Shown here: in pieces, positions 1 to 64,000 of the stretch
Position numbering within the stretch: position 1 is the stretch's first letter
Layout of the letters: every line of letters starts with the position of its first letter
Virus record (IMG/VR): IMGVR_UViG_3300021963_000025
Coordinates: 1-64,000 of that record
Reading direction: 5' to 3' (one strand)
Origin: a virus
Lineage: Duplodnaviria > Heunggongvirae > Uroviricota > Caudoviricetes
DNA length: 64,000 nucleotides
Notes under the pieces: generated by a model
Databases searched by the model: none
What the model saw: the letters and a program-made list of their open reading frames with translations, nothing else
What the model was told of the DNA's origin: nothing
Position numbers and translations under genes: made by a program

Positions 1-195
1 CAAATACTATCCGCAATTAGTGATGTTAAAAATGCTAAAATAGATTTAACACAAAAACCGTCCGAAAAAAAGAAGGTAACATTAGGTTACATTGGAACAT
101 TTTATAGTAAGCTAATCGTGAAAAACGTTAAGAACTATTTAGTAGGAATTAACAAAGAAGAGAGAAGAGATACATTAACTAAATATGAATTAATA
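1..195 (+). CDS. 3' end of upstream CDS (partial, runs off window start)
   Basis: Frame 1 open from base 1 to TAA at 193-195; stop overlaps next start codon (TAATG). Confidence 0.45.
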
Positions 196-197
196 TA

Positions 198-1322
198 ATG
201 GAAAATCAAAATTCAGTTTGCTACATAGCAAAAATCAACGAAGTAAGGGCAATCGAAGGAGCAGATAACATCGAATTAGTTATCGCAGGTGGATGGAATG
301 CCATTACAAAGAAAGGTGAATATAATGTCGGAAATGCAGTGATAATTGCAACAACTGATGCAGTTATCCCAGAATCACTTTCTGAATCTATGGGAGTAAC
401 TAATTACTTAAGAAAGGGTAATAGAGTACGTACTGTAAAATTACGTGGAGTCTACTCAGAATGTTTAATCATTCCAGGAAACTATCTTAAGGCTAAATTT
501 TTAGTTGAAGGTGCCGACTGTATGGAAGCACTTGGTATTACTAAATACGAGCCACCAGTTAAACAAGTACAATTGGCATCTGGTAGAAAAATCAAATGGA
601 GAGATAACCAAAACTTCCATATCTACTACAAGTTTCCAAACTTGAAAAATGTAGCCGGAATGTTTACCCAAGAGGATGAGGTTCAAATCACCAGAAAAAT
701 CCACGGAACAAATGCCAGATTTGGTATTGTAAAGAAATCTAAATTGACCTTTATGGACAAAGTAAAGAAATTCTTTAGAATTGCTGACGAATGGGTTAAT
801 TATGAGTACATCTACGGTTCTCATAACTGTGAGAAAGGTTCTGACTCTCAAGGATTCTATTCAACTGACGTTTGGAGAACAATCGCAGAAACTTATGGTA
901 TCAAAGAAAGACTTTGGAACCAGGCTAAAAAATACAGTGCTGAAGATTTGGGTTCTGGATTGGTTCTTTATGGAGAAATCTATGGAGCAGGAATTCAAAA
1001 GAACTATGAATATGGTTTAACTGACATCAAGTTTGTTGGATTCGATATTACTGTAAATGGAGAATATTTAGCACCAGAAACTACTCATTTGGTAACTTCT
1101 TGTGATTTAGAACTTCCGCATGTAGAGGTACTTTACAATGGACCATGGTCTCAAGAGGTACAAGACGGCTATGTATTTAATAACTTCATTGAAGGTTCTA
1201 AAGTACCACATGAGGGAATTGTAATCAAACATGTATCTGGTGAGAGAAAGAAAGTAGCGAAGGTTATTAACCCAGACTACTTAATTTACGGTGAAAAGAA
1301 TAACGTAGGAGATTCTCACTAA
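198..1322 (+). CDS. ATP-dependent RNA ligase, Rnl2/Rnl5-like (N-terminal extra domain + nucleotidyltransferase domain)
   Basis: Motif I context TRKIHGTNARFG matches the T4 Rnl2 KIHGTN adenylylation motif; GEIYGAG and EGIVIKH..KKVAKV resemble ligase motifs IV/V; the ~165-aa N-terminal domain is reminiscent of Rnl5 (DraRnl/NgrRnl) architecture. Confidence 0.65.
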   Translation: MENQNSVCYIAKINEVRAIEGADNIELVIAGGWNAITKKGEYNVGNAVIIATTDAVIPESLSESMGVTNYLRKGNRVRTVKLRGVYSECLIIPGNYLKAKFLVEGADCMEALGITKYEPPVKQVQLASGRKIKWRDNQNFHIYYKFPNLKNVAGMFTQEDEVQITRKIHGTNARFGIVKKSKLTFMDKVKKFFRIADEWVNYEYIYGSHNCEKGSDSQGFYSTDVWRTIAETYGIKERLWNQAKKYSAEDLGSGLVLYGEIYGAGIQKNYEYGLTDIKFVGFDITVNGEYLAPETTHLVTSCDLELPHVEVLYNGPWSQEVQDGYVFNNFIEGSKVPHEGIVIKHVSGERKKVAKVINPDYLIYGEKNNVGDSH

Positions 1323-1777
1323 TGGCTGTAGATTATAAAAGAGTCCTCCTAGGAATGCTAGGAGAAAAGATAGTAGCAAAACATTTTAGGGATTCCGGAC
1401 ATCAGGTCGAGGAATCCCTAAATGTCTTTGACTCGGACAAAGATATGGTAATTGATGGATATAATGTTGAGGTAAAAACAAATGCACCCCTAATTTATTA
1501 CGATTCATTCTCGTTTAAAAAGAATCAATACGATAAAATCATGAATTCACATCGAGTTTATTGGGTTTCGGTTCCGTTGCAAACACAAGAGGACAAGTTC
1601 GCTGGATGTGTTTTTGAAATGGACCCTAAGGTTGCAAAGTTACATACAATTACTTTTAACTCCGGACAAACTGCAATAGGTCTCCGTCGACAACAAGAGG
1701 GAATGAAGATAATCCATCGAATTGAAGATACTACAATATTAAAACAACTAAGGGAACTATCATCTTCATATTTATAA
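1322..1777 (+). CDS. hypothetical protein, possible PD-(D/E)xK/YraN-like nuclease fold
   Basis: ORF start overlaps upstream stop (TAATG); D-x(n)-VEVKT pattern resembles UPF0102/YraN-type endonuclease core; weak. Confidence 0.5.
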   Translation: MAVDYKRVLLGMLGEKIVAKHFRDSGHQVEESLNVFDSDKDMVIDGYNVEVKTNAPLIYYDSFSFKKNQYDKIMNSHRVYWVSVPLQTQEDKFAGCVFEMDPKVAKLHTITFNSGQTAIGLRRQQEGMKIIHRIEDTTILKQLRELSSSYL

Positions 1778-1789
1778 GATATATAGTAC

Positions 1790-2491
1790 ATGAAACGTAT
1801 TAAATTATTTGAGGAATTTATTTCTGAAGCAGAAGAAAAAGAAATAAACAAAGGCCCACTGGATAACGCCGATATTAATAAAGCACTTGATAAAAAGGCT
1901 AAAGAATCTGGAGTTCCAATAGGAATCCTTAGAGCAGTAATGCGAAGAGGAATGGGAGCTTGGAATAGTAGCCACCGCGCTGGCGTAAGTCAAGAGGCTT
2001 GGGGATATGCCAGAGTAAATGCATTCCTTGAGAAAGGTGAAGGAACTTGGCAAAATGCTGACGCTGACCTGGCAAAACAGGTTCGAGACGGCGGACATGA
2101 TAAAAAGTTACCATATAAAGTTGAAGAGTCCCTAAACGAGGCTGAAGAGACTTACAATGACTATCCAGCAGCCGCAAAGGAGAATGCAAAGAAGGCATTG
2201 GATTGGAGAGACCAGTATGGTCGTGATGAAGTAACTGCAGGTACTCCAGTTGGATGGCAGCGTGCTAATCAATTGGCAAAAGGTGAAAAACTTTCTCTAG
2301 ATGTTGTTTCCAGAATGGCACAATTTAATCGTCATAGAAAAAACTCAAAGATAGCACCAGAACATAAATCAGAGCCATGGAAGGACAATGGATATGTTGC
2401 ATGGTTAATTTGGGGAGGAGATGAAGGAGTTGATTGGGCTATGAAAAAAATGGATGAAATTAATAAAACCAAAGATAATGAAAAAAATTAA
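1790..2491 (+). CDS. hypothetical protein with N-terminal peptide MKRIKLFEEFISEAEEKE shared with next gene (possible capsid-targeting signal)
   Basis: 233-aa ORF; N-terminal 16 aa nearly identical to N-terminus of CDS 2478-3020; no recognisable catalytic motifs. Confidence 0.65.
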   Translation: MKRIKLFEEFISEAEEKEINKGPLDNADINKALDKKAKESGVPIGILRAVMRRGMGAWNSSHRAGVSQEAWGYARVNAFLEKGEGTWQNADADLAKQVRDGGHDKKLPYKVEESLNEAEETYNDYPAAAKENAKKALDWRDQYGRDEVTAGTPVGWQRANQLAKGEKLSLDVVSRMAQFNRHRKNSKIAPEHKSEPWKDNGYVAWLIWGGDEGVDWAMKKMDEINKTKDNEKN

Positions 2492-3020
2492 ACTATTCGA
2501 AGAGTTCCTAAATGAAAAGGAGAAAGTAACTTATGGTGCAAATTGCGCAATGTTATATTTTGACTTTCCAGCAATGGCAACCCTTCATCAATCGATTAAT
2601 CCTCGTGACATCTACATGGTAGAAAACAACGAGAGTTATGGACTTGAAACTGAACCACACTGTACACTTCTTTATGGAATTGAACCTCAAGTAACAGTGG
2701 ACCAAGTTGCAAAAAAACTTGAAGGAATTAAATTTGGAGAGTGTAAGGCACATAACCTTTCTCTTTTTGAAAATGAAAAATTTGACGTACTAAAATTTGA
2801 TATGGAAGGTGATAATCTTCACAATGCAAATAAGGCACTTACTGAATTACCATATAAAACGGACTATCCGGATTATATGCCCCACATGACTGTTGCATAT
2901 TTAAAACCTGGAAAAGGTTCTGAATATCTAAAGATATTAAACTCGCAAGAACATTCTCTCAAACCGCTGCATATTGTTTACAGTATGACAGACGGCTCTA
3001 AACAAAAAATAGATTTATAA
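2478..3020 (+). CDS. 2H phosphoesterase superfamily protein (LigT/cyclic phosphodiesterase-like)
   Basis: Two H-x-T-x motifs (EPHCTLLYG and MPHMTVAYL) with spacing typical of the 2H/LigT fold; start chosen at MKKIKLFEEF (2478) because of N-terminal homology with CDS 1790. Confidence 0.6.
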   Translation: MKKIKLFEEFLNEKEKVTYGANCAMLYFDFPAMATLHQSINPRDIYMVENNESYGLETEPHCTLLYGIEPQVTVDQVAKKLEGIKFGECKAHNLSLFENEKFDVLKFDMEGDNLHNANKALTELPYKTDYPDYMPHMTVAYLKPGKGSEYLKILNSQEHSLKPLHIVYSMTDGSKQKIDL

Positions 3021-3023
3021 ATT

Positions 3024-3197
3024 ATGACACTAGAAAAAACATTAGGAGTTATTAGACACGCATTAACATTCGGAGGAGGTTTCCTTGTAACTTCAGGTTA
3101 CTTGACAGAATCTACTCTTGATACTGGAATCGGTGCATTAGTAACACTTATTGGTGTAATTTGGTCAGTTATTGATAAGAATAAAAAAACAGTATAA
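3024..3197 (+). CDS. small membrane protein (57 aa)
   Basis: Short ORF not in supplied track; hydrophobic GGGFLVTSGYL...GIGALVTLIGVIW segments; fills gap after upstream stop. Confidence 0.35.
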   Translation: MTLEKTLGVIRHALTFGGGFLVTSGYLTESTLDTGIGALVTLIGVIWSVIDKNKKTV

Positions 3198-3262
3198 TTT
3201 GAAACAAATAGGTTTCAGACTGTATAACTATTAAATTATTAATAACAATAAACCAAACAAAA

Positions 3263-3439
3263 ATGAAAAAAGTATTTTTAGCTTTATCTTTAGTATTCGC
3301 TTTAGCGGTAGTTGGATGTAAGCAAGCACAAGCCACAGATTCTACAACAACAGATTCAACTGCAGTAGTGGTTGATTCAGTAAAAGTAGATTCTACAACA
3401 GTTCAAGTTGACACTGTAAAAGTTGACACTGTAAAGTAA
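3263..3439 (+). CDS. small lipoprotein (58 aa) with threonine/valine-rich repeats
   Basis: Signal peptide MKKVFLALSLVFALAVVGC with lipobox cysteine; followed by terminator hairpin. Confidence 0.45.
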   Translation: MKKVFLALSLVFALAVVGCKQAQATDSTTTDSTAVVVDSVKVDSTTVQVDTVKVDTVK

Positions 3440-3464
3440 TTAAAACTTTAACAAAATTTTAACA

Positions 3465-3492
3465 CTCCAGACTTTCGGGTCTGGAGTTTTTT
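3465..3492 (+). terminator. rho-independent terminator hairpin
   Basis: ctccagac-loop-gtctggag followed by a T-run; part of the recurrent intergenic cassette. Confidence 0.6.
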
Positions 3493-3520
3493 GATTATAT
3501 TTACATTATAATTAAAACAA
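3491..3520 (+). promoter_or_regulatory. conserved promoter-like cassette motif (TTGATTATATTTACAT..AATTAAAACAA)
   Basis: One of >20 near-identical copies located 5-15 nt upstream of start codons. Confidence 0.55.
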
Positions 3521-3521
3521 T

Positions 3522-3746
3522 ATGATACGAAGTAAACAAGAAAAGAACGGACCAATTATTATAGACCTTACAGGTCCTGACGGAAATGCATACGCTCTTA
3601 TGGCCTATGCTAGAAGATTTGCAACCCAATTAGGATGGTTGGACTGTGGTTCGGCACTTATTCAAGAAATGATGAGTGGAGACTATGAGCATCTTTTACA
3701 AGTATTTGATAATGCATTCGGTGAATATGTAATCCTAGAGCGATAA
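3522..3746 (+). CDS. hypothetical protein
   Basis: 74-aa ORF directly after the promoter cassette; stop overlaps next start. Confidence 0.55.
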   Translation: MIRSKQEKNGPIIIDLTGPDGNAYALMAYARRFATQLGWLDCGSALIQEMMSGDYEHLLQVFDNAFGEYVILER

Positions 3747-4090
3747 TGGCTAAATATAAAATACCCAGAGACAGGGTCTTTAAAGACTTTGGAATCATGA
3801 AAACAATTAGTGGTACCTACATATGTCCGGGTTGGATTCCTGTAGATGAGGGAACCACTAGAGAGGATGTAGAGTTCAGTGACGATATAATTATTGAGAA
3901 ACCAATCAATTCAACAGAATTGAAGCCTGAGACTCAGAAGGACCTTGAATTTAAGGTACCATCATCAAATGGAAAATCTGAATACTTGGTTAAATTTCAG
4001 AGAGGGGTTTGGAGTTGTAACTGTCCCGCATCAAGTTTCCGAAGAGGAGATTGTAAGCATATCAAAGCACAACAATGCGTACAAGGATAG
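3746..4090 (+). CDS. SWIM-type zinc-finger protein
   Basis: C-terminal CNCPASSFRRGDCKH fits the CxCx(n)CxH SWIM pattern. Confidence 0.55.
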   Translation: MAKYKIPRDRVFKDFGIMKTISGTYICPGWIPVDEGTTREDVEFSDDIIIEKPINSTELKPETQKDLEFKVPSSNGKSEYLVKFQRGVWSCNCPASSFRRGDCKHIKAQQCVQG

Positions 4091-4368
4091 TTCACCTCAA
4101 AAAGGAACCTTATGATGTTTATATTGGACGACCCTCGAAGTGGGGAAATCCATACTCTCATAAGGAGGGAACACTAGCCGAATTTAAAGTTCAAAACCGG
4201 GCAGAGGCCATAGAAAAATATGAAAAATATTTGCTCGAAAATGAAACTTTATTTAACTCTCTGATAGAATTAAAGGGAAAAACTCTTGGATGTTGGTGTA
4301 AACCTAATAAATGTCATGGAGATATACTCGTAAAGTGGTCGAATTCAATTGAAAATCAACTATTTTAA
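4075..4368 (+). CDS. DUF4326-like phage protein
   Basis: YDVYIGRPSKWGNPY ... CWCKPNKCHGD pattern typical of DUF4326 family proteins common in phages. Confidence 0.55.
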   Translation: MRTRIVHLKKEPYDVYIGRPSKWGNPYSHKEGTLAEFKVQNRAEAIEKYEKYLLENETLFNSLIELKGKTLGCWCKPNKCHGDILVKWSNSIENQLF

Positions 4369-4654
4369 AATAATTTAAAAATAATTCAAATTTACATTGA
4401 ATTTTTTGAAACAAAAAGATATATAATACTATAATATACATAAGAAAAAATTCTTATATATAATTAACACAAATAAAACAAGCAATAATGCAAGCAATTC
4501 AAAGACATATCAATTTAATGGAACAGCCAGTCCTTACGACAGGTCGCCCGATATGTGCCTCTTATTTTAGTAATGGGGATTGGAAGCATAGTGGTTCTTT
4601 TGAAACAAAACAGGTTAATATGAGTTAAGCTCTATTAACATAACAATATTCAAA

Positions 4655-4686
4655 AGGACCTTTCAGAAATGATTGGTCCTTTTTTG
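4655..4686 (+). terminator. rho-independent terminator hairpin
   Basis: aggacc ... ggtcct stem followed by TTTTTT, upstream of the tRNA cluster. Confidence 0.5.
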
Positions 4687-4695
4687 ATTTTATAT

Positions 4696-4766
4696 GTTTC
4701 GTTGGTCGATTGGTTAGGCACTGGATTGCAAACTCAGTTAGGTTGGTTCGATTCCAACACGAAACT
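4696..4766 (+). tRNA. tRNA-Cys(GCA)-like, irregular D-arm
   Basis: 7-bp acceptor gtttcgt/acgaaac, T-arm gttgg-ttcgatt-ccaac, anticodon loop ttGCAaa; the D-stem does not pair cleanly. Confidence 0.45.
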
Positions 4767-4820
4767 CAAAATAAAACTTTAACAAAATTTTAACATTTAA
4801 AGTTTTACCGATTAAAAGAT

Positions 4821-4850
4821 TTGTATTATATTTACATATCAAATTAGAAC
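4821..4850 (+). promoter_or_regulatory. conserved promoter-like cassette motif, tRNA-operon variant
   Basis: ttgtattatatttacatatcaaattagaacaaagg precedes tRNA-Gly; same motif repeated at 5987. Confidence 0.5.
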
Positions 4851-4882
4851 AAAGGTTCTTTGACATACTGATAACACAATTT

Positions 4883-4954
4883 GCAGCTGTCGTATAATGG
4901 CTATTACTTTAGACTTCCAATCTAAAGATGAGGGTTCGATTCCCTCCAGCTGCT
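4883..4954 (+). tRNA. tRNA-Gly(TCC)
   Basis: Acceptor gcagctg/cagctgc, anticodon stem ctttaga/tctaaag with loop cTTCCaa, T-arm gaggg-ttcgatt-ccctc. Confidence 0.7.
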
Positions 4955-5264
4955 CAATGTATTGATTACCGGCCACAAGCCTCGCACCTTTACCCTAAAT
5001 CGTAGGGATATACTCAAAATGGTGAGACCGGGAAGCTTTCGTAACCGCATCCAAGTGGGCAGTAGGGGATGACGAAAAGAAATAAATTGTATAATGGCGA
5101 AAATATGGAATCGGCCGATAAACATAGAAGTAGCATGTAACGAATATCCGAAAGGAGAATAACGAAGCTCAGCGGTATCAATCAAACACCTCCTCGCGGT
5201 GATACTGGAAATTAGTCATGAACCATCCGGATGGAAAGCAACTAAAACCAAGTTTGAATAATAA

Positions 5265-5335
5265 TGGCTTATAGTGTAACGGTAGCACAAAACACTTTGA
5301 CTGTTTTAGCCCAGGTTCGAATCCTGGTAAGCCAA
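5265..5335 (+). tRNA. tRNA-Gln(TTG)
   Basis: Acceptor tggctta/taagcca, anticodon stem aaaca/tgttt with loop cTTTGac, T-arm ccagg-ttcgaat-cctgg. Confidence 0.65.
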
Positions 5336-5498
5336 CAAATAATTGTAAGTATCGAAAGCCCATCCCAACGCTTGATCAGTAAGTAGGACGGTTAGTATTG
5401 AAAACATTATTAGTAAGTGGTGGAGAAATCCATGCGGAGAAAACGATGCAAGACGCAAGCACAGGGAACCAGCCCGATGGCTTTACTTACGAATATTT

Positions 5499-5569
5499 CT
5501 AGTAGCGAAGCCCGGTTTCATGCCTCACTTGGACTGAGGAGTACGCAGGTTCGAATCCTGCCTATTAGA
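5499..5569 (+). tRNA. tRNA-Pro(TGG)
   Basis: Acceptor ctagtag/ctattag (one G-U), anticodon stem cctca/tgagg with loop cTTGGac, T-arm gcagg-ttcgaat-cctgc; D-arm irregular. Confidence 0.55.
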
Positions 5570-5703
5570 CAAAAAGGATGGTTGCTGCAAAAAATACAAA
5601 TTAGGCTGTTAACCTCGTGGTCGTCGGTTCGAATCCGGCCACTGCTCTTCGGAGTAGTGTAGCTCAGCTGGTAGAGCACGTACAAAAAACCCATCCTGAA
5701 TTT

Positions 5704-5784
5704 GCCCGGGTGGTGGAATTGGTAGACACACTAGACTTAGAATCTAGCGCGAAAGCATTGAGGGTTCGAGTCCCTCCCTGGGTA
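5704..5784 (+). tRNA. tRNA-Leu(TAG), class II
   Basis: gcccggg acceptor, D region tggtggaattggtagacac typical of Leu tRNAs, anticodon stem ctaga/tctag with loop cTTAGaa, long variable arm, T-arm gaggg-ttcgagt-ccctc. Confidence 0.65.
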
Positions 5785-5864
5785 CAAAATTAAAGTTAGC
5801 TTATAGTAAAGCAACCCACGTGGTAGTGGGCGAAGGGATTCAAACACCCACTTTAATTTAATTT

Positions 5865-5936
5865 GCTTCTGAAACATAAATGGTAATGTACTTGATTTGT
5901 ACTCAAGAAAACGGGGTTCGATTCCTCGCAGAAGCT
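5865..5936 (+). tRNA. tRNA-Thr(TGT)
   Basis: Acceptor gcttctg/cagaagc, D-stem acat/atgt, anticodon stem cttga/tcaag with loop tTTGTac, T-arm cgggg-ttcgatt-cctcg. Confidence 0.7.
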
Positions 5937-5986
5937 CTAAACTTTAACATAATTTTAACACTTAAAGTTTTCGGGTTTAAAAAACT

Positions 5987-6016
5987 TTGTTTATATTTAC
6001 ATAACAAATTAGAACA
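5987..6016 (+). promoter_or_regulatory. conserved promoter-like cassette motif, tRNA-operon variant
   Basis: tttgtttatatttacataacaaattagaacaaagg, duplicate of the 4821 copy, precedes tRNA-Glu. Confidence 0.5.
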
Positions 6017-6047
6017 AAGGTTCTTTGACATACTGATAACAAAAACT

Positions 6048-6119
6048 GCTGCGTTAGTGAAGAGGTTAACACGTATCACTTTCTATGATAAGGCACGGGT
6101 TCGAACCCCGTACGCAGTA
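6048..6119 (+). tRNA. tRNA-Glu(TTC)
   Basis: Acceptor gctgcgt/acgcagt, anticodon stem tatca/tgata with loop cTTTCta, T-arm acggg-ttcgaac-cccgt. Confidence 0.65.
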
Positions 6120-6177
6120 CAATTAACCTTTTTACCATTTTGCATGGATATATAGATTATAAAAACATCTAAATACT

Positions 6178-6828
6178 ATGCAAAGAGCACAAAGAAGGAA
6201 ATTTCATTACATCTATAAAACTACATGTATAATTACTGAAAGGTTTTATATTGGAATGCATTCAACTGACAATCTAGAAGATGGTTACATTGGTTCAGGT
6301 AAAAGATTATGGCATTCAATTAATAAACATGGAAAGGAGAATCATGTTTGCCAGATATTGGAATTCTTACCTGATAGAAAATCATTAGCCGAAAGAGAAA
6401 AGGAAATTGTTAATATTGAATTGATTGGCGAAGAACTATGTATGAATTTAAAAGTTGGTGGAGAAGGTGGTGGAAGAATATTTAATGAACAACATCTTTT
6501 AAATCTTAGAGAAGGAGCTAAAAAATGGATGACTAACAAATGGAAAGACAAAGATTTTGCTACTAAAATTAAAGAAACATTAAGACTAGCGATAATTAAA
6601 AATCACAAAGAAGGAAAAATCAAATACGACACATTTACTGGTAAATCACATAAAGTAGAATCTAAAAGATTAATTGGAGAAGCTAATTCCATTAAACAAA
6701 AAGGAGATAAAAATTCTCAATATGGTAAATGTTGGATAACAAATGAAATTGAATCTAAAAAAATCTATAAAGGTGATACAATACCTGAAGGATGGAGATT
6801 AGGTAGAAAAATGAAACTAAAAATTTAG
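6178..6828 (+). CDS. GIY-YIG homing endonuclease (free-standing, inside tRNA cluster)
   Basis: N-terminal HYIYKTTCIITERFYIGMHS...GSGKRLW GIY-YIG motif; paralogue of CDS 9218-9874. Confidence 0.75.
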   Translation: MQRAQRRKFHYIYKTTCIITERFYIGMHSTDNLEDGYIGSGKRLWHSINKHGKENHVCQILEFLPDRKSLAEREKEIVNIELIGEELCMNLKVGGEGGGRIFNEQHLLNLREGAKKWMTNKWKDKDFATKIKETLRLAIIKNHKEGKIKYDTFTGKSHKVESKRLIGEANSIKQKGDKNSQYGKCWITNEIESKKIYKGDTIPEGWRLGRKMKLKI

Positions 6829-6876
6829 AAATATTATACATTGGTTCGCACTAAACAGTAGAGGAAGTGTAATTTT

Positions 6877-6948
6877 GGGGCTATCGTATAACGGCAATTA
6901 CAATGGTTTTGCAAATCATAAATTAGGGTTCGATTCCCTATAGCTCCA
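6877..6948 (+). tRNA. tRNA-Ala(TGC)
   Basis: Acceptor ggggcta/tagctcc with the G3:U70 Ala identity pair, anticodon stem atggt/atcat with loop tTTGCaa, T-arm taggg-ttcgatt-cccta. Confidence 0.7.
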
Positions 6949-6956
6949 CAACAAAA

Positions 6957-7032
6957 GGTCTTGTGAGCCCCATTGGCCGGGGAATTGCACTGTCACTGCT
7001 CTAAAATGAGGGTTCGAAACCCTCCGGGACCG
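6957..7032 (+). tRNA. tRNA-like element with encoded CCA, non-canonical core
   Basis: Acceptor ggtcttg/cgggacc and T-arm gaggg-ttcgaaa-ccctc followed by g-CCA, but no foldable D/anticodon arms found (direct repeat cactg-cactg instead). Confidence 0.3.
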
Positions 7033-7043
7033 CCATGAACAAT

Positions 7044-7117
7044 CGAGGTGTAGTAGAGTTGGTTACAATGTCGCCCTGTCACGGCGAAGGTCACGGGTTC
7101 GAGTCCCGTCATCTCGG
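7044..7117 (+). tRNA. tRNA-Asp(GTC)
   Basis: Acceptor cgaggtg/catctcg, anticodon stem tcgcc/ggcga with loop cTGTCac, T-arm acggg-ttcgagt-cccgt. Confidence 0.7.
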
Positions 7118-7270
7118 CAAATCTTAAGAAGTAATTAATCTTAAGACTGAATGGTTCGAAACATTCGGAATGATTATGGTGTATGGTGCACGGTAGAAGG
7201 TAGTAAGTCCGGAAGTGGCTGAGGGTGGAAACAGGATTAAGGTTCAAATCCTTACTAATCAACTAACATA

Positions 7271-7338
7271 GCGGGGTAGTGTAAAGGTAGCATGAAGGGC
7301 TCATAACCCTTAGGTCGGGTTCGAATCCTGCGACCGCA
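7271..7338 (+). tRNA. tRNA-Met(CAT)-like, initiator-like anticodon stem; ends uncertain
   Basis: Anticodon stem aaggg/ccctt (three consecutive G-C pairs as in initiator tRNA) with loop cTCATaa; T-loop ttcgaat present but T-stem/acceptor pairing imperfect, so coordinates approximate. Confidence 0.4.
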
Positions 7339-7399
7339 ACTAAGTGATTTGGTTCTAGATGTTCCGGACGTTGGCTTTAATAACGTAAAAATCTAAATT

Positions 7400-7471
7400 G
7401 GATTCTTAGCTCAGAGGCAGAGCGGTTGTTTGTTAGGCAACGGGTCGAGATTTCGAAATTCTCAGAGTCCT
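7400..7471 (+). tRNA. tRNA-Asn(GTT)
   Basis: Acceptor ggattct/agagtcc, D-stem gctc/gagc, anticodon stem gttgt/gcaac with loop tTGTTag, T-arm gagat-ttcgaaa-ttctc (one mismatch). Confidence 0.55.
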
Positions 7472-7477
7472 CAAAAT

Positions 7478-7549
7478 TCTTCTCTCGTATAAAGGTTATT
7501 ACGGTTGACTGTTAATCAATTTATCTAGGTTCGAGTCCTAGGGGAAGAG
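7478..7549 (+). tRNA. tRNA-Asn(GTT), second copy
   Basis: Acceptor tcttctc/gggaaga, anticodon stem gttga/tcaat with loop cTGTTaa, T-arm ctagg-ttcgagt-cctag. Confidence 0.55.
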
Positions 7550-7614
7550 CAAATTACCATTAAGGAATGATACGAGCCCCCAAAGTTCGAAAAGAGTCAG
7601 ATGGTAATTAAATT

Positions 7615-7686
7615 GCTCCTATAGTAGAATGGTTAGCACACATCTCTGATAAGGATGAAATGGAGGTTCAATTCCTTCTAGGAGTA
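7615..7686 (+). tRNA. tRNA-Ile(GAT)
   Basis: Acceptor gctccta/taggagt, anticodon stem catct/ggatg with loop cTGATaa, T-arm ggagg-ttcaatt-ccttc. Confidence 0.65.
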
Positions 7687-7694
7687 CAAAAATT

Positions 7695-7775
7695 GGGTAG
7701 CAAAAGTCGTTCGGATACGGCAGCCGGTCTGTAAAATCGGTCCTCACGGGAGTGGTTCGAGTCCACTGCTGCCCA
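7695..7775 (+). tRNA. tRNA-Tyr(GTA), class II
   Basis: Acceptor gggtagc/gctgccc, anticodon stem ccggt/atcgg with loop cTGTAaa, long variable arm, T-arm agtgg-ttcgagt-ccact. Confidence 0.65.
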
Positions 7776-7857
7776 CGAAGAAGGAGCTGTGGGTTCGAGT
7801 CCCACCTGGCCTAGCTGAAACTGGGTCGGTAGAGAAATTGGCACACTCGCCTTCGTA

Positions 7858-7931
7858 GGGGTCTTTTGTATAGCTGGTGCGTACGCTAGTCTGAAGAACT
7901 AGAGGAACAGGTTCGATTCCTGTAGGACCCA
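7858..7931 (+). tRNA. tRNA-Phe(GAA)
   Basis: Acceptor gggtctt/aggaccc, D-stem gtat/gtac, anticodon stem ctagt/actag with loop cTGAAga, T-arm acagg-ttcgatt-cctgt. Confidence 0.7.
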
Positions 7932-8114
7932 CAAACAAGTCAGTAGTCGATGGTAGACGGCTAAATTTTTTAATCATTTATGTATGGACTATCTTAGACG
8001 TAAGGTGGAAAATCATAAAGGATTAAATAGAATATGACTCTGAAAGGTCGACAAGATGAGAGTATTTAACAAGATTTAGTAGGCAGGTTCGATCCCTGTT
8101 ATGTGGCTCAAAAA

Positions 8115-8192
8115 TGCGATGTTGGTCAGAGACGGTCTCATGAGCCGTATCGGTAGATATACCCTCCAGAGGTTCAATTCCTCTAATCGCAA
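8115..8192 (+). tRNA. tRNA-like element, anticodon undetermined
   Basis: T-arm agagg-ttcaatt-cctct with acceptor tgcgatg/aatcgca (6 of 7 pairs); internal region does not give a canonical anticodon arm. Confidence 0.3.
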
Positions 8193-8197
8193 CAAAT

Positions 8198-8268
8198 ACG
8201 GGTATGGTGCAATGGTAGCATACCGGTCTCCAAAACCGACGATGGGGGTTCAAATCCCTCTGCCCGTG
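8198..8268 (+). tRNA. tRNA-Trp(CCA)
   Basis: A1:U72 acceptor acgggta/tgcccgt as in bacterial Trp tRNAs, anticodon arm ccggt-cTCCAaa-accga nearly identical to E. coli tRNA-Trp, T-arm ggggg-ttcaaat-ccctc. Confidence 0.65.
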
Positions 8269-8275
8269 CAAAAAC

Positions 8276-8350
8276 GTTCTTGTAGCTAAATTGGTGAAGG
8301 CGCTCGGCTCATAACCGAGAGATATGCAGGTTCGAGTCCTGCCAAGGACA
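8276..8350 (+). tRNA. tRNA-Met or tRNA-Ile2 (CAT), CCA encoded
   Basis: Acceptor gttcttg/caaggac, anticodon stem ctcgg/ccgag with loop cTCATaa, T-arm gcagg-ttcgagt-cctgc, followed by a-CCA. Confidence 0.65.
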
Positions 8351-8355
8351 CCACT

Positions 8356-8427
8356 GGTCTTATAGTTTAATTGGAAAAACTTATCGCTACGAACGATAGA
8401 ACGTAGGTTCGACTCCTACTAAGACCT
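8356..8427 (+). tRNA. tRNA-Arg(ACG)
   Basis: Perfect acceptor ggtctta/taagacc, D-stem agtt/aact, anticodon stem tatcg/cgata with loop cTACGaa, T-arm gtagg-ttcgact-cctac. Confidence 0.75.
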
Positions 8428-8435
8428 CAAAAAAT

Positions 8436-8504
8436 AGCGAGTGAGCTCGGGATCAAGGATGGCTCATATCCGACCTTAGATTGGTTCGAATCCAATACTC
8501 GCTA
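8436..8504 (+). tRNA. tRNA-like with probable CAT anticodon (third CAT species), short D region
   Basis: Perfect acceptor agcgagt/actcgct and T-arm attgg-ttcgaat-ccaat; candidate anticodon arm gatgg-cTCATat-ccgac with one mismatch; only 69 nt. Confidence 0.45.
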
Positions 8505-8646
8505 CAAAATGATTGTATACTAGTAAAGGTAAAACTAGGTCTGCCGGTAAATCAGACGTCTAACGACTAGGTTAATGAAAGATGATGAAAGTGTCGCGAG
8601 TTAGTAATCATCATGGTTCGAGTCCCCTTACAGTCACAAAATACAA

Positions 8647-8719
8647 TCCCTCGAAGCTCATGTGGACGGGCACTCCGCTTTTAACGGAGGGGTAGATGGT
8701 TCGAGGCCATCCGGGGGAA
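8647..8719 (+). tRNA. tRNA-Lys(TTT)
   Basis: Acceptor tccctcg/cggggga, D-stem gctc/gggc, anticodon stem ctccg/cggag with loop cTTTTaa, T-arm gatgg-ttcgagg-ccatc. Confidence 0.7.
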
Positions 8720-8750
8720 CTAGGAGAAAAGCAGAAGTTAATAATATCTG

Positions 8751-8823
8751 CGGCGGTTAGTTCCAAGTGGTTAGAATGCCGGCGTAGAGCCGGAGGTTAT
8801 GGGTTCGAGTCCCATACTGTCGT
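8751..8823 (+). tRNA. tRNA, anticodon unresolved (loop cgTAGag with G at position 33)
   Basis: Acceptor cggcggt/actgtcg, D-stem gttc/gaat, T-arm atggg-ttcgagt-cccat; only a 4-bp ccgg/ccgg anticodon stem with an atypical loop. Confidence 0.45.
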
Positions 8824-8966
8824 AGTAAAATAGCCGATGCAGTAAAAGGTTCCAAAAAGTGTAGCAACCTGATAAACTGAACAGTTGCAAATGTTCTTTT
8901 TAGTGAAGTTGGGCTTTACAAAGACTCGCGATCTTAGGTAAAGTGTTCCTTTTACACTCTTAACTT

Positions 8967-9037
8967 GCCTCGTTGGCGTAATGGAAGCGTATTTGTTTTA
9001 CATGCAAAGGGCGGTGGTTCGATTCCACTACGAGGTA
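8967..9037 (+). tRNA. tRNA-Val(TAC)
   Basis: Acceptor gcctcgt/acgaggt, anticodon stem tttgt/gcaaa with loop tTTACat, T-arm ggtgg-ttcgatt-ccact. Confidence 0.65.
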
Positions 9038-9105
9038 CAAAATTAGACTGTTAAGGTAGGACGTCAGTCGAAGAGAGGTGAGCCATACCTAATCCTCTCA
9101 ATATG

Positions 9106-9178
9106 GTGATTGTAGCTGAATTGGTAAAGCACTTGATTGTGGTTCAAGAGATTGTGGGTTCGAGTCCCATCCTTCACA
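9106..9178 (+). tRNA. tRNA-His(GTG) with A73 discriminator and encoded CCA
   Basis: Anticodon stem cttga/tcaag with loop tTGTGgt, D region tagctgaattggtaaagc, T-arm gtggg-ttcgagt-cccat then ccttcac-a-CCA; acceptor gtgattg pairs 5/7 with ccttcac; a G is present at -1 (9105), but position 73 is A rather than the bacterial C. Confidence 0.55.
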
Positions 9179-9217
9179 CCAGAAACCTTTTTAACATTTT
9201 CCATAGATATATAGTTT

Positions 9218-9874
9218 ATGGAAAACGTTATAAAGAAACAAGCAAGTAGAAGGAAATACCATTACATCTATAAAACTACATGTATTATTACAAACCGGTT
9301 TTATATTGGAATGCACTCAACAGACAACCTAGAAGATGGTTATGTTGGTTCAGGTAAAAGATTATGGCATTCAATAAATAAACATGGCAGGGAGAATCAT
9401 GTTTGCGAGATATTGGAATTTTTTCCGGATAGAAAATCATTAGCCGAAAGAGAAAAGGAAATTGTTAATATTGAATTGATTGGTGAAGAACTATGTATGA
9501 ATTTGGCTGTAGGAGGAGATGGAGGATTTTCAAAAGAAACCCAGAGATTAGGTGCAAAAAAATCTAATGAAAGGCAAATTGAATTAAGAAATGATGAAAA
9601 TTGGAGATTGCATAAGCAAATCGCACAATCTAACGCATTAAAGAATAGTTACAAAACAGGAAAGAGAGAAGCACATTATTTCTATGATTGGTCTGGAAAA
9701 CAACTTTCAGATGAAACAAAGCAAAAAATAGGAGCATCATCTTCTATCAAACAAAAAGGAGAAAACAATTCCCAATATGGTAAATGTTGGATAACAAATG
9801 AAATTGAATCTAAAAAAATCTATAAAGGTGATACAATACCTGAAGGATGGAGATTAGGTAGAAAAATTAAATAA
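9218..9874 (+). CDS. GIY-YIG homing endonuclease (paralogue of 6178-6828)
   Basis: N-terminal 95 aa and C-terminal 45 aa nearly identical to CDS 6178-6828, with a divergent middle segment; GIY-YIG motif YIYKTT...FYIGM. Confidence 0.75.
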   Translation: MENVIKKQASRRKYHYIYKTTCIITNRFYIGMHSTDNLEDGYVGSGKRLWHSINKHGRENHVCEILEFFPDRKSLAEREKEIVNIELIGEELCMNLAVGGDGGFSKETQRLGAKKSNERQIELRNDENWRLHKQIAQSNALKNSYKTGKREAHYFYDWSGKQLSDETKQKIGASSSIKQKGENNSQYGKCWITNEIESKKIYKGDTIPEGWRLGRKIK

Positions 9875-9987
9875 GTTAACTTATTTTACAATCGACGATA
9901 CCCAGAGGGTATAAGTCTTGGTTAGAGATTTATTCTTACAAACTCAGTACCTAAAGCTGAGCGGCCAGACAATGGGACTGGCTTTAT

Positions 9988-10060
9988 ATCCCTGTGGTGA
10001 AACGGTAAACACAACGAGTTTAAGCCTCGTAAGCTGCAGGTTCGACTCCTGTCAGGGATA
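9988..10060 (+). tRNA. tRNA with anticodon TAA (Leu-decoding) on a class I scaffold
   Basis: Perfect acceptor atccctg/cagggat, anticodon stem acgag/ctcgt with loop tTTAAgc, 5-nt variable loop, T-arm gcagg-ttcgact-cctgt. Confidence 0.5.
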
Positions 10061-10066
10061 CAACAT

Positions 10067-10139
10067 GCCCCTATAGCATAAATGGAAATGCAACATCCTT
10101 CTAAGATGTCAAATGGAGATTCGAATTCTTCTAGGGGTA
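10067..10139 (+). tRNA. tRNA-Arg(TCT)
   Basis: Acceptor gccccta/taggggt, D-stem gcat/atgc, anticodon stem acatc/gatgt with loop cTTCTaa, T-arm ggaga-ttcgaat-tcttc. Confidence 0.65.
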
Positions 10140-10148
10140 CAACAAATT

Positions 10149-10242
10149 GGAAGATTAAGCCGAAAGAGTTTGGGTACCGGCAGCGCACTTGAAATGCGTC
10201 GATCCTTTAAAGGGTGTGGGGGTTCGAATCCGTCATCTTCCG
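10149..10242 (+). tRNA. tRNA-Ser(TGA), class II
   Basis: Perfect acceptor ggaagat/atcttcc, anticodon stem gcgca/tgcgt with loop cTTGAaa, long variable arm, T-loop ttcgaat. Confidence 0.6.
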
Positions 10243-10270
10243 CGGTGAACCTTTGGTTCAAAATTAACTT

Positions 10271-10355
10271 GGAGAGTAATCTGAAGTGGTTTCAGCACTG
10301 TTTGCTAAACAGTTGGTCCGGGAAACCGGATGGGGATCGTAACCTCTGCTCTCCG
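10271..10355 (+). tRNA. tRNA-Ser(GCT)-like, class II with degenerate T-loop
   Basis: Acceptor ggagagt/gctctcc, D-stem ctga/tcag, anticodon stem actgt/acagt with loop tTGCTaa, variable arm tccgg-gaaa-ccgga; T-loop reads atcgtaa instead of ttcgaat. Confidence 0.45.
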
Positions 10356-10369
10356 CAAAATTTAATATT

Positions 10370-10882
10370 ATGAGCATTTACAGCAAAACATTAGTAATCG
10401 ATTCGAGCTATATGCCTCGAAGTGTTATCAGTAGTCTTAGAGCATTTTCAATAGTGTATAAAGGAAACGCGAAAGTGGTTTGGGAGCATGATTGCCAATT
10501 TAATCTATGTGACCCTGATGCTGTAATTTACAAGCCTTCAATTATAAGGGTACAAAAGTTTATTTACACTGAGCACCGAAACGTTCCTCTAACAAGAGAA
10601 AATGTATTTAAGCGCGACAACAATACATGCGTTTATTGTGGGGAGACTGACAGAAAGAAACTTACAATAGACCACGTTATTCCTCAATCAAAAGGAGGTC
10701 CAAACACCTGGGAAAATCTTACCACTGCCTGCAAAAAATGTAATGGTGAAAAAGCAGACTTAAGTCTGGAAGAGTACGGTAAGACCATTCCGCAACCCAG
10801 AAGACCTCATTTCCTTATGTTAATGAAACATATTGAAAACATTCCAGACGAATGGAAACAATATCTATTTTTCGAGAAGTAG
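10370..10882 (+). CDS. HNH endonuclease
   Basis: CVYCGETDRKKLTIDHVIPQSKGGPNTWENLTTACKKCNGEK = canonical HNH motif with zinc-binding cysteines. Confidence 0.8.
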   Translation: MSIYSKTLVIDSSYMPRSVISSLRAFSIVYKGNAKVVWEHDCQFNLCDPDAVIYKPSIIRVQKFIYTEHRNVPLTRENVFKRDNNTCVYCGETDRKKLTIDHVIPQSKGGPNTWENLTTACKKCNGEKADLSLEEYGKTIPQPRRPHFLMLMKHIENIPDEWKQYLFFEK

Positions 10883-10890
10883 ATTCTTTA

Positions 10891-10916
10891 AGCCCGGTTA
10901 ATTCCGGGCTTTTTTG
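10891..10916 (+). terminator. rho-independent terminator
   Basis: gcccgg-ttaatt-ccgggc followed by TTTTTT just after the HNH gene stop. Confidence 0.6.
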
Positions 10917-10967
10917 TGTAAAATTGTTAATAACTTTTTTATGAAAATGTTTCGGGATTCCATGGAA

Positions 10968-10995
10968 TTGATTATATTTACACTATAATTAAAAC
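10968..10995 (+). promoter_or_regulatory. conserved promoter-like cassette motif
   Basis: ttgattatatttacactataattaaaacaa upstream of CDS 11007. Confidence 0.5.
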
Positions 10996-11006
10996 AAAGA
11001 AATATT

Positions 11007-11243
11007 ATGGAAAACATTATCACAGAAGTATTAAAAAAGGCAAATGGTAGTATTATAAACTTGGGAACTGCGAATGGCTGGAGTAAAGCCACCAATGACC
11101 AGTATCAAGCCCTGAGTGAGTTAATGGTACAAGGTTCTCAAAGCAGCAGAAACTTAGGCAGATGTTACAATGAATATAGTTTTAAAGTAGTTATTGAAGG
11201 ACATATTTATACAGTTATTCATACTGTAGATTCTGGTGATTAG
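11007..11243 (+). CDS. hypothetical protein
   Basis: 78-aa ORF preceded by the promoter cassette. Confidence 0.55.
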   Translation: MENIITEVLKKANGSIINLGTANGWSKATNDQYQALSELMVQGSQSSRNLGRCYNEYSFKVVIEGHIYTVIHTVDSGD

Positions 11244-11324
11244 TTTGTATAAAATGAAACTAAAACTGGAATATTGAATATAACTTAAGTCTTTAAGCCT
11301 TTGGGTAAAATAAACAACTAGAAC

Positions 11325-12158
11325 ATGAAAAACTTATACTTATTACCGTCGCCAAATCCAAGTAGATTATATTATTTTGGTAGTAGTCCTGAATTGCGAT
11401 TGACAAAATATCCTAACCTATTCAGGGTTTTTGAGAGAAGTACTCAGCATATTTATATTGTTGCAAATGGTAAATTTAGCAGAGACCAATATGTTACAGA
11501 CGGTATTGAAGTAATTAAAGCCAGTCCAAAATTGGTTGATGCACAAGGTTTAATTGATAGAAGAGAATGGAAGAAGATAATCCTAACAACGGATGGGGTT
11601 CTTATTAATGAAGGGGTTCAGTCCATTCCAGAAGAATTCTTAACATGGTTCGTAGAGAATCCTAAATGCGAATCGGTTGAGGTTAATGAAAAGAGCAGAT
11701 GTTGTGGTCGATGTAATGGAATTGATGACCTTTGTTATGTCGATATGTGTTGTGACGACCATCATGTTTATGGATGCGAGACATGTTACGGAAAGAGGGT
11801 AGAATATTTGATAACCATTCCAATTTATTGTACTCAAAAAGAAGAACCTAAAATGAATAAAATACAACAGGAAATATTTGAAATGGAGCAAGAGCTTGAT
11901 GTACCTTCACATTTAAGATGGCACAATTCTAAACCTAAACAAGATATTATAGCTTCTGAAGAGGATGCTAAAATATTTGTTGATGCAATGATTAATCCAC
12001 CAGAGCCGAATGAAAAACTGAAAGAGGCTTTTAAAAATTATAGAAAAGCTGAGCATCAATTAGAATCTGAAATAGAACACCTTATTATAAGATGGAATAA
12101 TGATGGTTCTAGAACTGCAGGTTCATTAGCAAGAGAGATTATAGAATTAATAAAATAG
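11325..12158 (+). CDS. hypothetical cysteine-rich protein
   Basis: 277-aa ORF; central CESVEVNEKSRCCGRCNGIDDLCYVDMCCDDHHVYGCETCYGKR cysteine cluster suggests metal binding. Confidence 0.65.
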   Translation: MKNLYLLPSPNPSRLYYFGSSPELRLTKYPNLFRVFERSTQHIYIVANGKFSRDQYVTDGIEVIKASPKLVDAQGLIDRREWKKIILTTDGVLINEGVQSIPEEFLTWFVENPKCESVEVNEKSRCCGRCNGIDDLCYVDMCCDDHHVYGCETCYGKRVEYLITIPIYCTQKEEPKMNKIQQEIFEMEQELDVPSHLRWHNSKPKQDIIASEEDAKIFVDAMINPPEPNEKLKEAFKNYRKAEHQLESEIEHLIIRWNNDGSRTAGSLAREIIELIK

Positions 12159-12162
12159 GATT

Positions 12163-12330
12163 ATGAAAAAACTGTTAGTTTTAACCTTATTGTTGGGTAC
12201 ATTAGCTTCATGTTCGAGTGCTAAACCTACACGAAACAAGGCAAAGGAAAGGTCCAAAAGAATGATGACCCCTCGCCCGCAATATGCATTTGTAAACAAC
12301 CAAATAATAATTTTTGAAAATAACTACTAA
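12163..12330 (+). CDS. small lipoprotein (55 aa)
   Basis: MKKLLVLTLLLGTLASC signal peptide with lipobox; not in supplied track (<60 aa). Confidence 0.4.
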   Translation: MKKLLVLTLLLGTLASCSSAKPTRNKAKERSKRMMTPRPQYAFVNNQIIIFENNY

Positions 12331-12537
12331 ATGAAACATTTATTGACATTACTTGTATTACTATTATTAACCTCTTGTACTGTAGAACAGAGAATCTATA
12401 AACACTCTTATACTAAAGAATGGTATTATATGAATGCCGAAAGATATCAGGTATATAAGACCGCTAGAGGTACTCGCTATATTATAGTCCTGAATAACGA
12501 ACAAACTAAATTTAAAAGAAAATATTTAAAGAGATGA
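12331..12537 (+). CDS. small lipoprotein
   Basis: MKHLLTLLVLLLLTSC signal peptide with lipobox cysteine. Confidence 0.55.
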   Translation: MKHLLTLLVLLLLTSCTVEQRIYKHSYTKEWYYMNAERYQVYKTARGTRYIIVLNNEQTKFKRKYLKR

Positions 12538-13238
12538 GAATTACCCTGATTTCCGACACACATACTCGACACGGTCTAATAGACCCTAAATTGGACCTTC
12601 CAGGTGGAGACCTATTACTTCACGCCGGGGATATCATGAACTCTGGTTATAATAAAAATGACATTAAGGATTTTTGCCATTGGTACAATTCTCTTGAGCA
12701 TTACGACCAAAAGATATTTATTGCTGGAAATCATGACAGAACATTTGAAGATTTTCCAGAAGCGGCAAGAGAAATCTATAGTTCTTATAAGAACATTACA
12801 TATTTACAAGACGAAAGACTTGATTTATGGGACGAGGAAGACCAACAAACGGTTATTTATGGTACACCATGGCAACCCTGGTTCTATGACTGGGCTTTTA
12901 ACCTACCAAAAGGCGGACCAGGATTAATGAGCAAATGGGAAGCCATTCCAGCGGACACTGACATTTTAATTACCCACGGACCACCTCAAGAGATTTTGGA
13001 TATTAGTGGACCTCCATATAATGAGCCACTCCTAGGATGCGCCCTATTGAGAGAGCGAGTAGACGAAATCAAACCAAAGATTCATGTTTTCGGGCATATT
13101 CACGGTAGTTATGGTTATAAGTTCCAGAACGGTACGCATTTCTTTAATGCATCTATCCTGAATGAGGAATATAACTATACGAATAGACCAGTTACATTTG
13201 ATTGGAATCCGGAGACTAACGAAATAACTTTTATATAA
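12534..13238 (+). CDS. calcineurin-like metallophosphoesterase
   Basis: ISDTHTRHG, GDIMNSG, GNHD, ITHGPP and FGHIHGS motifs of the metallophosphatase family. Confidence 0.7.
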   Translation: MRITLISDTHTRHGLIDPKLDLPGGDLLLHAGDIMNSGYNKNDIKDFCHWYNSLEHYDQKIFIAGNHDRTFEDFPEAAREIYSSYKNITYLQDERLDLWDEEDQQTVIYGTPWQPWFYDWAFNLPKGGPGLMSKWEAIPADTDILITHGPPQEILDISGPPYNEPLLGCALLRERVDEIKPKIHVFGHIHGSYGYKFQNGTHFFNASILNEEYNYTNRPVTFDWNPETNEITFI

Positions 13239-13253
13239 TTTTAAAAATAATTA

Positions 13254-13283
13254 ACCTGGCATTTTACCGTGTCAGGTTTTTTG
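13254..13283 (+). terminator. rho-independent terminator
   Basis: acctggc-attttaccgt-gtcaggt followed by a T-run. Confidence 0.55.
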
Positions 13284-13310
13284 TTTATATTTACATTATA
13301 ATTAAAACAA
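13281..13310 (+). promoter_or_regulatory. conserved promoter-like cassette motif
   Basis: ttgtttatatttacattataattaaaacaa upstream of CDS 13318. Confidence 0.5.
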
Positions 13311-13317
13311 ATGAATT

Positions 13318-13920
13318 ATGATAAACAACTTAGAAATTATACGACCACTCCTAAACTTTGAAAAGCCAGGAGACTTTTATATGCTATACGTTTTCAAACG
13401 TAAGAAAGACCAACCGGAAGGAGAACGAGATAACCATCAGTCAGTACGGACTATTAAGACCTATTGTATTGAGAGCATCGACCACTTAGAGAGAAGATGG
13501 GATGAGGTTATTCAACTTTGTGAAATGTTCAAGGCCAGAGCCTATATTCATGTACAAAAGCAGAACCATTTCGATGTAAGTTTAAGCATGATGGTTGATT
13601 TGGCTCAAAGAATCCAAAACGGACAACATAACCAAAAGGGTCTATTCGATTCGGTGGTCGGACAAATTAAAACTGGAGAGAAGAGATGGATTATTGATGT
13701 TGATGATATTATGGAAGCCAGTCCAGTAATGATGGCCTACATAGACCATGAATGTAAACCATACGGACCAAAAATTGAGGCAATAATTCCAACCAAGAAT
13801 GGACATCACTTAATCACTAAGAAATTTGATGTAATGAAGTTCAAGGAGAAATATCCAGAGTTGGACATACAAAAGCGCAATCCAACATTATTATATTACC
13901 CTAATAGCTTAGATTTATAA
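13318..13920 (+). CDS. hypothetical protein
   Basis: 200-aa ORF after the promoter cassette. Confidence 0.65.
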   Translation: MINNLEIIRPLLNFEKPGDFYMLYVFKRKKDQPEGERDNHQSVRTIKTYCIESIDHLERRWDEVIQLCEMFKARAYIHVQKQNHFDVSLSMMVDLAQRIQNGQHNQKGLFDSVVGQIKTGEKRWIIDVDDIMEASPVMMAYIDHECKPYGPKIEAIIPTKNGHHLITKKFDVMKFKEKYPELDIQKRNPTLLYYPNSLDL

Positions 13921-13974
13921 ATATAGAGTGGTTTTAAATGGATATATACTTTAAATAAAAAAAATATTTAAAGC

Positions 13975-16308
13975 ATGTCAATATTTAAAACCACTTTAAG
14001 TGTAGAATCAACTGACCCATCTACACCAGTTAAATTTACTGCAACTCAAAACAATGATTTAACGAATGACATTGTTACTGGTAAAGTAATGGTTGATTCA
14101 AATTTTCCACCAACAGTAATTAATGTACCACAAACAGGAGCTAAAGGTTCTTATGTTTATATTAAATCAAGTGCAACAAACCCAAAACACACCCTAATTA
14201 CTATCTCAAGCGAAGGAGAGTTTATACTATCACTTAGTCCTGGAGAGTATGCAGTCGTTCCTTTTATGGCATCTTATAATAGTAATCTTTTTGCAACGGT
14301 AACACATGGAACTGCAGAATTAGAATATTTAACTGGAAGCCGAGGAGAGGAAATTGGAGAAAGCGTACTTGTAAGATTCCAAGACCCAAATACTAGTACA
14401 TGGAAATATTTTACGTTAGACGCTGCAACTGGAAAACCTGGACCGATGGTAGATACTGGTGTTCAATATAATGTATATCCAAACCAACAAGTTTCGGCAC
14501 TTGTTAATCAAAAAGGTTATATCTTAGAATTTTATAATAACGACAACGAACATAAATTTGTTTTTGTAGGTACTTCAGGCCAAATAATATCATCTGAGGA
14601 AATTAACCAAAATTTTAATAGATATCAAGGAGACGGAAGAGCCAACTTAATAACGTGGTATGATGGTAATGGAAATGGACATGCTTTTTACTTTGATGGA
14701 GATAATCTTTATACACATGATTTTGTAAACATTGATGGTATTTTTGTAGATGACAACTGGGATGCTTGTGCTGCTGATGGAACTTTCCCAGTTTACATTG
14801 AAGGATATAATGGAGGTACTCAAGAAGCAGTTTTCTTTGTTAAGGGAGCTGATAAAAAGCTGGTTAAAACAACTTCAAATGGCGACTACATGAACACATA
14901 TACAGGTGCTTATGCTAATTTCGTTGCAATGGAAACCTTATATAATGATGGAGATACCTATCTCTACTCAGTAGAAATTTATGACACTGATGGTACCCTT
15001 CTTAAAAGTGTAAATTTTAATGAAATGTGGATAGATAGTTCTGATTTTTACTTCTATGGTTCTGGAAAAATGCAAATTGTATATAGAGATGGTGATACTA
15101 GTGATTTAATATTCTTAAATTATAACCAACTTACCGGAAAACTTATCGGAGATGACCTATTATGGAGAGATAATTCTCAAACATATCAAGTAGTTATCGA
15201 CACATATCGTACAGGATACAGCCGTCCATATAGACCCGAATCTGTAGCTATTTTATTATATTATAACGAGGGACAGAATTATAGTTATTTGTTAAATCAA
15301 GATACTGATGGTGGTTTAAAAGTAACATACATAATCAATAATGATTTAGAGGCCCGAAATTACACTGTTCCATACACTGAAGATCGTTATTTTGCTGCTA
15401 ATTATTGGTATGATAGTTTATTTGCAAGTAATACTGATTTTATCCTATTATCAGCTGAAAATAGAACATCTGGTCCTTTAATTGCAACACGATTTGCTTC
15501 AGGTGTAGAACCTACAAAATTCCAAGTTATCCCTGATCTTAGCGTTTACAACGTTTCTAATATAGATAGCGGCGCATGGATTGATGGATATATCTTTGGA
15601 GACTACAGATATCTAGCAATTAGAAAAAATTCAGGAAATGGAGATAGAGACGTTATAGTATATGACGGTAAAAAAGTATTAGACACTATTTCAGGAATAT
15701 TTTGGGATGATTTTTCAACACCAACTGAATTTAACCAATTGAGTGTTATTGATTGGAATAATGAAAATATTTGGTATTTTAATACTTCTACTAAAAAGTT
15801 TGTTAAACTTCCAACAGGAGGATGGGTATGGGATTGGGATTCTCCTAGTAGCGAAGGTGCACAATACCCAGTAGGAACTGGTAAAACCATTATAACAAAA
15901 GTTAAAGATAATACAGATTCTGTATCGATATGGGGTAGAGTTATAACTAAAGGTTCTGCTGCAAATGAAAAAGAATTGTTAAAGTTTGGGAATCAACCAA
16001 ATTTTGAATGGTACTATTTATATACATATATGACTACTGAAACTATAGTTTTAGGATATAAGGAATACTACAATAGTACTTGGAAATTCAAAGTTTTCGA
16101 CCTTAACCTTAACTTTCTATATGAAGTTGATACAGAAAAAACAGAACGTTGGACTGATGATTATTATGGAAAATCAGTCTATTATGCTCTACATGATAAT
16201 AATGGAAACTGGACATATTACAACTTTGGAAAATTGTTAAATTCATTAGACTTGAATGATTATGTTCAACCATCGGATTATGCTTTTAATAACGATGACT
16301 GGTTTTAA
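13975..16308 (+). CDS. large Asn/Tyr/Gly-rich protein, putative virion structural or receptor-binding protein (paralogue A)
   Basis: 777 aa; shares conserved blocks (SYVYIKSSATNPKHT, ELEYLTGSRGEE, TYIINND, N-terminal and C-terminal segments) with the adjacent 778-aa ORF. Confidence 0.75.
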   Translation: MSIFKTTLSVESTDPSTPVKFTATQNNDLTNDIVTGKVMVDSNFPPTVINVPQTGAKGSYVYIKSSATNPKHTLITISSEGEFILSLSPGEYAVVPFMASYNSNLFATVTHGTAELEYLTGSRGEEIGESVLVRFQDPNTSTWKYFTLDAATGKPGPMVDTGVQYNVYPNQQVSALVNQKGYILEFYNNDNEHKFVFVGTSGQIISSEEINQNFNRYQGDGRANLITWYDGNGNGHAFYFDGDNLYTHDFVNIDGIFVDDNWDACAADGTFPVYIEGYNGGTQEAVFFVKGADKKLVKTTSNGDYMNTYTGAYANFVAMETLYNDGDTYLYSVEIYDTDGTLLKSVNFNEMWIDSSDFYFYGSGKMQIVYRDGDTSDLIFLNYNQLTGKLIGDDLLWRDNSQTYQVVIDTYRTGYSRPYRPESVAILLYYNEGQNYSYLLNQDTDGGLKVTYIINNDLEARNYTVPYTEDRYFAANYWYDSLFASNTDFILLSAENRTSGPLIATRFASGVEPTKFQVIPDLSVYNVSNIDSGAWIDGYIFGDYRYLAIRKNSGNGDRDVIVYDGKKVLDTISGIFWDDFSTPTEFNQLSVIDWNNENIWYFNTSTKKFVKLPTGGWVWDWDSPSSEGAQYPVGTGKTIITKVKDNTDSVSIWGRVITKGSAANEKELLKFGNQPNFEWYYLYTYMTTETIVLGYKEYYNSTWKFKVFDLNLNFLYEVDTEKTERWTDDYYGKSVYYALHDNNGNWTYYNFGKLLNSLDLNDYVQPSDYAFNNDDWF

Positions 16309-16342
16309 CGATTACTAACATAAACTAAAAAAAAATTAAAGA

Positions 16343-18679
16343 ATGGCAGTATTCAAATCCACAGTATCAATTGAGTCTGGTACCTCAACATCACAAACAA
16401 AGCTCTCATCGACAGATAACAACAATCTGAACGATGGGGCTATCTTGCGCAAAAAGAAGATTAATTCTACAGTTAACACGGGATTATTTCGCTCAAGTAA
16501 TGCGAGTAGAGGTTCATACATCTATATTAAATCAAGTGCATCAAATCCAAAACATACTGCAATTATGGTAAGTTCAAGAGAGCAGCCGCTTGCAACACTA
16601 TACCCTGGAGAACATGCATTAATTCCACTTTCTAAAGAATTACGCGATCTTAGTGCAATTACTACATACGGAACTGCCGAATTAGAATACTTCTACGGTA
16701 GCCGTGGAGAGGACATGGGAGAGTCTATATTATTAAGTTATAGAGATAGAAATTCTGGTGCTTGGGTATTTTTTACAATGGATGCCGCTACCGGAACCCC
16801 TAGTGGTTTATATGGAACTGGAGTACCTTACGGAGAATATCCAGGCTGTAGCGTTTCTGGATTGGTAAACAATAAAGGATATATTTTACGTTTTAATAGT
16901 GGTGCAGGTGACCGTAATAGACTCTTATTTGTAAATAGTAAGGGACAGGTAATCTATGTTGTAGACATCAATACTAGTTATAATAGTTATTATGGTGGTG
17001 GAAAGGCAAACTTAATAACCTGGATTGGCGAAGGAGGAAATGCAATTTACTTTGATGGAGATAATGTTTACACTCATACATTTGGCAACGTAGGTTCAAT
17101 ATACATTCAAGATAATTGGGATCAATGTACTGCGGACGGAACATTTTCTGTAGTTATTACATCAGTAGAGTCTAGAGATCCGGAATCATTATACTTAATT
17201 AAAGGAGCCTCTAAAAAGCTTATTAAATCCTATAATTCAAATCGCGGATTATATGTAGATTCTTATTTATATTCTTATGCTAATTTTATTGCAGTAGAAA
17301 CAAGGAATCAAAATACAGAAGGTAGAACTCTTGAAATTTATAGTACTAAAGGTACAATTCTTAAAACTGTAGATTTTACAGGAATACGAATTGGAGGTTC
17401 TAATTTCTATTTCTATGGTACAGGTAAGTTACAAATAGTTTATAATGAAATAAATGGTCGTAAAGAACAATTATTTTTAAATTATAATCAAAATACTGGT
17501 AAATTTATCGGAGATGACTTTAAATGGAAATCAACAGAAACCGGTGCTTATGAAGTTATTTGTGATACTTATAGTACAATTTCAGGTAAGAACTACAATC
17601 CAGAATCAATTGCAATCTTAACATACGGTGAAAGTGGAAATAGTGGAACTTACTTTTTAGACACAGAAGTTAAGGGTCTTATTGAAGTAACATATATTAT
17701 CAATAATGACAAGGCTCCAAGAAATTATACAATTGAACCGAGATTTGAAAGAACATGCCACATTTCTACTAAAGCATTTACAAGTGCTGCTGATGTTGTC
17801 TTATTAATTGGAGATTATATAGATGAAGGCGCATTAACTGCAACCCGATTCACTTCAACCGGAGAACCAACAACGTTCACAATTATTCCAGAATTAAAAA
17901 ATTATGATGTGAGTAATATTAAAAATGGTGTTCCGGCTAATTATGGAATTTCTGGAGACTATCATTATATTGATTTTATTTCTAAAATTAAAGGTCGTGA
18001 AAATCTAAGAGACATTATTGTTTTTAATAGCACAAATTTATTAGACAAAGTTTCAGTATACTATGATAATTATAATGGATATAGCGCTTATAATTTAATA
18101 TATGTAGTAGATTGGGACAGTGGTAAATCATGGTACTTCAACACTTCTACTAAAAAAATGGTTCCTTCTGTACAAGATATATGGGACTATTGGACTCCTC
18201 AATATGAAGGTTTAAGAAACTTAAATAATACGGGTATTGTACTTCCAGTAAGATATTTTAATGATAGAACTAATGAAACAATCTATGCAACAGTTATAAA
18301 CCGAGGTGTTTCTGGAAGTGAAAAGGAAATACTAACTTTAAAAAATTCACTAGATGGTGGAATTTATGCGTGGGACTTTATTGTAAGTACTGAAACAATA
18401 GCGTTAGGATATAAACAAAACTGGAATAGTACCTGGAAAGTTAAAGTCTTTGACCTTAGCCTGAATCTATTATATGAAATAGATACTAAAAAACCAAATT
18501 GTAATAGTGTTCTAAGTTCTGGTAAAATAAATAACCATCAATTCAGTGATAGGGATGGAAATTGGACGATTTATAATTTTAACCGATTGTTAAATGTAAA
18601 AGATGTATTGAACAAAGATAATCAATTTACCCAGTTTCTTAACAACAATGGATTCGGTCAAAAAGAAAAAACCAAATAA
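16343..18679 (+). CDS. large Asn/Tyr/Gly-rich protein, putative virion structural or receptor-binding protein (paralogue B)
   Basis: 778 aa; tandem paralogue of CDS 13975-16308. Confidence 0.75.
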   Translation: MAVFKSTVSIESGTSTSQTKLSSTDNNNLNDGAILRKKKINSTVNTGLFRSSNASRGSYIYIKSSASNPKHTAIMVSSREQPLATLYPGEHALIPLSKELRDLSAITTYGTAELEYFYGSRGEDMGESILLSYRDRNSGAWVFFTMDAATGTPSGLYGTGVPYGEYPGCSVSGLVNNKGYILRFNSGAGDRNRLLFVNSKGQVIYVVDINTSYNSYYGGGKANLITWIGEGGNAIYFDGDNVYTHTFGNVGSIYIQDNWDQCTADGTFSVVITSVESRDPESLYLIKGASKKLIKSYNSNRGLYVDSYLYSYANFIAVETRNQNTEGRTLEIYSTKGTILKTVDFTGIRIGGSNFYFYGTGKLQIVYNEINGRKEQLFLNYNQNTGKFIGDDFKWKSTETGAYEVICDTYSTISGKNYNPESIAILTYGESGNSGTYFLDTEVKGLIEVTYIINNDKAPRNYTIEPRFERTCHISTKAFTSAADVVLLIGDYIDEGALTATRFTSTGEPTTFTIIPELKNYDVSNIKNGVPANYGISGDYHYIDFISKIKGRENLRDIIVFNSTNLLDKVSVYYDNYNGYSAYNLIYVVDWDSGKSWYFNTSTKKMVPSVQDIWDYWTPQYEGLRNLNNTGIVLPVRYFNDRTNETIYATVINRGVSGSEKEILTLKNSLDGGIYAWDFIVSTETIALGYKQNWNSTWKVKVFDLSLNLLYEIDTKKPNCNSVLSSGKINNHQFSDRDGNWTIYNFNRLLNVKDVLNKDNQFTQFLNNNGFGQKEKTK

Positions 18680-18704
18680 ATAATAAAAATAAAATCATAT
18701 AAAA

Positions 18705-19166
18705 ATGAACTACACGATCAATGCAAATATCTACGAAATTGTAGATTTGAACTACAAAAAGAAAGATTCAAAAGGTGTTTTACTTGCTTCTGACTACAAC
18801 AAAGAACAGGTTAAAAAGAGAGCTTTTAGTTTATCAACCGGAACCGGAGTTGCAACATTTACAGCAGATGAAATTATTGCAAATGTAAAAACTAAATTAA
18901 ATCTTCCAGATACTATAGTTGATGTTAAACTTACAGCGCAAGGAGCTGATTTAGTTGGAACTGAACCAGTAACAGCATACGGAGTAAAATTTGAGGCAAG
19001 TTTTCCATGTAAAACTCCAGAACAAGTTGGTCCAGTTGCAGAAGCACCAGTTGCTCCAACTCCTGCTCCAGCCCCAGTTGTAGAAGCTCAAGTAACTCCA
19101 GAACCAGTGGTTGAAACTCCACCGGTTGAAACTCCTATTACTCCAACACCAGAAAACCCTGCATAA
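18705..19166 (+). CDS. hypothetical protein with Pro/Ala/Val/Glu/Thr-rich C-terminal linker
   Basis: C-terminus PVAEAPVAPTPAPAPVVEAQVTPEPVVETPPVETPITPTPENPA. Confidence 0.65.
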   Translation: MNYTINANIYEIVDLNYKKKDSKGVLLASDYNKEQVKKRAFSLSTGTGVATFTADEIIANVKTKLNLPDTIVDVKLTAQGADLVGTEPVTAYGVKFEASFPCKTPEQVGPVAEAPVAPTPAPAPVVEAQVTPEPVVETPPVETPITPTPENPA

Positions 19167-19184
19167 ATAAAAATAATATAAGAC

Positions 19185-19601
19185 ATGGCATCATTAAAAA
19201 CAACAATAAACCTGGATTCAACCACTCTTTTCCCAAATCCGTTGGCTCTTAAATCAGTAGATACTGAGAATATTAGTGCTGATTTATCTTCATTAGCAAC
19301 TAATCAATTACAACCTTCAGGTGAAGAGGTAATCTTAAACACAAATGAACAATCTGGAGATTCTGGAGTTATGTACTTTTATTGTAAATCAGTAACTACC
19401 AATTCAAACTTTGGTATTGATATTTACTTAACGCATAATTCAGACGATCAAAATACTTTCCATTTTGCAAGATTACTATCAGGAAATGCAGCATTCTTAC
19501 CGATTTATGCAGCAGATTCACAAGGATTTACAATCAGCGTTAAAAACAACGACCCAGTTAATCCAGCAACAGTACAATATTTCTACGGAGCAAAAGCATA
19601 A
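19185..19601 (+). CDS. hypothetical protein
   Basis: 138-aa ORF followed by a terminator. Confidence 0.65.
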   Translation: MASLKTTINLDSTTLFPNPLALKSVDTENISADLSSLATNQLQPSGEEVILNTNEQSGDSGVMYFYCKSVTTNSNFGIDIYLTHNSDDQNTFHFARLLSGNAAFLPIYAADSQGFTISVKNNDPVNPATVQYFYGAKA

Positions 19602-19623
19602 TAAGAACACAATTTAATATAGA

Positions 19624-19649
19624 AGAGGAGCAATTGCTCCTCTTTTTTT
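19624..19649 (+). terminator. rho-independent terminator
   Basis: agaggagca-att-tgctcctct followed by TTTTTTT. Confidence 0.6.
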
Positions 19650-19708
19650 GTCAATGCTCCCAGATTGTTAATAACTTTTTGATAAAAAGTTTTACCGTGT
19701 CAAAAAAG

Positions 19709-19737
19709 TTGATTATATTTACATATCAAATTAAAAC
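19709..19737 (+). promoter_or_regulatory. conserved promoter-like cassette motif
   Basis: ttgattatatttacatatcaaattaaaac upstream of CDS 19747. Confidence 0.5.
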
Positions 19738-19746
19738 TTATACATT

Positions 19747-19947
19747 ATGACAAATACTACATTAGATTACAGTAAAATTAGCAACGTAAAAATTGGAGGA
19801 TTAGATATGGCAGACTTTCCAGATTTTTGTGATGCATATATCGAATCAGCGGACTACGATGGTGAAAAAATGACCGAAGAGGAATTAGACATTTTAAACG
19901 AGGATGGTTCTTTTATCTCTGAAGAGGCTCATAAAAGTTTATACTAA
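19747..19947 (+). CDS. hypothetical acidic protein
   Basis: 66-aa ORF between two promoter cassettes. Confidence 0.5.
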   Translation: MTNTTLDYSKISNVKIGGLDMADFPDFCDAYIESADYDGEKMTEEELDILNEDGSFISEEAHKSLY

Positions 19948-19994
19948 ACTTTAACAAAATTTTAACACTTCGGATTTTACCGATTCAGAAATAT

Positions 19995-20024
19995 TGATTA
20001 TATTTACATATCAAATTAAAACAA
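19995..20024 (+). promoter_or_regulatory. conserved promoter-like cassette motif
   Basis: ttgattatatttacatatcaaattaaaacaag upstream of CDS 20026. Confidence 0.5.
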
Positions 20025-20025
20025 G

Positions 20026-20691
20026 ATGAAAATAGTAGTTAACCCAGGACAAAGAGTCTTTTTTACTTCGGACACCCACTTCAACCATACAAATATTTGT
20101 AGAGGAGTTAGTAAATGGGATGGCGCCAGAGGTACTCGAGATTTCAGGACACTTTACGAGATGAACGCAAACATTCAGGACAATATAAACATGTTGGTCG
20201 GAGAAGACGACATCCTGATTCACTTAGGTGATTGGAGCTTTGGAGGTTTTGATTCTATCGTAGAATTTAGAAAAATGTTGAATTGTAAAAACATTCACCT
20301 TTTCCTAGGAAATCATGACCATCATATCCTTACAAACCGCGGAGATGTTCAAGACCTTTTCGCCTCAGTAAATGAGCAACGTATGGTTACAATTGTAATG
20401 CCTCCACCAGTTAAAGGTGCTGCCTGCCCAAAACACCGATTCGTAATGAGCCACTACCCACTGGCAAGCTGGCAAGATATGGGACAGGGAGTTATGCACG
20501 TTCACGGACATATCCATACACCTCACAGGTTTAAAGTTGGACCTGGCCGAATGATGGATGTTGGAATCGATGGAAACCCAGACTTTGGCCCTTACTCAAT
20601 ACAAGAAGTTTTGAAACTAATTGGCAATAGACCTATAAAATCTTTATTAACCCATGATTTTGACCACCATAACGACGCGGCAACTTCATAA
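20026..20691 (+). CDS. metallophosphoesterase (Ser/Thr phosphatase-like)
   Basis: SDTHFNH, GDWSFGG and GNHDHH motifs. Confidence 0.7.
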   Translation: MKIVVNPGQRVFFTSDTHFNHTNICRGVSKWDGARGTRDFRTLYEMNANIQDNINMLVGEDDILIHLGDWSFGGFDSIVEFRKMLNCKNIHLFLGNHDHHILTNRGDVQDLFASVNEQRMVTIVMPPPVKGAACPKHRFVMSHYPLASWQDMGQGVMHVHGHIHTPHRFKVGPGRMMDVGIDGNPDFGPYSIQEVLKLIGNRPIKSLLTHDFDHHNDAATS

Positions 20692-20703
20692 ATTTAAACA
20701 AGT

Positions 20704-20970
20704 ATGAATACATTTCTTAAATTTTTAGCAGCGCTATTAGGAGCAGCAATCTTAATAGCAGGAGTTACACAACTCCAACTAATTGCATTCGAATTAATGA
20801 ATGCGGCAGACACATTTTCTTTTTTCTTAGGGCTCTTTTACCTAGCAATTGTAATTTTTATCTGGGCGACCTCGATATATTACACATTCGACTATCTAAA
20901 AAAATTAGTCAATAAAAAAGACCCAGTAGAAGTAGAACAAACCGAAGACTCTGTAGAGGCAGAGCAATAA
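20704..20970 (+). CDS. small membrane protein
   Basis: Two predicted TM segments (LAALLGAAILIAGV, FLGLFYLAIVIFIWA) and an acidic tail. Confidence 0.55.
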   Translation: MNTFLKFLAALLGAAILIAGVTQLQLIAFELMNAADTFSFFLGLFYLAIVIFIWATSIYYTFDYLKKLVNKKDPVEVEQTEDSVEAEQ

Positions 20971-21011
20971 TTAAGTAACAAATAAAAATTAATAATTAAA
21001 AACAAAAAAAG

Positions 21012-21866
21012 ATGAGATTAAAATCAATTGTAGTAATTTTAGTAGTACTTTTAGGTCTATTAGGAGTTTCAAATTCATGTGAGCGTATTGATGCAGGACA
21101 TGTAGGTGTTAAAGTTAACCTTTACGGAAGTGGAAAAGGTGTAAGCGATGTAACAGAATGTACCGGATTAGTATTTTTCAATCCAATGTCAACCAAGATT
21201 TATGAATTCCCAACGTATGTTCAACATAAAGAGTATAAGAAAACTGATGAGGGAGACAATTCATTCACTGTAAATACTAAAGATGGTTCTGAATTCCATG
21301 TTTCTCCGGTAATTAACTATTCGGTACAACGTGAAAAGGTTCCAACAATATTCTCAAAATACAGAAGAACCCTGCCAGAAATTGAGGAAGGTTTCTTAAA
21401 AACTACTGTATATGATGCGTTCCGACTTGCAACTAATGCGTACACTGCCGAAGAATTAGTGTCTAATAGAGCAAACTTCGAAATCAAAGTAAGAAGCATA
21501 TTGACGGAACAGTTACAGAAGGAAGGATTTATTATTAATACATTTACATCCAACTTAGAATATCCTACGTCATTTAAGAATGCAATTAACGCCAAAAATA
21601 ATACAGTACAAGCAGCGTTACAAGCAGAAAATAAAGTAAAACAGGCAGAAGCAGAGGCAAAAATTAAAATTGCAACAGCAGAAGGTAATGCACAAGCCCT
21701 ATTAACAAATGCAAGAGCAGAAGCAGAGTCAAATAAATTGAGACAATCAACATTAACTCCGATGTTATTACAACAACAATGGATTGAAGCATGGAAACAT
21801 GGAGGTTCTCAAGTTCCTACCTACATTACTAACGGTGGTGAAAAGTTCATGATGAATATAAAATAA
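21012..21866 (+). CDS. SPFH/band-7 (prohibitin-like) domain membrane protein
   Basis: N-terminal TM, then HVGVKVNLYGSGKGVS...VSPVINYSV and a C-terminal Ala/Glu/Gln/Lys-rich coiled coil typical of SPFH proteins. Confidence 0.55.
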   Translation: MRLKSIVVILVVLLGLLGVSNSCERIDAGHVGVKVNLYGSGKGVSDVTECTGLVFFNPMSTKIYEFPTYVQHKEYKKTDEGDNSFTVNTKDGSEFHVSPVINYSVQREKVPTIFSKYRRTLPEIEEGFLKTTVYDAFRLATNAYTAEELVSNRANFEIKVRSILTEQLQKEGFIINTFTSNLEYPTSFKNAINAKNNTVQAALQAENKVKQAEAEAKIKIATAEGNAQALLTNARAEAESNKLRQSTLTPMLLQQQWIEAWKHGGSQVPTYITNGGEKFMMNIK

Positions 21867-21894
21867 AATTGTTAATAACTTTTTGAAAATAATT

Positions 21895-21924
21895 AACCTG
21901 ACATTTTACCGTGTCAGGTTTTTT
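21895..21924 (+). terminator. rho-independent terminator
   Basis: acctgac-attttaccgt-gtcaggt followed by TTTTTT. Confidence 0.55.
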
Positions 21925-21951
21925 GTTTATATTTACATTATAATTAAAACA
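21922..21951 (+). promoter_or_regulatory. conserved promoter-like cassette motif
   Basis: ttgtttatatttacattataattaaaacag upstream of CDS 21960. Confidence 0.5.
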
Positions 21952-21959
21952 GATAAATT

Positions 21960-22259
21960 ATGCAATTTAATCCACTTCATTTCACTGACAAAAACAATGA
22001 ACAAATTCAATTAGGAGACCTTGTTGAAGTAACCAAAGGTACTCATAAAGGACATGTATGTATTTTTGTATTTTGTATTCCACAACACCGTTTTGGTTTT
22101 ATGTACTTAAAATACTATCAAAAATTAGTAGAAAATAATAAAAACAACGGATACGATTTCAATATGTTTCCTGAAGATTTTGTAACAATGGATTCCAACT
22201 TGCAATTTTATTACACACCAACAAATCGTTTAGCAATTAAATCTACATTTGAAATTTAA
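21960..22259 (+). CDS. hypothetical protein
   Basis: ORF. Confidence 0.55.
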   Translation: MQFNPLHFTDKNNEQIQLGDLVEVTKGTHKGHVCIFVFCIPQHRFGFMYLKYYQKLVENNKNNGYDFNMFPEDFVTMDSNLQFYYTPTNRLAIKSTFEI

Positions 22260-22279
22260 AAATCAATTAAACTAAAAAT

Positions 22280-23215
22280 ATGAATTGTAGTTACAGAATA
22301 TTAAAAGATGTCCATATTGGACTAAGAGTACGTAAAACAAAGGACAAAACTACCGTGCCTTTTAAAAATGACCCGATGACGGGCGTAAAAATTATAAAAT
22401 GGAACCAATTAGGGTTTCAACTAAGTCACCCAGACCTACCAAAAGATATTTGGGTTGATTTCCATCAATTGCCACTTGATAGTCTTCAATTAGAATATGG
22501 AGTTATTAAGAATCCAATCACATTTGTAGAGCAAGTAATGATTGGAGGTACGATGGTCCTTGTCCGAGCCGATACTTTGGATTACATGGAAATGATACAT
22601 GACAAGAAGGAGAAGGAGGAGGCTGCAACCTACGGAGTTAAACAGTTGACTCCTGGTGATAGAGTTATTAGTGCAATATGTAAACATGGAAATGTAATGG
22701 TGTACTTAGGTACATTCAACGTTGCAACATGCGCATATTCTAGAAGTTATTCTTATGGATGGAGAAACGATGGCAAAACGTTCTACTATGTTAATGAAAC
22801 TCCTGAAAGAGCATTCTTTGCTTATGAAGACCCAGATGGAACATATAGCATTAAATCATATCCACTTCAAAACAAAATTGTCAAAGAGAATTATTTAGCC
22901 TCTGACAAGGATAAAGGCGATAGAGTAGACCCTCAATTTGCTGACGAAGAAAAAAATATGCAAATGTTATTAGATTTGTCACTAACTAGAGGATATGAAG
23001 CAAAATATCCTGTAGATAAAATGAATGAGATAAAGCAACAATACCCTAAAATGAAACTTGGAGGTTATGACTCTATTTGTTATATGCAAAAAGGTAAAAC
23101 TGAAATTAGAGCGAACGCTGTTAGTTTTGTATTAGAGCATAATTTAGTAGGAACATCAGAAGTATATCTAAATAAAGAAGATGCAAATCTTGCATTTAGT
23201 AAATGGAGAAGATAA
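22280..23215 (+). CDS. hypothetical protein
   Basis: 311-aa ORF. Confidence 0.65.
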   Translation: MNCSYRILKDVHIGLRVRKTKDKTTVPFKNDPMTGVKIIKWNQLGFQLSHPDLPKDIWVDFHQLPLDSLQLEYGVIKNPITFVEQVMIGGTMVLVRADTLDYMEMIHDKKEKEEAATYGVKQLTPGDRVISAICKHGNVMVYLGTFNVATCAYSRSYSYGWRNDGKTFYYVNETPERAFFAYEDPDGTYSIKSYPLQNKIVKENYLASDKDKGDRVDPQFADEEKNMQMLLDLSLTRGYEAKYPVDKMNEIKQQYPKMKLGGYDSICYMQKGKTEIRANAVSFVLEHNLVGTSEVYLNKEDANLAFSKWRR

Positions 23216-23562
23216 AAGATATGAAAAAAACATTTTATAGAGTATGCCACAAAGAAACCCTACAAGGGTTGTGGTATACTTACTCTGGAAATTTCACAGG
23301 ATTAATTCATAATGAATTTAATTTTTGTTTGAATAACACATTAGAAATGGAGTTTGATGAAACCATAGTAGGTTGGCTATCTGCAACTGATAGTTTAGAA
23401 TCCCTATGGGTTTGGTTTACTCAAGAAGATATAAAAGAACTTCAAAAACATGGATGGTACATTCACGAATTTGAAGCCGAAGATGTTAGATTTTACGAAA
23501 GATTTCAACACTTAGTAATTAAACAAGAAACCTCAAAAGTAATTAAATTAATTGAACTATAA
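23203..23562 (+). CDS. hypothetical protein
   Basis: ORF overlapping upstream gene by 13 nt. Confidence 0.55.
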   Translation: MEKIKDMKKTFYRVCHKETLQGLWYTYSGNFTGLIHNEFNFCLNNTLEMEFDETIVGWLSATDSLESLWVWFTQEDIKELQKHGWYIHEFEAEDVRFYERFQHLVIKQETSKVIKLIEL

Positions 23563-23564
23563 TT

Positions 23565-24230
23565 ATGAGCAATAAAGATAAAAAATTCACAGATTTTGAA
23601 AATCCAATAGAAGCATTAGCAACATTAACAAAAATAATGTCAAGCCCAGGATTTGGTAGTTTCTTTGGTGGAATGCCATTCCCAGAACCTGTAGAAAAAC
23701 ACCCATACCAAAAATTAGGAGATGGGTATGAACTTCGACCGATTCCTCTTACAAAAAAACAATCTGAAAACACCAGACTTGTAGAGATGAAATATTCTCA
23801 CCTGTACCATAATGACCTTAAAGTTTCGGACTTAATCTTTCGTAAGGGCGGACTTGGAGGAACTTTTAAAGATGGGTATTGTTCTTTAATCCATTATGTA
23901 AAAACTAAAGAGCCAAAAAAGAACGATAATGGTTTTTCATTTGGAACTCACGTTATTATTAATGGACTTGGAGAAATTTGTCTAAATAAAAACTCTTCAG
24001 ATTATCCATATCACACAGGTGGACATCTTGCTTCGATTGGTAATTATATTTATGATTTGCGAACTGGAAAGGCAATTGCACCTAAAAGTTCAACAACAAT
24101 CACTGGAGCAAATTGTATCATTATTGAACATAGATATGATTGGTACGACAAAGAAGTTGCACTACCATTAGGAATCTACCGAATTGATTTTCAAACAGCA
24201 GAAATAACAAAAATGGACGAAGCAAAATAA
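23565..24230 (+). CDS. hypothetical protein
   Basis: 221-aa ORF. Confidence 0.65.
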   Translation: MSNKDKKFTDFENPIEALATLTKIMSSPGFGSFFGGMPFPEPVEKHPYQKLGDGYELRPIPLTKKQSENTRLVEMKYSHLYHNDLKVSDLIFRKGGLGGTFKDGYCSLIHYVKTKEPKKNDNGFSFGTHVIINGLGEICLNKNSSDYPYHTGGHLASIGNYIYDLRTGKAIAPKSSTTITGANCIIIEHRYDWYDKEVALPLGIYRIDFQTAEITKMDEAK

Positions 24231-24277
24231 AACTTTAACAAAATTTTAACACTCTGGATTTTCAGGATTCAGACTAA

Positions 24278-24308
24278 TTGATTATATTTACATATCTAAT
24301 TTTAACAA
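24278..24308 (+). promoter_or_regulatory. conserved promoter-like cassette motif
   Basis: ttgattatatttacatatctaattttaacaa upstream of CDS 24318. Confidence 0.5.
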
Positions 24309-24317
24309 AGAAACATT

Positions 24318-24647
24318 ATGAACAGAGGAATTATTATTTTAGTAGTTGTATTTATCGTCGGAATCATAGCATTCGATATTTCATCTTACAACCACATTGA
24401 AACCATTACCGCCAAAGTAGAAGGTAAGGAGAGAATTACCGAACAGAATGGAAAAACCATTGACTCTTATTATTTAGTATACACCGACAAAGGTACATTA
24501 AAACTGGAAGATGACCTTTTTCGTGGTAATTTTTACTCAAGCGATGTATATGGAAAACTGAGACAAGATTCTACGTACACTTTTAAAACCGCAGGTTACC
24601 GTATTGGTTACATGAGTTCTTACCCTAACATTATAGAAGTTAAGTAA
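24318..24647 (+). CDS. hypothetical protein with N-terminal TM anchor
   Basis: ORF; IILVVVFIVGIIAF hydrophobic segment. Confidence 0.55.
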   Translation: MNRGIIILVVVFIVGIIAFDISSYNHIETITAKVEGKERITEQNGKTIDSYYLVYTDKGTLKLEDDLFRGNFYSSDVYGKLRQDSTYTFKTAGYRIGYMSSYPNIIEVK

Positions 24648-24649
24648 TC

Positions 24650-24994
24650 ATGACGACTCTACACCCAACATTCGACATTCCAATGGAGTTTATTGAAAAC
24701 TCAATCAATATTGGAATTCAATTAGCCGAAGCATCTCAACGAGGAGAAAAGAAATATATCAATGATTATAGTCCAGGAAATGATTTGAAAAACATCTATT
24801 TTGTTGGAGCTGGATTGGTTCTAGACACTCGAGATGAATTTGGACAAGAAGATGTAATTACATTAAGTCACGATTCTGAATCATTCGGAAGTTTCAGTGG
24901 TGGTCCAAGAAGATTGCTGAGCATTAAAGCAATTAGAAACTTAGAAAAATTAATGCAATTGTGCGAAATTAAACATAACCCTAAAAACTGGTAA
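24650..24994 (+). CDS. hypothetical protein
   Basis: ORF. Confidence 0.55.
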   Translation: MTTLHPTFDIPMEFIENSINIGIQLAEASQRGEKKYINDYSPGNDLKNIYFVGAGLVLDTRDEFGQEDVITLSHDSESFGSFSGGPRRLLSIKAIRNLEKLMQLCEIKHNPKNW

Positions 24995-24995
24995 A

Positions 24996-25403
24996 ATGCA
25001 AAAACATTATTTTGAATTAGACAAAGTAGACTCAATTACTCTAACACACGAAACTGAATCAAGTTACCGATGGTTTCCAGAGATTCCAGCCCGTGCTAAA
25101 ACATTCTTAGGTATTAAAACCGGTAAAATGCATCCAGCAATTCCAGCAGGTTGGAACGATAATATTGATGACAATGGAAATGAAAAATATCCATGGCGCA
25201 GAAAACAATCATCATATTTTAACGAATACCCATGGTATAAAATAACACCGTTTAGAATCTATAACAAATCGCATGTTGAAATCCGTTTTGGATATAAACA
25301 AACATTCGGAGTACGATTCGAATCAAATGAAGAGGCTCAAGACTATGTAGATGATTTAATCTCAAGCTCAGACAAACAATTTCACGTAATCATAAACAAA
25401 TAA
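24996..25403 (+). CDS. hypothetical protein
   Basis: ORF. Confidence 0.55.
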   Translation: MQKHYFELDKVDSITLTHETESSYRWFPEIPARAKTFLGIKTGKMHPAIPAGWNDNIDDNGNEKYPWRRKQSSYFNEYPWYKITPFRIYNKSHVEIRFGYKQTFGVRFESNEEAQDYVDDLISSSDKQFHVIINK

Positions 25404-25406
25404 GAT

Positions 25407-25622
25407 ATGTCAGAAGAATTTATCAAAGAGGCAAAGAACTTTAGAATGCAAATGAAATGGTGTTCTATTATGTGTTGGTTAGTTACATTAGTATTTGTAT
25501 TTATGCCAACCCCTAAAGGAGATTATGATTGGATTATTATTCCATTTGGAGGTGCAATATTAACATTATGTTATTTCAGTATGGATAAAAACATCAAGGA
25601 ATACGAAAAACTTAAAAAATAA
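25407..25622 (+). CDS. small membrane protein
   Basis: ORF with two hydrophobic segments. Confidence 0.5.
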   Translation: MSEEFIKEAKNFRMQMKWCSIMCWLVTLVFVFMPTPKGDYDWIIIPFGGAILTLCYFSMDKNIKEYEKLKK

Positions 25623-25626
25623 AAAT

Positions 25627-26160
25627 ATGAAATTAAACATCAATTCAAACACAGCCAAATTATACAGATGGTTCTATGGAACCTCTAAAATGCCAGAATC
25701 ATTATGTCCATACTTTTGGAAACTGGTCTTAATGTGGGCTTTTATCCTACCATATTCGATTGTATGTATTCCAGCAATTGTTATGGAAAAACTAGACCCA
25801 AGTGAAACTTTTAAAACTGGAGAGAGGGCAGGTATTTCCTTTCTTGTTTGGGTAGTTATAACATGTGCAATATCTATGTTATTTTCAATAAGTCTCTTTT
25901 GGTACCAATATCCAAAAGATACTTTAGGAATGCATTTACAAGCAATTGGAATTATATTATGGTTACTCGGAACTGCCTATGGTATTTGGCACGGAATCCA
26001 ATGGTTAATTAACAAATACAAAGATTCTAAAATTAAGTATGATGAGTTTGGCCGACGTATTTGGAACCCTGAGCCAAAACAGGATTCAATCATTGTAAGT
26101 TTCATTAAAGCATCTTATAACAAATACTGTCCTAGAATAGATTGGGACTATAAAAAATAA
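25627..26160 (+). CDS. integral membrane protein
   Basis: ORF with about 4 predicted TM helices. Confidence 0.55.
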   Translation: MKLNINSNTAKLYRWFYGTSKMPESLCPYFWKLVLMWAFILPYSIVCIPAIVMEKLDPSETFKTGERAGISFLVWVVITCAISMLFSISLFWYQYPKDTLGMHLQAIGIILWLLGTAYGIWHGIQWLINKYKDSKIKYDEFGRRIWNPEPKQDSIIVSFIKASYNKYCPRIDWDYKK

Positions 26161-26164
26161 GAAT

Positions 26165-26458
26165 ATGGCTGAAAATAGAAACCAATACTTAGAAATGGAT
26201 GGTCTATATTTTGAGTCTGAGACTCATGAATGGTTCCATGATAAAAGTAGTACAAATTACGCCCAAACTGACAATGGGTTAAACAAAGATGCCCTAAAAA
26301 ATATCTATTGTTTTGTTACAAGAAATAAACAGACCGGAGAATATGACAGGGTAATGATGGACTCTAAAACCAATGAAGTTATATTTGACACTAAGGAATT
26401 AGAAGTAATGGCATTCGAAATTGATAAAATGAAAGTCGCTAAAAGATTTAAAATATAA
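26165..26458 (+). CDS. hypothetical protein
   Basis: ORF. Confidence 0.55.
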   Translation: MAENRNQYLEMDGLYFESETHEWFHDKSSTNYAQTDNGLNKDALKNIYCFVTRNKQTGEYDRVMMDSKTNEVIFDTKELEVMAFEIDKMKVAKRFKI

Positions 26459-26460
26459 CT

Positions 26461-26697
26461 ATGAACGCAACAGACGCACTAGGAAACCCAATCGTATTGG
26501 GACAACAATATGGATATTCACAACAAAATAATGGAATGGTTCAGATTGTGATTGGAATAGCCGAAAAGGTAAACGAATTAAAAGTAACACTAACAAACGT
26601 ACAAGAACGTAAAGGAATGTTTGGACAAATAAATGAATCATTCCGACCAGAAACTCGAAGACGTTCTGTTAATTCATGTCACCTATTTAAAATTTAA
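26461..26697 (+). CDS. hypothetical protein
   Basis: ORF beginning MNA(T/N); shares its first codons with the next ORF. Confidence 0.5.
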   Translation: MNATDALGNPIVLGQQYGYSQQNNGMVQIVIGIAEKVNELKVTLTNVQERKGMFGQINESFRPETRRRSVNSCHLFKI

Positions 26698-26699
26698 CT

Positions 26700-27134
26700 A
26701 TGAACGCAAACGAAACACTTAAGCAAGGATTAGAATGGCTAAAAGGCCCGGAAGGACAAAAGTCGATGGAAGACTATTTTAATAAATTGGCACAAAGGGA
26801 TGCTATCGAACAGGCACGGGCCAAGAAACTTTTAGAAATGTACAGGGTTTGTGACGATTCAACCTTTGATTATTTAATGCTGGACATTTTAGAGAAGCAA
26901 GAGAAATATGACAAAAGACATTATTCAACCTATGGTGAAAGACCCTTACACCTTATGAATTTAATGTGGGAAATTGCATCAAAGGAAGGTGTTGAAATCG
27001 ACCCAATCGATGGACTAACCGAGAACTTTCCTTCAATGGTTTACGATTATTATGGGTACCAATTTGCAATCACACACGGACAGGGTTCGGTGTTGAGCGT
27101 TTATCGTCAAAATGAATTAAGATACCGTAGCTAA
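26700..27134 (+). CDS. hypothetical protein
   Basis: ORF. Confidence 0.55.
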   Translation: MNANETLKQGLEWLKGPEGQKSMEDYFNKLAQRDAIEQARAKKLLEMYRVCDDSTFDYLMLDILEKQEKYDKRHYSTYGERPLHLMNLMWEIASKEGVEIDPIDGLTENFPSMVYDYYGYQFAITHGQGSVLSVYRQNELRYRS

Positions 27135-27265
27135 TATGAAACATTTATCAATTGCACTAATTTACATAGCATTCTTTGGATTAATTGGAGGTGCATGCTA
27201 CCTTACAAGTTCAGCAACCCCTCTATGGGCCCTATTATTAACTCCACAGTATAGTACTAAAAGCG

Positions 27266-27640
27266 ATGAAGATTAAAGAACTTTTAAATAGAAAAATCGA
27301 CTCAAAGATATTATTTGACCTATTTTTAGGTGCACCTTTAAGAGCAATTTGGGATATGTTCAGTCGCAAGGTTGTCAAAGAGTCTAATACCAATATTGTT
27401 TATGATGTTAGGCGAGGTCAGCCTGTCGTTATCAAATCTGAAAAGATAATGTCTCAATATGAAAAACTATACGGTGCTGGAGAGGTGATGAGACCTGGAT
27501 TTGCACTCGATTCTGTTAAGTATGGAATTAAACGTGAGATTTGCGACCAAATTATGAAGGGCGACCTATTTGAATGGGCTATCGATGAAACTGCAATGGG
27601 CACTCGAGTTGCCGCAAGATTAATTGTTAATAAGTTTTAA
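27266..27640 (+). CDS. hypothetical protein
   Basis: ORF. Confidence 0.55.
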   Translation: MKIKELLNRKIDSKILFDLFLGAPLRAIWDMFSRKVVKESNTNIVYDVRRGQPVVIKSEKIMSQYEKLYGAGEVMRPGFALDSVKYGIKREICDQIMKGDLFEWAIDETAMGTRVAARLIVNKF

Positions 27641-27676
27641 AAATAAATTGGTAAAAGTTTTACCGATTGAAAACTT

Positions 27677-27705
27677 TTGTTTATATTTACATATAATTAA
27701 AAACC
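27677..27705 (+). promoter_or_regulatory. conserved promoter-like cassette motif
   Basis: ttgtttatatttacatataattaaaaacc upstream of CDS 27715. Confidence 0.5.
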
Positions 27706-27714
27706 AACAATAAG

Positions 27715-28584
27715 ATGATAACATTAGACCTTGTTAATCCAGAAAAATCACAAATCAAATACAAAATTAGTCAATTTCCTGACGGTCAACAAACAGTAGA
27801 CCTTACAGATTGGAATGACCTGTTAAGATATGATGATGCTGTGAAAATCAATTCGCGTTTAAATACCTTTAAGGACCTAGAACTGATTATTTGTGCAACT
27901 GCTGCCGTTCGTAATATTAAACCAAACCGCGAAATTGCTCTTTACGTTCCATATTTTATAGGAGCCCGTTCAGACCGTAAATTTGTTGATGGTGGAGTTA
28001 ATTACTTAAAGCAAGTTATTTGCCCAATCATTAATTCCTTAAACTTTGTAACTGTAGTTATATTGGACCCTCATTCAGATGTTTTAGAAGCCTGTTTGAA
28101 TAACTACGAGAAAGTGAATAACCACCTACTTGTAAAACATGCCCTTTCAAAGATTGATAATAAGAATGGTGCACAAGACAGAATTTGTTTAGTTAGCCCG
28201 GATGCCGGAGCCTACAAAAAAATCTTTGATGTTGCTAAGAAGTTTGGAATTGAAAACATTATCACCGCAACCAAAGTGCGAGATATGCGAAGTGGAAACA
28301 TCTTAAGAACTGAGATACCAACACTGAACCAACATGATGACTTAAAATATGTTATCATTGACGATATTTGTGATGGTGGCCGAACATTCATTGAATTAGC
28401 AAAAGCAATCAAAGGGAGTCGACCAACCGCTAAAGTCTACTTAGTAGTAACTCACGGTATTTTTAGTGCTGGATTTGACCAATTAAATCAATACTTTGAA
28501 GGTATTTATACAACTAATTCTTATTCTGATATAAAAGGTACCGCAATTCCTTATCACAAATTAACACAATTTAACGTAATATAA
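27715..28584 (+). CDS. ribose-phosphate pyrophosphokinase (Prs)-like enzyme; candidate ADP-ribose pyrophosphokinase (Adps-like) of an NAD+ reconstitution pathway
   Basis: PRTase type-I PRPP-binding loop YVIIDDICDGGRTF; N-terminal FPDGQ...VDL resembles the Prs FSDGE region; 289 aa, shorter than canonical Prs. Confidence 0.6.
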   Translation: MITLDLVNPEKSQIKYKISQFPDGQQTVDLTDWNDLLRYDDAVKINSRLNTFKDLELIICATAAVRNIKPNREIALYVPYFIGARSDRKFVDGGVNYLKQVICPIINSLNFVTVVILDPHSDVLEACLNNYEKVNNHLLVKHALSKIDNKNGAQDRICLVSPDAGAYKKIFDVAKKFGIENIITATKVRDMRSGNILRTEIPTLNQHDDLKYVIIDDICDGGRTFIELAKAIKGSRPTAKVYLVVTHGIFSAGFDQLNQYFEGIYTTNSYSDIKGTAIPYHKLTQFNVI

Positions 28585-28585
28585 C

Positions 28586-28783
28586 ATGGAAAACAAACCA
28601 AAAACAATATGGGTAGAGCAACTAGTATTAGTACAAGACCCAATTCTAGGTTCTAGATATGAACTACAAATGGTAGAAATAGAAGATACTGATGTTGTTA
28701 CTTCAGTAACACAAACTTTAACTAAAGAGCCTAAAAAGGCACCTAAAAAGGCACCTAAAAAGGCACCTAAAAATGAACAATAG
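28586..28783 (+). CDS. small protein with KAPKKAPKKAPK C-terminal repeat
   Basis: ORF; lysine-rich tripeptide repeats. Confidence 0.5.
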   Translation: MENKPKTIWVEQLVLVQDPILGSRYELQMVEIEDTDVVTSVTQTLTKEPKKAPKKAPKKAPKNEQ

Positions 28784-29270
28784 AGACAATAGAGAATTTA
28801 GAATGTACGGACTTGTTCCGTATAATATTAGTCCAATTCAACAAGGCATCCAGTTCGGTCATGCTGTTGTTGAATATGGGCTCGAGTTCTCTGAAACGCC
28901 AGAGTACCAAACATGGGCTAGAAGAGACAAGACCTTTATGATTATGAATGGAGGCACTACCAACAATACGGCTTTTATCAAAGGTACCCTTAACAATTAT
29001 TCTTTTGAACTAACCGACCGATGTATTCGTGTTGCAGAATTCCACGAACCAGATTTGGGAGACCAATTAACTGCCGTAGTTTTCTTGGTTGATGATAGGG
29101 TATACGATAGGGTAAATTGGCCTAACTATGATGGACCATATTATGCAGATATGATTACCCCAGAGGCGACTGCATATTATGAATGGAAGATGAAGTTTGC
29201 CGAAACTGAAGCGGAAGCAGACCAAATTGTATTCATGAGAGATTTCTTAAAACAATTTAGATTTGCATAA
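28773..29270 (+). CDS. hypothetical protein
   Basis: 165-aa ORF; stop overlaps next start (ATAATG). Confidence 0.6.
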   Translation: MNNRDNREFRMYGLVPYNISPIQQGIQFGHAVVEYGLEFSETPEYQTWARRDKTFMIMNGGTTNNTAFIKGTLNNYSFELTDRCIRVAEFHEPDLGDQLTAVVFLVDDRVYDRVNWPNYDGPYYADMITPEATAYYEWKMKFAETEAEADQIVFMRDFLKQFRFA

Positions 29271-29830
29271 TGAAAAGACAACTTAATGATTTTGTAAAAT
29301 CAGTGATAGAAGTTAACTATCAAGAAATAGAGGGAGACCTAATCAAATTGGCAAAACAGGGTACATTTGATGTAATTACACATGGTTGTAATTGTCTTTC
29401 AAATATGGGTGCCGGAATAGCACCTCAAATGGCAAAAGCATTTGGAGTAGATAAATTTCAAATGGAACTATGGGGTTCAACAATTGGAAAACTTGGATGT
29501 ATCGATTATGAAACATTTGTTATTGGTCAAAACGCAATTTGGTCCCTGGAGGATGCTGATAATAAATTGGGTGAACCGGAATTGGCAGTTGTAAATTCAT
29601 ACACTCAATACCGTTACGGTAAAAACCATACTGATGGAGTTTCAAAACCATTAGACTACGAGGCACTTACGCTTTGTATGCGCAAAATCAATACAACGTT
29701 TAGTGGTAAACATATTGGACTTCCAAAAATTGGAGCCGGACTGGCCGGTGGTGATTGGAATAAGATTAAAAAGATTATTCAAACAGAATTAAAAGACATG
29801 AAAGTGTCAGTAGTAATTTATAAACCTTAA
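29270..29830 (+). CDS. macro domain protein (ADP-ribose binding/processing)
   Basis: HGCNCLSNMGAGIAPQMAKAFG (macro N-x-N...G-x-G motif) and HIGLPKIGAGLAGG (second macro glycine-rich loop). Confidence 0.6.
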   Translation: MKRQLNDFVKSVIEVNYQEIEGDLIKLAKQGTFDVITHGCNCLSNMGAGIAPQMAKAFGVDKFQMELWGSTIGKLGCIDYETFVIGQNAIWSLEDADNKLGEPELAVVNSYTQYRYGKNHTDGVSKPLDYEALTLCMRKINTTFSGKHIGLPKIGAGLAGGDWNKIKKIIQTELKDMKVSVVIYKP

Positions 29831-29833
29831 GAA

Positions 29834-29989
29834 ATGAAAAAAATACTAGGATTATTAGCACCAGCGTGGTTAGGATTTGCATTATCATGCTTCGGTCATG
29901 TTTATTGGTATCAATGGGAATTTTATGCAATTATAGTTCCATTTTACATTTTACAATTAATTGAGAATTCTAATAAAGAGGAAATGTAA
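29834..29989 (+). CDS. small membrane protein (51 aa)
   Basis: Short hydrophobic ORF filling the gap; its stop overlaps the next start. Confidence 0.35.
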   Translation: MKKILGLLAPAWLGFALSCFGHVYWYQWEFYAIIVPFYILQLIENSNKEEM

Positions 29990-30477
29990 TGAAAGTTATT
30001 TTTCTGGACATTGATGGAGTTCTTAATGTAATCCCACAGGGACATGATGCTTACGGTGGAATATTTCATCCTAACTTTGTAGAAAACTTACAAAGAATTA
30101 TTGATGAAACCGGAGCAAAGATAGTTTTAAGTTCATCATGGAGGCACAGTGGTTTAAACAAAATGCTTGCAATGTGGGAGTTTAGAAATCTACCAGGAGA
30201 ATTAATTGGAGTAACACCAGACCTTTATAGATTTTTAGATTTTGAAGGACAAAGAACAATGGTTCGCGGAGATGAAATACAGGCAATTCTTAATAAACAT
30301 CCCGAGATAACAAATTATGTTATTCTTGATGATGACACTGACATGTTACCAAATCAAATGGGAAATTTTGTCTGCTGTTCAAATAATATTAACCATCCAG
30401 ATTGTATTGACATTGGATATGGTTTAACAAATGAATGCACAAATAAAGCAATAAGAATTTTAAATAGAGAAAAATGA
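29989..30477 (+). CDS. HAD-superfamily hydrolase/phosphatase
   Basis: N-terminal FLDIDGVLN (DxDG motif I); paralogue of CDS 39721-40296. Confidence 0.55.
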   Translation: MKVIFLDIDGVLNVIPQGHDAYGGIFHPNFVENLQRIIDETGAKIVLSSSWRHSGLNKMLAMWEFRNLPGELIGVTPDLYRFLDFEGQRTMVRGDEIQAILNKHPEITNYVILDDDTDMLPNQMGNFVCCSNNINHPDCIDIGYGLTNECTNKAIRILNREK

Positions 30478-30950
30478 GAGTAACAGATAAATTTGTATTT
30501 TTTTGGAATGGAATCTATTCCCAATGGCATTTAGCCCCAATGACAATAGGTAAAATTGAGTACAATTCATGTGAACAATACATGATGCACCAAAAGGCCC
30601 TACTATTTGGAGATGACGAGATTGCAGAATTAATCATACAAGAGGAGAATCCTAGAGAGCAAAAGAAATACGGTCGAATGATTAGAGGTTTCGACAAAGC
30701 AACTTGGGACAAAAATTGTTTGGCAATAGTATATGAAGGAAACTTGGCAAAGTTCACACAAAATGAAGACCTTAAAGCCGCACTACTATTGACAGGAGAC
30801 AGAATTATGGTTGAAGCATCTCCACTTGATAATATTTGGGGAATTGGACTAGACGAAAATGCTGAAGGTATTGAAGACCCATCATACTGGTTAGGTTTAA
30901 ACCTTCTAGGACAGGCAATTACACTTGTTAAAGGTCAATTAATGCCGTAA
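30474..30950 (+). CDS. NADAR-domain protein (YbiA-like; ADP-ribose/N-glycoside processing)
   Basis: FFWNGIYSQW, CEQYMMHQKALLF, TWDKNC, NLAKFTQNEDLKAALLLTG, VEASPLDNIWGIG align to E. coli YbiA signature blocks. Confidence 0.75.
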   Translation: MRVTDKFVFFWNGIYSQWHLAPMTIGKIEYNSCEQYMMHQKALLFGDDEIAELIIQEENPREQKKYGRMIRGFDKATWDKNCLAIVYEGNLAKFTQNEDLKAALLLTGDRIMVEASPLDNIWGIGLDENAEGIEDPSYWLGLNLLGQAITLVKGQLMP

Positions 30951-30996
30951 CTTTAACATAAATTTAACACTTTAAAGTTTTACCGTGTAAAACTTA

Positions 30997-31026
30997 TTGT
31001 TTATATTTACATATTAATTTAAAACA
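30997..31026 (+). promoter_or_regulatory. conserved promoter-like cassette motif
   Basis: ttgtttatatttacatattaatttaaaaca upstream of CDS 31034. Confidence 0.5.
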
Positions 31027-31033
31027 TATTAAA

Positions 31034-31789
31034 ATGAATAGAAAAGAAACCTTAATAAAAGGTCTAAGAACCGCAATTGATGCATTGAAAAATGACACAA
31101 TCAATTACAACTGGAATAACCAATGTTCATGTAACATGGGAGTTGTAGCGCAAGCAGTATTGGAACTTAGTTTTGATGAACTTAAACAGTTAAACAAAGA
31201 ACTTTTTAAACCTATAGACTCACTTAATAAAAAACGTAAAGAAGATGGTAAAGATAGAATTATGCCATCTTGGAAGAACGCTGTAAAATATGCATGTCCT
31301 ATTACTGGTAAAGATATGCCGGAAATTATCAATATTCTTGAGAGCAAGGGTATGAGTCGTGCAGATATCGTACATTTAGAGTTCTTAGAGAATCCAGCAA
31401 TTCTAGAGTTAAGTAGTATTAAAAAGATTGAAACTGTAACGTCAGTTCAAACAGGAACTGAAACCAAAGAATATCCAACAACACATTGGTTTTGGAAATA
31501 TTTTGGACACACTGAAAAGGTAGAAGTACCAATATATGAGCATTCAACCGCTTATGCGTACCCTACGGATTACTATCAACACAAAGAAAATGTTATCCTA
31601 TATCTTTCTGCTTGGTTGAATATCTTAACGAATGAAAATCTTGAAATCAAGGTTAAAGATACGAATGACTCTCGTAAGGAGGCTTCGATTAACTTAGAGA
31701 AAGAATTACTACATGCAGTAGCTGATGAAAATTTTGAAAGAGCCGCAGAGTTAAGAGATGCAATTGCTAAGAACTTAATAACTATATAA
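31034..31789 (+). CDS. hypothetical protein with C-terminal UVR (UvrB/UvrC-like) motif
   Basis: C-terminal LEKELLHAVADENFERAAELRDAIAKNL matches the UVR domain signature. Confidence 0.55.
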   Translation: MNRKETLIKGLRTAIDALKNDTINYNWNNQCSCNMGVVAQAVLELSFDELKQLNKELFKPIDSLNKKRKEDGKDRIMPSWKNAVKYACPITGKDMPEIINILESKGMSRADIVHLEFLENPAILELSSIKKIETVTSVQTGTETKEYPTTHWFWKYFGHTEKVEVPIYEHSTAYAYPTDYYQHKENVILYLSAWLNILTNENLEIKVKDTNDSRKEASINLEKELLHAVADENFERAAELRDAIAKNLITI

Positions 31790-32364
31790 TGAGTAGAACA
31801 GAATTTCACACCGGAAAATTATACCCAGTCAAAATTGAAACCAACCTAGAGGAAACTTGTAGAAGTATTGCGAACCGACATGGAGTTGAATTAGGTGAGG
31901 ATTGGCAAGAAGACTTTAGAGACTCTTTTGATGAGTACACCAATAAAAAAAGAAGTCAACCTGAGGAGTATTTTATCCACGGAGAGAAACTTTATAGAGT
32001 TATCGACCATGTAGAATCTGAAGATGAAGAGTACTTTATGAAATTGTCCCGAAATAGTGACGGAAGCATTTCATTTATGGGACAATTCTATAATGGAGGC
32101 ACATGTTTCTCTGAAATGTTGGAAGAGTCCTTAGACGAACTAAAACCATCTTATATAGACCAATTGAAGGCGACTGTTGATGAGATTATAGATAAACATA
32201 ACGAACAGGCTCCAATCACAGTTCCGGCCGCTGCAACATTAATTATGAAGTATCATGGCCGCGATGTTGCAAGAGAATTATTCAGTGGAGTATGCGAGGA
32301 ATACAAAAATGATGTATTTAAGTCTTCAGCGTATCAAGCAACTCTGCAAACTGTTATAAAATAA
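31789..32364 (+). CDS. hypothetical protein
   Basis: 191-aa ORF, stop-start overlap. Confidence 0.6.
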   Translation: MSRTEFHTGKLYPVKIETNLEETCRSIANRHGVELGEDWQEDFRDSFDEYTNKKRSQPEEYFIHGEKLYRVIDHVESEDEEYFMKLSRNSDGSISFMGQFYNGGTCFSEMLEESLDELKPSYIDQLKATVDEIIDKHNEQAPITVPAAATLIMKYHGRDVARELFSGVCEEYKNDVFKSSAYQATLQTVIK

Positions 32365-32437
32365 ACAAAATAAAAGTATTCTATATAATACACATAACCA
32401 GCATCCAACTAACGGCGGTTGCACAAATCCATATATT

Positions 32438-33262
32438 ATGAAAAATGACGCATTAGGCGACAGAATGAAAGAGTTCTATGAGGATAGAACCCGAATCAAA
32501 CTCCCAAGGAGAACCTACACAATTATCCGTATCGACGGAAAGGCATTTCACACCTACACGAAAGGCTTACAACGACCATTTGATGATGGACTTATTGAAG
32601 ACATGAATGCAACTACTGCATATCTTTGTAAGAATATCCAAGGTGCTAAGTTCGGTTATGTTCAATCCGATGAGATTAGTCTTGTTCTAACAGACTTTGA
32701 TGAACTTGGAACTCATGCTTGGTTTGACAATAATCTGCAGAAAATGGTAAGTGTTGCAGCTTCTATGGCAACTTCTGAATTTAATCGTTTAAGATTAATA
32801 AGAGCATGTAACGATAACATGGGAGATTATATTGAAAACTTATTAACCGAGAATGAAATTCAAAAATTCAGAATGGCAGAATTCGATGCCAGAGCTTTTC
32901 AAATTCCATTTATCGATGAGGTTGAAAACTATTTTATTTGGAGACAACAAGATGCTGTACGAAATAGTATCTCTTCAGTTGCACAAAGTCTTTATAGTAC
33001 TAAAGAACTACATGGAGTTAAAACCGATGGTATGCAAGAGTTGATTTTCCAAAAGGGAATCAATTGGAATGACTATGATTTTCGCAAGAAAAGAGGTGCT
33101 GTAATTGCTAAAGTAGAAACAACTTTAATTAAAACAATACAAGGTCCAAACGAAGAAGTAATTGAAACTGAATTTACCAGAAACAAATGGCAAGTTGTAG
33201 AAACACCAACATTCACACAAGACCGAGAATTTATTAAAGGACTATTAAAAACTTTAACATAA
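32438..33262 (+). CDS. Thg1-like protein (tRNA-His guanylyltransferase family; tRNA 5'-end repair/editing)
   Basis: IRIDGKAFHTYTKGLQRPFD and YVQSDEISLVL match Thg1 catalytic blocks (VVRLDGRNFHRF...KPND; YGQSDEYSFVF). Confidence 0.7.
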   Translation: MKNDALGDRMKEFYEDRTRIKLPRRTYTIIRIDGKAFHTYTKGLQRPFDDGLIEDMNATTAYLCKNIQGAKFGYVQSDEISLVLTDFDELGTHAWFDNNLQKMVSVAASMATSEFNRLRLIRACNDNMGDYIENLLTENEIQKFRMAEFDARAFQIPFIDEVENYFIWRQQDAVRNSISSVAQSLYSTKELHGVKTDGMQELIFQKGINWNDYDFRKKRGAVIAKVETTLIKTIQGPNEEVIETEFTRNKWQVVETPTFTQDREFIKGLLKTLT

Positions 33263-33296
33263 ATTTAACACTTTAAAGTTTTACCGATTCAAATGA

Positions 33297-33325
33297 ATTG
33301 ATTATATTTACATTATAATTAAAAC
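33297..33325 (+). promoter_or_regulatory. conserved promoter-like cassette motif
   Basis: ttgattatatttacattataattaaaaca upstream of CDS 33335. Confidence 0.5.
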
Positions 33326-33334
33326 AGATAAACT

Positions 33335-33577
33335 ATGACAGAATTAGAAAAATGGCAACTAGTTAATCAATGCGAAACTCCATTGGAACTAGAAAATGCA
33401 ATTGCAATGTTTGCCGATTCAGAAGGGATGATACAAGGCCGCGACAGAAAATTCCAAGCAGCCAAAATGATTATTGGCCTTCATTATTTTATGACCGACG
33501 AAATGCCAGCTAACGTTCTTACCAGAGAATATGGTATTAGACAACACGCAATTTATTTAAGAACTTTTAACAAATAA
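33335..33577 (+). CDS. hypothetical protein
   Basis: ORF. Confidence 0.55.
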   Translation: MTELEKWQLVNQCETPLELENAIAMFADSEGMIQGRDRKFQAAKMIIGLHYFMTDEMPANVLTREYGIRQHAIYLRTFNK

Positions 33578-33580
33578 AAT

Positions 33581-34156
33581 ATGAACTGGTTTAAAAAATT
33601 ATTCGGAATTAAAGAGGTAGAATCTAAAACTACAAAAATGCCCGTAGAGACTTTACGTAAAGCGAGCGAAGACTGGAAAAAATCAAAAGAGGCACAACAA
33701 AGAAGCACTTATAGACCTGCTAGGTATAATTCAACTGCTGCAAACCGAGTTGCAACTAATAACTCAAATGATGATTTTGCAACCTCAATGTTAGTTGCAC
33801 AAATGACCGATTCTGCCATATTAGGTTATGCTGCAGGCGGAAATATGGCCGGAGCAATGTTAGGAGATATGATGAATGATTCTGACAACACCTCTAGAGA
33901 TTCAATTGATAATACAAATGAAAGTCATCACTCACACGGAAGTGACTCTAGTGATTATGGGCATAGTTCTGATTCAACATCTTATGATTCCGGTAGCTCT
34001 TATGATTCTGGCAGTTCGTACGATTCTGGCTCTTCAAGCTCTTACGATTCTGGTAGCTCTTATGACTCTGGCTCTTCAAGTTCTTATGATTCTGGTAGCT
34101 CTTATGACTCTGGAAGTTCATACGATTCTGGTAGTTCAAGTTCTAGCGACTGGTAA
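33581..34156 (+). CDS. low-complexity Ser/Tyr/Asp/Gly repeat protein
   Basis: C-terminal third is (SYDSGSS)n encoded by tandem 21/27-nt DNA repeats. Confidence 0.55.
   Translation: MNWFKKLFGIKEVESKTTKMPVETLRKASEDWKKSKEAQQRSTYRPARYNSTAANRVATNNSNDDFATSMLVAQMTDSAILGYAAGGNMAGAMLGDMMNDSDNTSRDSIDNTNESHHSHGSDSSDYGHSSDSTSYDSGSSYDSGSSYDSGSSSSYDSGSSYDSGSSSSYDSGSSYDSGSSYDSGSSSSSDW
33955..34140 (+). repeat. tandem nucleotide repeats encoding SYDSGSS(SS) units
   Basis: Repeated tcttatgattctggtagctct / tcttacgattctggtagctct units visible. Confidence 0.6.
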
Positions 34157-34210
34157 TTGTTAATAACTTTCCAAAAATAAATTGAAAAAAGTTTTCGGTT
34201 TTAAAAAACA

Positions 34211-34240
34211 TTGATTATATTTACATATCAAAATTTAAAC
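34211..34240 (+). promoter_or_regulatory. conserved promoter-like cassette motif
   Basis: ttgattatatttacatatcaaaatttaaac upstream of CDS 34251. Confidence 0.5.
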
Positions 34241-34250
34241 AAATAACATT

Positions 34251-35720
34251 ATGAATCCATTATTTTTAACAGACGGTTACAAAACAGGACATCACCAACA
34301 ATATCCAAAAGGAACAACGTTGGTTTATTCAAATTTTACTCCTCGTAGTAATAAATATGCCCCTAAAGGATGCGACCAATTAGTAAGTTTCGGCCAACAA
34401 ATGGTAATGAAACAAATCCACGAGGCTTTTGAAAAAGATTTCTTTAGCAGACCAAAAGATGAGGTTTGTGGAGAAATGAAAAGAGAATTGTCGATGTATT
34501 TAAACACTGGCTATGATGTTAGCCACTTTGAAGCACTACATGATTTGGGTTACTTACCAATCGCAGTAAAATCAATTGAGGAAGGGTCTATCGTACCAAT
34601 GAAGGTACCTGTCTTGACAATTTACAATACACATCCAGATTTCTATTGGGTAACAAATTACTTAGAGACAGTAATCTCTAACTTGTTATGGAAACCAATG
34701 ACCAGCGCAACTATCTCTCACGCTTACCGTAAATTATTTACATCTTGGCAAGAAAAAACCGATGCTGAAAAAGGTTGGTTCGTAGATTGGCAAGCCCATG
34801 ATTTCTCAATGAGAGGTATGGACTCTATAGATGCTACAATCTCTTCAGGTTTGGGTCACTTAACAAGCTTCTCTGGTTCTGATAGTTTACCTGCAATCTT
34901 TGGAGCCAGAAAATTCTACAACGAAGAAGGATTTGTATCCGGTTCGGTAAATGCAACAGAGCACTCTGTAATGTGTGCTGGAAGTAAAGACGATGAGATT
35001 GGAACCTTCCGTAGATTATTGGAGACATATCCAACAGGAATTCTTTCAGTAGTTTCTGATACATGGGACTTATGGAAAGTTTGTACTGAACATGTTGTTA
35101 CCTTAAAAGAGGAAATTCTTGCAAGAGAAGGTAAATTGGTTATTCGTCCTGACTCAGGAGATCCGGTAGATATTATCTGTGGATATAATACAGATGGAGG
35201 ATTTTATTCAGAAATAGAAACTGCTGAACCATCATACAAAGGTGTTATTGAACTACTTTGGGACGTATTTGGTGGAACTATCAACGAACAAGGTTACAAA
35301 GTTCTAGACTCTCATATTGGAGCAATCTATGGAGACAGTATTACATTAGACCGTGCTGAACAAATCTTCCAAAGATTAGAGGCAAAAGGATTTGCAAGTA
35401 CAAACATTGTATTAGGGGTTGGAAGTTTTACATACCAATATAACACTAGAGATACATTTGGTTTTGCAATGAAAGCCACTTATGTAGAAATTGATGGAGT
35501 TGGTAGAGAAATCTTTAAAGACCCAATCACTGATGATGGTGTTAAAAAATCTGCTAAAGGTTTATTAAGAGTTGCTGGAGATGAAACATGTTTCTTATTA
35601 GAAGACCAATGTACTTGGGAACATGAAGCAACTGGTAAGTTAAAAACTATCTATTTGAATGGTCAATTTGAAAACCAAACAACTCTTACAGAAATTAGAA
35701 AACGTTTAACTAATCAATAA
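34251..35720 (+). CDS. nicotinamide phosphoribosyltransferase (NAMPT/NadV) family enzyme; alternatively Namat-like nicotinamide-ADPR transferase
   Basis: N-terminal LTDGYKTGHHQQYP parallels the NAMPT ATDSYKVTHYKQYP block; 489 aa, within NAMPT range. Confidence 0.7.
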   Translation: MNPLFLTDGYKTGHHQQYPKGTTLVYSNFTPRSNKYAPKGCDQLVSFGQQMVMKQIHEAFEKDFFSRPKDEVCGEMKRELSMYLNTGYDVSHFEALHDLGYLPIAVKSIEEGSIVPMKVPVLTIYNTHPDFYWVTNYLETVISNLLWKPMTSATISHAYRKLFTSWQEKTDAEKGWFVDWQAHDFSMRGMDSIDATISSGLGHLTSFSGSDSLPAIFGARKFYNEEGFVSGSVNATEHSVMCAGSKDDEIGTFRRLLETYPTGILSVVSDTWDLWKVCTEHVVTLKEEILAREGKLVIRPDSGDPVDIICGYNTDGGFYSEIETAEPSYKGVIELLWDVFGGTINEQGYKVLDSHIGAIYGDSITLDRAEQIFQRLEAKGFASTNIVLGVGSFTYQYNTRDTFGFAMKATYVEIDGVGREIFKDPITDDGVKKSAKGLLRVAGDETCFLLEDQCTWEHEATGKLKTIYLNGQFENQTTLTEIRKRLTNQ

Positions 35721-36001
35721 TGAATAAGAAAAACCTACCTCTATTCATATTAATTCTGGCAGCACTAGTAATCTTTATGGTTACTAGTTGCAAGCCAGAA
35801 AACTATGAAAAATATGATTTTAATTCACCAACTTCCGGGCGTTATGAATTGGATAGTACTTCACAATATTACGACCGACAATATAAAGTCTATACTCTTG
35901 AAGGTTGTGAATATATTATAGTAGATGTTGGTAATGGGAAATGGGGTTCTCATAAAGGAAATTGTAAAAATCCAATACACAAAGAAAATGCAAGTAATTA
36001 A
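35720..36001 (+). CDS. small lipoprotein
   Basis: LFILILAALVIFMVTSC signal peptide with lipobox. Confidence 0.5.
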   Translation: MNKKNLPLFILILAALVIFMVTSCKPENYEKYDFNSPTSGRYELDSTSQYYDRQYKVYTLEGCEYIIVDVGNGKWGSHKGNCKNPIHKENASN

Positions 36002-36455
36002 ACCAAATAGTAAGTTTCAAAAAGTAGAAAATGAATGCTCCGTATTTTTAGCAGGTTCTATAGAAATGGGAAAAGCAGAAGATTGGCAAAAGAGAATCGA
36101 GAACAATTACATTAATACCAATGTAACACTTTACAATCCAAGACGTGATGATTGGGATTCAAGCTGGACTCAAGAACAATCAAATCCTCAATTCAACCAA
36201 CAAGTAAACTGGGAAATGAATAGTCTTGAAAGGGCAGACATAATCTTCATGTACTTCTCTCCAGAAACTAAGAGTCCAATTAGTCTTCTAGAACTTGGGT
36301 TACATGCAAACGATAACATTATTGTCTGTTGTCCAGAAGGATTTTGGCGAAAGGGAAATGTCGATATTGTTTGTACTAGATATGGAATTCCATTATTTGA
36401 AAATCTAGATGATGCTATTGGAGCCCTAACCACAAAAATAAATCAAAAACTTTAA
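35988..36455 (+). CDS. nucleoside 2-deoxyribosyltransferase-like protein
   Basis: CSVFLAGSI, conserved acidic residues, ISLLELG and IIVCCPE blocks fit the NDT/DNPH1-like Rossmann fold; start moved to ATG 35988 to avoid deep overlap. Confidence 0.5.
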   Translation: MQVIKPNSKFQKVENECSVFLAGSIEMGKAEDWQKRIENNYINTNVTLYNPRRDDWDSSWTQEQSNPQFNQQVNWEMNSLERADIIFMYFSPETKSPISLLELGLHANDNIIVCCPEGFWRKGNVDIVCTRYGIPLFENLDDAIGALTTKINQKL

Positions 36456-36468
36456 CATAATTTTAACA

Positions 36469-36496
36469 CTCCAGATTTTACCGTCTGGAGTTTTTT
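36469..36496 (+). terminator. rho-independent terminator
   Basis: ctccaga-ttttaccg-tctggag followed by TTTTTT. Confidence 0.6.
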
Positions 36497-36523
36497 GTTT
36501 ATATTTACATTATAATTAAAACA
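36495..36523 (+). promoter_or_regulatory. conserved promoter-like cassette motif
   Basis: ttgtttatatttacattataattaaaaca upstream of CDS 36533. Confidence 0.5.
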
Positions 36524-36532
36524 GATATAAAA

Positions 36533-37273
36533 ATGGCAAAAATATTTAAAGTTGGAGGTTGTATCAGGGATAAATTCCTTGGACTGGACTCTAAAGATAT
36601 AGATTTTACTTTCGTATTGGAAGACACTAAAGGTTTTACGGTTGAGGATGGTTTTCAAATCATGACCAATTGGATGACGGACCAAGGGTTTGAAATCTTC
36701 TTAAGTACTCCGGACTGTTTTACTATTCGTGCTAAGTTTCCAAAAGACCATCAGTTCGCTGGACTGGTTGCAGACTTTGTAATGGCCCGTAAAGAGGTTG
36801 GATATGTTGAAGGAACCCGTAGACCTATCCTAGAACTTGGTACTCTTGAAGACGATTTGGTTCGTAGAGATTTTACCCTAAACGCTCTTGCAGAGGACAT
36901 TGATGGTAATCTTATTGACCTATTCGGTGGAGTAGAAGACTTGAAGGCTGGAATCTTGAGAACTCCATTAGATGCTAAGACTACAATGATGGACGACCCA
37001 TTGAGAATCTTAAGAGCTCTTAGATTTACCATCACTAAAGATTTTCAAATGAGCATGGATATATGGGATGCGATGAAACAACCTAAAATTCTAGAGAAAC
37101 TGGAACAAACTGTAAGTGGAGAGAGAATCAGAGAGGAAATCATAAAAATGATGAAACATGATACTCCAAGAAGTTTTAGATTGCTTTCTGATGTTGACCA
37201 AGATATTCCAGGATTCTTAGATTTAATCTTTAAAAATGGCATGTGGTTGAAACCAACTTTCGAAAAAATATAA
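36533..37273 (+). CDS. tRNA nucleotidyltransferase/poly(A) polymerase head-domain protein (CCA-adding-type, minimal)
   Basis: GGCIRDKFLGL...DIDFTF matches the class II CCA-enzyme GGxVRD...DxD head motif; 246 aa (short). Confidence 0.6.
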   Translation: MAKIFKVGGCIRDKFLGLDSKDIDFTFVLEDTKGFTVEDGFQIMTNWMTDQGFEIFLSTPDCFTIRAKFPKDHQFAGLVADFVMARKEVGYVEGTRRPILELGTLEDDLVRRDFTLNALAEDIDGNLIDLFGGVEDLKAGILRTPLDAKTTMMDDPLRILRALRFTITKDFQMSMDIWDAMKQPKILEKLEQTVSGERIREEIIKMMKHDTPRSFRLLSDVDQDIPGFLDLIFKNGMWLKPTFEKI

Positions 37274-37275
37274 TT

Positions 37276-37521
37276 ATGAAAAAGTTTTTAGAATTTATTT
37301 GGGAGTTGGTTGGACCATTCTTAATGCAAGCCTTTATATTTTTTATAGGAATGGTAATGTTTGGATGGGTACTTAGTCTTTTTGGATTATTTGTTTTCTT
37401 TGAACCAACCACTCCAATATGGCTAAAATGGGTTGTAGGTATTTTTGACTCTTTCTGTTTAATCTTGTTAATCTACAGTTGGATTTACGGTGCTTGGGAA
37501 AGAGTCTATAAACAAAATTAA
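37276..37521 (+). CDS. small membrane protein
   Basis: Start moved to MKKFLEF; three hydrophobic segments. Confidence 0.5.
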   Translation: MKKFLEFIWELVGPFLMQAFIFFIGMVMFGWVLSLFGLFVFFEPTTPIWLKWVVGIFDSFCLILLIYSWIYGAWERVYKQN

Positions 37522-37540
37522 TTTTTTAAATATAATACTT

Positions 37541-37822
37541 ATGAAACAAATTGACGACAAAGAAATCCTAATATGTGCATGCCACTCGACTGACCATCAA
37601 CTTATAATCCTATATGAGGATGAAGAAGTTGATGGCCATCGACATCCAATATGTTATTTCCATGTACACTTAAGGAAAAGACCATTTTGGGAAAGAGTTA
37701 AGTATGGAATCCTATATATTTTCGGAAGGCAATGCAACTACGGGGCCTTCGATGAATTTATATTCAATTCAAAAGATGCCAATAAAATACAAGAATTGGC
37801 AGACTATTTAACAAAAGTTTAA
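37541..37822 (+). CDS. hypothetical protein
   Basis: Start chosen at MKQIDDKE to avoid overlap; Cys/His-rich (CACHSTDH). Confidence 0.5.
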   Translation: MKQIDDKEILICACHSTDHQLIILYEDEEVDGHRHPICYFHVHLRKRPFWERVKYGILYIFGRQCNYGAFDEFIFNSKDANKIQELADYLTKV

Positions 37823-37850
37823 CACTCTGGATTTTACCAAGTGGAAACAA

Positions 37851-37880
37851 TTGATTATATTTACATATCAAATTAAAACA
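37851..37880 (+). promoter_or_regulatory. conserved promoter-like cassette motif
   Basis: ttgattatatttacatatcaaattaaaaca upstream of CDS 37888. Confidence 0.5.
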
Positions 37881-37887
37881 AACGAAA

Positions 37888-38292
37888 ATGACTAGAATAT
37901 ACTTAGATGACGTAAGAACTCCAGTTGACAATGATTGGATTGTTGTTAGAAGCTACGAGGAATTTGTAGAGAAAGTTACCGAAATTGGATTAGAAAACAT
38001 TGATTTGATTTCTTTGGACCATGACTTAGGAGACACTGCGATGCAAGAATGGCACCGTAATGTATATCACAATTATGAATTAAATTATGATAACATTGAA
38101 GAGAAGACTGGAATGGATTGCACTAAATGGTTGGTCAATCAATGGTTGGATGGAGCTCCTGTTGTTGATGTTGTAATACACTCTGCCAACGCAATCGGTA
38201 GTGCCAACATGATGGGTTACATTAATAACTACAGACATGTAAATAGATTGCCACAGAATTGCATCCGTGTTAGAATCGAGCACACTGTATAG
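37888..38292 (+). CDS. hypothetical protein, possible divergent receiver-like (cREC-type) domain
   Basis: IYLDDVR...SLDHDLGD pattern; weak recollection of the cyclic-phosphate-processing receiver domain described in RNA-repair loci. Confidence 0.5.
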   Translation: MTRIYLDDVRTPVDNDWIVVRSYEEFVEKVTEIGLENIDLISLDHDLGDTAMQEWHRNVYHNYELNYDNIEEKTGMDCTKWLVNQWLDGAPVVDVVIHSANAIGSANMMGYINNYRHVNRLPQNCIRVRIEHTV

Positions 38293-38339
38293 AAACATAA
38301 GAGAGTCTTATGCTTTAGTATTAATTTAAAACAAAAATT

Positions 38340-38903
38340 ATGACATTGTATAAATTTGATTCAGATAGTTTGGCATACTGCCGGATTAATAAACCAATGT
38401 ACTTATTAAAATATATTGGAATTACTTTAGGAATTTGTTTAGCAGTTGGAATTTTTAGTTCAATGCAGTACATTGAAAAAACCAAAGTAGAATTAATTAA
38501 ATCAGAAGCAGTTATTAATTTAATTACCAATGAATCTTTTACAAGAGAAAAATTCTTTGAAGAGGTAGACAAGAGTAATTTTAAATACCCAGACATAATT
38601 AAAGCGCAAGCATTAATTGAAAGTCAGCACTTTTGTTCTCCAGTTTGGAAAGAAAATAACAACGCACTGGGTATGAGATTACCAAATACAAGATTTACTT
38701 TAGCAACGGGTTCAAATTTAGGACATGCTACTTATAAAACTTGGAAAGATTGCGTTAAGGATAGATTAATCTATGAGGCACTTTACTTAAATGATTTGAC
38801 AAAAGTGCAATATTTTAAGTACCTAGACAAAGTTTATGCCAGAGCAGGAGCTACTGCCTATTCAGATTTAATTAAAACAATTATTAAACAAAAGAATCTA
38901 TAA
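38340..38903 (+). CDS. glucosaminidase-domain protein (FlgJ-type muramidase) with N-terminal TM anchor
   Basis: AQALIESQHF...NNNALGMR matches the PF01832-type glucosaminidase AQAxlESgwG...NNxFGik block; N-terminal hydrophobic helix. Confidence 0.45.
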   Translation: MTLYKFDSDSLAYCRINKPMYLLKYIGITLGICLAVGIFSSMQYIEKTKVELIKSEAVINLITNESFTREKFFEEVDKSNFKYPDIIKAQALIESQHFCSPVWKENNNALGMRLPNTRFTLATGSNLGHATYKTWKDCVKDRLIYEALYLNDLTKVQYFKYLDKVYARAGATAYSDLIKTIIKQKNL

Positions 38904-38907
38904 AATT

Positions 38908-39114
38908 ATGGCTTATTATAATGGACCTCGTAGAAAGAAAAAAGTTGACCCAAGTACGGTAAGACAGAGGATATCGGGAGAGGACTTTGAAAACGTACTT
39001 GGAAAACTTAAGAAGGAGGATATTAATGTAGACCCTCATTCACAATTCAGAACTATTAACGGAATCCCACACAAGTATAAAGACGGACAGTGGGTACCAC
39101 TAACTAAATTATAA
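38908..39114 (+). CDS. hypothetical protein
   Basis: ORF. Confidence 0.5.
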   Translation: MAYYNGPRRKKKVDPSTVRQRISGEDFENVLGKLKKEDINVDPHSQFRTINGIPHKYKDGQWVPLTKL

Positions 39115-39115
39115 A

Positions 39116-39493
39116 ATGAAATATTTATTAGCACTACTTTTATTTTCAACCCTATGTTTTAGTCAACCTAAAGTGTATGAGTATGATACTTTTGATAAAA
39201 GAACGCCAGACGGTTGGGAAATGATAAAAGTTCCGGGTGAAGTTCATATCGACAATCAAACCAGAGAAATTGTTATTGTTAACCAAAATGCTTATATCAT
39301 TTACAATTGGAGTAGCAAACAACAATTCATAAGAAAGAGTAGTTATTTGTACCGTTTAAGAGATTGGAGAGACGTAGAAGTAACAATGAAAATAGACTAC
39401 TTTGAAAATTCAGAAACAATCGAATTGTACTACTACTCAGATGAACCTGGAATGAAATATTTTAGATTATGTTTAACAATTTGTAAAGATTAA
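39116..39493 (+). CDS. secreted hypothetical protein
   Basis: N-terminal signal peptide MKYLLALLLFSTLCFS. Confidence 0.55.
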   Translation: MKYLLALLLFSTLCFSQPKVYEYDTFDKRTPDGWEMIKVPGEVHIDNQTREIVIVNQNAYIIYNWSSKQQFIRKSSYLYRLRDWRDVEVTMKIDYFENSETIELYYYSDEPGMKYFRLCLTICKD

Positions 39494-39494
39494 T

Positions 39495-39719
39495 ATGGCA
39501 GCAGAAGGAAATACACCATTGGAAATTGAGGAATGGATTGTTAAGACGATTAATTCATGTACTACGATTGAACAGATTAAAAAGTCCAGAAAGTTAATAG
39601 ATTTATATTATAAATGGCTTTCGTATGAAACGGATTTAAGTTGGGAAATTAAGAGACATCTTAAGGATAATATGGTTGAACACTACAAGAATACAAAATT
39701 AGAATTAATTAGAAACTAG
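39495..39719 (+). CDS. hypothetical protein
   Basis: ORF. Confidence 0.5.
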   Translation: MAAEGNTPLEIEEWIVKTINSCTTIEQIKKSRKLIDLYYKWLSYETDLSWEIKRHLKDNMVEHYKNTKLELIRN

Positions 39720-39720
39720 G

Positions 39721-40296
39721 ATGAAAACAATTTTTCTGGATAATGACGGAGTAATCTGCCTCTACAATAACTGGGGAGGTCGAGCAAAGAAATGGAGCAA
39801 GTACACTAAACTTAATCCAGGCCAGACCAGTCTAGCGCTTGCACCAGTAGACATACGTTTTGATAACTTTGACGAAAAAGCAGTTAAGGTATTAAACCAA
39901 ATCCTGGAAGAGACTGGAGCCGAAATCGTTGTAAGTTCGGACTGGAGGTTGCATGCAACCCTTGAAGAACTTGGAGAATACTACTTGGCAAAAGGAATCT
40001 TGAAGGCTCCAATCGCATTCACTAAAAGATATATTGGTTGTGATAAACCAGACGAATTTGAATGGTCCAGAAGAACTATGTACGAACAACAGCGATGTAT
40101 TGAAGTTCGACAATATTTAATTGACCATCCAGAAATCACACACTGGGTTTGTATTGATGACCTAGAACTTGGAGAGTCGGACAATTATGGAAATGTACAT
40201 GAATGGGGTTTGAAAAACTTTGTATGGACTCCAAACGAGAAAGAGGGAATTAAACAACAAGGAATTAAAGATAGAGTACTACAATTTTTAAAATAA
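39721..40296 (+). CDS. HAD-superfamily hydrolase (paralogue of 29989-30477)
   Basis: FLDNDGVI motif I; similar length and layout to CDS 29989. Confidence 0.55.
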   Translation: MKTIFLDNDGVICLYNNWGGRAKKWSKYTKLNPGQTSLALAPVDIRFDNFDEKAVKVLNQILEETGAEIVVSSDWRLHATLEELGEYYLAKGILKAPIAFTKRYIGCDKPDEFEWSRRTMYEQQRCIEVRQYLIDHPEITHWVCIDDLELGESDNYGNVHEWGLKNFVWTPNEKEGIKQQGIKDRVLQFLK

Positions 40297-40301
40297 AGGT
40301 T

Positions 40302-40673
40302 ATGTTTAGAAGAACTAGGATTAAAGTTGCTAAAAAATTTAGACAACAATTAACTCAAGAAGACTTAAGAGGTTATCGAAACATCTTAAAGTTGTTATAT
40401 CACCCTAAAGCAGAAACACCTCTCAAAGACCCTGATGTTGCAAAATTCTATATTCAAGTACCGACCCTACACCTTGACCTGATTATTGATTCGACCAAGG
40501 CAGAAATTGTCAACACAAAACAAATCTATCCACTGAATCTAAATGAAAAGGTAACGGAAAGAGCAGTTAAAAGAATCAGAGAGGAAGTATCGAAACAGAG
40601 AGCAGACCTTGAAGAAATAATCCGAGGTAAAAAAGATACCATATTAACCAAACTATATAGTCAAATAAAATAA
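40302..40673 (+). CDS. hypothetical protein
   Basis: ORF. Confidence 0.55.
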   Translation: MFRRTRIKVAKKFRQQLTQEDLRGYRNILKLLYHPKAETPLKDPDVAKFYIQVPTLHLDLIIDSTKAEIVNTKQIYPLNLNEKVTERAVKRIREEVSKQRADLEEIIRGKKDTILTKLYSQIK

Positions 40674-41077
40674 TGAAGAACAATAATTACATGACCGATG
40701 AGGAATTTAGTGCTTTCTTAGAAAGTATTGGAGGACTTGAAAATGGATGGTACACTGACCGGGATCCCATCAAGGCTAGAGGTTTCTTTAGCGTTGATAA
40801 TGGCTGGTTAGGTATTGTACAACGACTTATTGTAGACCTTATTGAACTTGGATGGAACAAACAAATTTGTCAAGTTAAAGAAAAGTTTGGAGGTTTGAGA
40901 TTTTATACAAATGAATGTTCTGATGATATGTGGAATAGAATTCGTTTGGCCGAAGATGCTTCTTATTTGACTTGCGAAAAATGTGGAGAATTAGGAGAAT
41001 TGAGAGGTGGCGGCTGGATGGCAACACTGTGTGATGAACATGCCGAAGGTCGAGAAGCTTATAACAATCCATTCTAA
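40673..41077 (+). CDS. hypothetical protein with C-terminal Cys/His cluster
   Basis: CEKCGELGE...CDEH. Confidence 0.55.
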   Translation: MKNNNYMTDEEFSAFLESIGGLENGWYTDRDPIKARGFFSVDNGWLGIVQRLIVDLIELGWNKQICQVKEKFGGLRFYTNECSDDMWNRIRLAEDASYLTCEKCGELGELRGGGWMATLCDEHAEGREAYNNPF

Positions 41078-41667
41078 TGATTAAAGCACCCAAAGTATTA
41101 GTGGCTCCGCCGTATGGAGAACTTGAAAAGCAAATGTACCAGGAATGGCTTACTGAGCATGGGTTCAAACCATATTTTCTTGGAAGTGAATGTAAAAACA
41201 TTGATGCTCCATTAATACTTTGTGGAGGTGCAGATATTGGTAAGAATCCAATACGAGATGCCAGAGAAACCGAATGGATTAAGAGTGCACTAGAAAATGA
41301 ACAACCAATAATTGGAATCTGTCGAGGAATGCAACTCTTAAACCACTACTTTGGTGAACCGGTTGAAAATATACCCGAACCACTTTTAGAAAATCATCTC
41401 AATGATACATTTGACGATGATGAAGACCATTCATTCAGACTATCCCAGTTTCATCAAGTCTATGATATTGATGGAAACCTCATGGAGGTTAATTCAAGAC
41501 ACCATCAACACTGTCGTTGGGTTCCATTGAACTTTGATATTACCCATAGGGCAGAGGATGGAACTGTCGAAGGAATTGTAGACTATAAGCGTAATATCTG
41601 GGCAGTCCAATGGCACCCTGAACGGGGAGAATGTCAGAACAATGAATATCCACTTGATAAACTTTAA
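41077..41667 (+). CDS. class I glutamine amidotransferase-like protein (GATase1/gamma-glutamyl hydrolase-like)
   Basis: GICRGMQLL nucleophile elbow with catalytic Cys, and QWHPE histidine motif. Confidence 0.6.
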   Translation: MIKAPKVLVAPPYGELEKQMYQEWLTEHGFKPYFLGSECKNIDAPLILCGGADIGKNPIRDARETEWIKSALENEQPIIGICRGMQLLNHYFGEPVENIPEPLLENHLNDTFDDDEDHSFRLSQFHQVYDIDGNLMEVNSRHHQHCRWVPLNFDITHRAEDGTVEGIVDYKRNIWAVQWHPERGECQNNEYPLDKL

Positions 41668-41696
41668 CAAAATTTTAACACTTAGGATTTTCCGGA

Positions 41697-41725
41697 TTCA
41701 GGCATATTGATTATATTTACATTAT
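41697..41725 (+). promoter_or_regulatory. conserved promoter-like cassette motif
   Basis: ttgattatatttacattataattaaaaca upstream of CDS 41756. Confidence 0.5.
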
Positions 41726-41755
41726 AATTAAAACAACAATATAAAAACAAATCAC

Positions 41756-41938
41756 ATGAAAACAGTAATTGGAAGTATTTTGGTAGAATTAAGTATCGAC
41801 ACAATCATGATTAAAGATGCTAAAACGTTAGATTTAATAAGAGCTAAAACAGTTAATGCAAATGACGCTGTTGATACCTACAAAGAATTGGTAGTGACAC
41901 TTACTGAAAAACATAAAAAATTAACAGCAAATGGTTAA
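41756..41938 (+). CDS. hypothetical protein
   Basis: ORF. Confidence 0.5.
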   Translation: MKTVIGSILVELSIDTIMIKDAKTLDLIRAKTVNANDAVDTYKELVVTLTEKHKKLTANG

Positions 41939-42152
41939 GACACAAACTAACATATACGATTCGTCGACGATTAAAGCGTCGACGTATGAGTATGAATCAA
42001 AGAATCTTTATGTTGTTTTCGGACATGCAACATATCGATATGCGGAAGTACCTGTAGAGGTCTATCAAGAATTCGCTAATGCAACTTCACAGGGAATTGC
42101 TCTTAACGAATTGATTAAAGGTAAATTTGAATACGAAAAACTGGAGGAATAA
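41931..42152 (+). CDS. hypothetical protein
   Basis: ORF. Confidence 0.5.
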   Translation: MVKTQTNIYDSSTIKASTYEYESKNLYVVFGHATYRYAEVPVEVYQEFANATSQGIALNELIKGKFEYEKLEE

Positions 42153-42153
42153 G

Positions 42154-42516
42154 ATGGAAAAGTACATCCAACATAAAGACCTTAAAAAGGTCGAAATCTT
42201 AATGAGCTTCCAAAGACTGGAAGATGGTGAAGAGTTACCAAAGGTAATTGCTCTTGGAGTATCAGACCAAAAGGCATTCACTTCAGATAACAGAAGTAAT
42301 TTTGGAGAGGTAACTTACAAGACGTCTTATAACAATAGAACGGGTAGAAAAGTATCGAACTATTATTTATTTTGGGGTGTTGATGACCGATTCGAAGAGT
42401 CCGGATTTCAAATTTTAACTACCAAATCCGGTAGAAAGGTAAACCTAAAAAGTGCCTTAAAGGTATTCAATGATGCCAGAAAGGCGACTGAATTTGTAAA
42501 CTTTTCTAGAATTTAA
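42154..42516 (+). CDS. hypothetical protein
   Basis: Start set at MEKYIQ immediately after upstream stop. Confidence 0.5.
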   Translation: MEKYIQHKDLKKVEILMSFQRLEDGEELPKVIALGVSDQKAFTSDNRSNFGEVTYKTSYNNRTGRKVSNYYLFWGVDDRFEESGFQILTTKSGRKVNLKSALKVFNDARKATEFVNFSRI

Positions 42517-42540
42517 AATATAACCTAAAATAAGATAATT

Positions 42541-42798
42541 ATGCCATTTTATACAGGAACAAAAGCAGACCTTTCTGATATGCGAGAAGTACAAGGTATG
42601 TACATCTCAGAGGATGGAAATCAATGGTCAAATCGGCCGTATCCAATCCATCGAGAATTATACAGGCATTTAAAGTACGTTAATTTAAGTTTCAAAGAAG
42701 CTCATGAAGCGATGTTAAATGGAACTTCAAAGGCATCTAAAAGAGTACAAAAATATGTATTGGCTAATTACCATGCAATGAACCCACAAAATAGATAA
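42541..42798 (+). CDS. hypothetical protein
   Basis: ORF. Confidence 0.5.
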   Translation: MPFYTGTKADLSDMREVQGMYISEDGNQWSNRPYPIHRELYRHLKYVNLSFKEAHEAMLNGTSKASKRVQKYVLANYHAMNPQNR

Positions 42799-42800
42799 AA

Positions 42801-43478
42801 ATGCGTTATATAAGTATAGATATCGAGACTACAGGATTAGACCCTGAAACTTGTCAAATCCTTTCAATAGGAGCAGTAATTGAAGACACCCTGAATCAAC
42901 TTCCATTCGAAGACCTACCAACATTCCATGGTGTTATTAAACGTGAAAATGTTTCAGGAAGTCTATTTGCCCTGAACATGAACAGGGACCTTATAGAAAC
43001 TATTGTACAATATTCAGGCGCAAGGGACCAAGACGAAAAGAATGATATTGTGAATATGACTGGAATGCAGTTTTATCACGAAGATGAAATTGTAGAAGCG
43101 CTTTTCCAATTTTGTTTTCGAAATAATTTAGTAGAATTAAATCATGACATAAATAAAACAGTTAAAATTGTAGATGGAAAAACATATCCAGTATTAACTT
43201 CAAACATGCCTAAGGTTTATTTAAACTGCGCTGGTAAAAACTTTGCAGGATTTGACAAGAAATTCTTAGAGAAGTTACCGAGATGGAAACAAGTCTTTTC
43301 AATTCGTAGTCGAGTATTGGACCCAGGAATCCTGTTTGTTGATTGGATTAATGACGAGAGTATTCCAAGTCTTGGTGAATGTAAAAAACGTGCAGGAATC
43401 GACGGTATAGTAACTCACAATGCAGTCGAAGATGCAATGGATGTAGTAATGTTACTTAGACAATGTTATCAACTGTAA
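42801..43478 (+). CDS. DEDD-family 3'-5' exonuclease (DnaQ/RNase T-like)
   Basis: Exo I motif YISIDIETTGLDPE; further acidic/His residues (HNAVEDAMDV) consistent with Exo III. Confidence 0.65.
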   Translation: MRYISIDIETTGLDPETCQILSIGAVIEDTLNQLPFEDLPTFHGVIKRENVSGSLFALNMNRDLIETIVQYSGARDQDEKNDIVNMTGMQFYHEDEIVEALFQFCFRNNLVELNHDINKTVKIVDGKTYPVLTSNMPKVYLNCAGKNFAGFDKKFLEKLPRWKQVFSIRSRVLDPGILFVDWINDESIPSLGECKKRAGIDGIVTHNAVEDAMDVVMLLRQCYQL

Positions 43479-43481
43479 ATC

Positions 43482-43676
43482 ATGGCAACATATTTTAAAT
43501 TAACAGAGAGGCAAGAGAAGGAACTCAAAGAATGGCAAGAAAAGATTAAAGACCTTTTCGGAGAGTATGGGCTATATGATTATACATTTACTCCAAATGG
43601 AATTGGAGAAGGTGTAAAAGTTAGAAGCCATAAAACTGGAACAACATTAGATTTAACCCACGTAGAAGATTGGTAA
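43482..43676 (+). CDS. hypothetical protein
   Basis: ORF. Confidence 0.5.
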   Translation: MATYFKLTERQEKELKEWQEKIKDLFGEYGLYDYTFTPNGIGEGVKVRSHKTGTTLDLTHVEDW

Positions 43677-43677
43677 G

Positions 43678-44073
43678 ATGAGAGAGAAATATGTAACAAT
43701 AGAAACAGCTAAATTAGCAGCCGAAAAAGGATTTGACATAGAAACCAGAAATGCGGACTACATGGTGAATGGAAACTATCCAGGAGAAGTTGGAGCATGT
43801 GTTAGTTGTACTGAATATGTACCGTGTCCAAATCAGACGTTACTGCAAAAATGGTTGCGAGAGGTACATCAAATCTATGTTGATGTTGATATTGACCAAA
43901 CAACCTATCCTAAGTTTTGTTATATGATTAGTAGGTTCATTGGAAATCCTACAAATTTAGCGGCTGAGGAATGGGATTGGGAGAACTACCCGAATGGAGA
44001 AAACTGGAGTCTTCATAGAAAATGGGAAGATGCTCTTGAGGAAGGATTATTTGAAGCACTAAAATTAATATAA
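43678..44073 (+). CDS. hypothetical protein
   Basis: ORF. Confidence 0.55.
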   Translation: MREKYVTIETAKLAAEKGFDIETRNADYMVNGNYPGEVGACVSCTEYVPCPNQTLLQKWLREVHQIYVDVDIDQTTYPKFCYMISRFIGNPTNLAAEEWDWENYPNGENWSLHRKWEDALEEGLFEALKLI

Positions 44074-44077
44074 AGAT

Positions 44078-44713
44078 ATGGAACCAGAATTAGACATTTT
44101 TGACCAATGGGCCGAAGAGCGCGAAAAGAAATGGTGGATTACCAGAAAACTGGAATTAATTCCTCTTTGGTGGAACCATGAGGGAAGATATTACCATAAA
44201 ATGTTCCGAACTGGAGTAAAAAATTTGGTGTATTGGTTTCCTATCATTTGGAAGGACCGCAACTGGGACAGTCACTACATCTTTGAGATTATGATGCATA
44301 AGCTTAAAGCCCAATCAAAATATATCGGAGAGCGAGACATTCATACCAGAGCCAAAAGGGATGCAGAAGTTATGATGACATGCGTCAATTTAATGAAACT
44401 GGTTCAAGATGAGTTTTATTCAGGAGAGTACTCTGATTATCACAAAACCAAACATTGGTTCGAACCCGTTCCGGATAAACCAACTCTATCTTCATGGGAG
44501 AGCAAATTACTTGAAGAGAACTTCGATGACTACTTTAAGAAATATCCACTGATATACAAAAGAGTTCTTGCTGGAGAAGGAGTTTTTGGTAGAAAAGGTC
44601 GCGAAGAGGACAAACAAATTATTGCAATGAACATCGGACATATTAATCATGACCGAGCAAGAAAATTGCTATTCAAATTAATGGAACAAAATATTGAGCG
44701 ATGGTGGGACTAG
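44078..44713 (+). CDS. hypothetical protein
   Basis: ORF. Confidence 0.6.
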   Translation: MEPELDIFDQWAEEREKKWWITRKLELIPLWWNHEGRYYHKMFRTGVKNLVYWFPIIWKDRNWDSHYIFEIMMHKLKAQSKYIGERDIHTRAKRDAEVMMTCVNLMKLVQDEFYSGEYSDYHKTKHWFEPVPDKPTLSSWESKLLEENFDDYFKKYPLIYKRVLAGEGVFGRKGREEDKQIIAMNIGHINHDRARKLLFKLMEQNIERWWD

Positions 44714-44865
44714 GATTTATAATTTATTTTGTAGTAGTAGGAGCTTGGACTGCCTATGAATTATATAGGGCTCCTCATTTAGATGACAATGGGAATGAGA
44801 TTAAAAAAGAGACTAAGACCGACAATCTTCTAGATTTTGACGAAGACGAAGAATTTCTAGGTTAA
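44701..44865 (+). CDS. small membrane protein (54 aa) with acidic tail
   Basis: ATG inside ATGGTGGGACTAG overlapping upstream stop; FIIYFVVVGAWTAY TM segment; not in supplied track. Confidence 0.3.
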   Translation: MVGLGFIIYFVVVGAWTAYELYRAPHLDDNGNEIKKETKTDNLLDFDEDEEFLG

Positions 44866-44884
44866 AACTTTAACATAATTTTAA

Positions 44885-44915
44885 CACTCCAGACTTTCGG
44901 GTTTGGAGTGTTTTG
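44885..44915 (+). terminator. rho-independent terminator
   Basis: cactccagac-tttcgg-gtttggagtg followed by a T-run. Confidence 0.55.
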
Positions 44916-44940
44916 TTTATATTTACACTATAATTTTAAA
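44914..44940 (+). promoter_or_regulatory. conserved promoter-like cassette motif
   Basis: ttgtttatatttacactataattttaaaac. Confidence 0.5.
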
Positions 44941-44953
44941 ACTAAAAATAATT

Positions 44954-45052
44954 ATGGAAGTATTTGGAGCACTATCAGGTTTGGCGTTATGTGTTATTGC
45001 GTTAGCATTTCTTATTCATGGCGGAATTACAATCACTATTAAAAAGAAGTAG
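44954..45052 (+). CDS. micro membrane peptide (32 aa) upstream of denV
   Basis: MEVFGALSGLALCVIALAFLIHGGITITIKKK; its stop lies 1 nt before the denV ATG. Confidence 0.3.
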   Translation: MEVFGALSGLALCVIALAFLIHGGITITIKKK

Positions 45053-45053
45053 G

Positions 45054-45494
45054 ATGACCCGAATTAATGCCCACATCCGGCCGATAAAACTATGCGACCA
45101 GCATCTTGTTGCAGAGTATCGAGAAATCTTGAGAACTAATGCACTTGCAATTAAAAGGGCCAGGAAAGAGGGAAAGGCCATGTTGGGTAATATTCAACAA
45201 TCCTTTACACTTGGAGGTGGACACGTTACATTCTTTTATGACAAATTGTTGTATATCCATCTCAGGTTTAATGCTCTTAGAAGTGAACTGGTGAATCGAG
45301 GAATGAATCCCACTATTGAATGGCAGTTGGATGAGCTCGAGGAGTTCAGGTGGTTATATAATGACTGGCCGGAAGAACCAATTGCAAATCAATTAATTGT
45401 TGAAAGAATCCTGGAGCGTGCCAGAGGAATGAAAAAGATTTCATACAATTCTAAGAATATTGACTATGAAACATATTGTGAAATTTTAACATAA
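45054..45494 (+). CDS. denV: pyrimidine dimer DNA glycosylase (T4 endonuclease V, DenV family)
   Basis: MTRINAHIRPIKLCDQHLVAEYREI and GGGHVTFFYDKLLYI align closely to T4 endonuclease V ([23 protein letters not shown]...GAGHVTFFYDKLEFL); start set at MTRIN. Confidence 0.8.
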   Translation: MTRINAHIRPIKLCDQHLVAEYREILRTNALAIKRARKEGKAMLGNIQQSFTLGGGHVTFFYDKLLYIHLRFNALRSELVNRGMNPTIEWQLDELEEFRWLYNDWPEEPIANQLIVERILERARGMKKISYNSKNIDYETYCEILT

Positions 45495-45528
45495 ATTTAA
45501 CACAAAATAGTTTCCGGTTTGATAGATA

Positions 45529-45558
45529 TTGATTATATTTACATATCTAATTAAAACA
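45529..45558 (+). promoter_or_regulatory. conserved promoter-like cassette motif
   Basis: ttgattatatttacatatctaattaaaaca. Confidence 0.5.
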
Positions 45559-45566
45559 AAGAAATC

Positions 45567-45869
45567 ATGTACAACAAATTTTCAACACTACTTAGAATTT
45601 ATTTTTACTCTGATGCAAACATGGGATGGGGAGACGCAGGTTCATTCAAATATGTAAAAGTTTCTAAAAAAGATTTTACTAAAGAAACTATTGAATACTT
45701 CAGTGGAAAAAAAGGTACTAAACATAATCCTACTCCTGAATTGATGGAAAAATTAAAATCTTTAGGTTATGACCGTTTTACAATGGGATTTGATTTTAGT
45801 ACTGAAGAAAAGTACAATGACGAACTTACACAATTAAGAGCTAAATTAGAAAGATTAGAAACTATTTAA
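45567..45869 (+). CDS. hypothetical protein
   Basis: ORF after promoter cassette. Confidence 0.55.
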   Translation: MYNKFSTLLRIYFYSDANMGWGDAGSFKYVKVSKKDFTKETIEYFSGKKGTKHNPTPELMEKLKSLGYDRFTMGFDFSTEEKYNDELTQLRAKLERLETI

Positions 45870-45908
45870 CATAATTTTAACACAAAATAGTTTCCGGATT
45901 CCATAACA

Positions 45909-45938
45909 TTGATTATATTTACATATCTAATTAAAACA
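45909..45938 (+). promoter_or_regulatory. conserved promoter-like cassette motif
   Basis: ttgattatatttacatatctaattaaaaca. Confidence 0.5.
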
Positions 45939-45946
45939 AACATATT

Positions 45947-46156
45947 ATGATTAACTTTGCACCCTTCATTAATTTATTACTTAGAAAAAAAGGAACTTCA
46001 ACTAAAAGAGAACTCTCATCTAATGATAAAAAAGAGTTGAAAAAAATAAATGAAATGGGAATGTTCGAGGCCATGGATTACTTAGCCAAAAAAGATACCG
46101 GAGCAGGATTTCAAGGAGAGAATCAGGGAGATGGTTTAAGTGGATTCAGAGGATAA
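45947..46156 (+). CDS. hypothetical protein
   Basis: ORF after promoter cassette. Confidence 0.5.
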   Translation: MINFAPFINLLLRKKGTSTKRELSSNDKKELKKINEMGMFEAMDYLAKKDTGAGFQGENQGDGLSGFRG

Positions 46157-46210
46157 TTGTTAATAACTTTTTGAAAATAAATTAAAAAATGTTTTCAAGA
46201 TTCAAATAAA

Positions 46211-46240
46211 TTGATTATATTTACATATCTAATTAAAACA
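46211..46240 (+). promoter_or_regulatory. conserved promoter-like cassette motif
   Basis: ttgattatatttacatatctaattaaaaca. Confidence 0.5.
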
Positions 46241-46248
46241 AAGAAATC

Positions 46249-46602
46249 ATGACAAAAACATCAACAATCGGGCTAATTGAAGTGACTAGCCAAACTCAAG
46301 CAAATAATGGTACACAATGCTTTCATGACCCAATCACCGGTTGTGATTATTTAAGTTACGAAAGCGGTTATGTTCGCCGTAAATATTCTGGCATAAATTA
46401 TCGTGGATATGTACAAAGCACAATTTACCAATTGAACAAAACCCGAATGGTTCCATTTACTTACACTTCTTATACTGGTGAAACTCGTACCGCTGAACGC
46501 ATTGAACGTATTTTAGAAATGGACCCGGAAAGTAGAATTGACATAGTTGTTAGAGCAGCCGTAAACTATCGCAAATATTTAAGAAAATTTATAAAAAACT
46601 AA
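46249..46602 (+). CDS. hypothetical protein
   Basis: ORF. Confidence 0.55.
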   Translation: MTKTSTIGLIEVTSQTQANNGTQCFHDPITGCDYLSYESGYVRRKYSGINYRGYVQSTIYQLNKTRMVPFTYTSYTGETRTAERIERILEMDPESRIDIVVRAAVNYRKYLRKFIKN

Positions 46603-46603
46603 T

Positions 46604-47185
46604 ATGAAACTATACACAGAAGAACAGGTCAAAGACCTATTAGAAACTCAAAGAGGTAATTGTTATACTGCAGTTCTTTCTTTAACCAAATTACCAGAAG
46701 TTGCAGAATTTGTATCAAAGGCACCCCTTCCTGGAGGAGAACAATTTGACCAATTCTATGGAATCGACCCTGAAGCCCTATTCAAAGAGGACCAGGCGGA
46801 CGGAGAACTACAGGAGAACTTTCAAAGTTTTCAACGTGCAAGAGAATCTGCAAAGACCTCTTATAATGCAACAGTTCCGACCCTCAATTCAATGATTGAT
46901 AAAATTGTTAACTTAAAAGAATTGATAGTTACTCTATCAGTACAGGGTCTTCCAACCGAGAAGGTGGTTAAAAGACTTGCAAAACTGGATGACAGTTTTA
47001 CCGCTCTTGCAAAAAAATCTGATGCGTATAAACAAGAATTGGACAGACAGGACACCTTGATTAAGAACTATAAAGACTGGACTGAACGCAAATTGTTCCT
47101 TCATTGGAGATATTTAACTCACTTCGGAGTCACTACTGAACCTTGGATGGATTGGAAGAAACAGTTTGTTGATACAATGATATAA
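46604..47185 (+). CDS. hypothetical protein
   Basis: ORF. Confidence 0.6.
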   Translation: MKLYTEEQVKDLLETQRGNCYTAVLSLTKLPEVAEFVSKAPLPGGEQFDQFYGIDPEALFKEDQADGELQENFQSFQRARESAKTSYNATVPTLNSMIDKIVNLKELIVTLSVQGLPTEKVVKRLAKLDDSFTALAKKSDAYKQELDRQDTLIKNYKDWTERKLFLHWRYLTHFGVTTEPWMDWKKQFVDTMI

Positions 47186-47431
47186 ATAGTAGAAGAACCT
47201 GCTACATAACACGGCGCCAAATTAATTGTGACATGTACTATCTGGAAGGTCAGGTCAGGTTCTTTAGATTTACCAATGCTCGCTGTTAATTGAGAGGTAG
47301 AGCGCATAATTTCCGAACAAGGGTTAACAGTAGGAAGACGTCGCCCATTGCACTCAATCAGTAACCCTGCTCTTGTTCTTCTAATGTGAGAAATCCTGTT
47401 AGTTAATAAGAAAGACACAGGTTGGTAAATT

Positions 47432-47516
47432 AATCGGTTGGTGTAAGATCTGGAGTTCCAGGCGATGGTAACATGGGCGGCCCGGTGCTGCTATGATAAG
47501 GGTTCGAATCCCTTAC
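47432..47516 (+). tRNA. tRNA-like element (perfect acceptor and T-arm, core unresolved)
   Basis: 7-bp acceptor aatcggt/accgatt and T-arm aaggg-ttcgaat-ccctt; 85 nt; no canonical anticodon arm found. Confidence 0.3.
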
Positions 47517-47769
47517 CGATTTCAAAAATAAAACGGCTCTGCAGGGCTAGGGGAGGTTTGGTTAAAGCTGTACGGTACAAGCACGAGGTTCGAATCCTCG
47601 CTCTCTACTAAAAACTACTTGAGTAGGTGGGAGTGGTCAATCAACAACCCACTGAAGTTTCAGGTAAACCAATATGACAAGCGGGAAGTAGTACTGCCTA
47701 GAATACAGTAAGGGTACAGTTAATGATTTTTTTAGAAGGATTGAATAGTTTTTAACATTAACGAATGGT

Positions 47770-47862
47770 GTCAGGTGGAGGAATTGGTAAACTCTCGCTT
47801 CAAGGTGCGGTTAGTCAACGAAATGTAAAGCTAACTTACAGGTTCGAATCCTGTCCTGACCA
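47770..47862 (+). tRNA. class II tRNA-like, possibly tRNA-Leu(CAA)
   Basis: Leu-type D region ggaggaattggtaaactc, loop ttCAAgg, variable arm gttag...ctaac, T-arm acagg-ttcgaat-cctgt, acceptor 6/7 bp; irregular anticodon stem. Confidence 0.4.
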
Positions 47863-48016
47863 CAATGAGTTGATTACTCAGATGGATTCATCTGTCCTTA
47901 AAGATGACGACATACTCTTGGGCGTGAGGCAAGAGCGTTATTTGAAATTCGGTTTTAACGATATTAAGAATCGAGCTCGGAAGGCAACATATTTCGTGAG
48001 GTTTAATCAGCCATAA

Positions 48017-48108
48017 TTGCAAACGGTCAGGTGGCGGAATGGTAAACGCACTCATTGTGGAATTTTCCTAATAAAGCTGAGAGATTACAGGTTCGAATCC
48101 TGTCCTGA
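48017..48108 (+). tRNA. class II tRNA-like paralogue with degenerate anticodon region
   Basis: Perfect acceptor ggtcagg/cctgacc, D region gcggaatggtaaacgc, 3' 30 nt identical to the 47770 element; anticodon arm not foldable. Confidence 0.35.
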
Positions 48109-48132
48109 CCACAAACTTTAAAATTTAAAATA

Positions 48133-48636
48133 ATGAAAAAAGTATTAATGACGCTTGTGCTAATGTTATCGATGAACTCGGCATTTACACAAAACAAGGC
48201 AGTTATTAACCATTGTGTTAATAATTCTGAAATCCATGGTCCAGCTGGAGTAATCTGTTCAAACGAAAATAGAACTAAATGGTTTACACTAACACCAAAT
48301 TATAAATTAGATGGCACCAGATTATTTTGTACTGGGTTGGTAGTAATTAAAACAAGTATCGGAGATGTTAATAAAACGGGCACTCTGGTATTTACATTTA
48401 AAGATGGTAATAAAATAAGGTTGAAATCCGGAATCATTCCAAACATTGATGGCGCTCTCTATTTTGAATTAACAGAATTGGATTTTATAATCTTAAAAAG
48501 TAAAGAAATAGACACCGTTAGATTCATTAATGGAATTGACAATGTTTCTTTTCAGTATAAAATGGTTGGAGACGAGTCAAATTACTACATAAATCTTTTT
48601 ACCAATTACACAATCCATCAAGAGTATTGTAAATAA
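48133..48636 (+). CDS. secreted hypothetical protein
   Basis: Signal peptide MKKVLMTLVLMLSMNSAFT. Confidence 0.6.
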   Translation: MKKVLMTLVLMLSMNSAFTQNKAVINHCVNNSEIHGPAGVICSNENRTKWFTLTPNYKLDGTRLFCTGLVVIKTSIGDVNKTGTLVFTFKDGNKIRLKSGIIPNIDGALYFELTELDFIILKSKEIDTVRFINGIDNVSFQYKMVGDESNYYINLFTNYTIHQEYCK

Positions 48637-48682
48637 AATTGTTAATAACTTTTTGATAAAAAGTTTTACCGATTGAAATATA

Positions 48683-48712
48683 TTGATTATATTTACATAT
48701 CTAATTAAAACA
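48683..48712 (+). promoter_or_regulatory. conserved promoter-like cassette motif
   Basis: ttgattatatttacatatctaattaaaaca immediately upstream of the ligase ATG. Confidence 0.5.
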
Positions 48713-48715
48713 AAT

Positions 48716-50002
48716 ATGAACTTACAAGACATTCAAAATTTCGTTACAGAGTCGAACCAAACTAACTCTAATACTGACAAATTAAACGTACTTAAAAAGT
48801 ATGCCAAAAACGATTCAGTACTTCTTGCTCTTAACTACACCTACAATACTTTCAAACAGTATGGTGTAACTTCAGAGAACTGCAAAAAGAATTCCAACTT
48901 AATCAAGTATGGTTATACTGATTTGGCCCAGTTACTTGATGATTTGAATGACCGTTACATTACCGGACATACTGCAATTAGTTATGTTAATGGATTCGTC
49001 GAAGCAAATAAAGCTCACGAGGAGTTGATTTTTAATATAATTGATAGAAACCTTAAGACCCGTTCGACAACCTCTATGGTTAACAAAGTTATTCCGGGAT
49101 TGATTCCTACATTCGATGTTGCCCTTGCAAATTCTTACGATGAGAAAATGGCAAAGAAAGTAGACTTTAATGATACTTGGTTTGTTAGTCGTAAACTAGA
49201 CGGATGTCGTTGTATTTGTATCATTGATGAGAATGGAGAACCTAAATATTTCTCAAGAGCTGGAAATGAGTTCATGACCCTTAAGAACCTGGATGCTGAG
49301 ATTATCTCATTAGGACTTAAAAACATGGTTATTGATGGTGAAATTTGTATGTTAGATGCTAATGGAAATGAGAATTTTCAAGGTATCATTAAAGAAATCA
49401 AACGTAAAGACCATACAATTGAGAACCCATTCTTTTACATGTTCGACTTATTAACAATGGAAGAATTTGTTAATAAAGAAGGTACAACACCCTTCTCAGT
49501 TAGAAATGTTCAATTAGATAACCTTTTCTTTCAGAGAGAATTTAATCATATTGACTATCTGCCTCAAACAATCTTATTGGATGAAAGAATGTTAATGTAT
49601 CATATTGGAAATGCAAAAGACAATGGATGGGAAGGACTTATGTTACGTAAAGATGCTCCATACCAAGGAAAACGTAGTAATGATGTACTTAAGGTAAAAC
49701 AATTCTACGATGCAGAATATGTTGTAGTTGACATCGAGAATGCAGTCAATAGAGTTATTGTTGACGGTAAGGAGGTTGAAGAGATGATGATGAGAAATGT
49801 TGTAATTGAGCACAAAGGAAATAGAGTTCAAGTTGGTAGCGGGTTCTCTCACGAACAAAAAAGATATTACTTTGAGAATCCTAGTGAAATCATTGGAAAA
49901 CAAATAACCGTACAATACTTCGAAGAATCATTCACCGACAAGGGAATTAGTTTAAGATTCCCAACTGTAAAAGCAATTTATGAAAATGGAAGAGACGTTT
50001 AA
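48716..50002 (+). CDS. ATP-dependent DNA ligase
   Basis: Motif I VSRKLDGCRCI (KxDGxR), EGLMLRK (motif IV) and VLKVK (motif V); start moved to ATG 48716 because the track ORF start overlaps the promoter cassette. Confidence 0.7.
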   Translation: MNLQDIQNFVTESNQTNSNTDKLNVLKKYAKNDSVLLALNYTYNTFKQYGVTSENCKKNSNLIKYGYTDLAQLLDDLNDRYITGHTAISYVNGFVEANKAHEELIFNIIDRNLKTRSTTSMVNKVIPGLIPTFDVALANSYDEKMAKKVDFNDTWFVSRKLDGCRCICIIDENGEPKYFSRAGNEFMTLKNLDAEIISLGLKNMVIDGEICMLDANGNENFQGIIKEIKRKDHTIENPFFYMFDLLTMEEFVNKEGTTPFSVRNVQLDNLFFQREFNHIDYLPQTILLDERMLMYHIGNAKDNGWEGLMLRKDAPYQGKRSNDVLKVKQFYDAEYVVVDIENAVNRVIVDGKEVEEMMMRNVVIEHKGNRVQVGSGFSHEQKRYYFENPSEIIGKQITVQYFEESFTDKGISLRFPTVKAIYENGRDV

Positions 50003-50225
50003 TATATTTGCAGATGGTTTCTTAGATAGAAATGGATTTAAGAATGTTTGTCCAAATAAATGGGCAAATGAAAAATGTTTGGTAACCGTCCTAGAAGACT
50101 GTTATCAAATACAATTCACCAATTTTGATGGAGATTGGGAAATGTTTACAGATTCATGGTCAATCATGCATTTGGTAGGATTATTAACTTGGCATGATTT
50201 ATTAGACCGTAACTATTCAAAATAA
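49986..50225 (+). CDS. hypothetical protein
   Basis: ORF overlapping ligase stop. Confidence 0.45.
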   Translation: MEETFNIFADGFLDRNGFKNVCPNKWANEKCLVTVLEDCYQIQFTNFDGDWEMFTDSWSIMHLVGLLTWHDLLDRNYSK

Positions 50226-50230
50226 TTAAG

Positions 50231-50623
50231 ATGATAACAATAGAAAATTACTTAAATCACATTAGCTATCAAGAAATTTTAGAGAAGCGAGCCTATGAGG
50301 TAGCAAACCTATTAAATGGGTTAAATTCTAAAATGTGGGAAATGTTTGCCGATTCTGGTGAATTCTATTTCTATGACAATTCAGTTTCTTTGAATACCGC
50401 CGAATATTTCAGAGGTAGTTACGACTCAACTTCAATGAATTTTAATTCGTTATATTTAAACATGACGGATGAAGAAATTACATTAGATGCTAATAGAATA
50501 ATTGAAGAAGCCGACGAGAAGGCTAGAAAAATTAAAGAGTCTTTTGAAAAAGCAGCTTTAATAAGAGCAGAAGAAAAGGAGAAGGCAGAGTATGAACGCT
50601 TAAAATCTAAATATGACAATTAG
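50231..50623 (+). CDS. hypothetical protein
   Basis: ORF. Confidence 0.55.
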   Translation: MITIENYLNHISYQEILEKRAYEVANLLNGLNSKMWEMFADSGEFYFYDNSVSLNTAEYFRGSYDSTSMNFNSLYLNMTDEEITLDANRIIEEADEKARKIKESFEKAALIRAEEKEKAEYERLKSKYDN

Positions 50624-50945
50624 AAACTATAAGAAGGCATATTGGATTGGTAAGGACTCTTTTGGTAAGATGATTTATGCCGGAGATACTGTTGAGGTTT
50701 GGTTACCTTGGGAAACTCGAAGTCCACATCAGTCGAAGGTTCTTTGGAATCGTATTGATGGTGCTTTTATTGAGGCACATCCAGCCCATAACAAAATGCA
50801 TGAAAAGGTTCATCACCGAGACCTACGTTCGTATCTTAATCAAGAACCAGTTCCTATTTGGAATTATGATGAAAATGACGAAGGAACTATCACTGGGTAC
50901 AAGCAGGGTTATGTAAAGAAAGTCAAATCATTTTATACTGAATAA
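50613..50945 (+). CDS. hypothetical protein
   Basis: ORF. Confidence 0.5.
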   Translation: MTIRNYKKAYWIGKDSFGKMIYAGDTVEVWLPWETRSPHQSKVLWNRIDGAFIEAHPAHNKMHEKVHHRDLRSYLNQEPVPIWNYDENDEGTITGYKQGYVKKVKSFYTE

Positions 50946-50946
50946 T

Positions 50947-51264
50947 ATGGCAAAATATAAATTATCAACAGGATTACGTACAGTCATTGAACAACCTGAA
51001 TTTGAAACTGATAAAGAGGCTTGGGAATATCTTCGTTTAGTTATTGAAGATGCATATGCAACTCTTTATAAAGAGATAGAGGTAGATGTGATTAACAACA
51101 ATGAAGATATTTATGTGCCTACATGGAATGCCAAATACGGACCAAAACCTATAGGGTATGGATCTGATTCGACTATTCCAAAACAAATTGGTATTAATCA
51201 AAAGCATAAAGTTTGGGTACCTATTTTAAATGGAATAACTAGTCACGAATATAACATAAAATAA
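50947..51264 (+). CDS. hypothetical protein
   Basis: ORF. Confidence 0.5.
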   Translation: MAKYKLSTGLRTVIEQPEFETDKEAWEYLRLVIEDAYATLYKEIEVDVINNNEDIYVPTWNAKYGPKPIGYGSDSTIPKQIGINQKHKVWVPILNGITSHEYNIK

Positions 51265-51265
51265 T

Positions 51266-51481
51266 ATGGCAAGAGAAGTATCACTTACAATATGTTCTAA
51301 TTGTTTAGACGATTTTCCAAGTAAGGACCTTTACACAGTTTCCAGGAAATCACACAGAGGGGTTGAAACCAATCATGACGAGTATTATGCACCGTACTGT
51401 ACAAAGTGTCTAAAGGACAAGGCATCCTATATAAAAATTATTAGTGAGCCTAAAAGTATGAAATTGAAACAAAAGAAATAA
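51266..51481 (+). CDS. hypothetical Cys-containing protein
   Basis: ORF; CSNC...CTKC pairs suggest a zinc ribbon. Confidence 0.5.
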   Translation: MAREVSLTICSNCLDDFPSKDLYTVSRKSHRGVETNHDEYYAPYCTKCLKDKASYIKIISEPKSMKLKQKK

Positions 51482-51497
51482 CCCAAATATAATTATT

Positions 51498-51737
51498 ATG
51501 GAAGAGCAAGGAACCCTATTAGAAGAGGCAACGTTTAGATTCTCACAAGATGGAAATTGTTTATCAAAGAGCGATCAATATGAGTTCTTAGAAATAGAAG
51601 CCCATTCAAGTCTTGGAATTGATAGAGAAAATGACTGTTTTTTTGTCCTTAAGACAGAACAATGGTCAGTAGATTCCGTAGAAGACCTTGAAAAATTATT
51701 TGATAGAATTAGAAAAGTAATAAAAAATGAAATTTAA
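51498..51737 (+). CDS. hypothetical protein
   Basis: ORF. Confidence 0.5.
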   Translation: MEEQGTLLEEATFRFSQDGNCLSKSDQYEFLEIEAHSSLGIDRENDCFFVLKTEQWSVDSVEDLEKLFDRIRKVIKNEI

Positions 51738-51924
51738 CAAAGAATCAAGAATTTTAGCGGCAGTTGCCCTAATGTGTATAACCGTTTTTTTATTCAGTTT
51801 TACAAAGAAAGAGAAAGAGGAAGTAGGTTCAAGATACCACATCGAAAGATGTTATTATGACGGTGCAACGTTTCTTGTACTTGTCGATGCAGGCGGCAAC
51901 CCAGTTAATTTTATGTACAAATAG
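51727..51924 (+). CDS. small membrane protein
   Basis: ORF with hydrophobic AAVALMCITVFLF segment. Confidence 0.45.
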   Translation: MKFNKESRILAAVALMCITVFLFSFTKKEKEEVGSRYHIERCYYDGATFLVLVDAGGNPVNFMYK

Positions 51925-52134
51925 ATGAAAAAAGAAAAACTATACGTCGCCCAAGAATTTCGGACCAATCCATTATCTGCCGCTCCAGGTGGAAGTGTAG
52001 TCGAAGTACATTATCAGGCAGGAATTAAAGTGTATGATAATATTAAGAACCCAAAAGCCTATGTTAAATACATTATGGCAAATAGTCCTGATGTTGTCCA
52101 AATATTAGTTGATGGAAAACCATACAATTCTTGA
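51925..52134 (+). CDS. hypothetical protein
   Basis: ORF. Confidence 0.5.
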   Translation: MKKEKLYVAQEFRTNPLSAAPGGSVVEVHYQAGIKVYDNIKNPKAYVKYIMANSPDVVQILVDGKPYNS

Positions 52135-52183
52135 AACTTTATTTAAAACTCATATATAAATTACAAATTTAAAAACTATAACA

Positions 52184-52360
52184 ATGGAAGATTTATTAAA
52201 TCAAATTGTAGAAACTGTTGACTCTATTAGAGTAGACGCTGCTAAATTTGAAGAAAAACAAAATGGCGCTGCTGGAACAAGAGTTCGTAAAGCAATGCAA
52301 ACTATTAAGACCTTAGCACAAGATGTGAGAACTCATATCTCTGAAGCTAAGAATGCTTAA
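52184..52360 (+). CDS. histone H1-like/Hc1-type small DNA-binding protein
   Basis: 58-aa basic protein with AAKFEEKQNGAAGTRVRKA motif, typical of small histone-H1-like proteins of Bacteroidetes and their phages; not in supplied track. Confidence 0.45.
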   Translation: MEDLLNQIVETVDSIRVDAAKFEEKQNGAAGTRVRKAMQTIKTLAQDVRTHISEAKNA

Positions 52361-52408
52361 AAACAAAATTAGGTTCCTTACAGCAAATTAATTCTATAAG
52401 GAAACTGG

Positions 52409-52448
52409 TGTCGAAAGACGTGTAGGTTCGAGTCCTACCTCTCCAACA
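52409..52448 (+). tRNA. orphan tRNA 3' half (variable arm + T-arm + acceptor 3' strand)
   Basis: gtc-gaaa-gac mini-helix, T-arm gtagg-ttcgagt-cctac, then ctctcc-a; no complementary 5' acceptor upstream. Confidence 0.35.
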
Positions 52449-52466
52449 AAGTTATAAAACATTCGG

Positions 52467-52500
52467 AGAGTGGTGAAATTGGTAGACACACCGGTCAAAA
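52467..52500 (+). tRNA. orphan tRNA 5' half (acceptor 5' strand + class II D-arm + start of anticodon stem)
   Basis: ggagag-tg-gtgaaattggtagacac-a-ccggtc; ggagag is complementary to the ctctcc located 20 nt upstream. Confidence 0.35.
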
Positions 52501-52640
52501 GAACATGGAACCTGTTAAAATATTTTAAAGGATACGTTCAGCAAATTACCAAACTTTGACTTTTACTCAAACCATAAAGTTATCCTGTAAATTTAAAATG
52601 CTTAAAACCGATGATATATACATAAAATATCACCGTAAAA

Positions 52641-53159
52641 ATGGCAATCGTATATCAACATAAAACTATTAAAGACGGTACAATATTCTATATAGGAATA
52701 GGTACAAAAATTAATAGAGCATACCATTTTAAAAATCGAAGTAAATTTTGGAAAGATTTTACCAAAAACCATGAATTTGAAGTTGAAATATTGTATGAGA
52801 ACATTTCATATAATGAAGCTAAAGAAATTGAAAAATCATTAATACTTTCATTAGGTAGAAAAGATCAAAATAAAGGAAATTTAGTAAATCAAACTGATGG
52901 AGGAGATGGGACTCTTGGAGTTATTAGAAATCATTCAAAAGATACTAAATTAAAAATAAGTGCTAATAATGGAATGCACAATGAATCTGTTAAAGAAAAA
53001 CATAAAAATTCTTTAAATAGACCAGAAACAAAACAAAAGCAGAGATTAGCAAAGTTAGGCGTACCTAGAAAAAGAATTTTATGTACAAAATGTAATAATG
53101 AAATCTCTGACAATAATTATACAAGGCATATAAATGTCTATTGTAAGCAAAATAGCTAA
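52641..53159 (+). CDS. GIY-YIG homing endonuclease (third copy, divergent)
   Basis: N-terminal VYQHKTIKDGTIFYIGIGTK...N GIY-YIG motif; basic C-terminal DNA-binding region. Confidence 0.65.
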   Translation: MAIVYQHKTIKDGTIFYIGIGTKINRAYHFKNRSKFWKDFTKNHEFEVEILYENISYNEAKEIEKSLILSLGRKDQNKGNLVNQTDGGDGTLGVIRNHSKDTKLKISANNGMHNESVKEKHKNSLNRPETKQKQRLAKLGVPRKRILCTKCNNEISDNNYTRHINVYCKQNS

Positions 53160-53400
53160 GGATGTAATAACATCTGAAACCGATTCGCGTTCAAGGTGAA
53201 GTAACAACGTGCGGGACTATGTAATAGTAGTTGAGTCTTTTAGAACAAGACATAAAAGAATTCGAAACCTCCATACTCTGGAAAGTTACCATTGAAGGTG
53301 CTATCGGTGACCTTCTAAAACCAAAATGGTGTCTCGGTCCGCTCTGAAGCAATTCAACGACGAGGTCTCGGTAGGCAGAAGGCCTCTGACCTATCCACAA

Positions 53401-53429
53401 AAAGAAAGGGACCTTACGGTCCCTTTTTT
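53401..53429. terminator. bidirectional rho-independent terminator
   Basis: gggacc-ttac-ggtccc flanked by an A-run 5' and a T-run 3'; sits between convergent genes 52641(+) and 53428(-). Confidence 0.65.
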
Positions 53430-54288
53430 AATTAAATAAAAATAGCCAGAGATAAAATAATACGGTTAGAGAAATAACTCCAATACCAACCCAATAAAAT
53501 ATCGAATCAATCATTGGTGTATAATTTTTACTAGAAGTTAATATTGGAACTTGGGCTTTAAAGGTATTTAAGTGAGCCTTTAAACCGAACTTTGCTGTTT
53601 TTCTACCATTCCAGTTTTTACCCATTGTTACAAGTTTTTCACTATCAATATGAATTGAAATAATTTCAGGTAGTAGTTGTCTTTTTGCTCTTGGAAATAA
53701 TTTTGCAAAAAGTACATCAGAACGGTCAACAGAACCATGCTCTTTTGGATATTCAGTTACTCCAGAGCCTTTAGGATTCCACATTTGAAAAAATCCAATT
53801 GGTTCCCATCCTTTATTCTTGTATTCTGCGATTCGTACTCCTAATGGAAATGCGGTAGTATGAACGTAAATCCAACCTTCATGCAATGGTGATGGGTTAT
53901 CAATAAAATCCATCCAGTCTCCATAAGTAGGACACATCATTCTGTCGATTCCATATAGGGTTTGGTCGTCAAGTTCAAGATTCTCAAGAATTGAACGAGT
54001 AAGCGGTGGTAAATAAATGTCAGCATCTAAATGTACAACCCATCCGTCTCCGTCTAGGTGTTTTAGACCCTCATTAATTCCTTTTCCTTTGTTTATGGTG
54101 TTTCCATTTTCATAGAAAGCGTCAGTTTGAACACATTGTACGTTATAGTATTCACACAATTTTTTTGTTTCCAAATCTTTTGTGTCAGTGACAATAACTA
54201 TCCTGTTAAAGTGATTTTTGTTATGGGGTAGGGTATGTGCTAAAAAATCACTATAATTAACACAAACTACAACGGCTTCGATTTTCAT
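53428..54288 (-). CDS. GT-A-like glycosyltransferase with C-terminal TM anchor (only minus-strand gene in window)
   Basis: VVCVNYSDFLAHTL and HLDADIY (DxD) motifs; C-terminal hydrophobic helix. Confidence 0.55.
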   Translation of the reverse strand: MKIEAVVVCVNYSDFLAHTLPHNKNHFNRIVIVTDTKDLETKKLCEYYNVQCVQTDAFYENGNTINKGKGINEGLKHLDGDGWVVHLDADIYLPPLTRSILENLELDDQTLYGIDRMMCPTYGDWMDFIDNPSPLHEGWIYVHTTAFPLGVRIAEYKNKGWEPIGFFQMWNPKGSGVTEYPKEHGSVDRSDVLFAKLFPRAKRQLLPEIISIHIDSEKLVTMGKNWNGRKTAKFGLKAHLNTFKAQVPILTSSKNYTPMIDSIFYWVGIGVISLTVLFYLWLFLFN

Positions 54289-54379
54289 GGTTGATTGGTT
54301 TGTTTACTTTATATATAAGTAGAACATCGTATTTTTAAACAAAAATCAAAACTAAAATATAATATAATAAACATATATT

Positions 54380-54802
54380 ATGAAAAACGCACTGTTATAT
54401 TGGCCTCGATTCTTTAAAGAGGCATGGATTACCCGCAAATACTACAAAGCAGTTAAGGCAGTTGAGCCGGAACTTACCGAGGCTGGGCTTAGAGTTGACT
54501 ATATTGGTCGAATCTATGGTGTTGTAGAAATTCAGAGCGAATTTTTAAATCAACCAGATCTAGTACAGCAATCACTTGTGTTTCAACAATTAGGTCCAAT
54601 TAATGATATTCTAGTCAAATACGGACTTTCAGACCTTTCATATCCTGAAATAAGTAAAATACCCGGAAGTGCACAATACCTTGTTGTGTTATATCCAGAC
54701 AATGATTATTTTACATGGACTGCCGTGATTAGAAACCTATTATTCGCCGGAATGGTAACAGCGGTTGGATTTTTTATCAATTGGATAATTTCCATGTTTT
54801 AA
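54380..54802 (+). CDS. hypothetical protein with C-terminal TM segment
   Basis: ORF. Confidence 0.55.
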   Translation: MKNALLYWPRFFKEAWITRKYYKAVKAVEPELTEAGLRVDYIGRIYGVVEIQSEFLNQPDLVQQSLVFQQLGPINDILVKYGLSDLSYPEISKIPGSAQYLVVLYPDNDYFTWTAVIRNLLFAGMVTAVGFFINWIISMF

Positions 54803-55563
54803 TGGAGACTATTGAACGTGTAGAAATTAATGGCCGTCGATACTATAAAGTAACCGCAAATGGACTGGTGCTTGGCACCTATCCAAGTATGACGACAATT
54901 CTTGGAAATACAAAAGACCAGGGAGGACTTCAAGAATGGCGCGATAGTATCGGGCATGAAGAGGCCGACCGGATCTCAAATCTATCAATGAATCGAGGTA
55001 CCATTATGCACCGCCTCTTAGAACTTTATAAGGGTCTCGAAGGTACGCCGAATCAACGATTATCCCAATTGATATTCATATCAAAGACGGATGCAGAAGT
55101 CAACCAGTTCAATGAGGATCCCTTAGGGGAAACATGGTTGAAGGCTGGTTGGGAATTCTTTCTCAAGTTCTGGACACATCATCCGGAATTCTTTGATAGA
55201 GTGGTTAAAGTACTTGCAGCAGAGAAATTTATATGGTCAGGCCGTGGTTATGCTGGAACTCTTGATAATGCTTCCGTAATGGTTGGAAACAAAATCTTAA
55301 TTATTGACTATAAGAATAGTCGAAAGCCTAAACGGGACGAGTGGATAGAAGATTACTTTTGTCAAATTGCAGGATATGCTATCGCATTTTGGGAGAGAAC
55401 CGGACATGTTCCAAATGGAGGAGAGGTTTGGATTGCTAATGAACTGGAGGACAAACCACAAATATTTACCCTGACTCAAAGTGATTTAAAACATTACTTT
55501 AAAGAATTTATGAAACGATTAAATCAATATAATGAAGAAAACAAAACAATTGAAGAAAAATAA
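54781..55563 (+). CDS. PD-(D/E)xK nuclease (RecB/Cas4-like exonuclease)
   Basis: GTLD...ILIIDYKNS fits the D-x(n)-(D/E)-x-K core; N-terminal region similar to phage exonucleases. Confidence 0.5.
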   Translation: MDNFHVLMETIERVEINGRRYYKVTANGLVLGTYPSMTTILGNTKDQGGLQEWRDSIGHEEADRISNLSMNRGTIMHRLLELYKGLEGTPNQRLSQLIFISKTDAEVNQFNEDPLGETWLKAGWEFFLKFWTHHPEFFDRVVKVLAAEKFIWSGRGYAGTLDNASVMVGNKILIIDYKNSRKPKRDEWIEDYFCQIAGYAIAFWERTGHVPNGGEVWIANELEDKPQIFTLTQSDLKHYFKEFMKRLNQYNEENKTIEEK

Positions 55564-56638
55564 GGAGTTCTTATATAACTACCTTAATGCCTATTCGCCA
55601 GTAGCCCAAGAAACAGAGGGTCAAAGAATCTGGGAAAACTACGTTAGACCATTGGTTAATGGAAATGTAAAAACTGATGCCTACGGTACATCTTATGCCC
55701 TACTTGGAAAGAGAACTACTTCTGAATTTCCAGTTAGAAATTGGACTCCTAAAGTTGTAATTGAAGCGCATTGCGATGAAATTGCATGGATTATTACACA
55801 CATTGAAGGTGATGGAATGATTAGAGTTAAAAGACATGGAGGAAGTGACAATATGATAGCACCTTCTAAAACGGTGATGATTCATACGCATGATGGTAAA
55901 AAATTGAGAGGTCTTTTTGGATGGCCGGCAATTCATACTCGAAAAGAATACACTTCAATGGGTTACAGTCCAGAGGAGTTATGGGTTGATATGGGTCTTA
56001 AAGACAAGGAGGCTGTTGTAAAAGCAGGTGTTGAAATTGGAAACTTAATCACATTCGACACTCAATTAGAGGAGATTGGAGATTACTACGTAGGACGTTC
56101 ATTAGACAACAAGATTGGTGGTTATATAATTGCTGAAGCCCTTAGAAAACTTGTAGATGAAGACTTTAAATTACCTTATGATTTATATGTAGTAAATTCA
56201 GTTCAAGAGGAAGTTGGATTACATGGAGCCACCCTAATTGCAAAAACATTAAAACCAGACTTGGCACTGGTGCATGATGTATGCCATGCGACTGATACTC
56301 CTAAAATTGACAAAGCAAAAGATGGAGATAATAAAGGTGGACAGGGTCCATGTTTAGAATACACTGCGCAAAACCACAGAAAAATTAACTCAATGTTAAG
56401 AGAGGTTGCAAAAGAGGCTAACATTCCAGTTCAATTAACAGTTGGTTCAATGGGTAATGATACTATGTCGTTCTTTTTAGAGGGTACACCAACTGCAATT
56501 CTTGCAACTCCACTGAGATATATGCATACAACAGTTGAAATGGCCCACAAAGAAGACGTTAAGAACTGTATTAAATTATTTGTTGAGTTCTTGAAGGTCC
56601 TAACACCTGAAAAAATAAAAGAGATAAATAATAAATAA
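55532..56638 (+). CDS. M42-family aminopeptidase (FrvX/glutamyl aminopeptidase-like)
   Basis: N-terminal FLYNYLNAYSPVAQETEG parallels the M42 L..L...GxSGxE block; length 368 aa; C-terminal HTTVEMAHKED metal-binding region. Confidence 0.5.
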   Translation: MKKTKQLKKNKEFLYNYLNAYSPVAQETEGQRIWENYVRPLVNGNVKTDAYGTSYALLGKRTTSEFPVRNWTPKVVIEAHCDEIAWIITHIEGDGMIRVKRHGGSDNMIAPSKTVMIHTHDGKKLRGLFGWPAIHTRKEYTSMGYSPEELWVDMGLKDKEAVVKAGVEIGNLITFDTQLEEIGDYYVGRSLDNKIGGYIIAEALRKLVDEDFKLPYDLYVVNSVQEEVGLHGATLIAKTLKPDLALVHDVCHATDTPKIDKAKDGDNKGGQGPCLEYTAQNHRKINSMLREVAKEANIPVQLTVGSMGNDTMSFFLEGTPTAILATPLRYMHTTVEMAHKEDVKNCIKLFVEFLKVLTPEKIKEINNK

Positions 56639-56652
56639 CAAAAACAACAATT

Positions 56653-56943
56653 ATGAACAAAATTAATCAATTTTTTGCAACTCATGGTTCTAAAGTAATT
56701 GCAGTGCTCCTAGTACTTGTATATTTTAAATCATGCAGTATCGATTCTGAGGTAACAACCTTAAAGAAAGTTACTAAAGCAAACACTGAAATTATTAATC
56801 AACTTCCAACATCAAAAGATGTTAAAATTGAAGGATTAAACGCTGAGAAGAGAATGATTCAGGCAACGGACAGAAAAATTCTAGATGTTCAAAGACAAAA
56901 TCAAATCGAAGCAGAAATAGAAGTACTGAAGAAATCTAAGTAA
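56653..56943 (+). CDS. membrane-anchored coiled-coil protein (possible lysis-associated)
   Basis: N-terminal TM, then coiled coil. Confidence 0.5.
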   Translation: MNKINQFFATHGSKVIAVLLVLVYFKSCSIDSEVTTLKKVTKANTEIINQLPTSKDVKIEGLNAEKRMIQATDRKILDVQRQNQIEAEIEVLKKSK

Positions 56944-57167
56944 TGGCTATTGAGAAAAAAACCCATGGATTTGGCAGCGATCTAGCGAAAGCTGCCAAAC
57001 TCATTAAAGCAGACATTGCAGCCGATAAGATTGCAAAGGCCTTGGGTTATGAGGATTGTGGATGTGCCGGCCGAGCTGAGGCCCTAAACGATCCAAATCT
57101 ATTAGTTAATAAGATTTTTTATAAAAACCAAAAAACCGATGAAATCAACGAAGAACAAGACAGTTAA
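56943..57167 (+). CDS. hypothetical protein
   Basis: ORF. Confidence 0.45.
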   Translation: MAIEKKTHGFGSDLAKAAKLIKADIAADKIAKALGYEDCGCAGRAEALNDPNLLVNKIFYKNQKTDEINEEQDS

Positions 57168-57990
57168 CGCATTTATAATTGGAACATTCGTTTCGCTCTA
57201 TTTGTTAGTTAGTATCATATCAACAATTCACGTAATTGACTTTTTTAGACTTTCAAATCCAGAATGGTTAGCAATATCATTGGCAATTGGATTTGAATTA
57301 GGAGCTGCCGCTTCCCTAGCTGCTCTTATTACCCTGGACAAAATGAATAAAACCATGGTATGGGCCCTATTCATCGTAATTACCGGAATGCAAATGCAGG
57401 GAAATATGTACTATGCGTATACCCACATTGCAGATTATCAGGGTTGGGTAGAATTATTTAATATTGTAGAATGGGAACCTATATCACAAAAAAGATTACT
57501 AGCGGGTGTTTCAGGAGCAATCTTACCACTTGTAGCACTTGGGTTTATAAAATCATTGGTAGATTATATTAAACCAGAGGATGAAGTAACACCAATCCGG
57601 GTTGAAGACTTAGACGTAATTGCCGAAGAGATTAATCATCCTCAACCAACTATTGAGGAAGAGGTTGAATCAATGAGAAGGGTTGTTGATTCGTACGATT
57701 CTCTACAAGAAGAGATAAAAGATTGGGATGTTACTTTAGGAGATGGAATTGAAGATGAACTCGAAGAGGAAATTGATGGCTTAGAAATGGGTCAAATCAT
57801 CACTGAAGAATCCACGCCAATAGAAGTCGATGTTATAAATGTCAGTGAAGAAGTTTTAGAAGGACCTATAGGAAATAATGGTCCTGATGATTCTGGACTA
57901 ATAAATTCTATTGAAGCTCCAGAAACTATGAAAGTCTACGACAAAAATACAAATAATTACGTACCTATTAAAGAAAAGTGGGTATGCTAG
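57139..57990 (+). CDS. integral membrane protein with acidic C-terminal half
   Basis: About 4 TM helices in N-terminal half. Confidence 0.55.
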   Translation: MKSTKNKTVNAFIIGTFVSLYLLVSIISTIHVIDFFRLSNPEWLAISLAIGFELGAAASLAALITLDKMNKTMVWALFIVITGMQMQGNMYYAYTHIADYQGWVELFNIVEWEPISQKRLLAGVSGAILPLVALGFIKSLVDYIKPEDEVTPIRVEDLDVIAEEINHPQPTIEEEVESMRRVVDSYDSLQEEIKDWDVTLGDGIEDELEEEIDGLEMGQIITEESTPIEVDVINVSEEVLEGPIGNNGPDDSGLINSIEAPETMKVYDKNTNNYVPIKEKWVC

Positions 57991-58409
57991 CAGAAGTCCT
58001 ATTTGAAAAGGTAAAACTACCAAAACCATATATTAGCAAAAAACTAGAAGCAAATACACTCAGAGCAGTTTTGGATTCAACGCACCAAACCGCCTATAGA
58101 CTCTATATGATTGCAAATGGAGTTAAAGAACTTCAAAAATTTGCATCAATAACAAGTGACGAGTATATTCTAACCGCAAATGTTGTTACAGAGTGTGGAT
58201 TCACTGGAGAGGCCAAAGACCAAATTTGGAGCATATTACACCTACAAACTCTCTTACTTAAAAAACCAAAGTTTATTGTAAGATGTGAATTGGTTCATTT
58301 GATGTCAAATAAAACCGTCTACCGATGTGTATTTGAACATAAAAATCCTGAAGAGATTTACAATCAGGTACAAGAGTGCATAGATAATTTAAAAAACATA
58401 TTAGAATGA
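57978..58409 (+). CDS. hypothetical protein
   Basis: ORF. Confidence 0.55.
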   Translation: MGMLAEVLFEKVKLPKPYISKKLEANTLRAVLDSTHQTAYRLYMIANGVKELQKFASITSDEYILTANVVTECGFTGEAKDQIWSILHLQTLLLKKPKFIVRCELVHLMSNKTVYRCVFEHKNPEEIYNQVQECIDNLKNILE

Positions 58410-59302
58410 GAAATTTATTAAAAAGAGGAGACACTGGCGAAGACGTTAAGTTGTTACAAAAAGCCCTAGGTGTTAAAACTGACGGTACATTTGGACCTGG
58501 AACGGAATTGGCAGTTAAGAATTTTCAAGGAAGTCATGGATTACGTATCGACGGACTTGTAGGTCCTACTACACAAAAAATGATTTTTGGTGAAGAACTT
58601 GAAAAACATTTGGACAGTGAAATTACACTGAACAATTTTGAAATTTATTATCTTGAGAAAGATGAGTACCATGCAGGTCCAAACAAGCCAGAGTACTTAT
58701 TCCTACATCACACCGCCGGTGGAGAGAATCCATTTGCAGTAGTAGACCAATGGAATGATGATACTCGAGGTAGAATTGGAACTGAATTTGTAATTGGAGG
58801 ACCATCAGTTAATGGTAAAAGTACAAAGTATGATGGCGTTATTGTAAAATGTATTCCAGACGGAGGATTTGCAGCCCATTTAGGAGACAATGGTTCCCAA
58901 AGTATGCATAATAATTCAGTTGGAATTGAAGTATGTAACTTTGGACCCTTAACAAAGGTTGGAAATGTTTTCAAAACTTATGTTGGGACAATTGTTCATC
59001 CGGATCAAGTATGCGACTTAGGATTCAAATTCAGAGGTTCACAATATTGGCACAAATATTCAGAAGCACAAATTGAAGCACTTAGAGAACTAATACTATT
59101 CATTAAAGATCGTAATGGTATTAATATCAAAAAAGGACTTGTTGAATGGTTGAACTCTAAAACACCAACCGAAGCATTTGAATACAGTCAAGATGCATGG
59201 GCTGGAAAGGTAAAAGGTATGCTAACACATACAAATACTCGTAAAGACAAGACAGATTTGTCACCTCAACCAGAGCTGATTAAAATGCTAAAATCAATAT
59301 AG
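58406..59302 (+). CDS. endolysin: N-terminal peptidoglycan-binding domain + N-acetylmuramoyl-L-alanine amidase (Amidase_2/PGRP-like)
   Basis: GDTGEDVKLLQKALG...DGTFGPGTELAVKNFQ (PG_binding_1), then LFLHHTAGG...GTEFVIGG amidase_2 signature. Confidence 0.7.
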   Translation: MRNLLKRGDTGEDVKLLQKALGVKTDGTFGPGTELAVKNFQGSHGLRIDGLVGPTTQKMIFGEELEKHLDSEITLNNFEIYYLEKDEYHAGPNKPEYLFLHHTAGGENPFAVVDQWNDDTRGRIGTEFVIGGPSVNGKSTKYDGVIVKCIPDGGFAAHLGDNGSQSMHNNSVGIEVCNFGPLTKVGNVFKTYVGTIVHPDQVCDLGFKFRGSQYWHKYSEAQIEALRELILFIKDRNGINIKKGLVEWLNSKTPTEAFEYSQDAWAGKVKGMLTHTNTRKDKTDLSPQPELIKMLKSI

Positions 59303-59358
59303 GGTGAAACTATACTAAAAATATTAATATAATAATTTTAAACTAAAACCAAATTAAA

Positions 59359-59643
59359 ATGGCAAAACCAAGTGTATTAGACCAGAATCCAGAATCTGAA
59401 AGAGTTTTCACTGAAGATTCAGTTTTGGCAAATGAAGGACCTCAAGCTGATTATCCAGAATCTGGACCTGAAGTTGAACAAGTAACCCCGATCTTCGAAC
59501 AAATTGAAGGTATGAATCCGGGTGGTGCAGTAAATGTATTAATCCAAGCTGCTCAAATGGCACAATCTGCTGGAGCTCTTACCTTAAGAGACTCTGTTAT
59601 GGTTGCTCAAGCAATTTCAGTTTTACAACCAGGTTCTATATAA
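59359..59643 (+). CDS. hypothetical protein
   Basis: ORF followed by terminator. Confidence 0.5.
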   Translation: MAKPSVLDQNPESERVFTEDSVLANEGPQADYPESGPEVEQVTPIFEQIEGMNPGGAVNVLIQAAQMAQSAGALTLRDSVMVAQAISVLQPGSI

Positions 59644-59667
59644 GAATCTGTCCGGATTAGATTTTAG

Positions 59668-59698
59668 AAAAGACCTTAAGCAATTAAGGTCTTTTTTG
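59668..59698 (+). terminator. rho-independent terminator
   Basis: agaccttaa-gcaa-ttaaggtct followed by TTTTTT. Confidence 0.6.
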
Positions 59699-59766
59699 TT
59701 TTTAAATTGTTAATAAATATAATGAAACAAATAGGACCAAACCTATATAAATTATAAATCTAACGA

Positions 59767-60075
59767 ATGGAAACTATTAAAACCACCGTCAAAGAATTCT
59801 TAAGTTGCTTCAATCAATTCAAATTTAATGTAATTAATAAAGAAAAGACTACTGAAAAGACTAAAGCGCCTAGGGACACTGAATCGTACAAGCAATCTGA
59901 TGCCCATTTGTATAGAATGTTACAAGCCGCAAAGAAGGAATTATCCGCTGCAAGAAAATTATGCAAACATGGTAAGATTACTACAGATGAACTTTTTGAT
60001 TATGAATGGAGAGTAACAGAATTGGAGCAAGAAATCAAAGACCTAAAAGATTTCACAGATAACGAGAACGTTTAA
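59767..60075 (+). CDS. hypothetical protein
   Basis: ORF. Confidence 0.5.
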   Translation: METIKTTVKEFLSCFNQFKFNVINKEKTTEKTKAPRDTESYKQSDAHLYRMLQAAKKELSAARKLCKHGKITTDELFDYEWRVTELEQEIKDLKDFTDNENV

Positions 60076-60093
60076 TTTTTAAATATTACATAA

Positions 60094-60435
60094 ATGATTA
60101 TAGAAGAAACATTACAAGAAACAGTAACTAGATTTATCAATAAAGGTGTTTACCAAACCAAAATATTATCAACTGAATTACCGTCCGTTGTTATTTGGTC
60201 AAAATCTAGAAAATGTCTTGTAGGTGGTAAAGGACAACCTGATTCTCTAGAAATAGTCGATGATGGTAAAGGAAATAAAAAAGCTACGTATGATAATAAT
60301 ATCTTTGTCTCATTACAAAATAGAAGCGAATTAACTGAATCTGACGTGAAAGAAATAAATGAATCTGAAGGAATTATTGTCACTAATGCAACTTATGGTA
60401 AACCTTACTTTAGATTTGGATTTATACCAAATTAA
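60094..60435 (+). CDS. hypothetical protein
   Basis: ORF. Confidence 0.5.
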   Translation: MIIEETLQETVTRFINKGVYQTKILSTELPSVVIWSKSRKCLVGGKGQPDSLEIVDDGKGNKKATYDNNIFVSLQNRSELTESDVKEINESEGIIVTNATYGKPYFRFGFIPN

Positions 60436-60471
60436 TAATAATGAGAACGTTTAATTTTTAAAACATATATA

Positions 60472-60687
60472 ATGGTTAACAAAATCAAGGCAATCTTTGC
60501 CGCAATTGGCTCTATTGGAGTCCTAATGTTTGTAGTTAGTTGCATCCTATGGCTTTTTACGTACTACCCAGGCCCTACAATAGAATTCCTTATTGTCTCA
60601 TGGTTTGCATATTGGGGATATAAGGCATACAAATTCTTTCTAAATTATTTTAACAACGAGTCTAAAAACGAACAAATCAATAGTTAA
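60472..60687 (+). CDS. small membrane protein
   Basis: Two hydrophobic segments. Confidence 0.5.
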   Translation: MVNKIKAIFAAIGSIGVLMFVVSCILWLFTYYPGPTIEFLIVSWFAYWGYKAYKFFLNYFNNESKNEQINS

Positions 60688-61401
60688 ATGGAACTAAATA
60701 AGAAATACATTGAATTTATGCTAGATAATGTTATTGGCTCTAGCATAAAGGTTCAATTGCCAAAACCCCAAGAGGCTGGAAAGGTGATGTGGGTTAAACT
60801 TGGCCCTGTCGTTTACATGAATGTTGACCTGGAAGTTATTGAAAAATACAGTCGTTCTGTTAAATTCAAATTGAAATTTGACAAATACGAAATTGAGGAA
60901 TTGATATTCCTTCCTGTAGAATCGGCTCCAATGAGCATCAAATCAAAGTTAATTAGCAAGATTGAAAAATTGGTTTTTAAAACCTTTCTTGACGATGGAA
61001 GACGTGATGATATTGTAAAAATGTACGAAGACAAGAGGGCTAATATGTTTACCAATATATCAAAGTTGACTGGTAAAATTATAGAAAAAGATGCTCCAAC
61101 ATTTCAAATGTTGAAGTACGCTGACATTAAACATTGCCCACATATAGGTCTCTTAAACTTTGAAGGTGACCTTTTTAGAGCCTATGATTTATTGGATGGT
61201 AGATTTACAATAGTAGACGAAAAACATAAAGATGTAACCACTACGGATGCCCATGGAATCTTAGAGTACATGGAAGGCCCAGGAAAACCAATTGTAAATT
61301 ATGATGGAAAGACTTGGATTATACCGGAACAACACGAGAATGCCAGACCAACCAAGGATGCTCTTTACAAATTTCTTAAGTTAGAACTTTTAGTAGAATA
61401 A
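60688..61401 (+). CDS. hypothetical protein
   Basis: 237-aa ORF immediately upstream of thyA. Confidence 0.6.
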   Translation: MELNKKYIEFMLDNVIGSSIKVQLPKPQEAGKVMWVKLGPVVYMNVDLEVIEKYSRSVKFKLKFDKYEIEELIFLPVESAPMSIKSKLISKIEKLVFKTFLDDGRRDDIVKMYEDKRANMFTNISKLTGKIIEKDAPTFQMLKYADIKHCPHIGLLNFEGDLFRAYDLLDGRFTIVDEKHKDVTTTDAHGILEYMEGPGKPIVNYDGKTWIIPEQHENARPTKDALYKFLKLELLVE

Positions 61402-61403
61402 AA

Positions 61404-62651
61404 ATGAACAAACTAGATAGGCAATACACAGACCTCTTACAAACCATCCTAGAACATGGTGTTGATAAGAAAGACCGAACTGGTACAGGAACAAGAAGTA
61501 TTTTTGGTTATACTATCCGACATAATATGAAAGATGGTTTTCCACTTCTTACAACCAAGAAAATGCCATTCAAAACAATCGTAACAGAACTTCTTTGGTT
61601 CCTACGAGGTGATACTAATATAAAGTATTTGGTTGATAATAATTGTCGCATTTGGGATGGTGATGCTTATAAACGATATGAGAATAGTTATGCTGCTTGG
61701 GTTGTAAATTCTTCGTGGTCAAATAATGCTGAGCCTTGGGATATGGAAAACTTTATTCGACTAATAAAAGAAGACGAGAGGTTTTGTTCTATATTTGGTG
61801 AGTTAGGTCCAATTTATGGTAAGCAATGGAGAAAATGGAAATCTAATAGAAAAGACACTTCAATCGAATCTGATAATTATATGGAGTTTAAACAAATAGA
61901 CCAAATCCAAAACCTAATCAGCGACCTTAAAACAAATCCAGACTCAAGACGTTTAATGGTTAATGCTTGGAATGTTGGAGAGTTAGACCAAATGGTGCTT
62001 CCACCATGTCATTATGGCTTTCAAGTTTATACAAGAGAATTGACTGAAAGCGAAAGAATTAAGTTATTAGATATTAGAGAAAATGCAAATAGAAATACTT
62101 TTGCTGAACGAGAGGGCTTTATGTCGTATGTTTTAGATAAACATAACATTCCAACCAGAGCAATCTCTCTAATGTGGAATCAACGTTCAGTAGATACATT
62201 CTTAGGTTTACCATTCAACATTGCATCTTATGGATTGTTATTGGAAATTATTGCAAAAGAAGTTAATATGGTTCCTGACCAGTTGATTGGAAATTTAGGT
62301 GATGTTCATTTATATTCAAACCATATTGAACAAGCCAAAGAACAAATTGGAAGAAAATATACTCACGAGGAAAGAACAGAATTGTTAAAACAAGCGATGG
62401 GTGAAGAAAATTATAATAAAGCGGTTGATGAATTAATGCCGTTCGGAGGAGGATTAAGCGGGTACTATGAATCTTACGGGATTCCTTATAATACCAGAGA
62501 ACCTTATGCATTACCAACATTCGACTGCCCGGCAATAGATGAAATTCCTCATACAACATTTGATGAGTTAGTTTTCAAATTACAACCATGTGATTTTTAC
62601 ATGGACGATTATGTTGCACATCCAACTATCAAAGCACCCTTAAGTAACTAA
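61404..62651 (+). CDS. thyA: thymidylate synthase (ThyA family) with three large insertions
   Basis: RTGTGTRSIFGYTIRHNMKDGFPLLTTKKMPFKTIVTELLWFLRGDTN, LGPIYGKQWR, SRRLMVNAWNVGELDQMVLPPCHYGFQVY (catalytic Cys), LGLPFNIASYGLL; 415 aa versus about 264 aa for the E. coli enzyme. Confidence 0.85.
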   Translation: MNKLDRQYTDLLQTILEHGVDKKDRTGTGTRSIFGYTIRHNMKDGFPLLTTKKMPFKTIVTELLWFLRGDTNIKYLVDNNCRIWDGDAYKRYENSYAAWVVNSSWSNNAEPWDMENFIRLIKEDERFCSIFGELGPIYGKQWRKWKSNRKDTSIESDNYMEFKQIDQIQNLISDLKTNPDSRRLMVNAWNVGELDQMVLPPCHYGFQVYTRELTESERIKLLDIRENANRNTFAEREGFMSYVLDKHNIPTRAISLMWNQRSVDTFLGLPFNIASYGLLLEIIAKEVNMVPDQLIGNLGDVHLYSNHIEQAKEQIGRKYTHEERTELLKQAMGEENYNKAVDELMPFGGGLSGYYESYGIPYNTREPYALPTFDCPAIDEIPHTTFDELVFKLQPCDFYMDDYVAHPTIKAPLSN

Positions 62652-62653
62652 AT

Positions 62654-62839
62654 ATGAAGAAAATTTTAAACACAATTGGAATTCTTGTTTTGGTTTTATT
62701 ACTAATCTTTGGAGCATTCGCATTCGGTCATGAATTAAAAAAAGCAGCAGAATTAAAAGAGCATAGAGCGCATGTAAGATTTGAAAGAGATAGTTTACAG
62801 GTTGAAATCTATAAAAAACAACTATTAAAGCACCCTTAA
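62654..62839 (+). CDS. small membrane protein
   Basis: N-terminal TM. Confidence 0.5.
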   Translation: MKKILNTIGILVLVLLLIFGAFAFGHELKKAAELKEHRAHVRFERDSLQVEIYKKQLLKHP

Positions 62840-62848
62840 GTAACTAAG

Positions 62849-63154
62849 ATGAAAATCAAACCTAGAAAAATTTATAAAGAATACAAAGACGCAACTGCTC
62901 TTGAGATTTGGGAAGGTGTTAGAGACAATTTTACGTTTGCTTTCATTGGAGCCACTCTAGTTGTATTTATTGCAACCAAAACTGATATTGCAGTCTTATT
63001 TGGTTATTTGGCGTATTATGCATTTATGGGTCGAATATTGAATAGACCTAAATATGTTACGGACCTTGGAAAATTGATAGTGTTTCCAGTTCCATCTGCT
63101 ATTGGAGCCTTTGTTGGTTATAAATTAAGTTACATCATATTAAATTACATATAA
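62849..63154 (+). CDS. membrane protein
   Basis: Two or three TM segments. Confidence 0.5.
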   Translation: MKIKPRKIYKEYKDATALEIWEGVRDNFTFAFIGATLVVFIATKTDIAVLFGYLAYYAFMGRILNRPKYVTDLGKLIVFPVPSAIGAFVGYKLSYIILNYI

Positions 63155-63372
63155 TGGCAAAGAAACCACAACTTACCGAATTTCATTACCATGAGGCTCT
63201 TGATAGAGCCTATATGATAGGAGATATTATTGATCGTCACATGATACAGCATCCTGTTTGTAAACTTGACAAAGAGGTTAACCAATTGGTTGAAGAGGCC
63301 GCAATGAAAATCTTTGAAGCATATCAATTATTAGGACATCGTAGCGTTGAGCTATTTCCTGATGATATATAA
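63154..63372 (+). CDS. hypothetical protein
   Basis: ORF. Confidence 0.5.
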   Translation: MAKKPQLTEFHYHEALDRAYMIGDIIDRHMIQHPVCKLDKEVNQLVEEAAMKIFEAYQLLGHRSVELFPDDI

Positions 63373-63375
63373 TAC

Positions 63376-63567
63376 ATGAAAACATTTAACGAATTTATAA
63401 TTGACGAGTCTAAAACAATTGGCTTAGAAGAGACAGAACCTAATAATGAAATTAATCCAGTTGAACCTGGAGATGGTGAAGATGAAAGATTGGTAAAAAT
63501 CCGACAATTCAAAGGAAAGGTTTCTGACTACGCAAGCTATTGGGAAGACCGAATTAATAAAGGCTAA
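63376..63567 (+). CDS. hypothetical acidic protein
   Basis: ORF. Confidence 0.45.
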   Translation: MKTFNEFIIDESKTIGLEETEPNNEINPVEPGDGEDERLVKIRQFKGKVSDYASYWEDRINKG

Positions 63568-63568
63568 T

Positions 63569-64000
63569 ATGAAAATTGATGAATATTTTGACAAAGTATA
63601 TCTTCTCAATCTAAATAGGAGAAAAGACAGACTTAAAACATCAACCAAAAAACTTGAATATTGTGAAATAGAATTTGAAAGATTTGCAGCCATCGATGGG
63701 CAAGTACTTCAAAATGTATGGGAAACTTTTAATAGTAAACCACACAATCTACAAAATCCAAACTATTTGGCATGCGCAATTTCACATCTATCAATATATA
63801 AAGATGCCCTAGATAATGGCTACTCTAAGATTCTTATTATTGAAGATGACTGTAGTATAAGAAAGAGTGCAAATGCTGAATTTAACAATATTGTTGATAC
63901 TCTTCCAGACTGGGAATTATTGTACTTTGGATTTATACCCTTAACAGATGATTGTAGTCAATGGACCTATAACGAATTCAATATACCAATAAAAAATATA
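63569..64000 (+). CDS. glycosyltransferase family 25 (LPS-biosynthesis-type), 3' truncated by window end
   Basis: FDKVYLLNLNRRKDRL...ERFAAIDG...ISHLSIY...IIEDD matches the GT25 N-terminal signature. Confidence 0.6.
   Translation, partial: MKIDEYFDKVYLLNLNRRKDRLKTSTKKLEYCEIEFERFAAIDGQVLQNVWETFNSKPHNLQNPNYLACAISHLSIYKDALDNGYSKILIIEDDCSIRKSANAEFNNIVDTLPDWELLYFGFIPLTDDCSQWTYNEFNIPIKNI

Follow-up and report, generated by a model that had tools for sequence, protein, structure and literature searches.

A phage locus with a predicted NARP1-AP core linked to NADAR and NDT-like genes

Introduction

The NAD+ reconstitution pathway NARP1 is composed of two enzymes, Adps and Namat (Osterman et al. 2024, bioRxiv 10.1101/2024.02.11.579819; structures in PMC12774641 and PMC13586617), whose genes form an adjacent two-gene operon in the characterised systems. 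NARP1-AP was described in Vibrio phage Gary as a three-gene operon in which a macro-domain phosphatase, Adpp, separates Adps from Namat (bioRxiv 10.64898/2026.01.28.702374). Bacteria carry the same enzyme pair in nrtR-prs-nadV operons (Rodionov et al. 2008, PMC2330246) and in chromosomal NARP1 (PMC12774641), and the published descriptions of both name prs and nadV only. Characterised NrtR-family regulators sense ADP-ribose (ADPR). Two other phage factors are of interest: RyDEP, a RyR-domain glycosidase that supplies NARP1 with ADPR made from 2'/3'cADPR (bioRxiv 10.64898/2026.05.28.727677), and AdfN, the NADAR anti-DarT1 factor of T4, encoded by T4-like phages (PMC11257639).

The DNA analysed here (the window) covers 64 kb of the roughly 200-kb genome of a large uncultured phage. 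Like NARP1, it encodes on one strand a PRPS-like enzyme with the Adps loop and ADPR contacts and a Nampt-like enzyme bearing the clamp of Namat, without an Nmnat seen in the window. Unlike the adjacent genes of characterised NARP1 members, to which the window sequences are only 32-48% identical, these two genes lie 5.7 kb apart with about 11 ORFs in between, and probably belong to separate transcription units. As in NARP1-AP, a Poa1p-like macro gene, 32% identical to a Thalassavirus orthologue, is found between them, but it is the third gene after Adps, is directly preceded by a PTH2-fold gene, and shares the cluster with HAD, NADAR and NDT-like genes that the three-gene operon lacks.

Results and Discussion

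A predicted NARP1-AP core

The five ORFs around which the original prediction of an NAD+/ADPR module was built (Prs-like, macro, NADAR, NAMPT-like and NDT-like) were all recovered by an ORF check where it had placed them, on the + strand. Functions were assigned to all proteins from sequence, homology and synteny. Three of these ORFs would form the core:

27715..28584, + strand: predicted Adps (ADP-ribose pyrophosphate synthetase), PRPS-like, 289 aa; ADPR + ATP -> ADPR-PP + AMP
29270..29830, + strand: macro-domain Adpp/Poa1p homologue, 186 aa; predicted ADPR-1''-phosphate -> ADPR
34251..35720, + strand: predicted Namat (nicotinamide ADP-ribose transferase), Nampt-like; ADPR-PP + nicotinamide -> NAD+

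HMM scans returned the expected families for the Prs-like (Pribosyltran 7.5e-08; also phrog_619 1.8e-67), NAMPT-like (NAPRTase 3.5e-40 and NAMPT_N), NADAR (2.5e-48) and NDT-like (Nuc_deoxyri_tr2 6.4e-34) proteins. The macro protein reached only 16.7 bits with Pfam Macro, below the gathering score, but its macro fold is upheld by phrog_335 (8.8e-42), by PDB matches to BT1257 (1.5e-9) and, at full length, to yeast Poa1p (6LFU, 3e-4), and by Cellulophaga phage proteins that carry a macro-domain annotation.

The Prs-like protein scores under every NCBIfam Prs cut-off (e.g., TIGR01251, 82.9 vs 113), and BLASTP gave 114-146 bits against the Adps of ICP1, Bas62 and Chazly21 compared with 50 bits against E. 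coli Prs. Its donor loop, DDICDGGRTF, is common to validated Adps, with which its beta-hairpin also agrees, and its PP loop DDICDGGRTFIELAKA is that of Bas62 Adps, E. coli Prs carrying DDMIDTGGTLCKAAEA instead. The ICP1 Adps residues F18, R87, F92, H121, D161, K185, D212 and D213 are kept. The C-terminal extension and helices of Prs are absent. A true Prs was rejected for this ORF on the strength of the cut-offs, the loop, the ADPR contacts and the missing helices, and we assign the protein as a predicted Adps.

The NAMPT-like protein matches the SpβL1 Namat (9W5X/9W5W) at 523.7 bits (3e-156) in phmmer, against 231 bits for the bacterial Nampt 7yqo and about 205 for human Nampt, these two making up the Nampt side of the comparison. 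Equivalents of the catalytic residues F189, D215 and R306 are kept, the clamp GSFTYQYNTRD fits the Namat-only consensus GS-X-Φ-X-Φ-X-Φ-TRD exactly, and K35-Y36 of the SCL obeys the published rule. These features identify the protein, at the level of sequence, as Namat.

The macro protein shares 32% identity (E 3e-17) with gp177 of Vibrio phage Chazly21, the gene for which is placed between Adps and Namat. Chazly21 is a Thalassavirus, the genus of phage Gary with its characterised Adpp (bioRxiv 10.64898/2026.01.28.702374). The idea that the macro domain handles ADPR derivatives gains support and can be narrowed: the protein is a homologue of Adpp/Poa1p, the ADPR-1''-phosphate phosphatase. Membership of the macro family is by itself no proof of Adpp activity; the family is also common in T4-like phages, where the matches lie beside tk/vs genes and not NARP1 genes. 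From the Adps, Namat and Adpp-homologue assignments it follows that the predicted core is NARP1-AP.

Proposed accessory enzymes and their linkage to NARP1

Further candidate ADPR-processing proteins are encoded around the core:

29989..30477, + strand: HAD_SAK_2 phosphatase HAD1 (Pfam 4e-26)
30474..30950, + strand: predicted NADAR-domain N-glycosidase/ADP-ribosylglycohydrolase; last gene of predicted unit U1
35988..36455, + strand: NDT-like protein, PF15891, DNPH1/MilB/NDT fold; predicted N-glycosidase and conserved NARP1 neighbour
37888..38292, + strand: cREC (cyclic-phosphate-processing receiver) domain protein (PF20274 9.3e-22)
39721..40296, + strand: HAD_SAK_2 phosphatase HAD2 (Pfam 2.8e-19)

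The NADAR protein passes the YbiA-type model TIGR02464, yet is nearer to the Phytophthora NADAR (8BAU, top PDB match, 1.3e-14) than to E. coli YbiA. It shares its fold with AdfN, and its E34 and K41 are spaced like the catalytic E36/K43 of AdfN. Unlike AdfN, which the available part of its report does not place in a NARP1 context (PMC11257639), it is embedded in a NARP1 cluster, as are NADAR genes of other phages and of bacteria. The start of the NDT-like protein was set at 35988 and not at the upstream ATG 35925, as homologue alignments open at M-Q/K-V/I-IKP. Both HAD phosphatases of the original prediction are real and are of the RNA-repair type, HAD_SAK_2, but the second lies outside the interval to which they had been assigned. 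A PDB sequence search with HAD1 gave no match. In several related loci a HAD_SAK_2 gene directly follows the NDT-like gene, and in several relatives the homologue of HAD2 occupies that place. The cREC gene, kept in 18 of 80 related loci, is a neighbour whose product could possibly process ADPR or RNA-end derivatives.

Of the 49 viral loci anchored on the NDT-like gene and flanked by 5 kb or more on both sides, 47 have Namat less than 10 kb from that gene, across many gene orders and with Namat proteins as little as 45% identical to that of the window. Every one of the 35 evaluable non-redundant Namat lineages has Adps. The pooled synteny counts draw in part on NDT-anchored loci, and the viral loci are interrelated. 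NADAR often belongs to the same block. Adps and Namat also occur in 19 of 80 bacterial NDT-like loci, 13 of which have NADAR as well, and some of these loci are on Bacteroidota contigs of more than 1 Mb. The bacterial clusters carry an NrtR gene, directly 5' in both operons examined, and KptA/Tpt1; one examined operon adds Macro, ARH, Metallophos and DUF4291. In Bacteroidota the pair is headed by an NrtR-family regulator and accompanied by NADAR and NDT-like homologues of the window genes. The phage differs in having its own repeated promoter-like motif, and NrtR and KptA/Tpt1 were looked for in it and not found. NARP1 is missing near the NDT-like gene in the other 61 of the 80 bacterial loci and in three cultured-phage loci inspected; NARP1 is not an obligatory companion of the NDT-like family. 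We found no published description of this linkage in the literature. The new element is the conserved linkage of NDT-like and NADAR genes with Adps and Namat, the NARP1-AP core having already been described.

The explanation that we consider best, and that we hold with good confidence, is a NARP1-AP core with accessory ADPR feeders in two predicted transcription units. A host NADase would split NAD+ into ADPR and nicotinamide; Adps would move the beta,gamma-pyrophosphate of ATP onto ADPR, giving ADPR-PP, which Namat would join to nicotinamide to restore NAD+. ADPR-1''-phosphate, which aRES-type cleavage of NAD+ yields, would be turned into ADPR by the macro protein. On the basis of synteny, NADAR, the NDT-like protein and perhaps HAD_SAK_2 may act as further feeders, removing N-linked adducts or extra phosphates from ADPR derivatives, and the ADPR would then enter the two-step pathway. 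Such an extended pathway, as first proposed for the NDT-like, NADAR and HAD proteins, gains backing from the conserved synteny in phages and bacteria. One phage would in this way combine a known two-enzyme route of NAD+ rebuilding, a known helper phosphatase and two helper-like enzymes against NAD+-depleting immunity. RyDEP is a precedent for an accessory enzyme that turns an NAD+-derived molecule into NARP1-fuelling ADPR, although its fold is unrelated to the window enzymes and the available text describes no conserved operon with Adps and Namat; a general scan, not RyR-specific, gave no RyR-type match among the window ORFs scanned.

Alternative explanations

It is possible, if rather unlikely, that the Macro, NADAR, HAD_SAK_2, NDT-like and cREC proteins are independent early host-takeover tools brought together by shared expression timing, with roles such as disposing of RNA-repair by-products, reversing DarT-type DNA ADP-ribosylation or destroying ADPR-based immune signals. 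The NAD+ genes do sit in an early-type region full of tRNA and RNA-repair genes: encoded in the window are an RNA ligase, a 2H/Acb1-like protein, 24 tRNAs and the two RNA-repair-type HADs, beside the Thg1-like, CCA-adding, PTH2-fold and cREC proteins, and a 2022 survey puts the Macro and NADAR genes of phages beside RNA-repair genes in early regions. An anti-DarT role for NADAR would, by analogy, have a precedent in AdfN, a proven anti-DarT1 enzyme, and the three cultured phages have their NDT-like genes away from NARP1. However, NDT-like and NADAR genes stay within a few kb of Adps/Namat despite many gene-order changes, the linkage persists where Namat shares no more than 45-55% identity with the window protein, and both genes recur in NrtR-headed chromosomal Adps/Namat operons, where phage timing is irrelevant. 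The feeder and independent-tool readings are compatible, because each listed reaction would release ADPR.

More doubtful is the view of the NDT-like protein as a dNMP/NMP N-glycosidase like DNPH1/Rcl or MilB, serving the nucleotide or DNA-modification metabolism of the phage and playing no part in NAD+. The subfamily nearest to it is the one that adjoins Namat in nearly all evaluable viral loci (47/49), and in bacteria it belongs to NrtR-headed operons that also hold Adps, Namat, NADAR and KptA, in which no nucleotide-metabolism partner was seen.

Classic PRPP-based salvage, in which the Prs-like protein makes PRPP, the NAMPT-like protein NMN, and a host or other Nmnat NAD+ (NARP2-like or ordinary auxiliary metabolism), is very improbable: both proteins do fall within the Prs and Nampt superfamilies, the NF006629 model is passed at 553 bits, and an Nmnat could be encoded beyond the 64 kb visible, but the Prs-like protein stays below all Prs cut-offs and has the Adps loop and contacts, the other carries the clamp peculiar to Namat and scores about 290 bits nearer to Namat than to Nampt, neither Nmnat nor Nudix (the NARP2 parts) was found in the scan, which covered 60 of the window ORFs of at least 100 aa, and in a published survey NARP1 and NARP2 occur together in no phage and Nampt-clade genes occur in phages without Adps. 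Of the two routes originally offered, NARP1 or classic Prs plus NadV, the first is accordingly favoured. Published work shows that Namat retains PRPP-dependent NMN synthesis in vitro, so some classic salvage could still accompany the NARP1 route.

Predicted transcription units and neighbouring genes

The remaining genes and signals of the region are the following:

27659..27687, + strand: 29-nt promoter-like motif, TTTACCG..T......TTG.TTATATT, its 3' end 28 nt ahead of the Adps start codon; opens predicted unit U1
28586..28783, + strand: small ORF, 65 aa, basic KKAP-repeat tail (ORF list)
28773..29270, + strand: PTH2-fold (peptidyl-tRNA hydrolase 2-like) protein
29834..29989, + strand: small hydrophobic ORF, 51 aa (ORF list)
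31034..33262, + strand: predicted unit U2, encoding a UVR-motif protein, a 191-aa protein and a Thg1-like tRNA-His guanylyltransferase; motif at 30979-31007
32438-33262, + strand: the Thg1-like enzyme (Pfam Thg1 1.3e-28; phrog_4717 2.4e-85)
33280-33308, + strand: motif copy ahead of U3
33335..34156, + strand: 80-aa protein and Ser/Tyr/Asp-rich low-complexity 191-aa protein, first two genes of U3 (ORF list)
35720..36001, + strand: 93-aa protein, lipoprotein-like N-terminus (ORF list)
36468..36491, + strand: terminator-like hairpin and T-run, 9-bp stem with 4 GC pairs and TTTTTTGTTT tail; closes predicted unit U3
36477-36505, + strand: motif copy after U3, overlapping the hairpin
36533..37273, + strand: CCA-adding tRNA nucleotidyltransferase (PolyA_pol 8.1e-18; phrog_24229 7e-58)

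Exact copies of the motif occur 11 times on the + strand of the window, where 1.4 would be expected, and the five copies checked in the NAD+ region all end 27-28 nt before an ATG. Predicted unit U1 comprises Adps, PTH2-like, Macro, HAD and NADAR, and predicted unit U3, split from it by the Thg1-like-bearing unit, comprises Namat and NDT-like.

Several of the small genes are kept in relatives: the KKAP-tail ORF directly follows Adps in 13 of 80 related loci, the hydrophobic ORF recurs in 11 of 80, the 93-aa gene, flanked by Namat and the NDT-like gene, in 19 of 80, and the 80-aa gene directly 5' of Namat in 20 related loci. A Pfam search with the low-complexity 191-aa protein of U3 gave no match. 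The PTH2-fold gene usually adjoins the macro gene in relatives. We list the U2 genes as neighbours without assigning them to the NAD+ pathway; tRNA maturation or repair, rather than NAD+, is the most likely function of the Thg1-like, CCA-adding and PTH2-fold proteins. The PTH2-fold, Thg1-like, CCA-adding and cREC genes and several small ORFs, in or beside the interval, were absent from the original prediction, which had overlooked that genes for tRNA maturation and repair are interleaved in this interval. In the phage tRNA-His the discriminator base is A73.

Gene layout and predicted transcription units

The window has a GC content of ~35%, carries nearly all of its long ORFs on the + strand and contains 24 tRNA genes; from these sequence features it resembles an early or auxiliary part of a large phage genome. 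The original prediction had placed five ORFs here, coding for Prs-like, macro, NADAR, NAMPT-like and NDT-like proteins, and the ORF list contains all five at the coordinates below. Their domains were likewise recovered with Pfam and phrog, the macro domain being the sole weak match, which was secured otherwise. Two HAD phosphatases had also been counted between 27715 and 36455: both exist and both match HAD_SAK_2, but the second lies beyond that range. The proteins discussed here are encoded as follows.

27715-28584, + strand: Prs-like protein (Adps)
28773-29270: protein with a predicted PTH2 fold
29270-29830, + strand: macro protein (Adpp homologue)
29989-30477: first HAD protein (HAD1)
30474-30950: NADAR protein
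34251-35720, + strand: NAMPT-like protein (Namat)
35988-36455: NDT-like protein (PF15891)
39721-40296: second HAD protein

When the 8.7-kb region was compared by megablast with 50,697 phage records, no near-identical DNA emerged; the phage is without a close cultured relative. An identical copy of the 28773-29270 protein is present in ENA and JGI metagenome assemblies, the longest contig of its cluster measuring 199,669 bp.

A scan for sigma-70 promoters was dropped as evidence, as its 53 matches show no enrichment over shuffled sequences (58.5 matches). The scan brought to light a TTTACC...TATATT repeat, which was then tested separately. The resulting 29-nt motif, TTTACCG..T......TTG.TTATATT, has 11 exact copies on the + strand of the window against 1.4 expected, and the five copies checked near the cluster end 27-28 nt 5' of the start codons at 27715, 31034, 33335, 36533 and 37888. 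The motif probably serves as a promoter or regulatory element specific to the phage. Five transcription units are predicted, and behind the NDT-like gene lies a terminator-like hairpin.

Motif copies, hairpin and predicted transcription units (U1-U5)
29-nt motif, + strand, starts: 4804, 13263, 19691, 19976, 21905, 27659, 30979, 33280, 36477, 37833, 48665
Terminator-like hairpin: 36468-36491, after the NDT-like gene
U1 (predicted): Adps, 65-aa ORF, PTH2-fold, Macro, 51-aa ORF, HAD1, NADAR
U2 (predicted): UVR-motif protein, unknown protein, Thg1-like
U3 (predicted): 80-aa ORF, Ser-rich protein, Namat, lipoprotein-like ORF, NDT-like
U4 (predicted): CCA-adding enzyme first
U5 (predicted): cREC protein first

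Just 5' of the Namat gene, ORF 33581-34156 codes for 191 aa, with a Ser/Tyr/Asp/Gly repeat (SSYDSGSSYDSG...) making up the C-terminal half; the protein is weakly conserved in 6 relatives.

The Prs-like protein as an Adps

NARP1 converts ADP-ribose (ADPR) and nicotinamide to NAD+ through two enzymes, Adps and Namat, and the original prediction had offered it as one of two alternatives, the other being the classic salvage route through Prs and NadV. By the curated criterion the 27715 protein is not a Prs, because its scores with TIGR01251 (82.9 bits, cut-off 113) and with the Prs equivalog models (33-68 bits, cut-offs 296-536) remain below the thresholds. BLASTP gave 114-146 bits to three Adps proteins versus 50 bits to E. 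coli Prs. We aligned the protein with E. coli Prs, Bas62 Adps and ICP1 Adps, the last of which has a published structure and activity (PMC13586617). It has 289 aa versus 315 aa for E. coli Prs, and the alignment shows that the Prs-specific insert, with the C-terminal regulatory helices (alpha11-alpha12 module), is missing.

The PP loop of the 27715 protein, DDICDGGRTF, is that of Bas62 Adps (ICP1, DDICDGAASF; E. coli Prs, DDMIDTGGTL). Together with the next helix it reads DDICDGGRTFIELAKA, which is the same as in Bas62 Adps except for the final residue, the corresponding stretch of E. coli Prs being DDMIDTGGTLCKAAEA. In Adps proteins the remodelled PP loop and a beta-hairpin bind the ATP donor (the region of ICP1 C215-S220, conserved in Adps). 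The hairpin of the 27715 protein, KVRDmrsGnIlrteI, follows the catalytic pattern A-x-K-V/I-R-D-x3-G-x-I and matches Adps, not Prs. The ICP1 contacts to the ADPR adenine, F18, R87 and F92, are kept as F21, R85 and F90, and the acceptor and catalytic residues H121, D161, D212, D213 and K185 as H120, D163, D216, D217 and K187; F92 is conserved neither in Bas62 Adps nor in Prs, and several of the other residues are common to Prs. On these sequence features we assign the 27715 protein as an Adps.

In phages, 1,465 records match the Adps family. The closest homologue from a cultured phage (46% identity) belongs to Leptolyngbya phage Lbo-JY46, whose locus (L089, 4817-9026) comprises Namat, two unknown genes and then Adps, with a glutamine amidotransferase, a gamma-glutamyl cyclotransferase and an ATP-grasp protein downstream.

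The NAMPT-like protein as a Namat

A phmmer search of the 34251 protein against the PDB gave 523.7 bits (3e-156) to 9W5X/9W5W, which is the SpβL1 Namat according to the depositors' paper; Xanthomonas Nampt reached 230.9 bits and human Nampt ~205. The distinction between Namat and Nampt made here relies on these PDB scores and on motifs, the Nampts compared being those of Xanthomonas and human. The catalytic core is kept, with the equivalents of SpβL1 F189, D215 and R306 lying within HDFSMRG, FSGSDS and VIRPDSGD. The SpβL1 Namat paper describes a clamp-helix consensus, GS-X-Φ-X-Φ-X-Φ-TRD with aromatic X residues, which is present in Namat and absent in Nampt; the helix of the 34251 protein, GSFTYQYNTRD, fits it exactly and is identical to that of SpβL1, including the adenine-stacking F392 and Y396. 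A published rule for the clamp loop has Arg, Lys or Tyr as third residue, with the next residue stacking in the case of Lys or Tyr. In the sequence alignment K35 pairs with R40, and the next residue is Y36, as the rule predicts. The 34251 protein is thus assigned, by its sequence, as a Namat.

Of the two alternatives initially offered, the Adps features and the Namat clamp favour the NARP1 type. The two core genes of the window lie on the same strand at a distance of 5.7 kb, a looser spacing than in characterised NARP1 operons. Neither an Nmnat (CTP_transf_like match) nor a Nudix protein was found in the 60 window ORFs scanned (at least 100 aa), with about two thirds of the genome lying outside the window. 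For the NARP2-type comparison (Nampt plus Nmnat), NadV of KVP40 was not found in the last 49 kb of that genome.

The macro protein as an Adpp homologue

Pfam Macro gives the 29270-29830 protein only 16.7 bits, under the gathering score, while phrog_335 matches it at 8.8e-42. Among PDB sequences it matched the macro-like BT1257 and yeast Poa1p (full-length match; 6LFU, 3e-4 over residues 20-181; also 6LFQ), and it is 47% identical to proteins of Cellulophaga phages that bear a macro-domain annotation. According to a 2026 preprint (bioRxiv 10.64898/2026.01.28.702374), 15% of NARP1 phages have a Poa1p-like macro gene within the operon; in Vibrio phage Gary its product, Adpp, removes the phosphate from ADPR-1''-phosphate, which aRES defence produces, and so yields ADPR usable by NARP1. 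We judged the likeness to Gary through gp177 of Vibrio phage Chazly21, which like Gary belongs to the genus Thalassavirus: gp177 is flanked by Adps and Namat and is 32% identical to the macro protein (E 3e-17), whose own gene is likewise located between Adps and Namat. The macro family is frequent in T4-like phages too, there beside tk/vs and not NARP1 genes, so the Adpp assignment draws on homology together with position. With this Adpp homologue, the core of the locus is assigned to NARP1-AP (NARP1 plus Adpp), an already described system, here in an uncultured phage.

NADAR, NDT-like and HAD proteins

The NADAR protein scores 164.9 bits with Pfam (cut-off 35.1), and its best PDB relative is Phytophthora 8BAU (1.3e-14), a NADAR that removes guanine-linked ADP-ribose; E. 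coli YbiA reaches only 2e-3. Residues E34 and K41 align to the SEQY..K motif of 8BAU, and their spacing equals that of E36 and K43, the catalytic pair of AdfN, which T4 uses against DarT1. A YbiA-type housekeeping role in riboflavin metabolism was rejected: the protein passes TIGR02464 but is much nearer to the ADP-ribosylglycohydrolase 8BAU. NADAR genes close to NadV in some phages were noted in the survey of Iyer et al. 2022.

The NDT-like protein matches PF15891 above the gathering score and has the NDT/DNPH1 fold, with a pLDDT of 90 for the AF2 model. Its invariant motifs include NPRR and LELG; E102, within LELG, is invariant in both alignments and is a candidate nucleophile. The alignment profile matched only the uncharacterised 4mcj in the PDB. 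According to Iyer et al. 2022, viruses carry solely cyclase-type members of the NDT-like superfamily. HAD1 found no match among PDB sequences.

The cREC protein (37888-38292) is strongly conserved (up to 99%) near the NARP1 cluster in related phages, and its family is predicted to process ADPR derivatives (Iyer et al. 2022). Two Metallophos proteins are also encoded in the window.

Linkage across viral loci

IMG/VR contains 315 Namat and 484 NDT-like matches. We took 80 loci through Namat and 80 through an alignment of NDT-like proteins and placed every window protein on them; with Namat grouped at 85% identity, the pooled set has 35 lineages with sufficient flanking DNA.

Presence of window proteins in the 35 Namat lineages
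Adps: 35/35
NDT-like: 27/35 (inflated, as the pooled set is partly NDT-anchored)
Macro: 14/35
HAD: 11/35
NADAR: 10/35
CCA-adding: 9/35
PTH2-like: 5/35
Thg1-like: 4/35

Adps lies at most 10 kb from Namat in all 35 evaluable lineages and is frequently adjacent. In the Namat-anchored set, the NDT-like gene occurs in 56 of the 80 loci, corresponding to about two thirds of lineages. Conversely, of the 49 NDT-anchored loci flanked by 5 kb or more at both ends, 47 contain Namat and 43 both core genes. Gene orders vary (Adps-NDT-Namat, Adps-Namat-NDT, Adps-Macro-NDT-Namat, Adps-Macro-NADAR-Namat-NDT, NDT-Namat-Adps), and in some linked loci Namat identity to the window protein goes down to 45-55%. Linkage kept through such reshuffling points to selection and not to inertia. 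By sequence comparison, NADAR and NDT-like proteins are conserved partners of the Adps/Namat pair.

The NDT-like protein was rejected as an obligate NARP1 component, NARP1 being absent nearby at 61 of 80 bacterial loci and at the three inspected loci of cultured phages (CcrColossus, Xanthomonas X1 and Alishewanella Slicko01). A search of the window and of 149 viral loci found neither KptA nor NrtR.

NrtR-headed operons of Bacteroidota

The NDT-like alignment, run against bacteria at one genome per species, turned up 80 loci. Adps and Namat lie within 5 kb of the NDT-like gene in 19 of them, 13 of which also contain NADAR; the remaining 61 are without NARP1. NrtR (19 loci) and KptA (13 loci) closely overlap with the Adps and Namat carriers. 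These include Chitinophaga rupis, C. agrisoli and a Flavobacterium MAG, on contigs of 1.5-1.8 Mb, as well as Ferruginibacter (0.65-Mb contig). The C. rupis operon reads NrtR, Namat, NADAR, KptA/Tpt1, NDT-like, Adps, and that of the Flavobacterium MAG reads NrtR, Adps, NADAR, NADAR, KptA, Metallophos, DUF4291, NDT-like, Namat, Macro, ADP-ribosylglycohydrolase. Bacteroidota operons of this kind, headed by NrtR and with Adps, Namat, NADAR, KptA/Tpt1 and NDT-like genes, span L166 (3148-11583) and L170 (4619-9249). NADAR is sometimes doubled in such operons, and L166 adds Metallophos, DUF4291, Macro and ADP-ribosylglycohydrolase.

KptA uses NAD+ and releases nicotinamide and ADPR-1'',2''-cyclic phosphate. 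Since an ADPR cyclic phosphate is formed, the operons group makers and processors of ADPR derivatives around Adps and Namat. NrtR is a Nudix-related repressor of NAD+ genes, and studies cited by Iyer et al. 2022 ascribe ADPR sensing to it. To judge from their gene content, these operons look like ADPR-regulated operons for ADPR recycling. Rodionov et al. 2008 (PMC2330246) had listed nrtR-prs-nadV operons and called the dedicated prs paralogue unexpected. Compared with the Bacteroidota operons, the phage has a subset (Adps, Macro, NADAR, NDT-like, Namat) and, within the window, is without NrtR and KptA.

In the searchable literature we found no link of NARP1 with a deoxyribosyltransferase-like protein or KptA/Tpt1, nor with NrtR apart from one paper in which both terms occur; within that scope, the association of NARP1 with NDT-like, KptA/Tpt1 and NrtR genes appears to be undescribed. 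The phage host is probably a member of the Bacteroidota, given the low GC, the affinity of the macro protein to Cellulophaga phages and the Bacteroidota operons.

A possible ADPR-recycling module

Depletion of NAD+ is among the commonest bacterial anti-phage strategies, and NARP1 is the main known viral answer. In the window, Adps would pyrophosphorylate ADPR and Namat would ligate nicotinamide to give NAD+, while the macro protein would bring ADPR-1''P into the pathway, and NADAR, the NDT-like protein and perhaps HAD may feed in other ADPR derivatives. The original prediction had suggested an extended or variant pathway; the linkage of NADAR and NDT-like genes to Adps/Namat in viruses and bacteria makes a new variant plausible on the basis of synteny.

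A broader joint reading, which we put forward tentatively and at less than even confidence, takes NARP1 as the core of a larger, undescribed ADPR-recycling module. PF15891 NDT-like and NADAR proteins would be dedicated feeder N-glycosidases beside the macro phosphatase, perhaps with a HAD phosphatase, turning N-linked or otherwise modified ADPR into free ADPR, from which Adps and Namat would make NAD+. N7-cADPR, His-ADPR, ADP-ribosyl-guanine, Tpt1-derived ADPR cyclic phosphate and damaged pyridine dinucleotides are among the candidate substrates. In this reading the module would have begun as an NrtR-regulated Bacteroidota operon, with KptA/Tpt1, ARH, Metallophos and DUF4291, and its capture by Bacteroidota phages would allow a wider range of NAD+-targeting defences to be undone. 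Should the accessory genes be unrelated to NARP1, the locus would represent one more NARP1-AP in an uncultured phage.

Two accessory enzymes are known to broaden NARP1 recycling: Adpp acts on aRES products and RyDEP on cyclic ADPR signals (bioRxiv 10.64898/2026.05.28.727677). The NDT-like and NADAR genes, linked to Adps/Namat in divergent phages and in Bacteroidota NrtR operons, are concrete candidates for further feeder reactions and imply that hosts may use as yet unrecognised forms of NAD+ cleavage or ADPR conjugation. Recycling of the ADPR by-products of Tpt1 and ADP-ribosyl hydrolases is a suggested physiological role for chromosomal NARP1. The findings may also account for the dedicated "prs" paralogue of nrtR-prs-nadV operons, regarded as puzzling in 2008.

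tRNA-related genes and other neighbours

The tRNA array (4696-10140) comprises 24 genes for 19 amino acids plus Met, with homing-endonuclease-like ORFs (HNH and NUMOD3) interspersed at 9218-9874 and 10370-10882. The tRNA-His gene (GTG, 9105-9181) has an A73 discriminator before the encoded CCA and a G at DNA position -1. A73 is eukaryote-like and typical of tRNA-His that depends on Thg1 for the addition of G-1; a Thg1-like enzyme is encoded at 32438-33262. By sequence, the 28773 protein gave only chance crystallin matches in the PDB, and structure prediction points to a PTH2 fold. The PTH2-fold, Thg1-like and CCA-adding proteins fit tRNA maturation or repair; a role in the NAD+ pathway was rejected for all three, given the 24 tRNA genes, the A73 of tRNA-His and their occurrence in only 4-9 of the 35 lineages.

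A 277-aa protein (11325-12158) has a weak match to a TacA-like antitoxin domain, which together with the PTH2-fold protein hints at a defence against tRNA-acetylating toxins. On the 5' side of the tRNA array lie genes for a PHA02142-type RNA ligase and a 2H phosphoesterase (198-1322 and 2454-3020), the latter with a weak Acb1 (anti-CBASS) / 2',5'-RNA-ligase-like match; both are further candidates for RNA repair or signal degradation. The adjacent ORFs 13975-16308 and 16343-18679, of 777 and 778 aa and without Pfam match, may be paralogues. Auxiliary genes unusual for a phage code for an M42 glutamyl aminopeptidase (55532-56638, 1.7e-71), an SPFH/Band_7 protein (21012-21866) and a class-I glutamine amidotransferase / peptidase C26 (41077-41667).

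What the first reader, a model, noticed from the sequence alone, without database searches (positions are those of the whole stretch)
52409..52500. tRNA halves in permuted order (3' half upstream of its complementary 5' half) next to a GIY-YIG gene
A tRNA 3' half (variable-arm hairpin gtc-gaaa-gac, T-arm gtagg-ttcgagt-cctac, acceptor 3' strand ctctcc-a) lies 20 nt upstream of a tRNA 5' half (ggagag-tg-gtgaaattggtagacac-a-ccggtc). The ggagag and ctctcc acceptor strands are complementary, and ccggt (5' half) can pair with actgg just upstream of the variable arm in the 3' half. This is the arrangement of circularly permuted tRNA genes, previously known only from a few algae and archaea. Alternatively it is the scar of a homing-endonuclease-driven rearrangement that split a class II (Ser/Leu-like) tRNA gene; the third GIY-YIG gene starts 140 nt downstream.
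Basis: seen in the sequence. Interest (0 to 1): 0.6.

Follow-up and report, generated by a model that had tools for sequence, protein, structure and literature searches.

The report
tRNA-shaped phage Y-like RNA
The "back-to-front tRNA" is real and conserved, but it is most likely not a tRNA gene: it is the tRNA-shaped core of a small non-coding RNA that belongs to a large, apparently undescribed family of phage RNAs usually encoded beside a Ro60-like RNA-binding protein.

Summary
At 52404-52495 a tRNA-Leu-like 3' half (variable hairpin, T arm, acceptor 3' strand) lies 18 nt upstream of its complementary 5' half (acceptor 5' strand, D arm, anticodon-stem strand).

The unit is larger than reported. 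It is a 143-nt module (52371-52513, + strand) whose two ends pair in a 7-bp helix (AGGTTCC/GGAACCT). A conserved UUACAGCAA motif follows the 5' strand of that helix.

Relatives without the homing endonuclease keep the same order, with compensatory changes in every helix. Across 33 modules, 96% of cells are paired and 28 of 30 pairs change on both sides. In the closest relative and in most of the family the acceptor stem is closed by a 4-7 nt loop. No conserved anticodon loop can be rebuilt. A decoding tRNA is therefore unlikely, and a homing-endonuclease scar is excluded.

The topology matches YrlA-type Y RNAs, which are tRNA mimics bound by Ro60. The same stem-plus-CAGCAA "handle" carries bare anticodon stem-loops or whole closed tRNA mimics in hundreds of phage RNAs. 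These lie in tRNA arrays beside DUF2828-vWA genes, shown here to be Ro60-like. No such gene lies in this window.

The handle also closely resembles Dictyostelium Class I RNAs. I rate it a new variant of a known kind.

The parts
52371..52513 (+). Module E1: the whole 143-nt tRNA-mimic RNA (handle plus permuted tRNA-Leu-like body)
   Evidence: Conserved end to end in L001, L002, L003, L005, L014, L051. Structure counts. Model R1 hits.
52371..52377 (+). P1 5' strand AGGTTCC; pairs with 52507-52513
   Evidence: Compensatory change C-G to U-A in L003 and L014 (pair 6/142). All 7 pairs co-vary across 33 modules (helix 1).
52378..52386 (+). Conserved single-stranded motif UUACAGCAA
   Evidence: Invariant in the clade. 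CAGCAA lies 0-4 nt after P1 in hundreds of phage modules. It is the part aligned to the Dictyostelium Class I RNA motif by Rfam RF01414.
52387..52403 (+). Rest of the 5' internal loop J1, A/U-rich; its end CTATAAGGAA looks like a decayed anticodon loop
   Evidence: Length and sequence vary among relatives. No U33 at a fixed register.
52404..52408 (+). Anticodon-stem 3' strand ACTGG; pairs with 52491-52495
   Evidence: CCGGT, CTGGT and CTAGT against ACTGG or ACCGG all pair (helix 2). GTGAT/ATCAC and TTGGA/TCTGA occur in other lineages.
52410..52419 (+). Variable-arm hairpin GTC-GAAA-GAC
   Evidence: GTC/GAC changes to ATC/GAT in relatives (helix 3).
52422..52438 (+). T arm GTAGG-TTCGAGT-CCTAC
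   Evidence: 100% paired across the family (helix 4).
52439..52470 (+). Acceptor stem bridged by an 18-nt linker (CTCTCCA - ACAAAGTTATAAAACATT - cGGAGAG)
   Evidence: All 7 pairs co-vary across lineages (helix 5). The loop is only 4-7 nt in L051, L024, L034, L036, L078, L140 and window E3.
52473..52489 (+). D arm GTG-AAATTGGTAGA-CAC, of tRNA-Leu type
   Evidence: One base different from the window's genuine tRNA-Leu(TAG) at 5704-5785. GTG/CAC changes to GCG/CGC in L014 (helix 6).
52491..52495 (+). Anticodon-stem 5' strand CCGGT
   Evidence: See 52404-52408.
52496..52506 (+). 3' internal loop J2, A-rich (CAAAAGAACAT)
   Evidence: A-rich in all modules.
52507..52513 (+). P1 3' strand GGAACCT, followed by GUU
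   Evidence: The family consensus is ...CCU followed by GUU.
52529..52586 (+). Module E2: same handle (AGGATA...TATCCT, UUCAGCAA) carrying only an anticodon stem-loop, TTTGA-CTTTTAC-TCAAA (52555-52571, Lys UUU-like)
   Evidence: Relatives carry a GUA (Tyr-like) loop in the same scaffold.
5575..5697 (+). Module E3: same handle (AGGATGG...CCATCCT, CUGCAA) carrying a tRNA-Asn(GUU)-like body permuted at 26/27, with its acceptor closed by a UUCG tetraloop; it sits inside the tRNA array
   Evidence: Model R1 hit at 35.9 bits. Sequence read. Orthologues sit next to E1 and E2 in L001, L002, L003, L005.
53405..53432 (+). Hairpin plus T-run that probably ends the E1-E2-endonuclease-E4 transcription unit
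   Evidence: Conserved in relatives.

Best explanation
The two 'halves' are the core of one 143-nt non-coding RNA derived from a tRNA-Leu.

How it folds:
- The T arm, D arm and variable arm fold as in a tRNA.
- The acceptor stem is bridged by a linker rather than open.
- The anticodon stem runs into an internal loop instead of an anticodon loop.
- That loop is closed by a 7-bp helix (P1) between the RNA's 5' and 3' ends, with the conserved single-stranded motif UUACAGCAA just after the 5' strand.

This is the layout of YrlA-type Y RNAs: a terminal stem and motif that bind a Ro60 ring protein, plus a tRNA mimic in the order V, T, closed acceptor, D.

Shown here:
- the fold and its covariation;
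- the same handle carrying other tRNA parts;
- tight linkage of such handle RNAs to genes for a Ro60-like (DUF2828-vWA) protein in other phages.

Inferred:
- In the infected cell the handle is held by a Ro60-like protein, encoded elsewhere in this phage or by the host.
- The tRNA-shaped module then recruits or sequesters a tRNA-binding factor. Candidates are an RNA-repair ligase, RNase P, a modification enzyme, a synthetase or a host tRNA-cutting defence nuclease.
- It is not matured into a decoding tRNA.
For: Fold:
- Within the clade, 98.6% of cells pair and 4 helices show changes on both sides.
- Across 33 modules from many lineages, 96.3% of cells pair and 28 of 30 pairs change on both sides. 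The covariation score is 0.696 against 0.186 in shuffles, and 38-45% of cells pair when partners are slid.
- A model built only from the window's clade finds other lineages at E = 1e-17 or better.

Closed acceptor:
- Loops of 4-7 nt occur in L051, the closest relative with the same endonuclease, in most of the family, and as UUCG in window E3.

Shared handle:
- E2, 16 nt downstream, has the same stem plus CAGCAA around a bare anticodon stem-loop.
- 60 of 76 short modules hold a hairpin with a 5-bp stem and a 7-nt loop.

Partner:
- 212 same-strand handles lie in 80 loci fetched with the DUF2828 protein, against 15 on the opposite strand and about 9 in shuffles.
- The handles are also adjacent to that gene in Bacillus phage PJN02, E. 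coli phage Alf5 and Listeria phage LP-064.

Literature:
- The YrlA layout is described in PMC4201824.
- Phage Ro60 binds Y-like RNAs that have a 5'-3' stem and a bulge motif (PMC12135203).
- In Listeria phage CKA15, three abundant non-coding transcripts lie just upstream of the Rsr-like gene (PMC12282133).
Against: - No TROVE or DUF2828 gene is in the 64-kb window or in about 14 kb around the orthologous loci. Linkage to a Ro60-like partner is by family only. 26 kb of the source contig was not seen.
- The canonical YrlA motif GNCGAAN0-1G is absent, and Rfam's YrlA model does not hit E1 at E <= 10.
- The minimum-free-energy fold alone is not significant (z = -1.45).
- The family alignment was fitted to the model, which inflates pairing counts.
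- The 80 DUF2828 loci are related to each other (at least 70% identity), so they are not independent.
- The 18-nt linker of the window's clade keeps the natural 'A-CAAA' tRNA trailer, so cleavage by RNase P or 3' processing cannot be excluded.
- No expression data exist for this phage.
Confidence: 0.68

Rival explanations
1. Genuine circularly permuted tRNA-Leu gene. The transcript is cut in the leader and trailer, the ends are ligated (for example by the phage RNA ligase at 198-1322) into a circle, and RNase P plus 3' processing then remove the linker to give a decoding tRNA.
For: The permuted order and all tRNA arms are present. The linker starts with the same 'A-CAAA' trailer as genuine tRNAs of this phage. 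An RNA ligase and a 2H phosphoesterase are encoded near the tRNA array.
Against: There is no bulge-helix-bulge motif. The loop-side sequences differ in length among close relatives, with no U33 or anticodon at a fixed register. The acceptor is sealed by a short loop in L051 and in most of the family. The same handle carries cargo that cannot become a tRNA. The phage already has three conventional tRNA-Leu genes.
Confidence: 0.05
2. Two-piece tRNA-like RNA. In this clade RNase P and a 3' nuclease open the 18-nt linker, as in M. smegmatis YrlA. That leaves two strands held together by P1, the anticodon stem and the acceptor stem, possibly extended with CCA and charged by LeuRS, which does not read the anticodon.
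For: M. smegmatis YrlA is cut by RNase P and receives CCA (PMC4201824). The linker is 17-18 nt and A/U-rich, and U1-A72, A73 and the natural trailer are kept in most of the clade.
Against: L051, in the same clade, has lost the linker. The window itself has a C1.A72 mismatch. Other family members have tetraloops. No function for a charged RNA without an anticodon is apparent.
Confidence: 0.12
3. Stand-alone decoy. The handle only stabilises and processes the RNA. The displayed tRNA body and anticodon loops act directly as bait for host tRNA-cutting defence nucleases, without any Ro60-like protein.
For: No Ro-like gene lies in the window. Cargo anticodon loops are often UUU, UCU, CAU, GUA or GUU, and by my own knowledge these are the targets of known anticodon nucleases.
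Against: Handles are strongly and strand-specifically linked to DUF2828 genes in several unrelated phage groups. A conserved single-stranded motif next to a terminal stem is the signature of a protein-binding site. My loop-picking score favoured U33 and R37, so the anticodon-loop statistics are biased.
Confidence: 0.15
4. Debris: two tRNA pseudogene fragments, or the junction of two neighbouring tRNAs, rearranged by the adjacent homing endonuclease.
For: A homing-endonuclease ORF lies 145 nt downstream. Tandem tRNAs do mimic the T-arm-then-D-arm order (L008, L026, L063, L069).
Against: Relatives without the endonuclease have the identical arrangement. The acceptor strands are mutually complementary and co-vary. 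No flanking tRNA halves exist.
Confidence: 0.02

Closest known systems
YrlA-type bacterial and phage Y RNAs (Rfam RF02553; Chen et al. 2014, PMC4201824)
   Same: The 5' and 3' ends pair. A conserved single-stranded motif follows the 5' strand. The tRNA-like domain runs in the order variable arm, T arm, closed acceptor stem-loop, D arm. Such RNAs occur in phages and are partnered with a Ro60-family HEAT-ring plus vWA protein.
   Different: The motif is (UUA)CAGCAA, not GNCGAAN0-1G or CGAA. The Rfam YrlA model misses E1. The partner in relatives is the DUF2828-DUF7788 branch rather than an annotated TROVE protein. The RNAs come in arrays inside tRNA clusters, with interchangeable cargo. No partner gene lies in this window.
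Dictyostelid Class I RNAs (Rfam RF01414; Kjellin et al. 2021, PMC7919456)
   Same: A short stem joins the two ends, starting ...AG and ending CU-GU. A conserved motif (C)CUUACAGCAA follows the 5' stem strand. The rest is variable, the length is about 60 nt and the G+C content is low. RF01414 is the only Rfam family that hits the short phage modules (27-36 bits), and it hits the E1 handle at 19.6 bits.
   Different: All hits are below the gathering score of 41.5. Class I RNAs are eukaryotic, transcribed from DUSE promoters, reported as unique to Dictyostelia, bound by the RRM protein Rnp1A, and not known to carry tRNA-like cargo. Common descent or a common partner was not tested.
Circularly permuted tRNA genes (Cyanidioschyzon merolae, some green algae, Thermofilum pendens)
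   Same: The 3' half lies upstream of the 5' half on one strand. The acceptor strands are complementary and separated by a short linker. The leader and trailer pair.
   Different: Those genes use a bulge-helix-bulge motif, a splicing endonuclease and a circular intermediate to give a normal tRNA with an anticodon loop. Here there is no such motif, no rebuildable anticodon loop, and the linker is often a tetraloop.
Two-piece tmRNA from permuted ssrA genes (Rfam RF04321)
   Same: The tRNA-like domain is in permuted order within one bacterial or phage transcript.
   Different: There is no tag reading frame, no Ala identity (G3.U70) and no pseudoknots. ARAGORN and Rfam report no tmRNA here.
Thermus phage phiLo Yrl1/Yrl2 with phage Ro60 (PMC12135203)
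   Same: These are phage-encoded RNAs with a 5'-3' stem flanking a large bulge that holds a short conserved motif, and they are bound by a phage Ro60.
   Different: Their motif is CGAA, no tRNA-like cargo is reported, and they lie next to a TROVE gene.

Membership tests
Circularly permuted tRNA gene | 3' half upstream of 5' half on the same strand, with complementary acceptor strands | tested here: met
Circularly permuted tRNA gene | Leader and trailer form a bulge-helix-bulge motif at the processing sites | tested here: not met
   A 7-bp helix with an internal loop of 26 and 11 nt; no pair of 3-nt bulges 4 bp apart.
Circularly permuted tRNA gene | Joining the halves gives a 7-nt anticodon loop with U33 and a conserved anticodon | tested here: not met
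   The loop-side sequences differ in length and register among close relatives. ARAGORN assigns almost any anticodon, depending on the join chosen.
Circularly permuted tRNA gene | A removable linker, so that free 5' and 3' acceptor ends are produced | tested here: not met
   The linker is reduced to a loop of about 4 nt in L051, and is 4-7 nt in most of the family.
Circularly permuted tRNA gene | A circular RNA intermediate and a mature tRNA in vivo | not testable with these tools
   No transcript data are available.
YrlA-type Y RNA | 5' and 3' ends pair in a terminal stem | tested here: met
   In P1, all 7 pairs co-vary.
YrlA-type Y RNA | tRNA-like domain in the order V, T arm, closed acceptor stem-loop, D arm | tested here: met
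   The definition is taken from PMC4201824.
YrlA-type Y RNA | GNCGAAN0-1G (CGAA) motif near the 5' end | tested here: not met
   UUACAGCAA occupies that position.
YrlA-type Y RNA | Match to the Rfam RF02553 model | tested here: not met
   No hit to E1 at E <= 10. A related handle module, L141 1388-1503, scores 30.8 bits against a gathering score of 69.
YrlA-type Y RNA | Encoded next to a Ro60 (TROVE) gene | tested here: inconclusive
   None in the window or in orthologous loci. RNAs with the same handle lie next to Ro60-like DUF2828 genes in other phages. 26 kb of the source contig was not seen.
YrlA-type Y RNA | Bound by Ro60; carries tRNA modifications | not testable with these tools
   Needs biochemistry.
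Dictyostelid Class I RNA (RF01414) | Short stem joining the ends, with a conserved ~11-nt motif (CCUUACAGCAA) next to the 5' strand and a variable remainder | tested here: met
   E1 reads A-GGUUCC-UUACAGCAA...GGAACC-U-GU.
Dictyostelid Class I RNA (RF01414) | Score at or above the Rfam gathering score (41.5 bits) | tested here: not met
   19.6 bits for E1. 27-36 bits for short phage modules.
Dictyostelid Class I RNA (RF01414) | DUSE promoter about 60 nt upstream; dictyostelid host | tested here: not met
   The context is a phage. The same handle occurs in E. coli, Listeria and Bacillus phages.
Two-piece tmRNA | Tag reading frame and Ala-type acceptor, detectable by ARAGORN or Rfam | tested here: not met

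The most novel reading that the evidence does not exclude
The stem-plus-UUACAGCAA handle defines a widespread class of Y-like RNAs. It is used by many phages (FelixO1-like, P100-like, large Bacillus and environmental phages) to display tRNA parts on a DUF2828-type Ro60 paralogue. The parts displayed are bare anticodon stem-loops, closed tRNA bodies and whole closed tRNAs. Their purpose would be to bait or monitor tRNA-targeting enzymes. The same handle is what defines the enigmatic Class I RNAs of Dictyostelium, so those RNAs would also be partners of a DUF2828/Ro60-like protein, by shared descent or by transfer.
Probability: 0.3. Interest if true: 0.85.

Novelty: new variant of a known kind. 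Interest (0 to 1): 0.68.

Why it matters
- It removes a tempting false positive. A permuted tRNA gene in a phage would have been a first.
- It replaces that reading with a testable one: phages carry arrays of small RNAs that present tRNA-shaped modules on a common protein-binding handle.
- It gives a candidate RNA partner and a genomic signature to the very abundant but uncharacterised DUF2828-vWA proteins. More than 7,900 relatives were found in one search, and the family occurs in FelixO1-, P100- and mycobacteriophage-type phages.
- It explains unannotated or mis-annotated gaps in phage tRNA clusters.
- It links these RNAs by motif and layout to Dictyostelium Class I RNAs, whose mechanism is unknown.
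- If the tRNA-part cargo acts on tRNA-cutting defence systems or on RNA repair, this would be a new layer of the phage-host conflict over tRNAs.

Tried and rejected
1. Group I intron with the endonuclease inside a split tRNA. Rfam finds no intron at E <= 10, and the 'degenerate second 3' half' downstream (repeat D7) proved to be a separate conserved RNA, E4.
2. 'The missing tRNA-Ser'. ARAGORN finds tRNAs for every amino acid except Ser. However, the body is Leu-type, and apparent non-canonical tRNA-Ser(UGA) and tRNA-Ser(GCU) genes lie at about 10148-10340.
3. Permuted tmRNA or a tag-coding loop. No reading frame is conserved, and ARAGORN and Rfam are negative.
4. Phage attachment site (attP) or tandem-tRNA junction. 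This is rejected by the acceptor complementarity and by the absence of flanking halves.
5. CAGCAA as a promoter or a repeated signal within the window. There are only two handle copies, and the window count is no higher than in shuffles. The significance comes from relatives.
6. Finding the partner gene in this phage. Local HMM searches of all window ORFs were negative. Three attempts to reach the rest of the 92.7-kb source contig returned only short contigs.
8. Literature searches for phage permuted tRNAs, DUF2828 and phage tRNA-like RNAs found no description of this family.

Full report
**1. The observation**

On the + strand the order is:
- ACTGG (52404-08)
- T
- GTC-GAAA-GAC (52410-19)
- GT
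- GTAGG-TTCGAGT-CCTAC (52422-38)
- CTCTCCA (52439-45)
- an 18-nt linker
- cGGAGAG (52464-70)
- TG
- GTG-AAATTGGTAGA-CAC (52473-89)
- A
- CCGGT (52491-95)

ARAGORN and Rfam call no tRNA here. ARAGORN does call one when the halves are joined artificially.

The body is tRNA-Leu-like, not Ser-like:
- Its D arm differs by one base from the window's genuine tRNA-Leu(TAG), and the variable arm has the same form.
- The 3' half hits annotated phage tRNA-Leu genes.

ARAGORN finds tRNAs for every amino acid except Ser. That gap is only apparent, because odd tRNA-Ser-like genes lie at about 10148-10340.

**2. The unit is larger than the finding**

Seven IMG/VR contigs hold the exact 5' half, and all have the permuted order. 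Aligning them shows that conservation runs from 52371 to 52513.

The leader AGGTTCC (52371-77) pairs with the trailer GGAACCT (52507-13). In L003 and L014 this helix reads AGGTTTC/GAAACCT, a change on both sides.

Other helices also change on both sides:
- variable arm: GTC/GAC to ATC/GAT
- D stem: GTG/CAC to GCG/CGC
- one acceptor pair

The anticodon-stem strands change on one side only and always still pair (98.6% of cells paired; none of 500 shuffles reach the covariation score).

UUACAGCAA (52378-86) is invariant and single-stranded.

**3. Other lineages**

A pattern asking only for a T loop followed 25-55 nt later by a Leu-type D loop returned 78 loci. In about 20 of them the acceptor 3' strand is followed by a complementary 5' strand of quite different sequence. 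Examples are TCTCCCC/GGGGAGA, TTACTAA/TTAGTAA, CCTAATG/CATTAGG, ACTTCCC/GGGAAGT and TCTGGAG/CTCCAGA. None of these has an ARAGORN tRNA. The remaining loci are ordinary tandem tRNAs.

A covariance model built from the window's clade alone (R1) finds these other lineages at E = 1e-17 to 1e-8. On 33 modules:
- 96.3% of cells pair.
- 28 of 30 pairs change on both sides.
- The covariation score is 0.696, against 0.186 in shuffles.
- 38-45% of cells pair when partners are slid.

All seven pairs of the end-to-end helix and all seven of the acceptor stem co-vary. One caveat applies: that alignment was fitted to the model.

**4. Why it is not a permuted tRNA gene**

- There is no bulge-helix-bulge motif. 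The helix closes an internal loop of 26 and 11 nt.
- The loop-side sequences differ in length among close relatives (CTATAAGGAA, CTATAGGA, CTATAAGAA). No U33 or anticodon sits at a fixed register.
- In L051, the closest relative with the same endonuclease, the linker has shrunk to a loop of about 4 nt. Across the family the loop is mostly 4-7 nt.
- The same handle carries cargo that can never be a tRNA (see section 5).

The endonuclease-scar idea fails because L001, L002, L003, L005 and L014 lack the endonuclease and keep the module.

**5. The handle family**

Sixteen nt downstream, E2 (52529-52586) has the same design: AGGATA...TATCCT and UUCAGCAA. It encloses only TTTGA-CTTTTAC-TCAAA, a Lys(UUU)-type anticodon stem-loop. 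In L002 and L005 the same scaffold holds a GUA loop.

The relatives also have E3, with AGGATGG...CCATCCT and C(A/U)GCAA. E3 encloses a tRNA-Asn(GUU)-like body permuted at 26/27, with an intact anticodon arm. In the window E3 sits inside the tRNA array at 5575-5697, and its acceptor stem is closed by a UUCG tetraloop.

A simple search for a helix of at least 7 bp with CAGCAA 0-4 nt after its 5' strand finds many such modules in phage tRNA regions. The consensus is ...AGG-N4, 2-3 nt, CAGCAA, an A/U-rich stretch, cargo, an A-rich stretch, N4-CCU, then GUU.

Short modules of 51-67 nt mostly hold a hairpin with a 5-bp stem and a 7-nt loop. The loops look like anticodon loops: UUU, UCU, CAU, UGU, GUA, GUU, UCC and UAG. 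My loop-picking score favoured U33 and R37, so those frequencies are biased.

Cultured phages have these modules too. They are unannotated, or lie under doubtful CDSs:
- Bacillus phage PJN02
- E. coli FelixO1-like phage Alf5 and Listeria P100-like phage LP-064

**6. The partner**

Some of the permuted Leu-type RNAs that lack CAGCAA lie directly beside TROVE/Ro60 genes (L019, L078, L027, L043, L056). These are ordinary YrlA RNAs. Their published layout is a 5' motif, V, T, a closed acceptor stem-loop and D, with the 3' end pairing to the 5' end (PMC4201824).

The CAGCAA handle arrays instead lie beside genes for DUF2828+DUF7788 proteins:
- L017, L037 and PJN02
- Alf5 and LP-064

In 80 IMG/VR loci fetched with that protein, 74 have at least one handle on the gene's strand. 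There are 212 handles on that strand, against 15 on the opposite strand and 4-11 in shuffles. Those loci are mutually related, so the independent evidence is the recurrence in five distant phage groups.

The protein is Ro60-like by four tests:
- PHROG 850 'RNA-binding protein' covers it full-length together with the TROVE protein of L078.
- A profile-profile comparison with phage TROVE proteins gives 95.9% probability, E = 6e-9, including the vWA MIDAS motif.
- Mycobacteriophage members are annotated 'Ro-like RNA binding protein'.

In LP-064 the gene is followed by RtcB and an RNA ligase. This echoes the bacterial rsr-yrlBA-rtcBA operon (named from my own knowledge).

For Listeria phage CKA15, three very abundant non-coding transcripts lie within 2 kb upstream of the Rsr-like gene, and the authors suspected Y RNAs (PMC12282133). 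In the related LP-064 I find three handle modules 75-340 nt upstream of that gene.

**7. What is missing for this window**

No TROVE or DUF2828 gene is in the 64 kb or in the orthologous loci. The source contig is 92.7 kb, and the window covers about 2956-66955 of it. I could not reach the remainder.

The window does encode an RNA ligase and a 2H phosphoesterase next to the tRNA array.

**8. Mechanism**

Shown:
- a conserved fold with paired ends, a conserved single-stranded motif, a closed tRNA-Leu mimic, sibling modules with other tRNA parts, and family-level linkage to a Ro60-like protein.

Inferred:
- The handle is the protein-binding site, by analogy with GGUCCGA or CGAA in Y RNAs.
- The tRNA-shaped cargo recruits or sequesters a tRNA-binding factor.

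Not excluded:
- In this clade RNase P may open the 18-nt linker, as in M. smegmatis YrlA.

**9. An unexpected resemblance**

The only Rfam family that touches these RNAs is RF01414, Dictyostelium Class I RNA:
- E1 handle: 19.6 bits
- short phage modules: 27-36 bits, full-length matches
- gathering score: 41.5

Class I RNAs are defined by a 6-bp stem joining the ends, a conserved ~11-nt motif next to the 5' strand (CCUUACAGCAA in the Rfam consensus printed), conserved AAG and CUGU termini, and a variable middle. They are reported as unique to Dictyostelia, and candidates were accepted there at CM >= 25 plus a stem (PMC7919456).

E1 reads A-GGUUCC-UUACAGCAA-AUUAA...GGAACC-U-GU. I could not test whether this reflects common descent or a shared partner.

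**10. Verdict**

The permuted-tRNA-gene and endonuclease-scar interpretations are not supported. The best reading is a YrlA-like tRNA-mimic RNA with a distinct handle, which makes it a new variant of a known kind.

Noticed in passing
window 5575-5697 (+): A second closed, permuted tRNA mimic (tRNA-Asn GUU-like, broken at 26/27, acceptor sealed by UUCG) with the same handle. It lies in the gap between tRNA-Pro and tRNA-Leu of the main tRNA array.
   Followed up: yes
window 7777-7858 (+): Another T-arm, closed acceptor, D-arm element, this one without the CAGCAA handle, between tRNA-Tyr and tRNA-Phe. Model R1 gives a partial hit at 28.4 bits.
   Followed up: partly
window 47432-48111 (+): A cluster of aberrant tRNA-like genes found by Rfam but not by ARAGORN. 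One has a 24-nt insert in the D loop. Two have 23-35 nt in place of the anticodon loop. A ~65-nt mini tRNA-like element lies at about 47535-47610.
   Followed up: partly
window ~10148-10340 (+): Two apparent non-canonical tRNA-Ser genes (anticodon loops CTTGAAA and TTGCTAA) just after the last ARAGORN tRNA. They explain why Ser seemed to be missing.
   Followed up: no
window 53326-53400 (+), then hairpin and T-run 53405-53432: A conserved two-helix RNA ('E4') ends the cluster in all relatives, with compensatory changes (TCTCG/CGAG to TCTTG/CAAG; GGTAGG/CCTATCC to GGTTGG/CCAACC). It matches no Rfam family, and its function is unknown.
   Followed up: partly
window 53160-53325 (+): A structured, G+C-richer stretch between the endonuclease stop codon and E4. 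It is conserved with L051 and shows compensatory hairpin changes. It may belong to the mobile endonuclease cassette. In relatives without the endonuclease this place holds tRNA-Leu(TAA) and E3.
   Followed up: partly
window 4956-5264, 5337-5495, 7933-8197, 8429-8646 (+): Long G+C-rich gaps inside the tRNA array, with T-loop-like motifs and hairpins but no Rfam or ARAGORN call.
   Followed up: no
window 198-3020 (+) and L161 2383-2766: An RNA-repair-type gene set sits just upstream of the tRNA array: an RNA ligase (PF09414 with the PHA02142 OB domain), a 2H phosphoesterase / Acb1-like protein, and an AAA_33 kinase-like protein just outside the window.
   Followed up: partly
L170 7363-7686 (E. 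coli phage Alf5, CDS Alf5_044, minus strand); L079 (Bacillus phage PJN02, record 21793-24828): Public annotations miss these RNAs. A hypothetical CDS in Alf5 overlaps two handle modules on the other strand. The PJN02 tRNA region, with 13 tRNAs and at least 5 handle modules, is unannotated.
   Followed up: partly
L171 3471-4022 (Listeria phage LP-064); L037 11406-11957 and 13062-13126: A ROOL-like RNA (87 bits, gathering score 99) lies in the Listeria phage tRNA region. A tmRNA and a twister-P1-like hit lie in an environmental phage that carries at least 8 handle modules.
   Followed up: no
window 52184-52360 (+): A 58-aa Hc1 histone H1-like protein gene (Pfam E = 1.6e-19) lies directly upstream of E1. 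This type is typical of Chlamydia and Bacteroidota, so it hints at the host.
   Followed up: no
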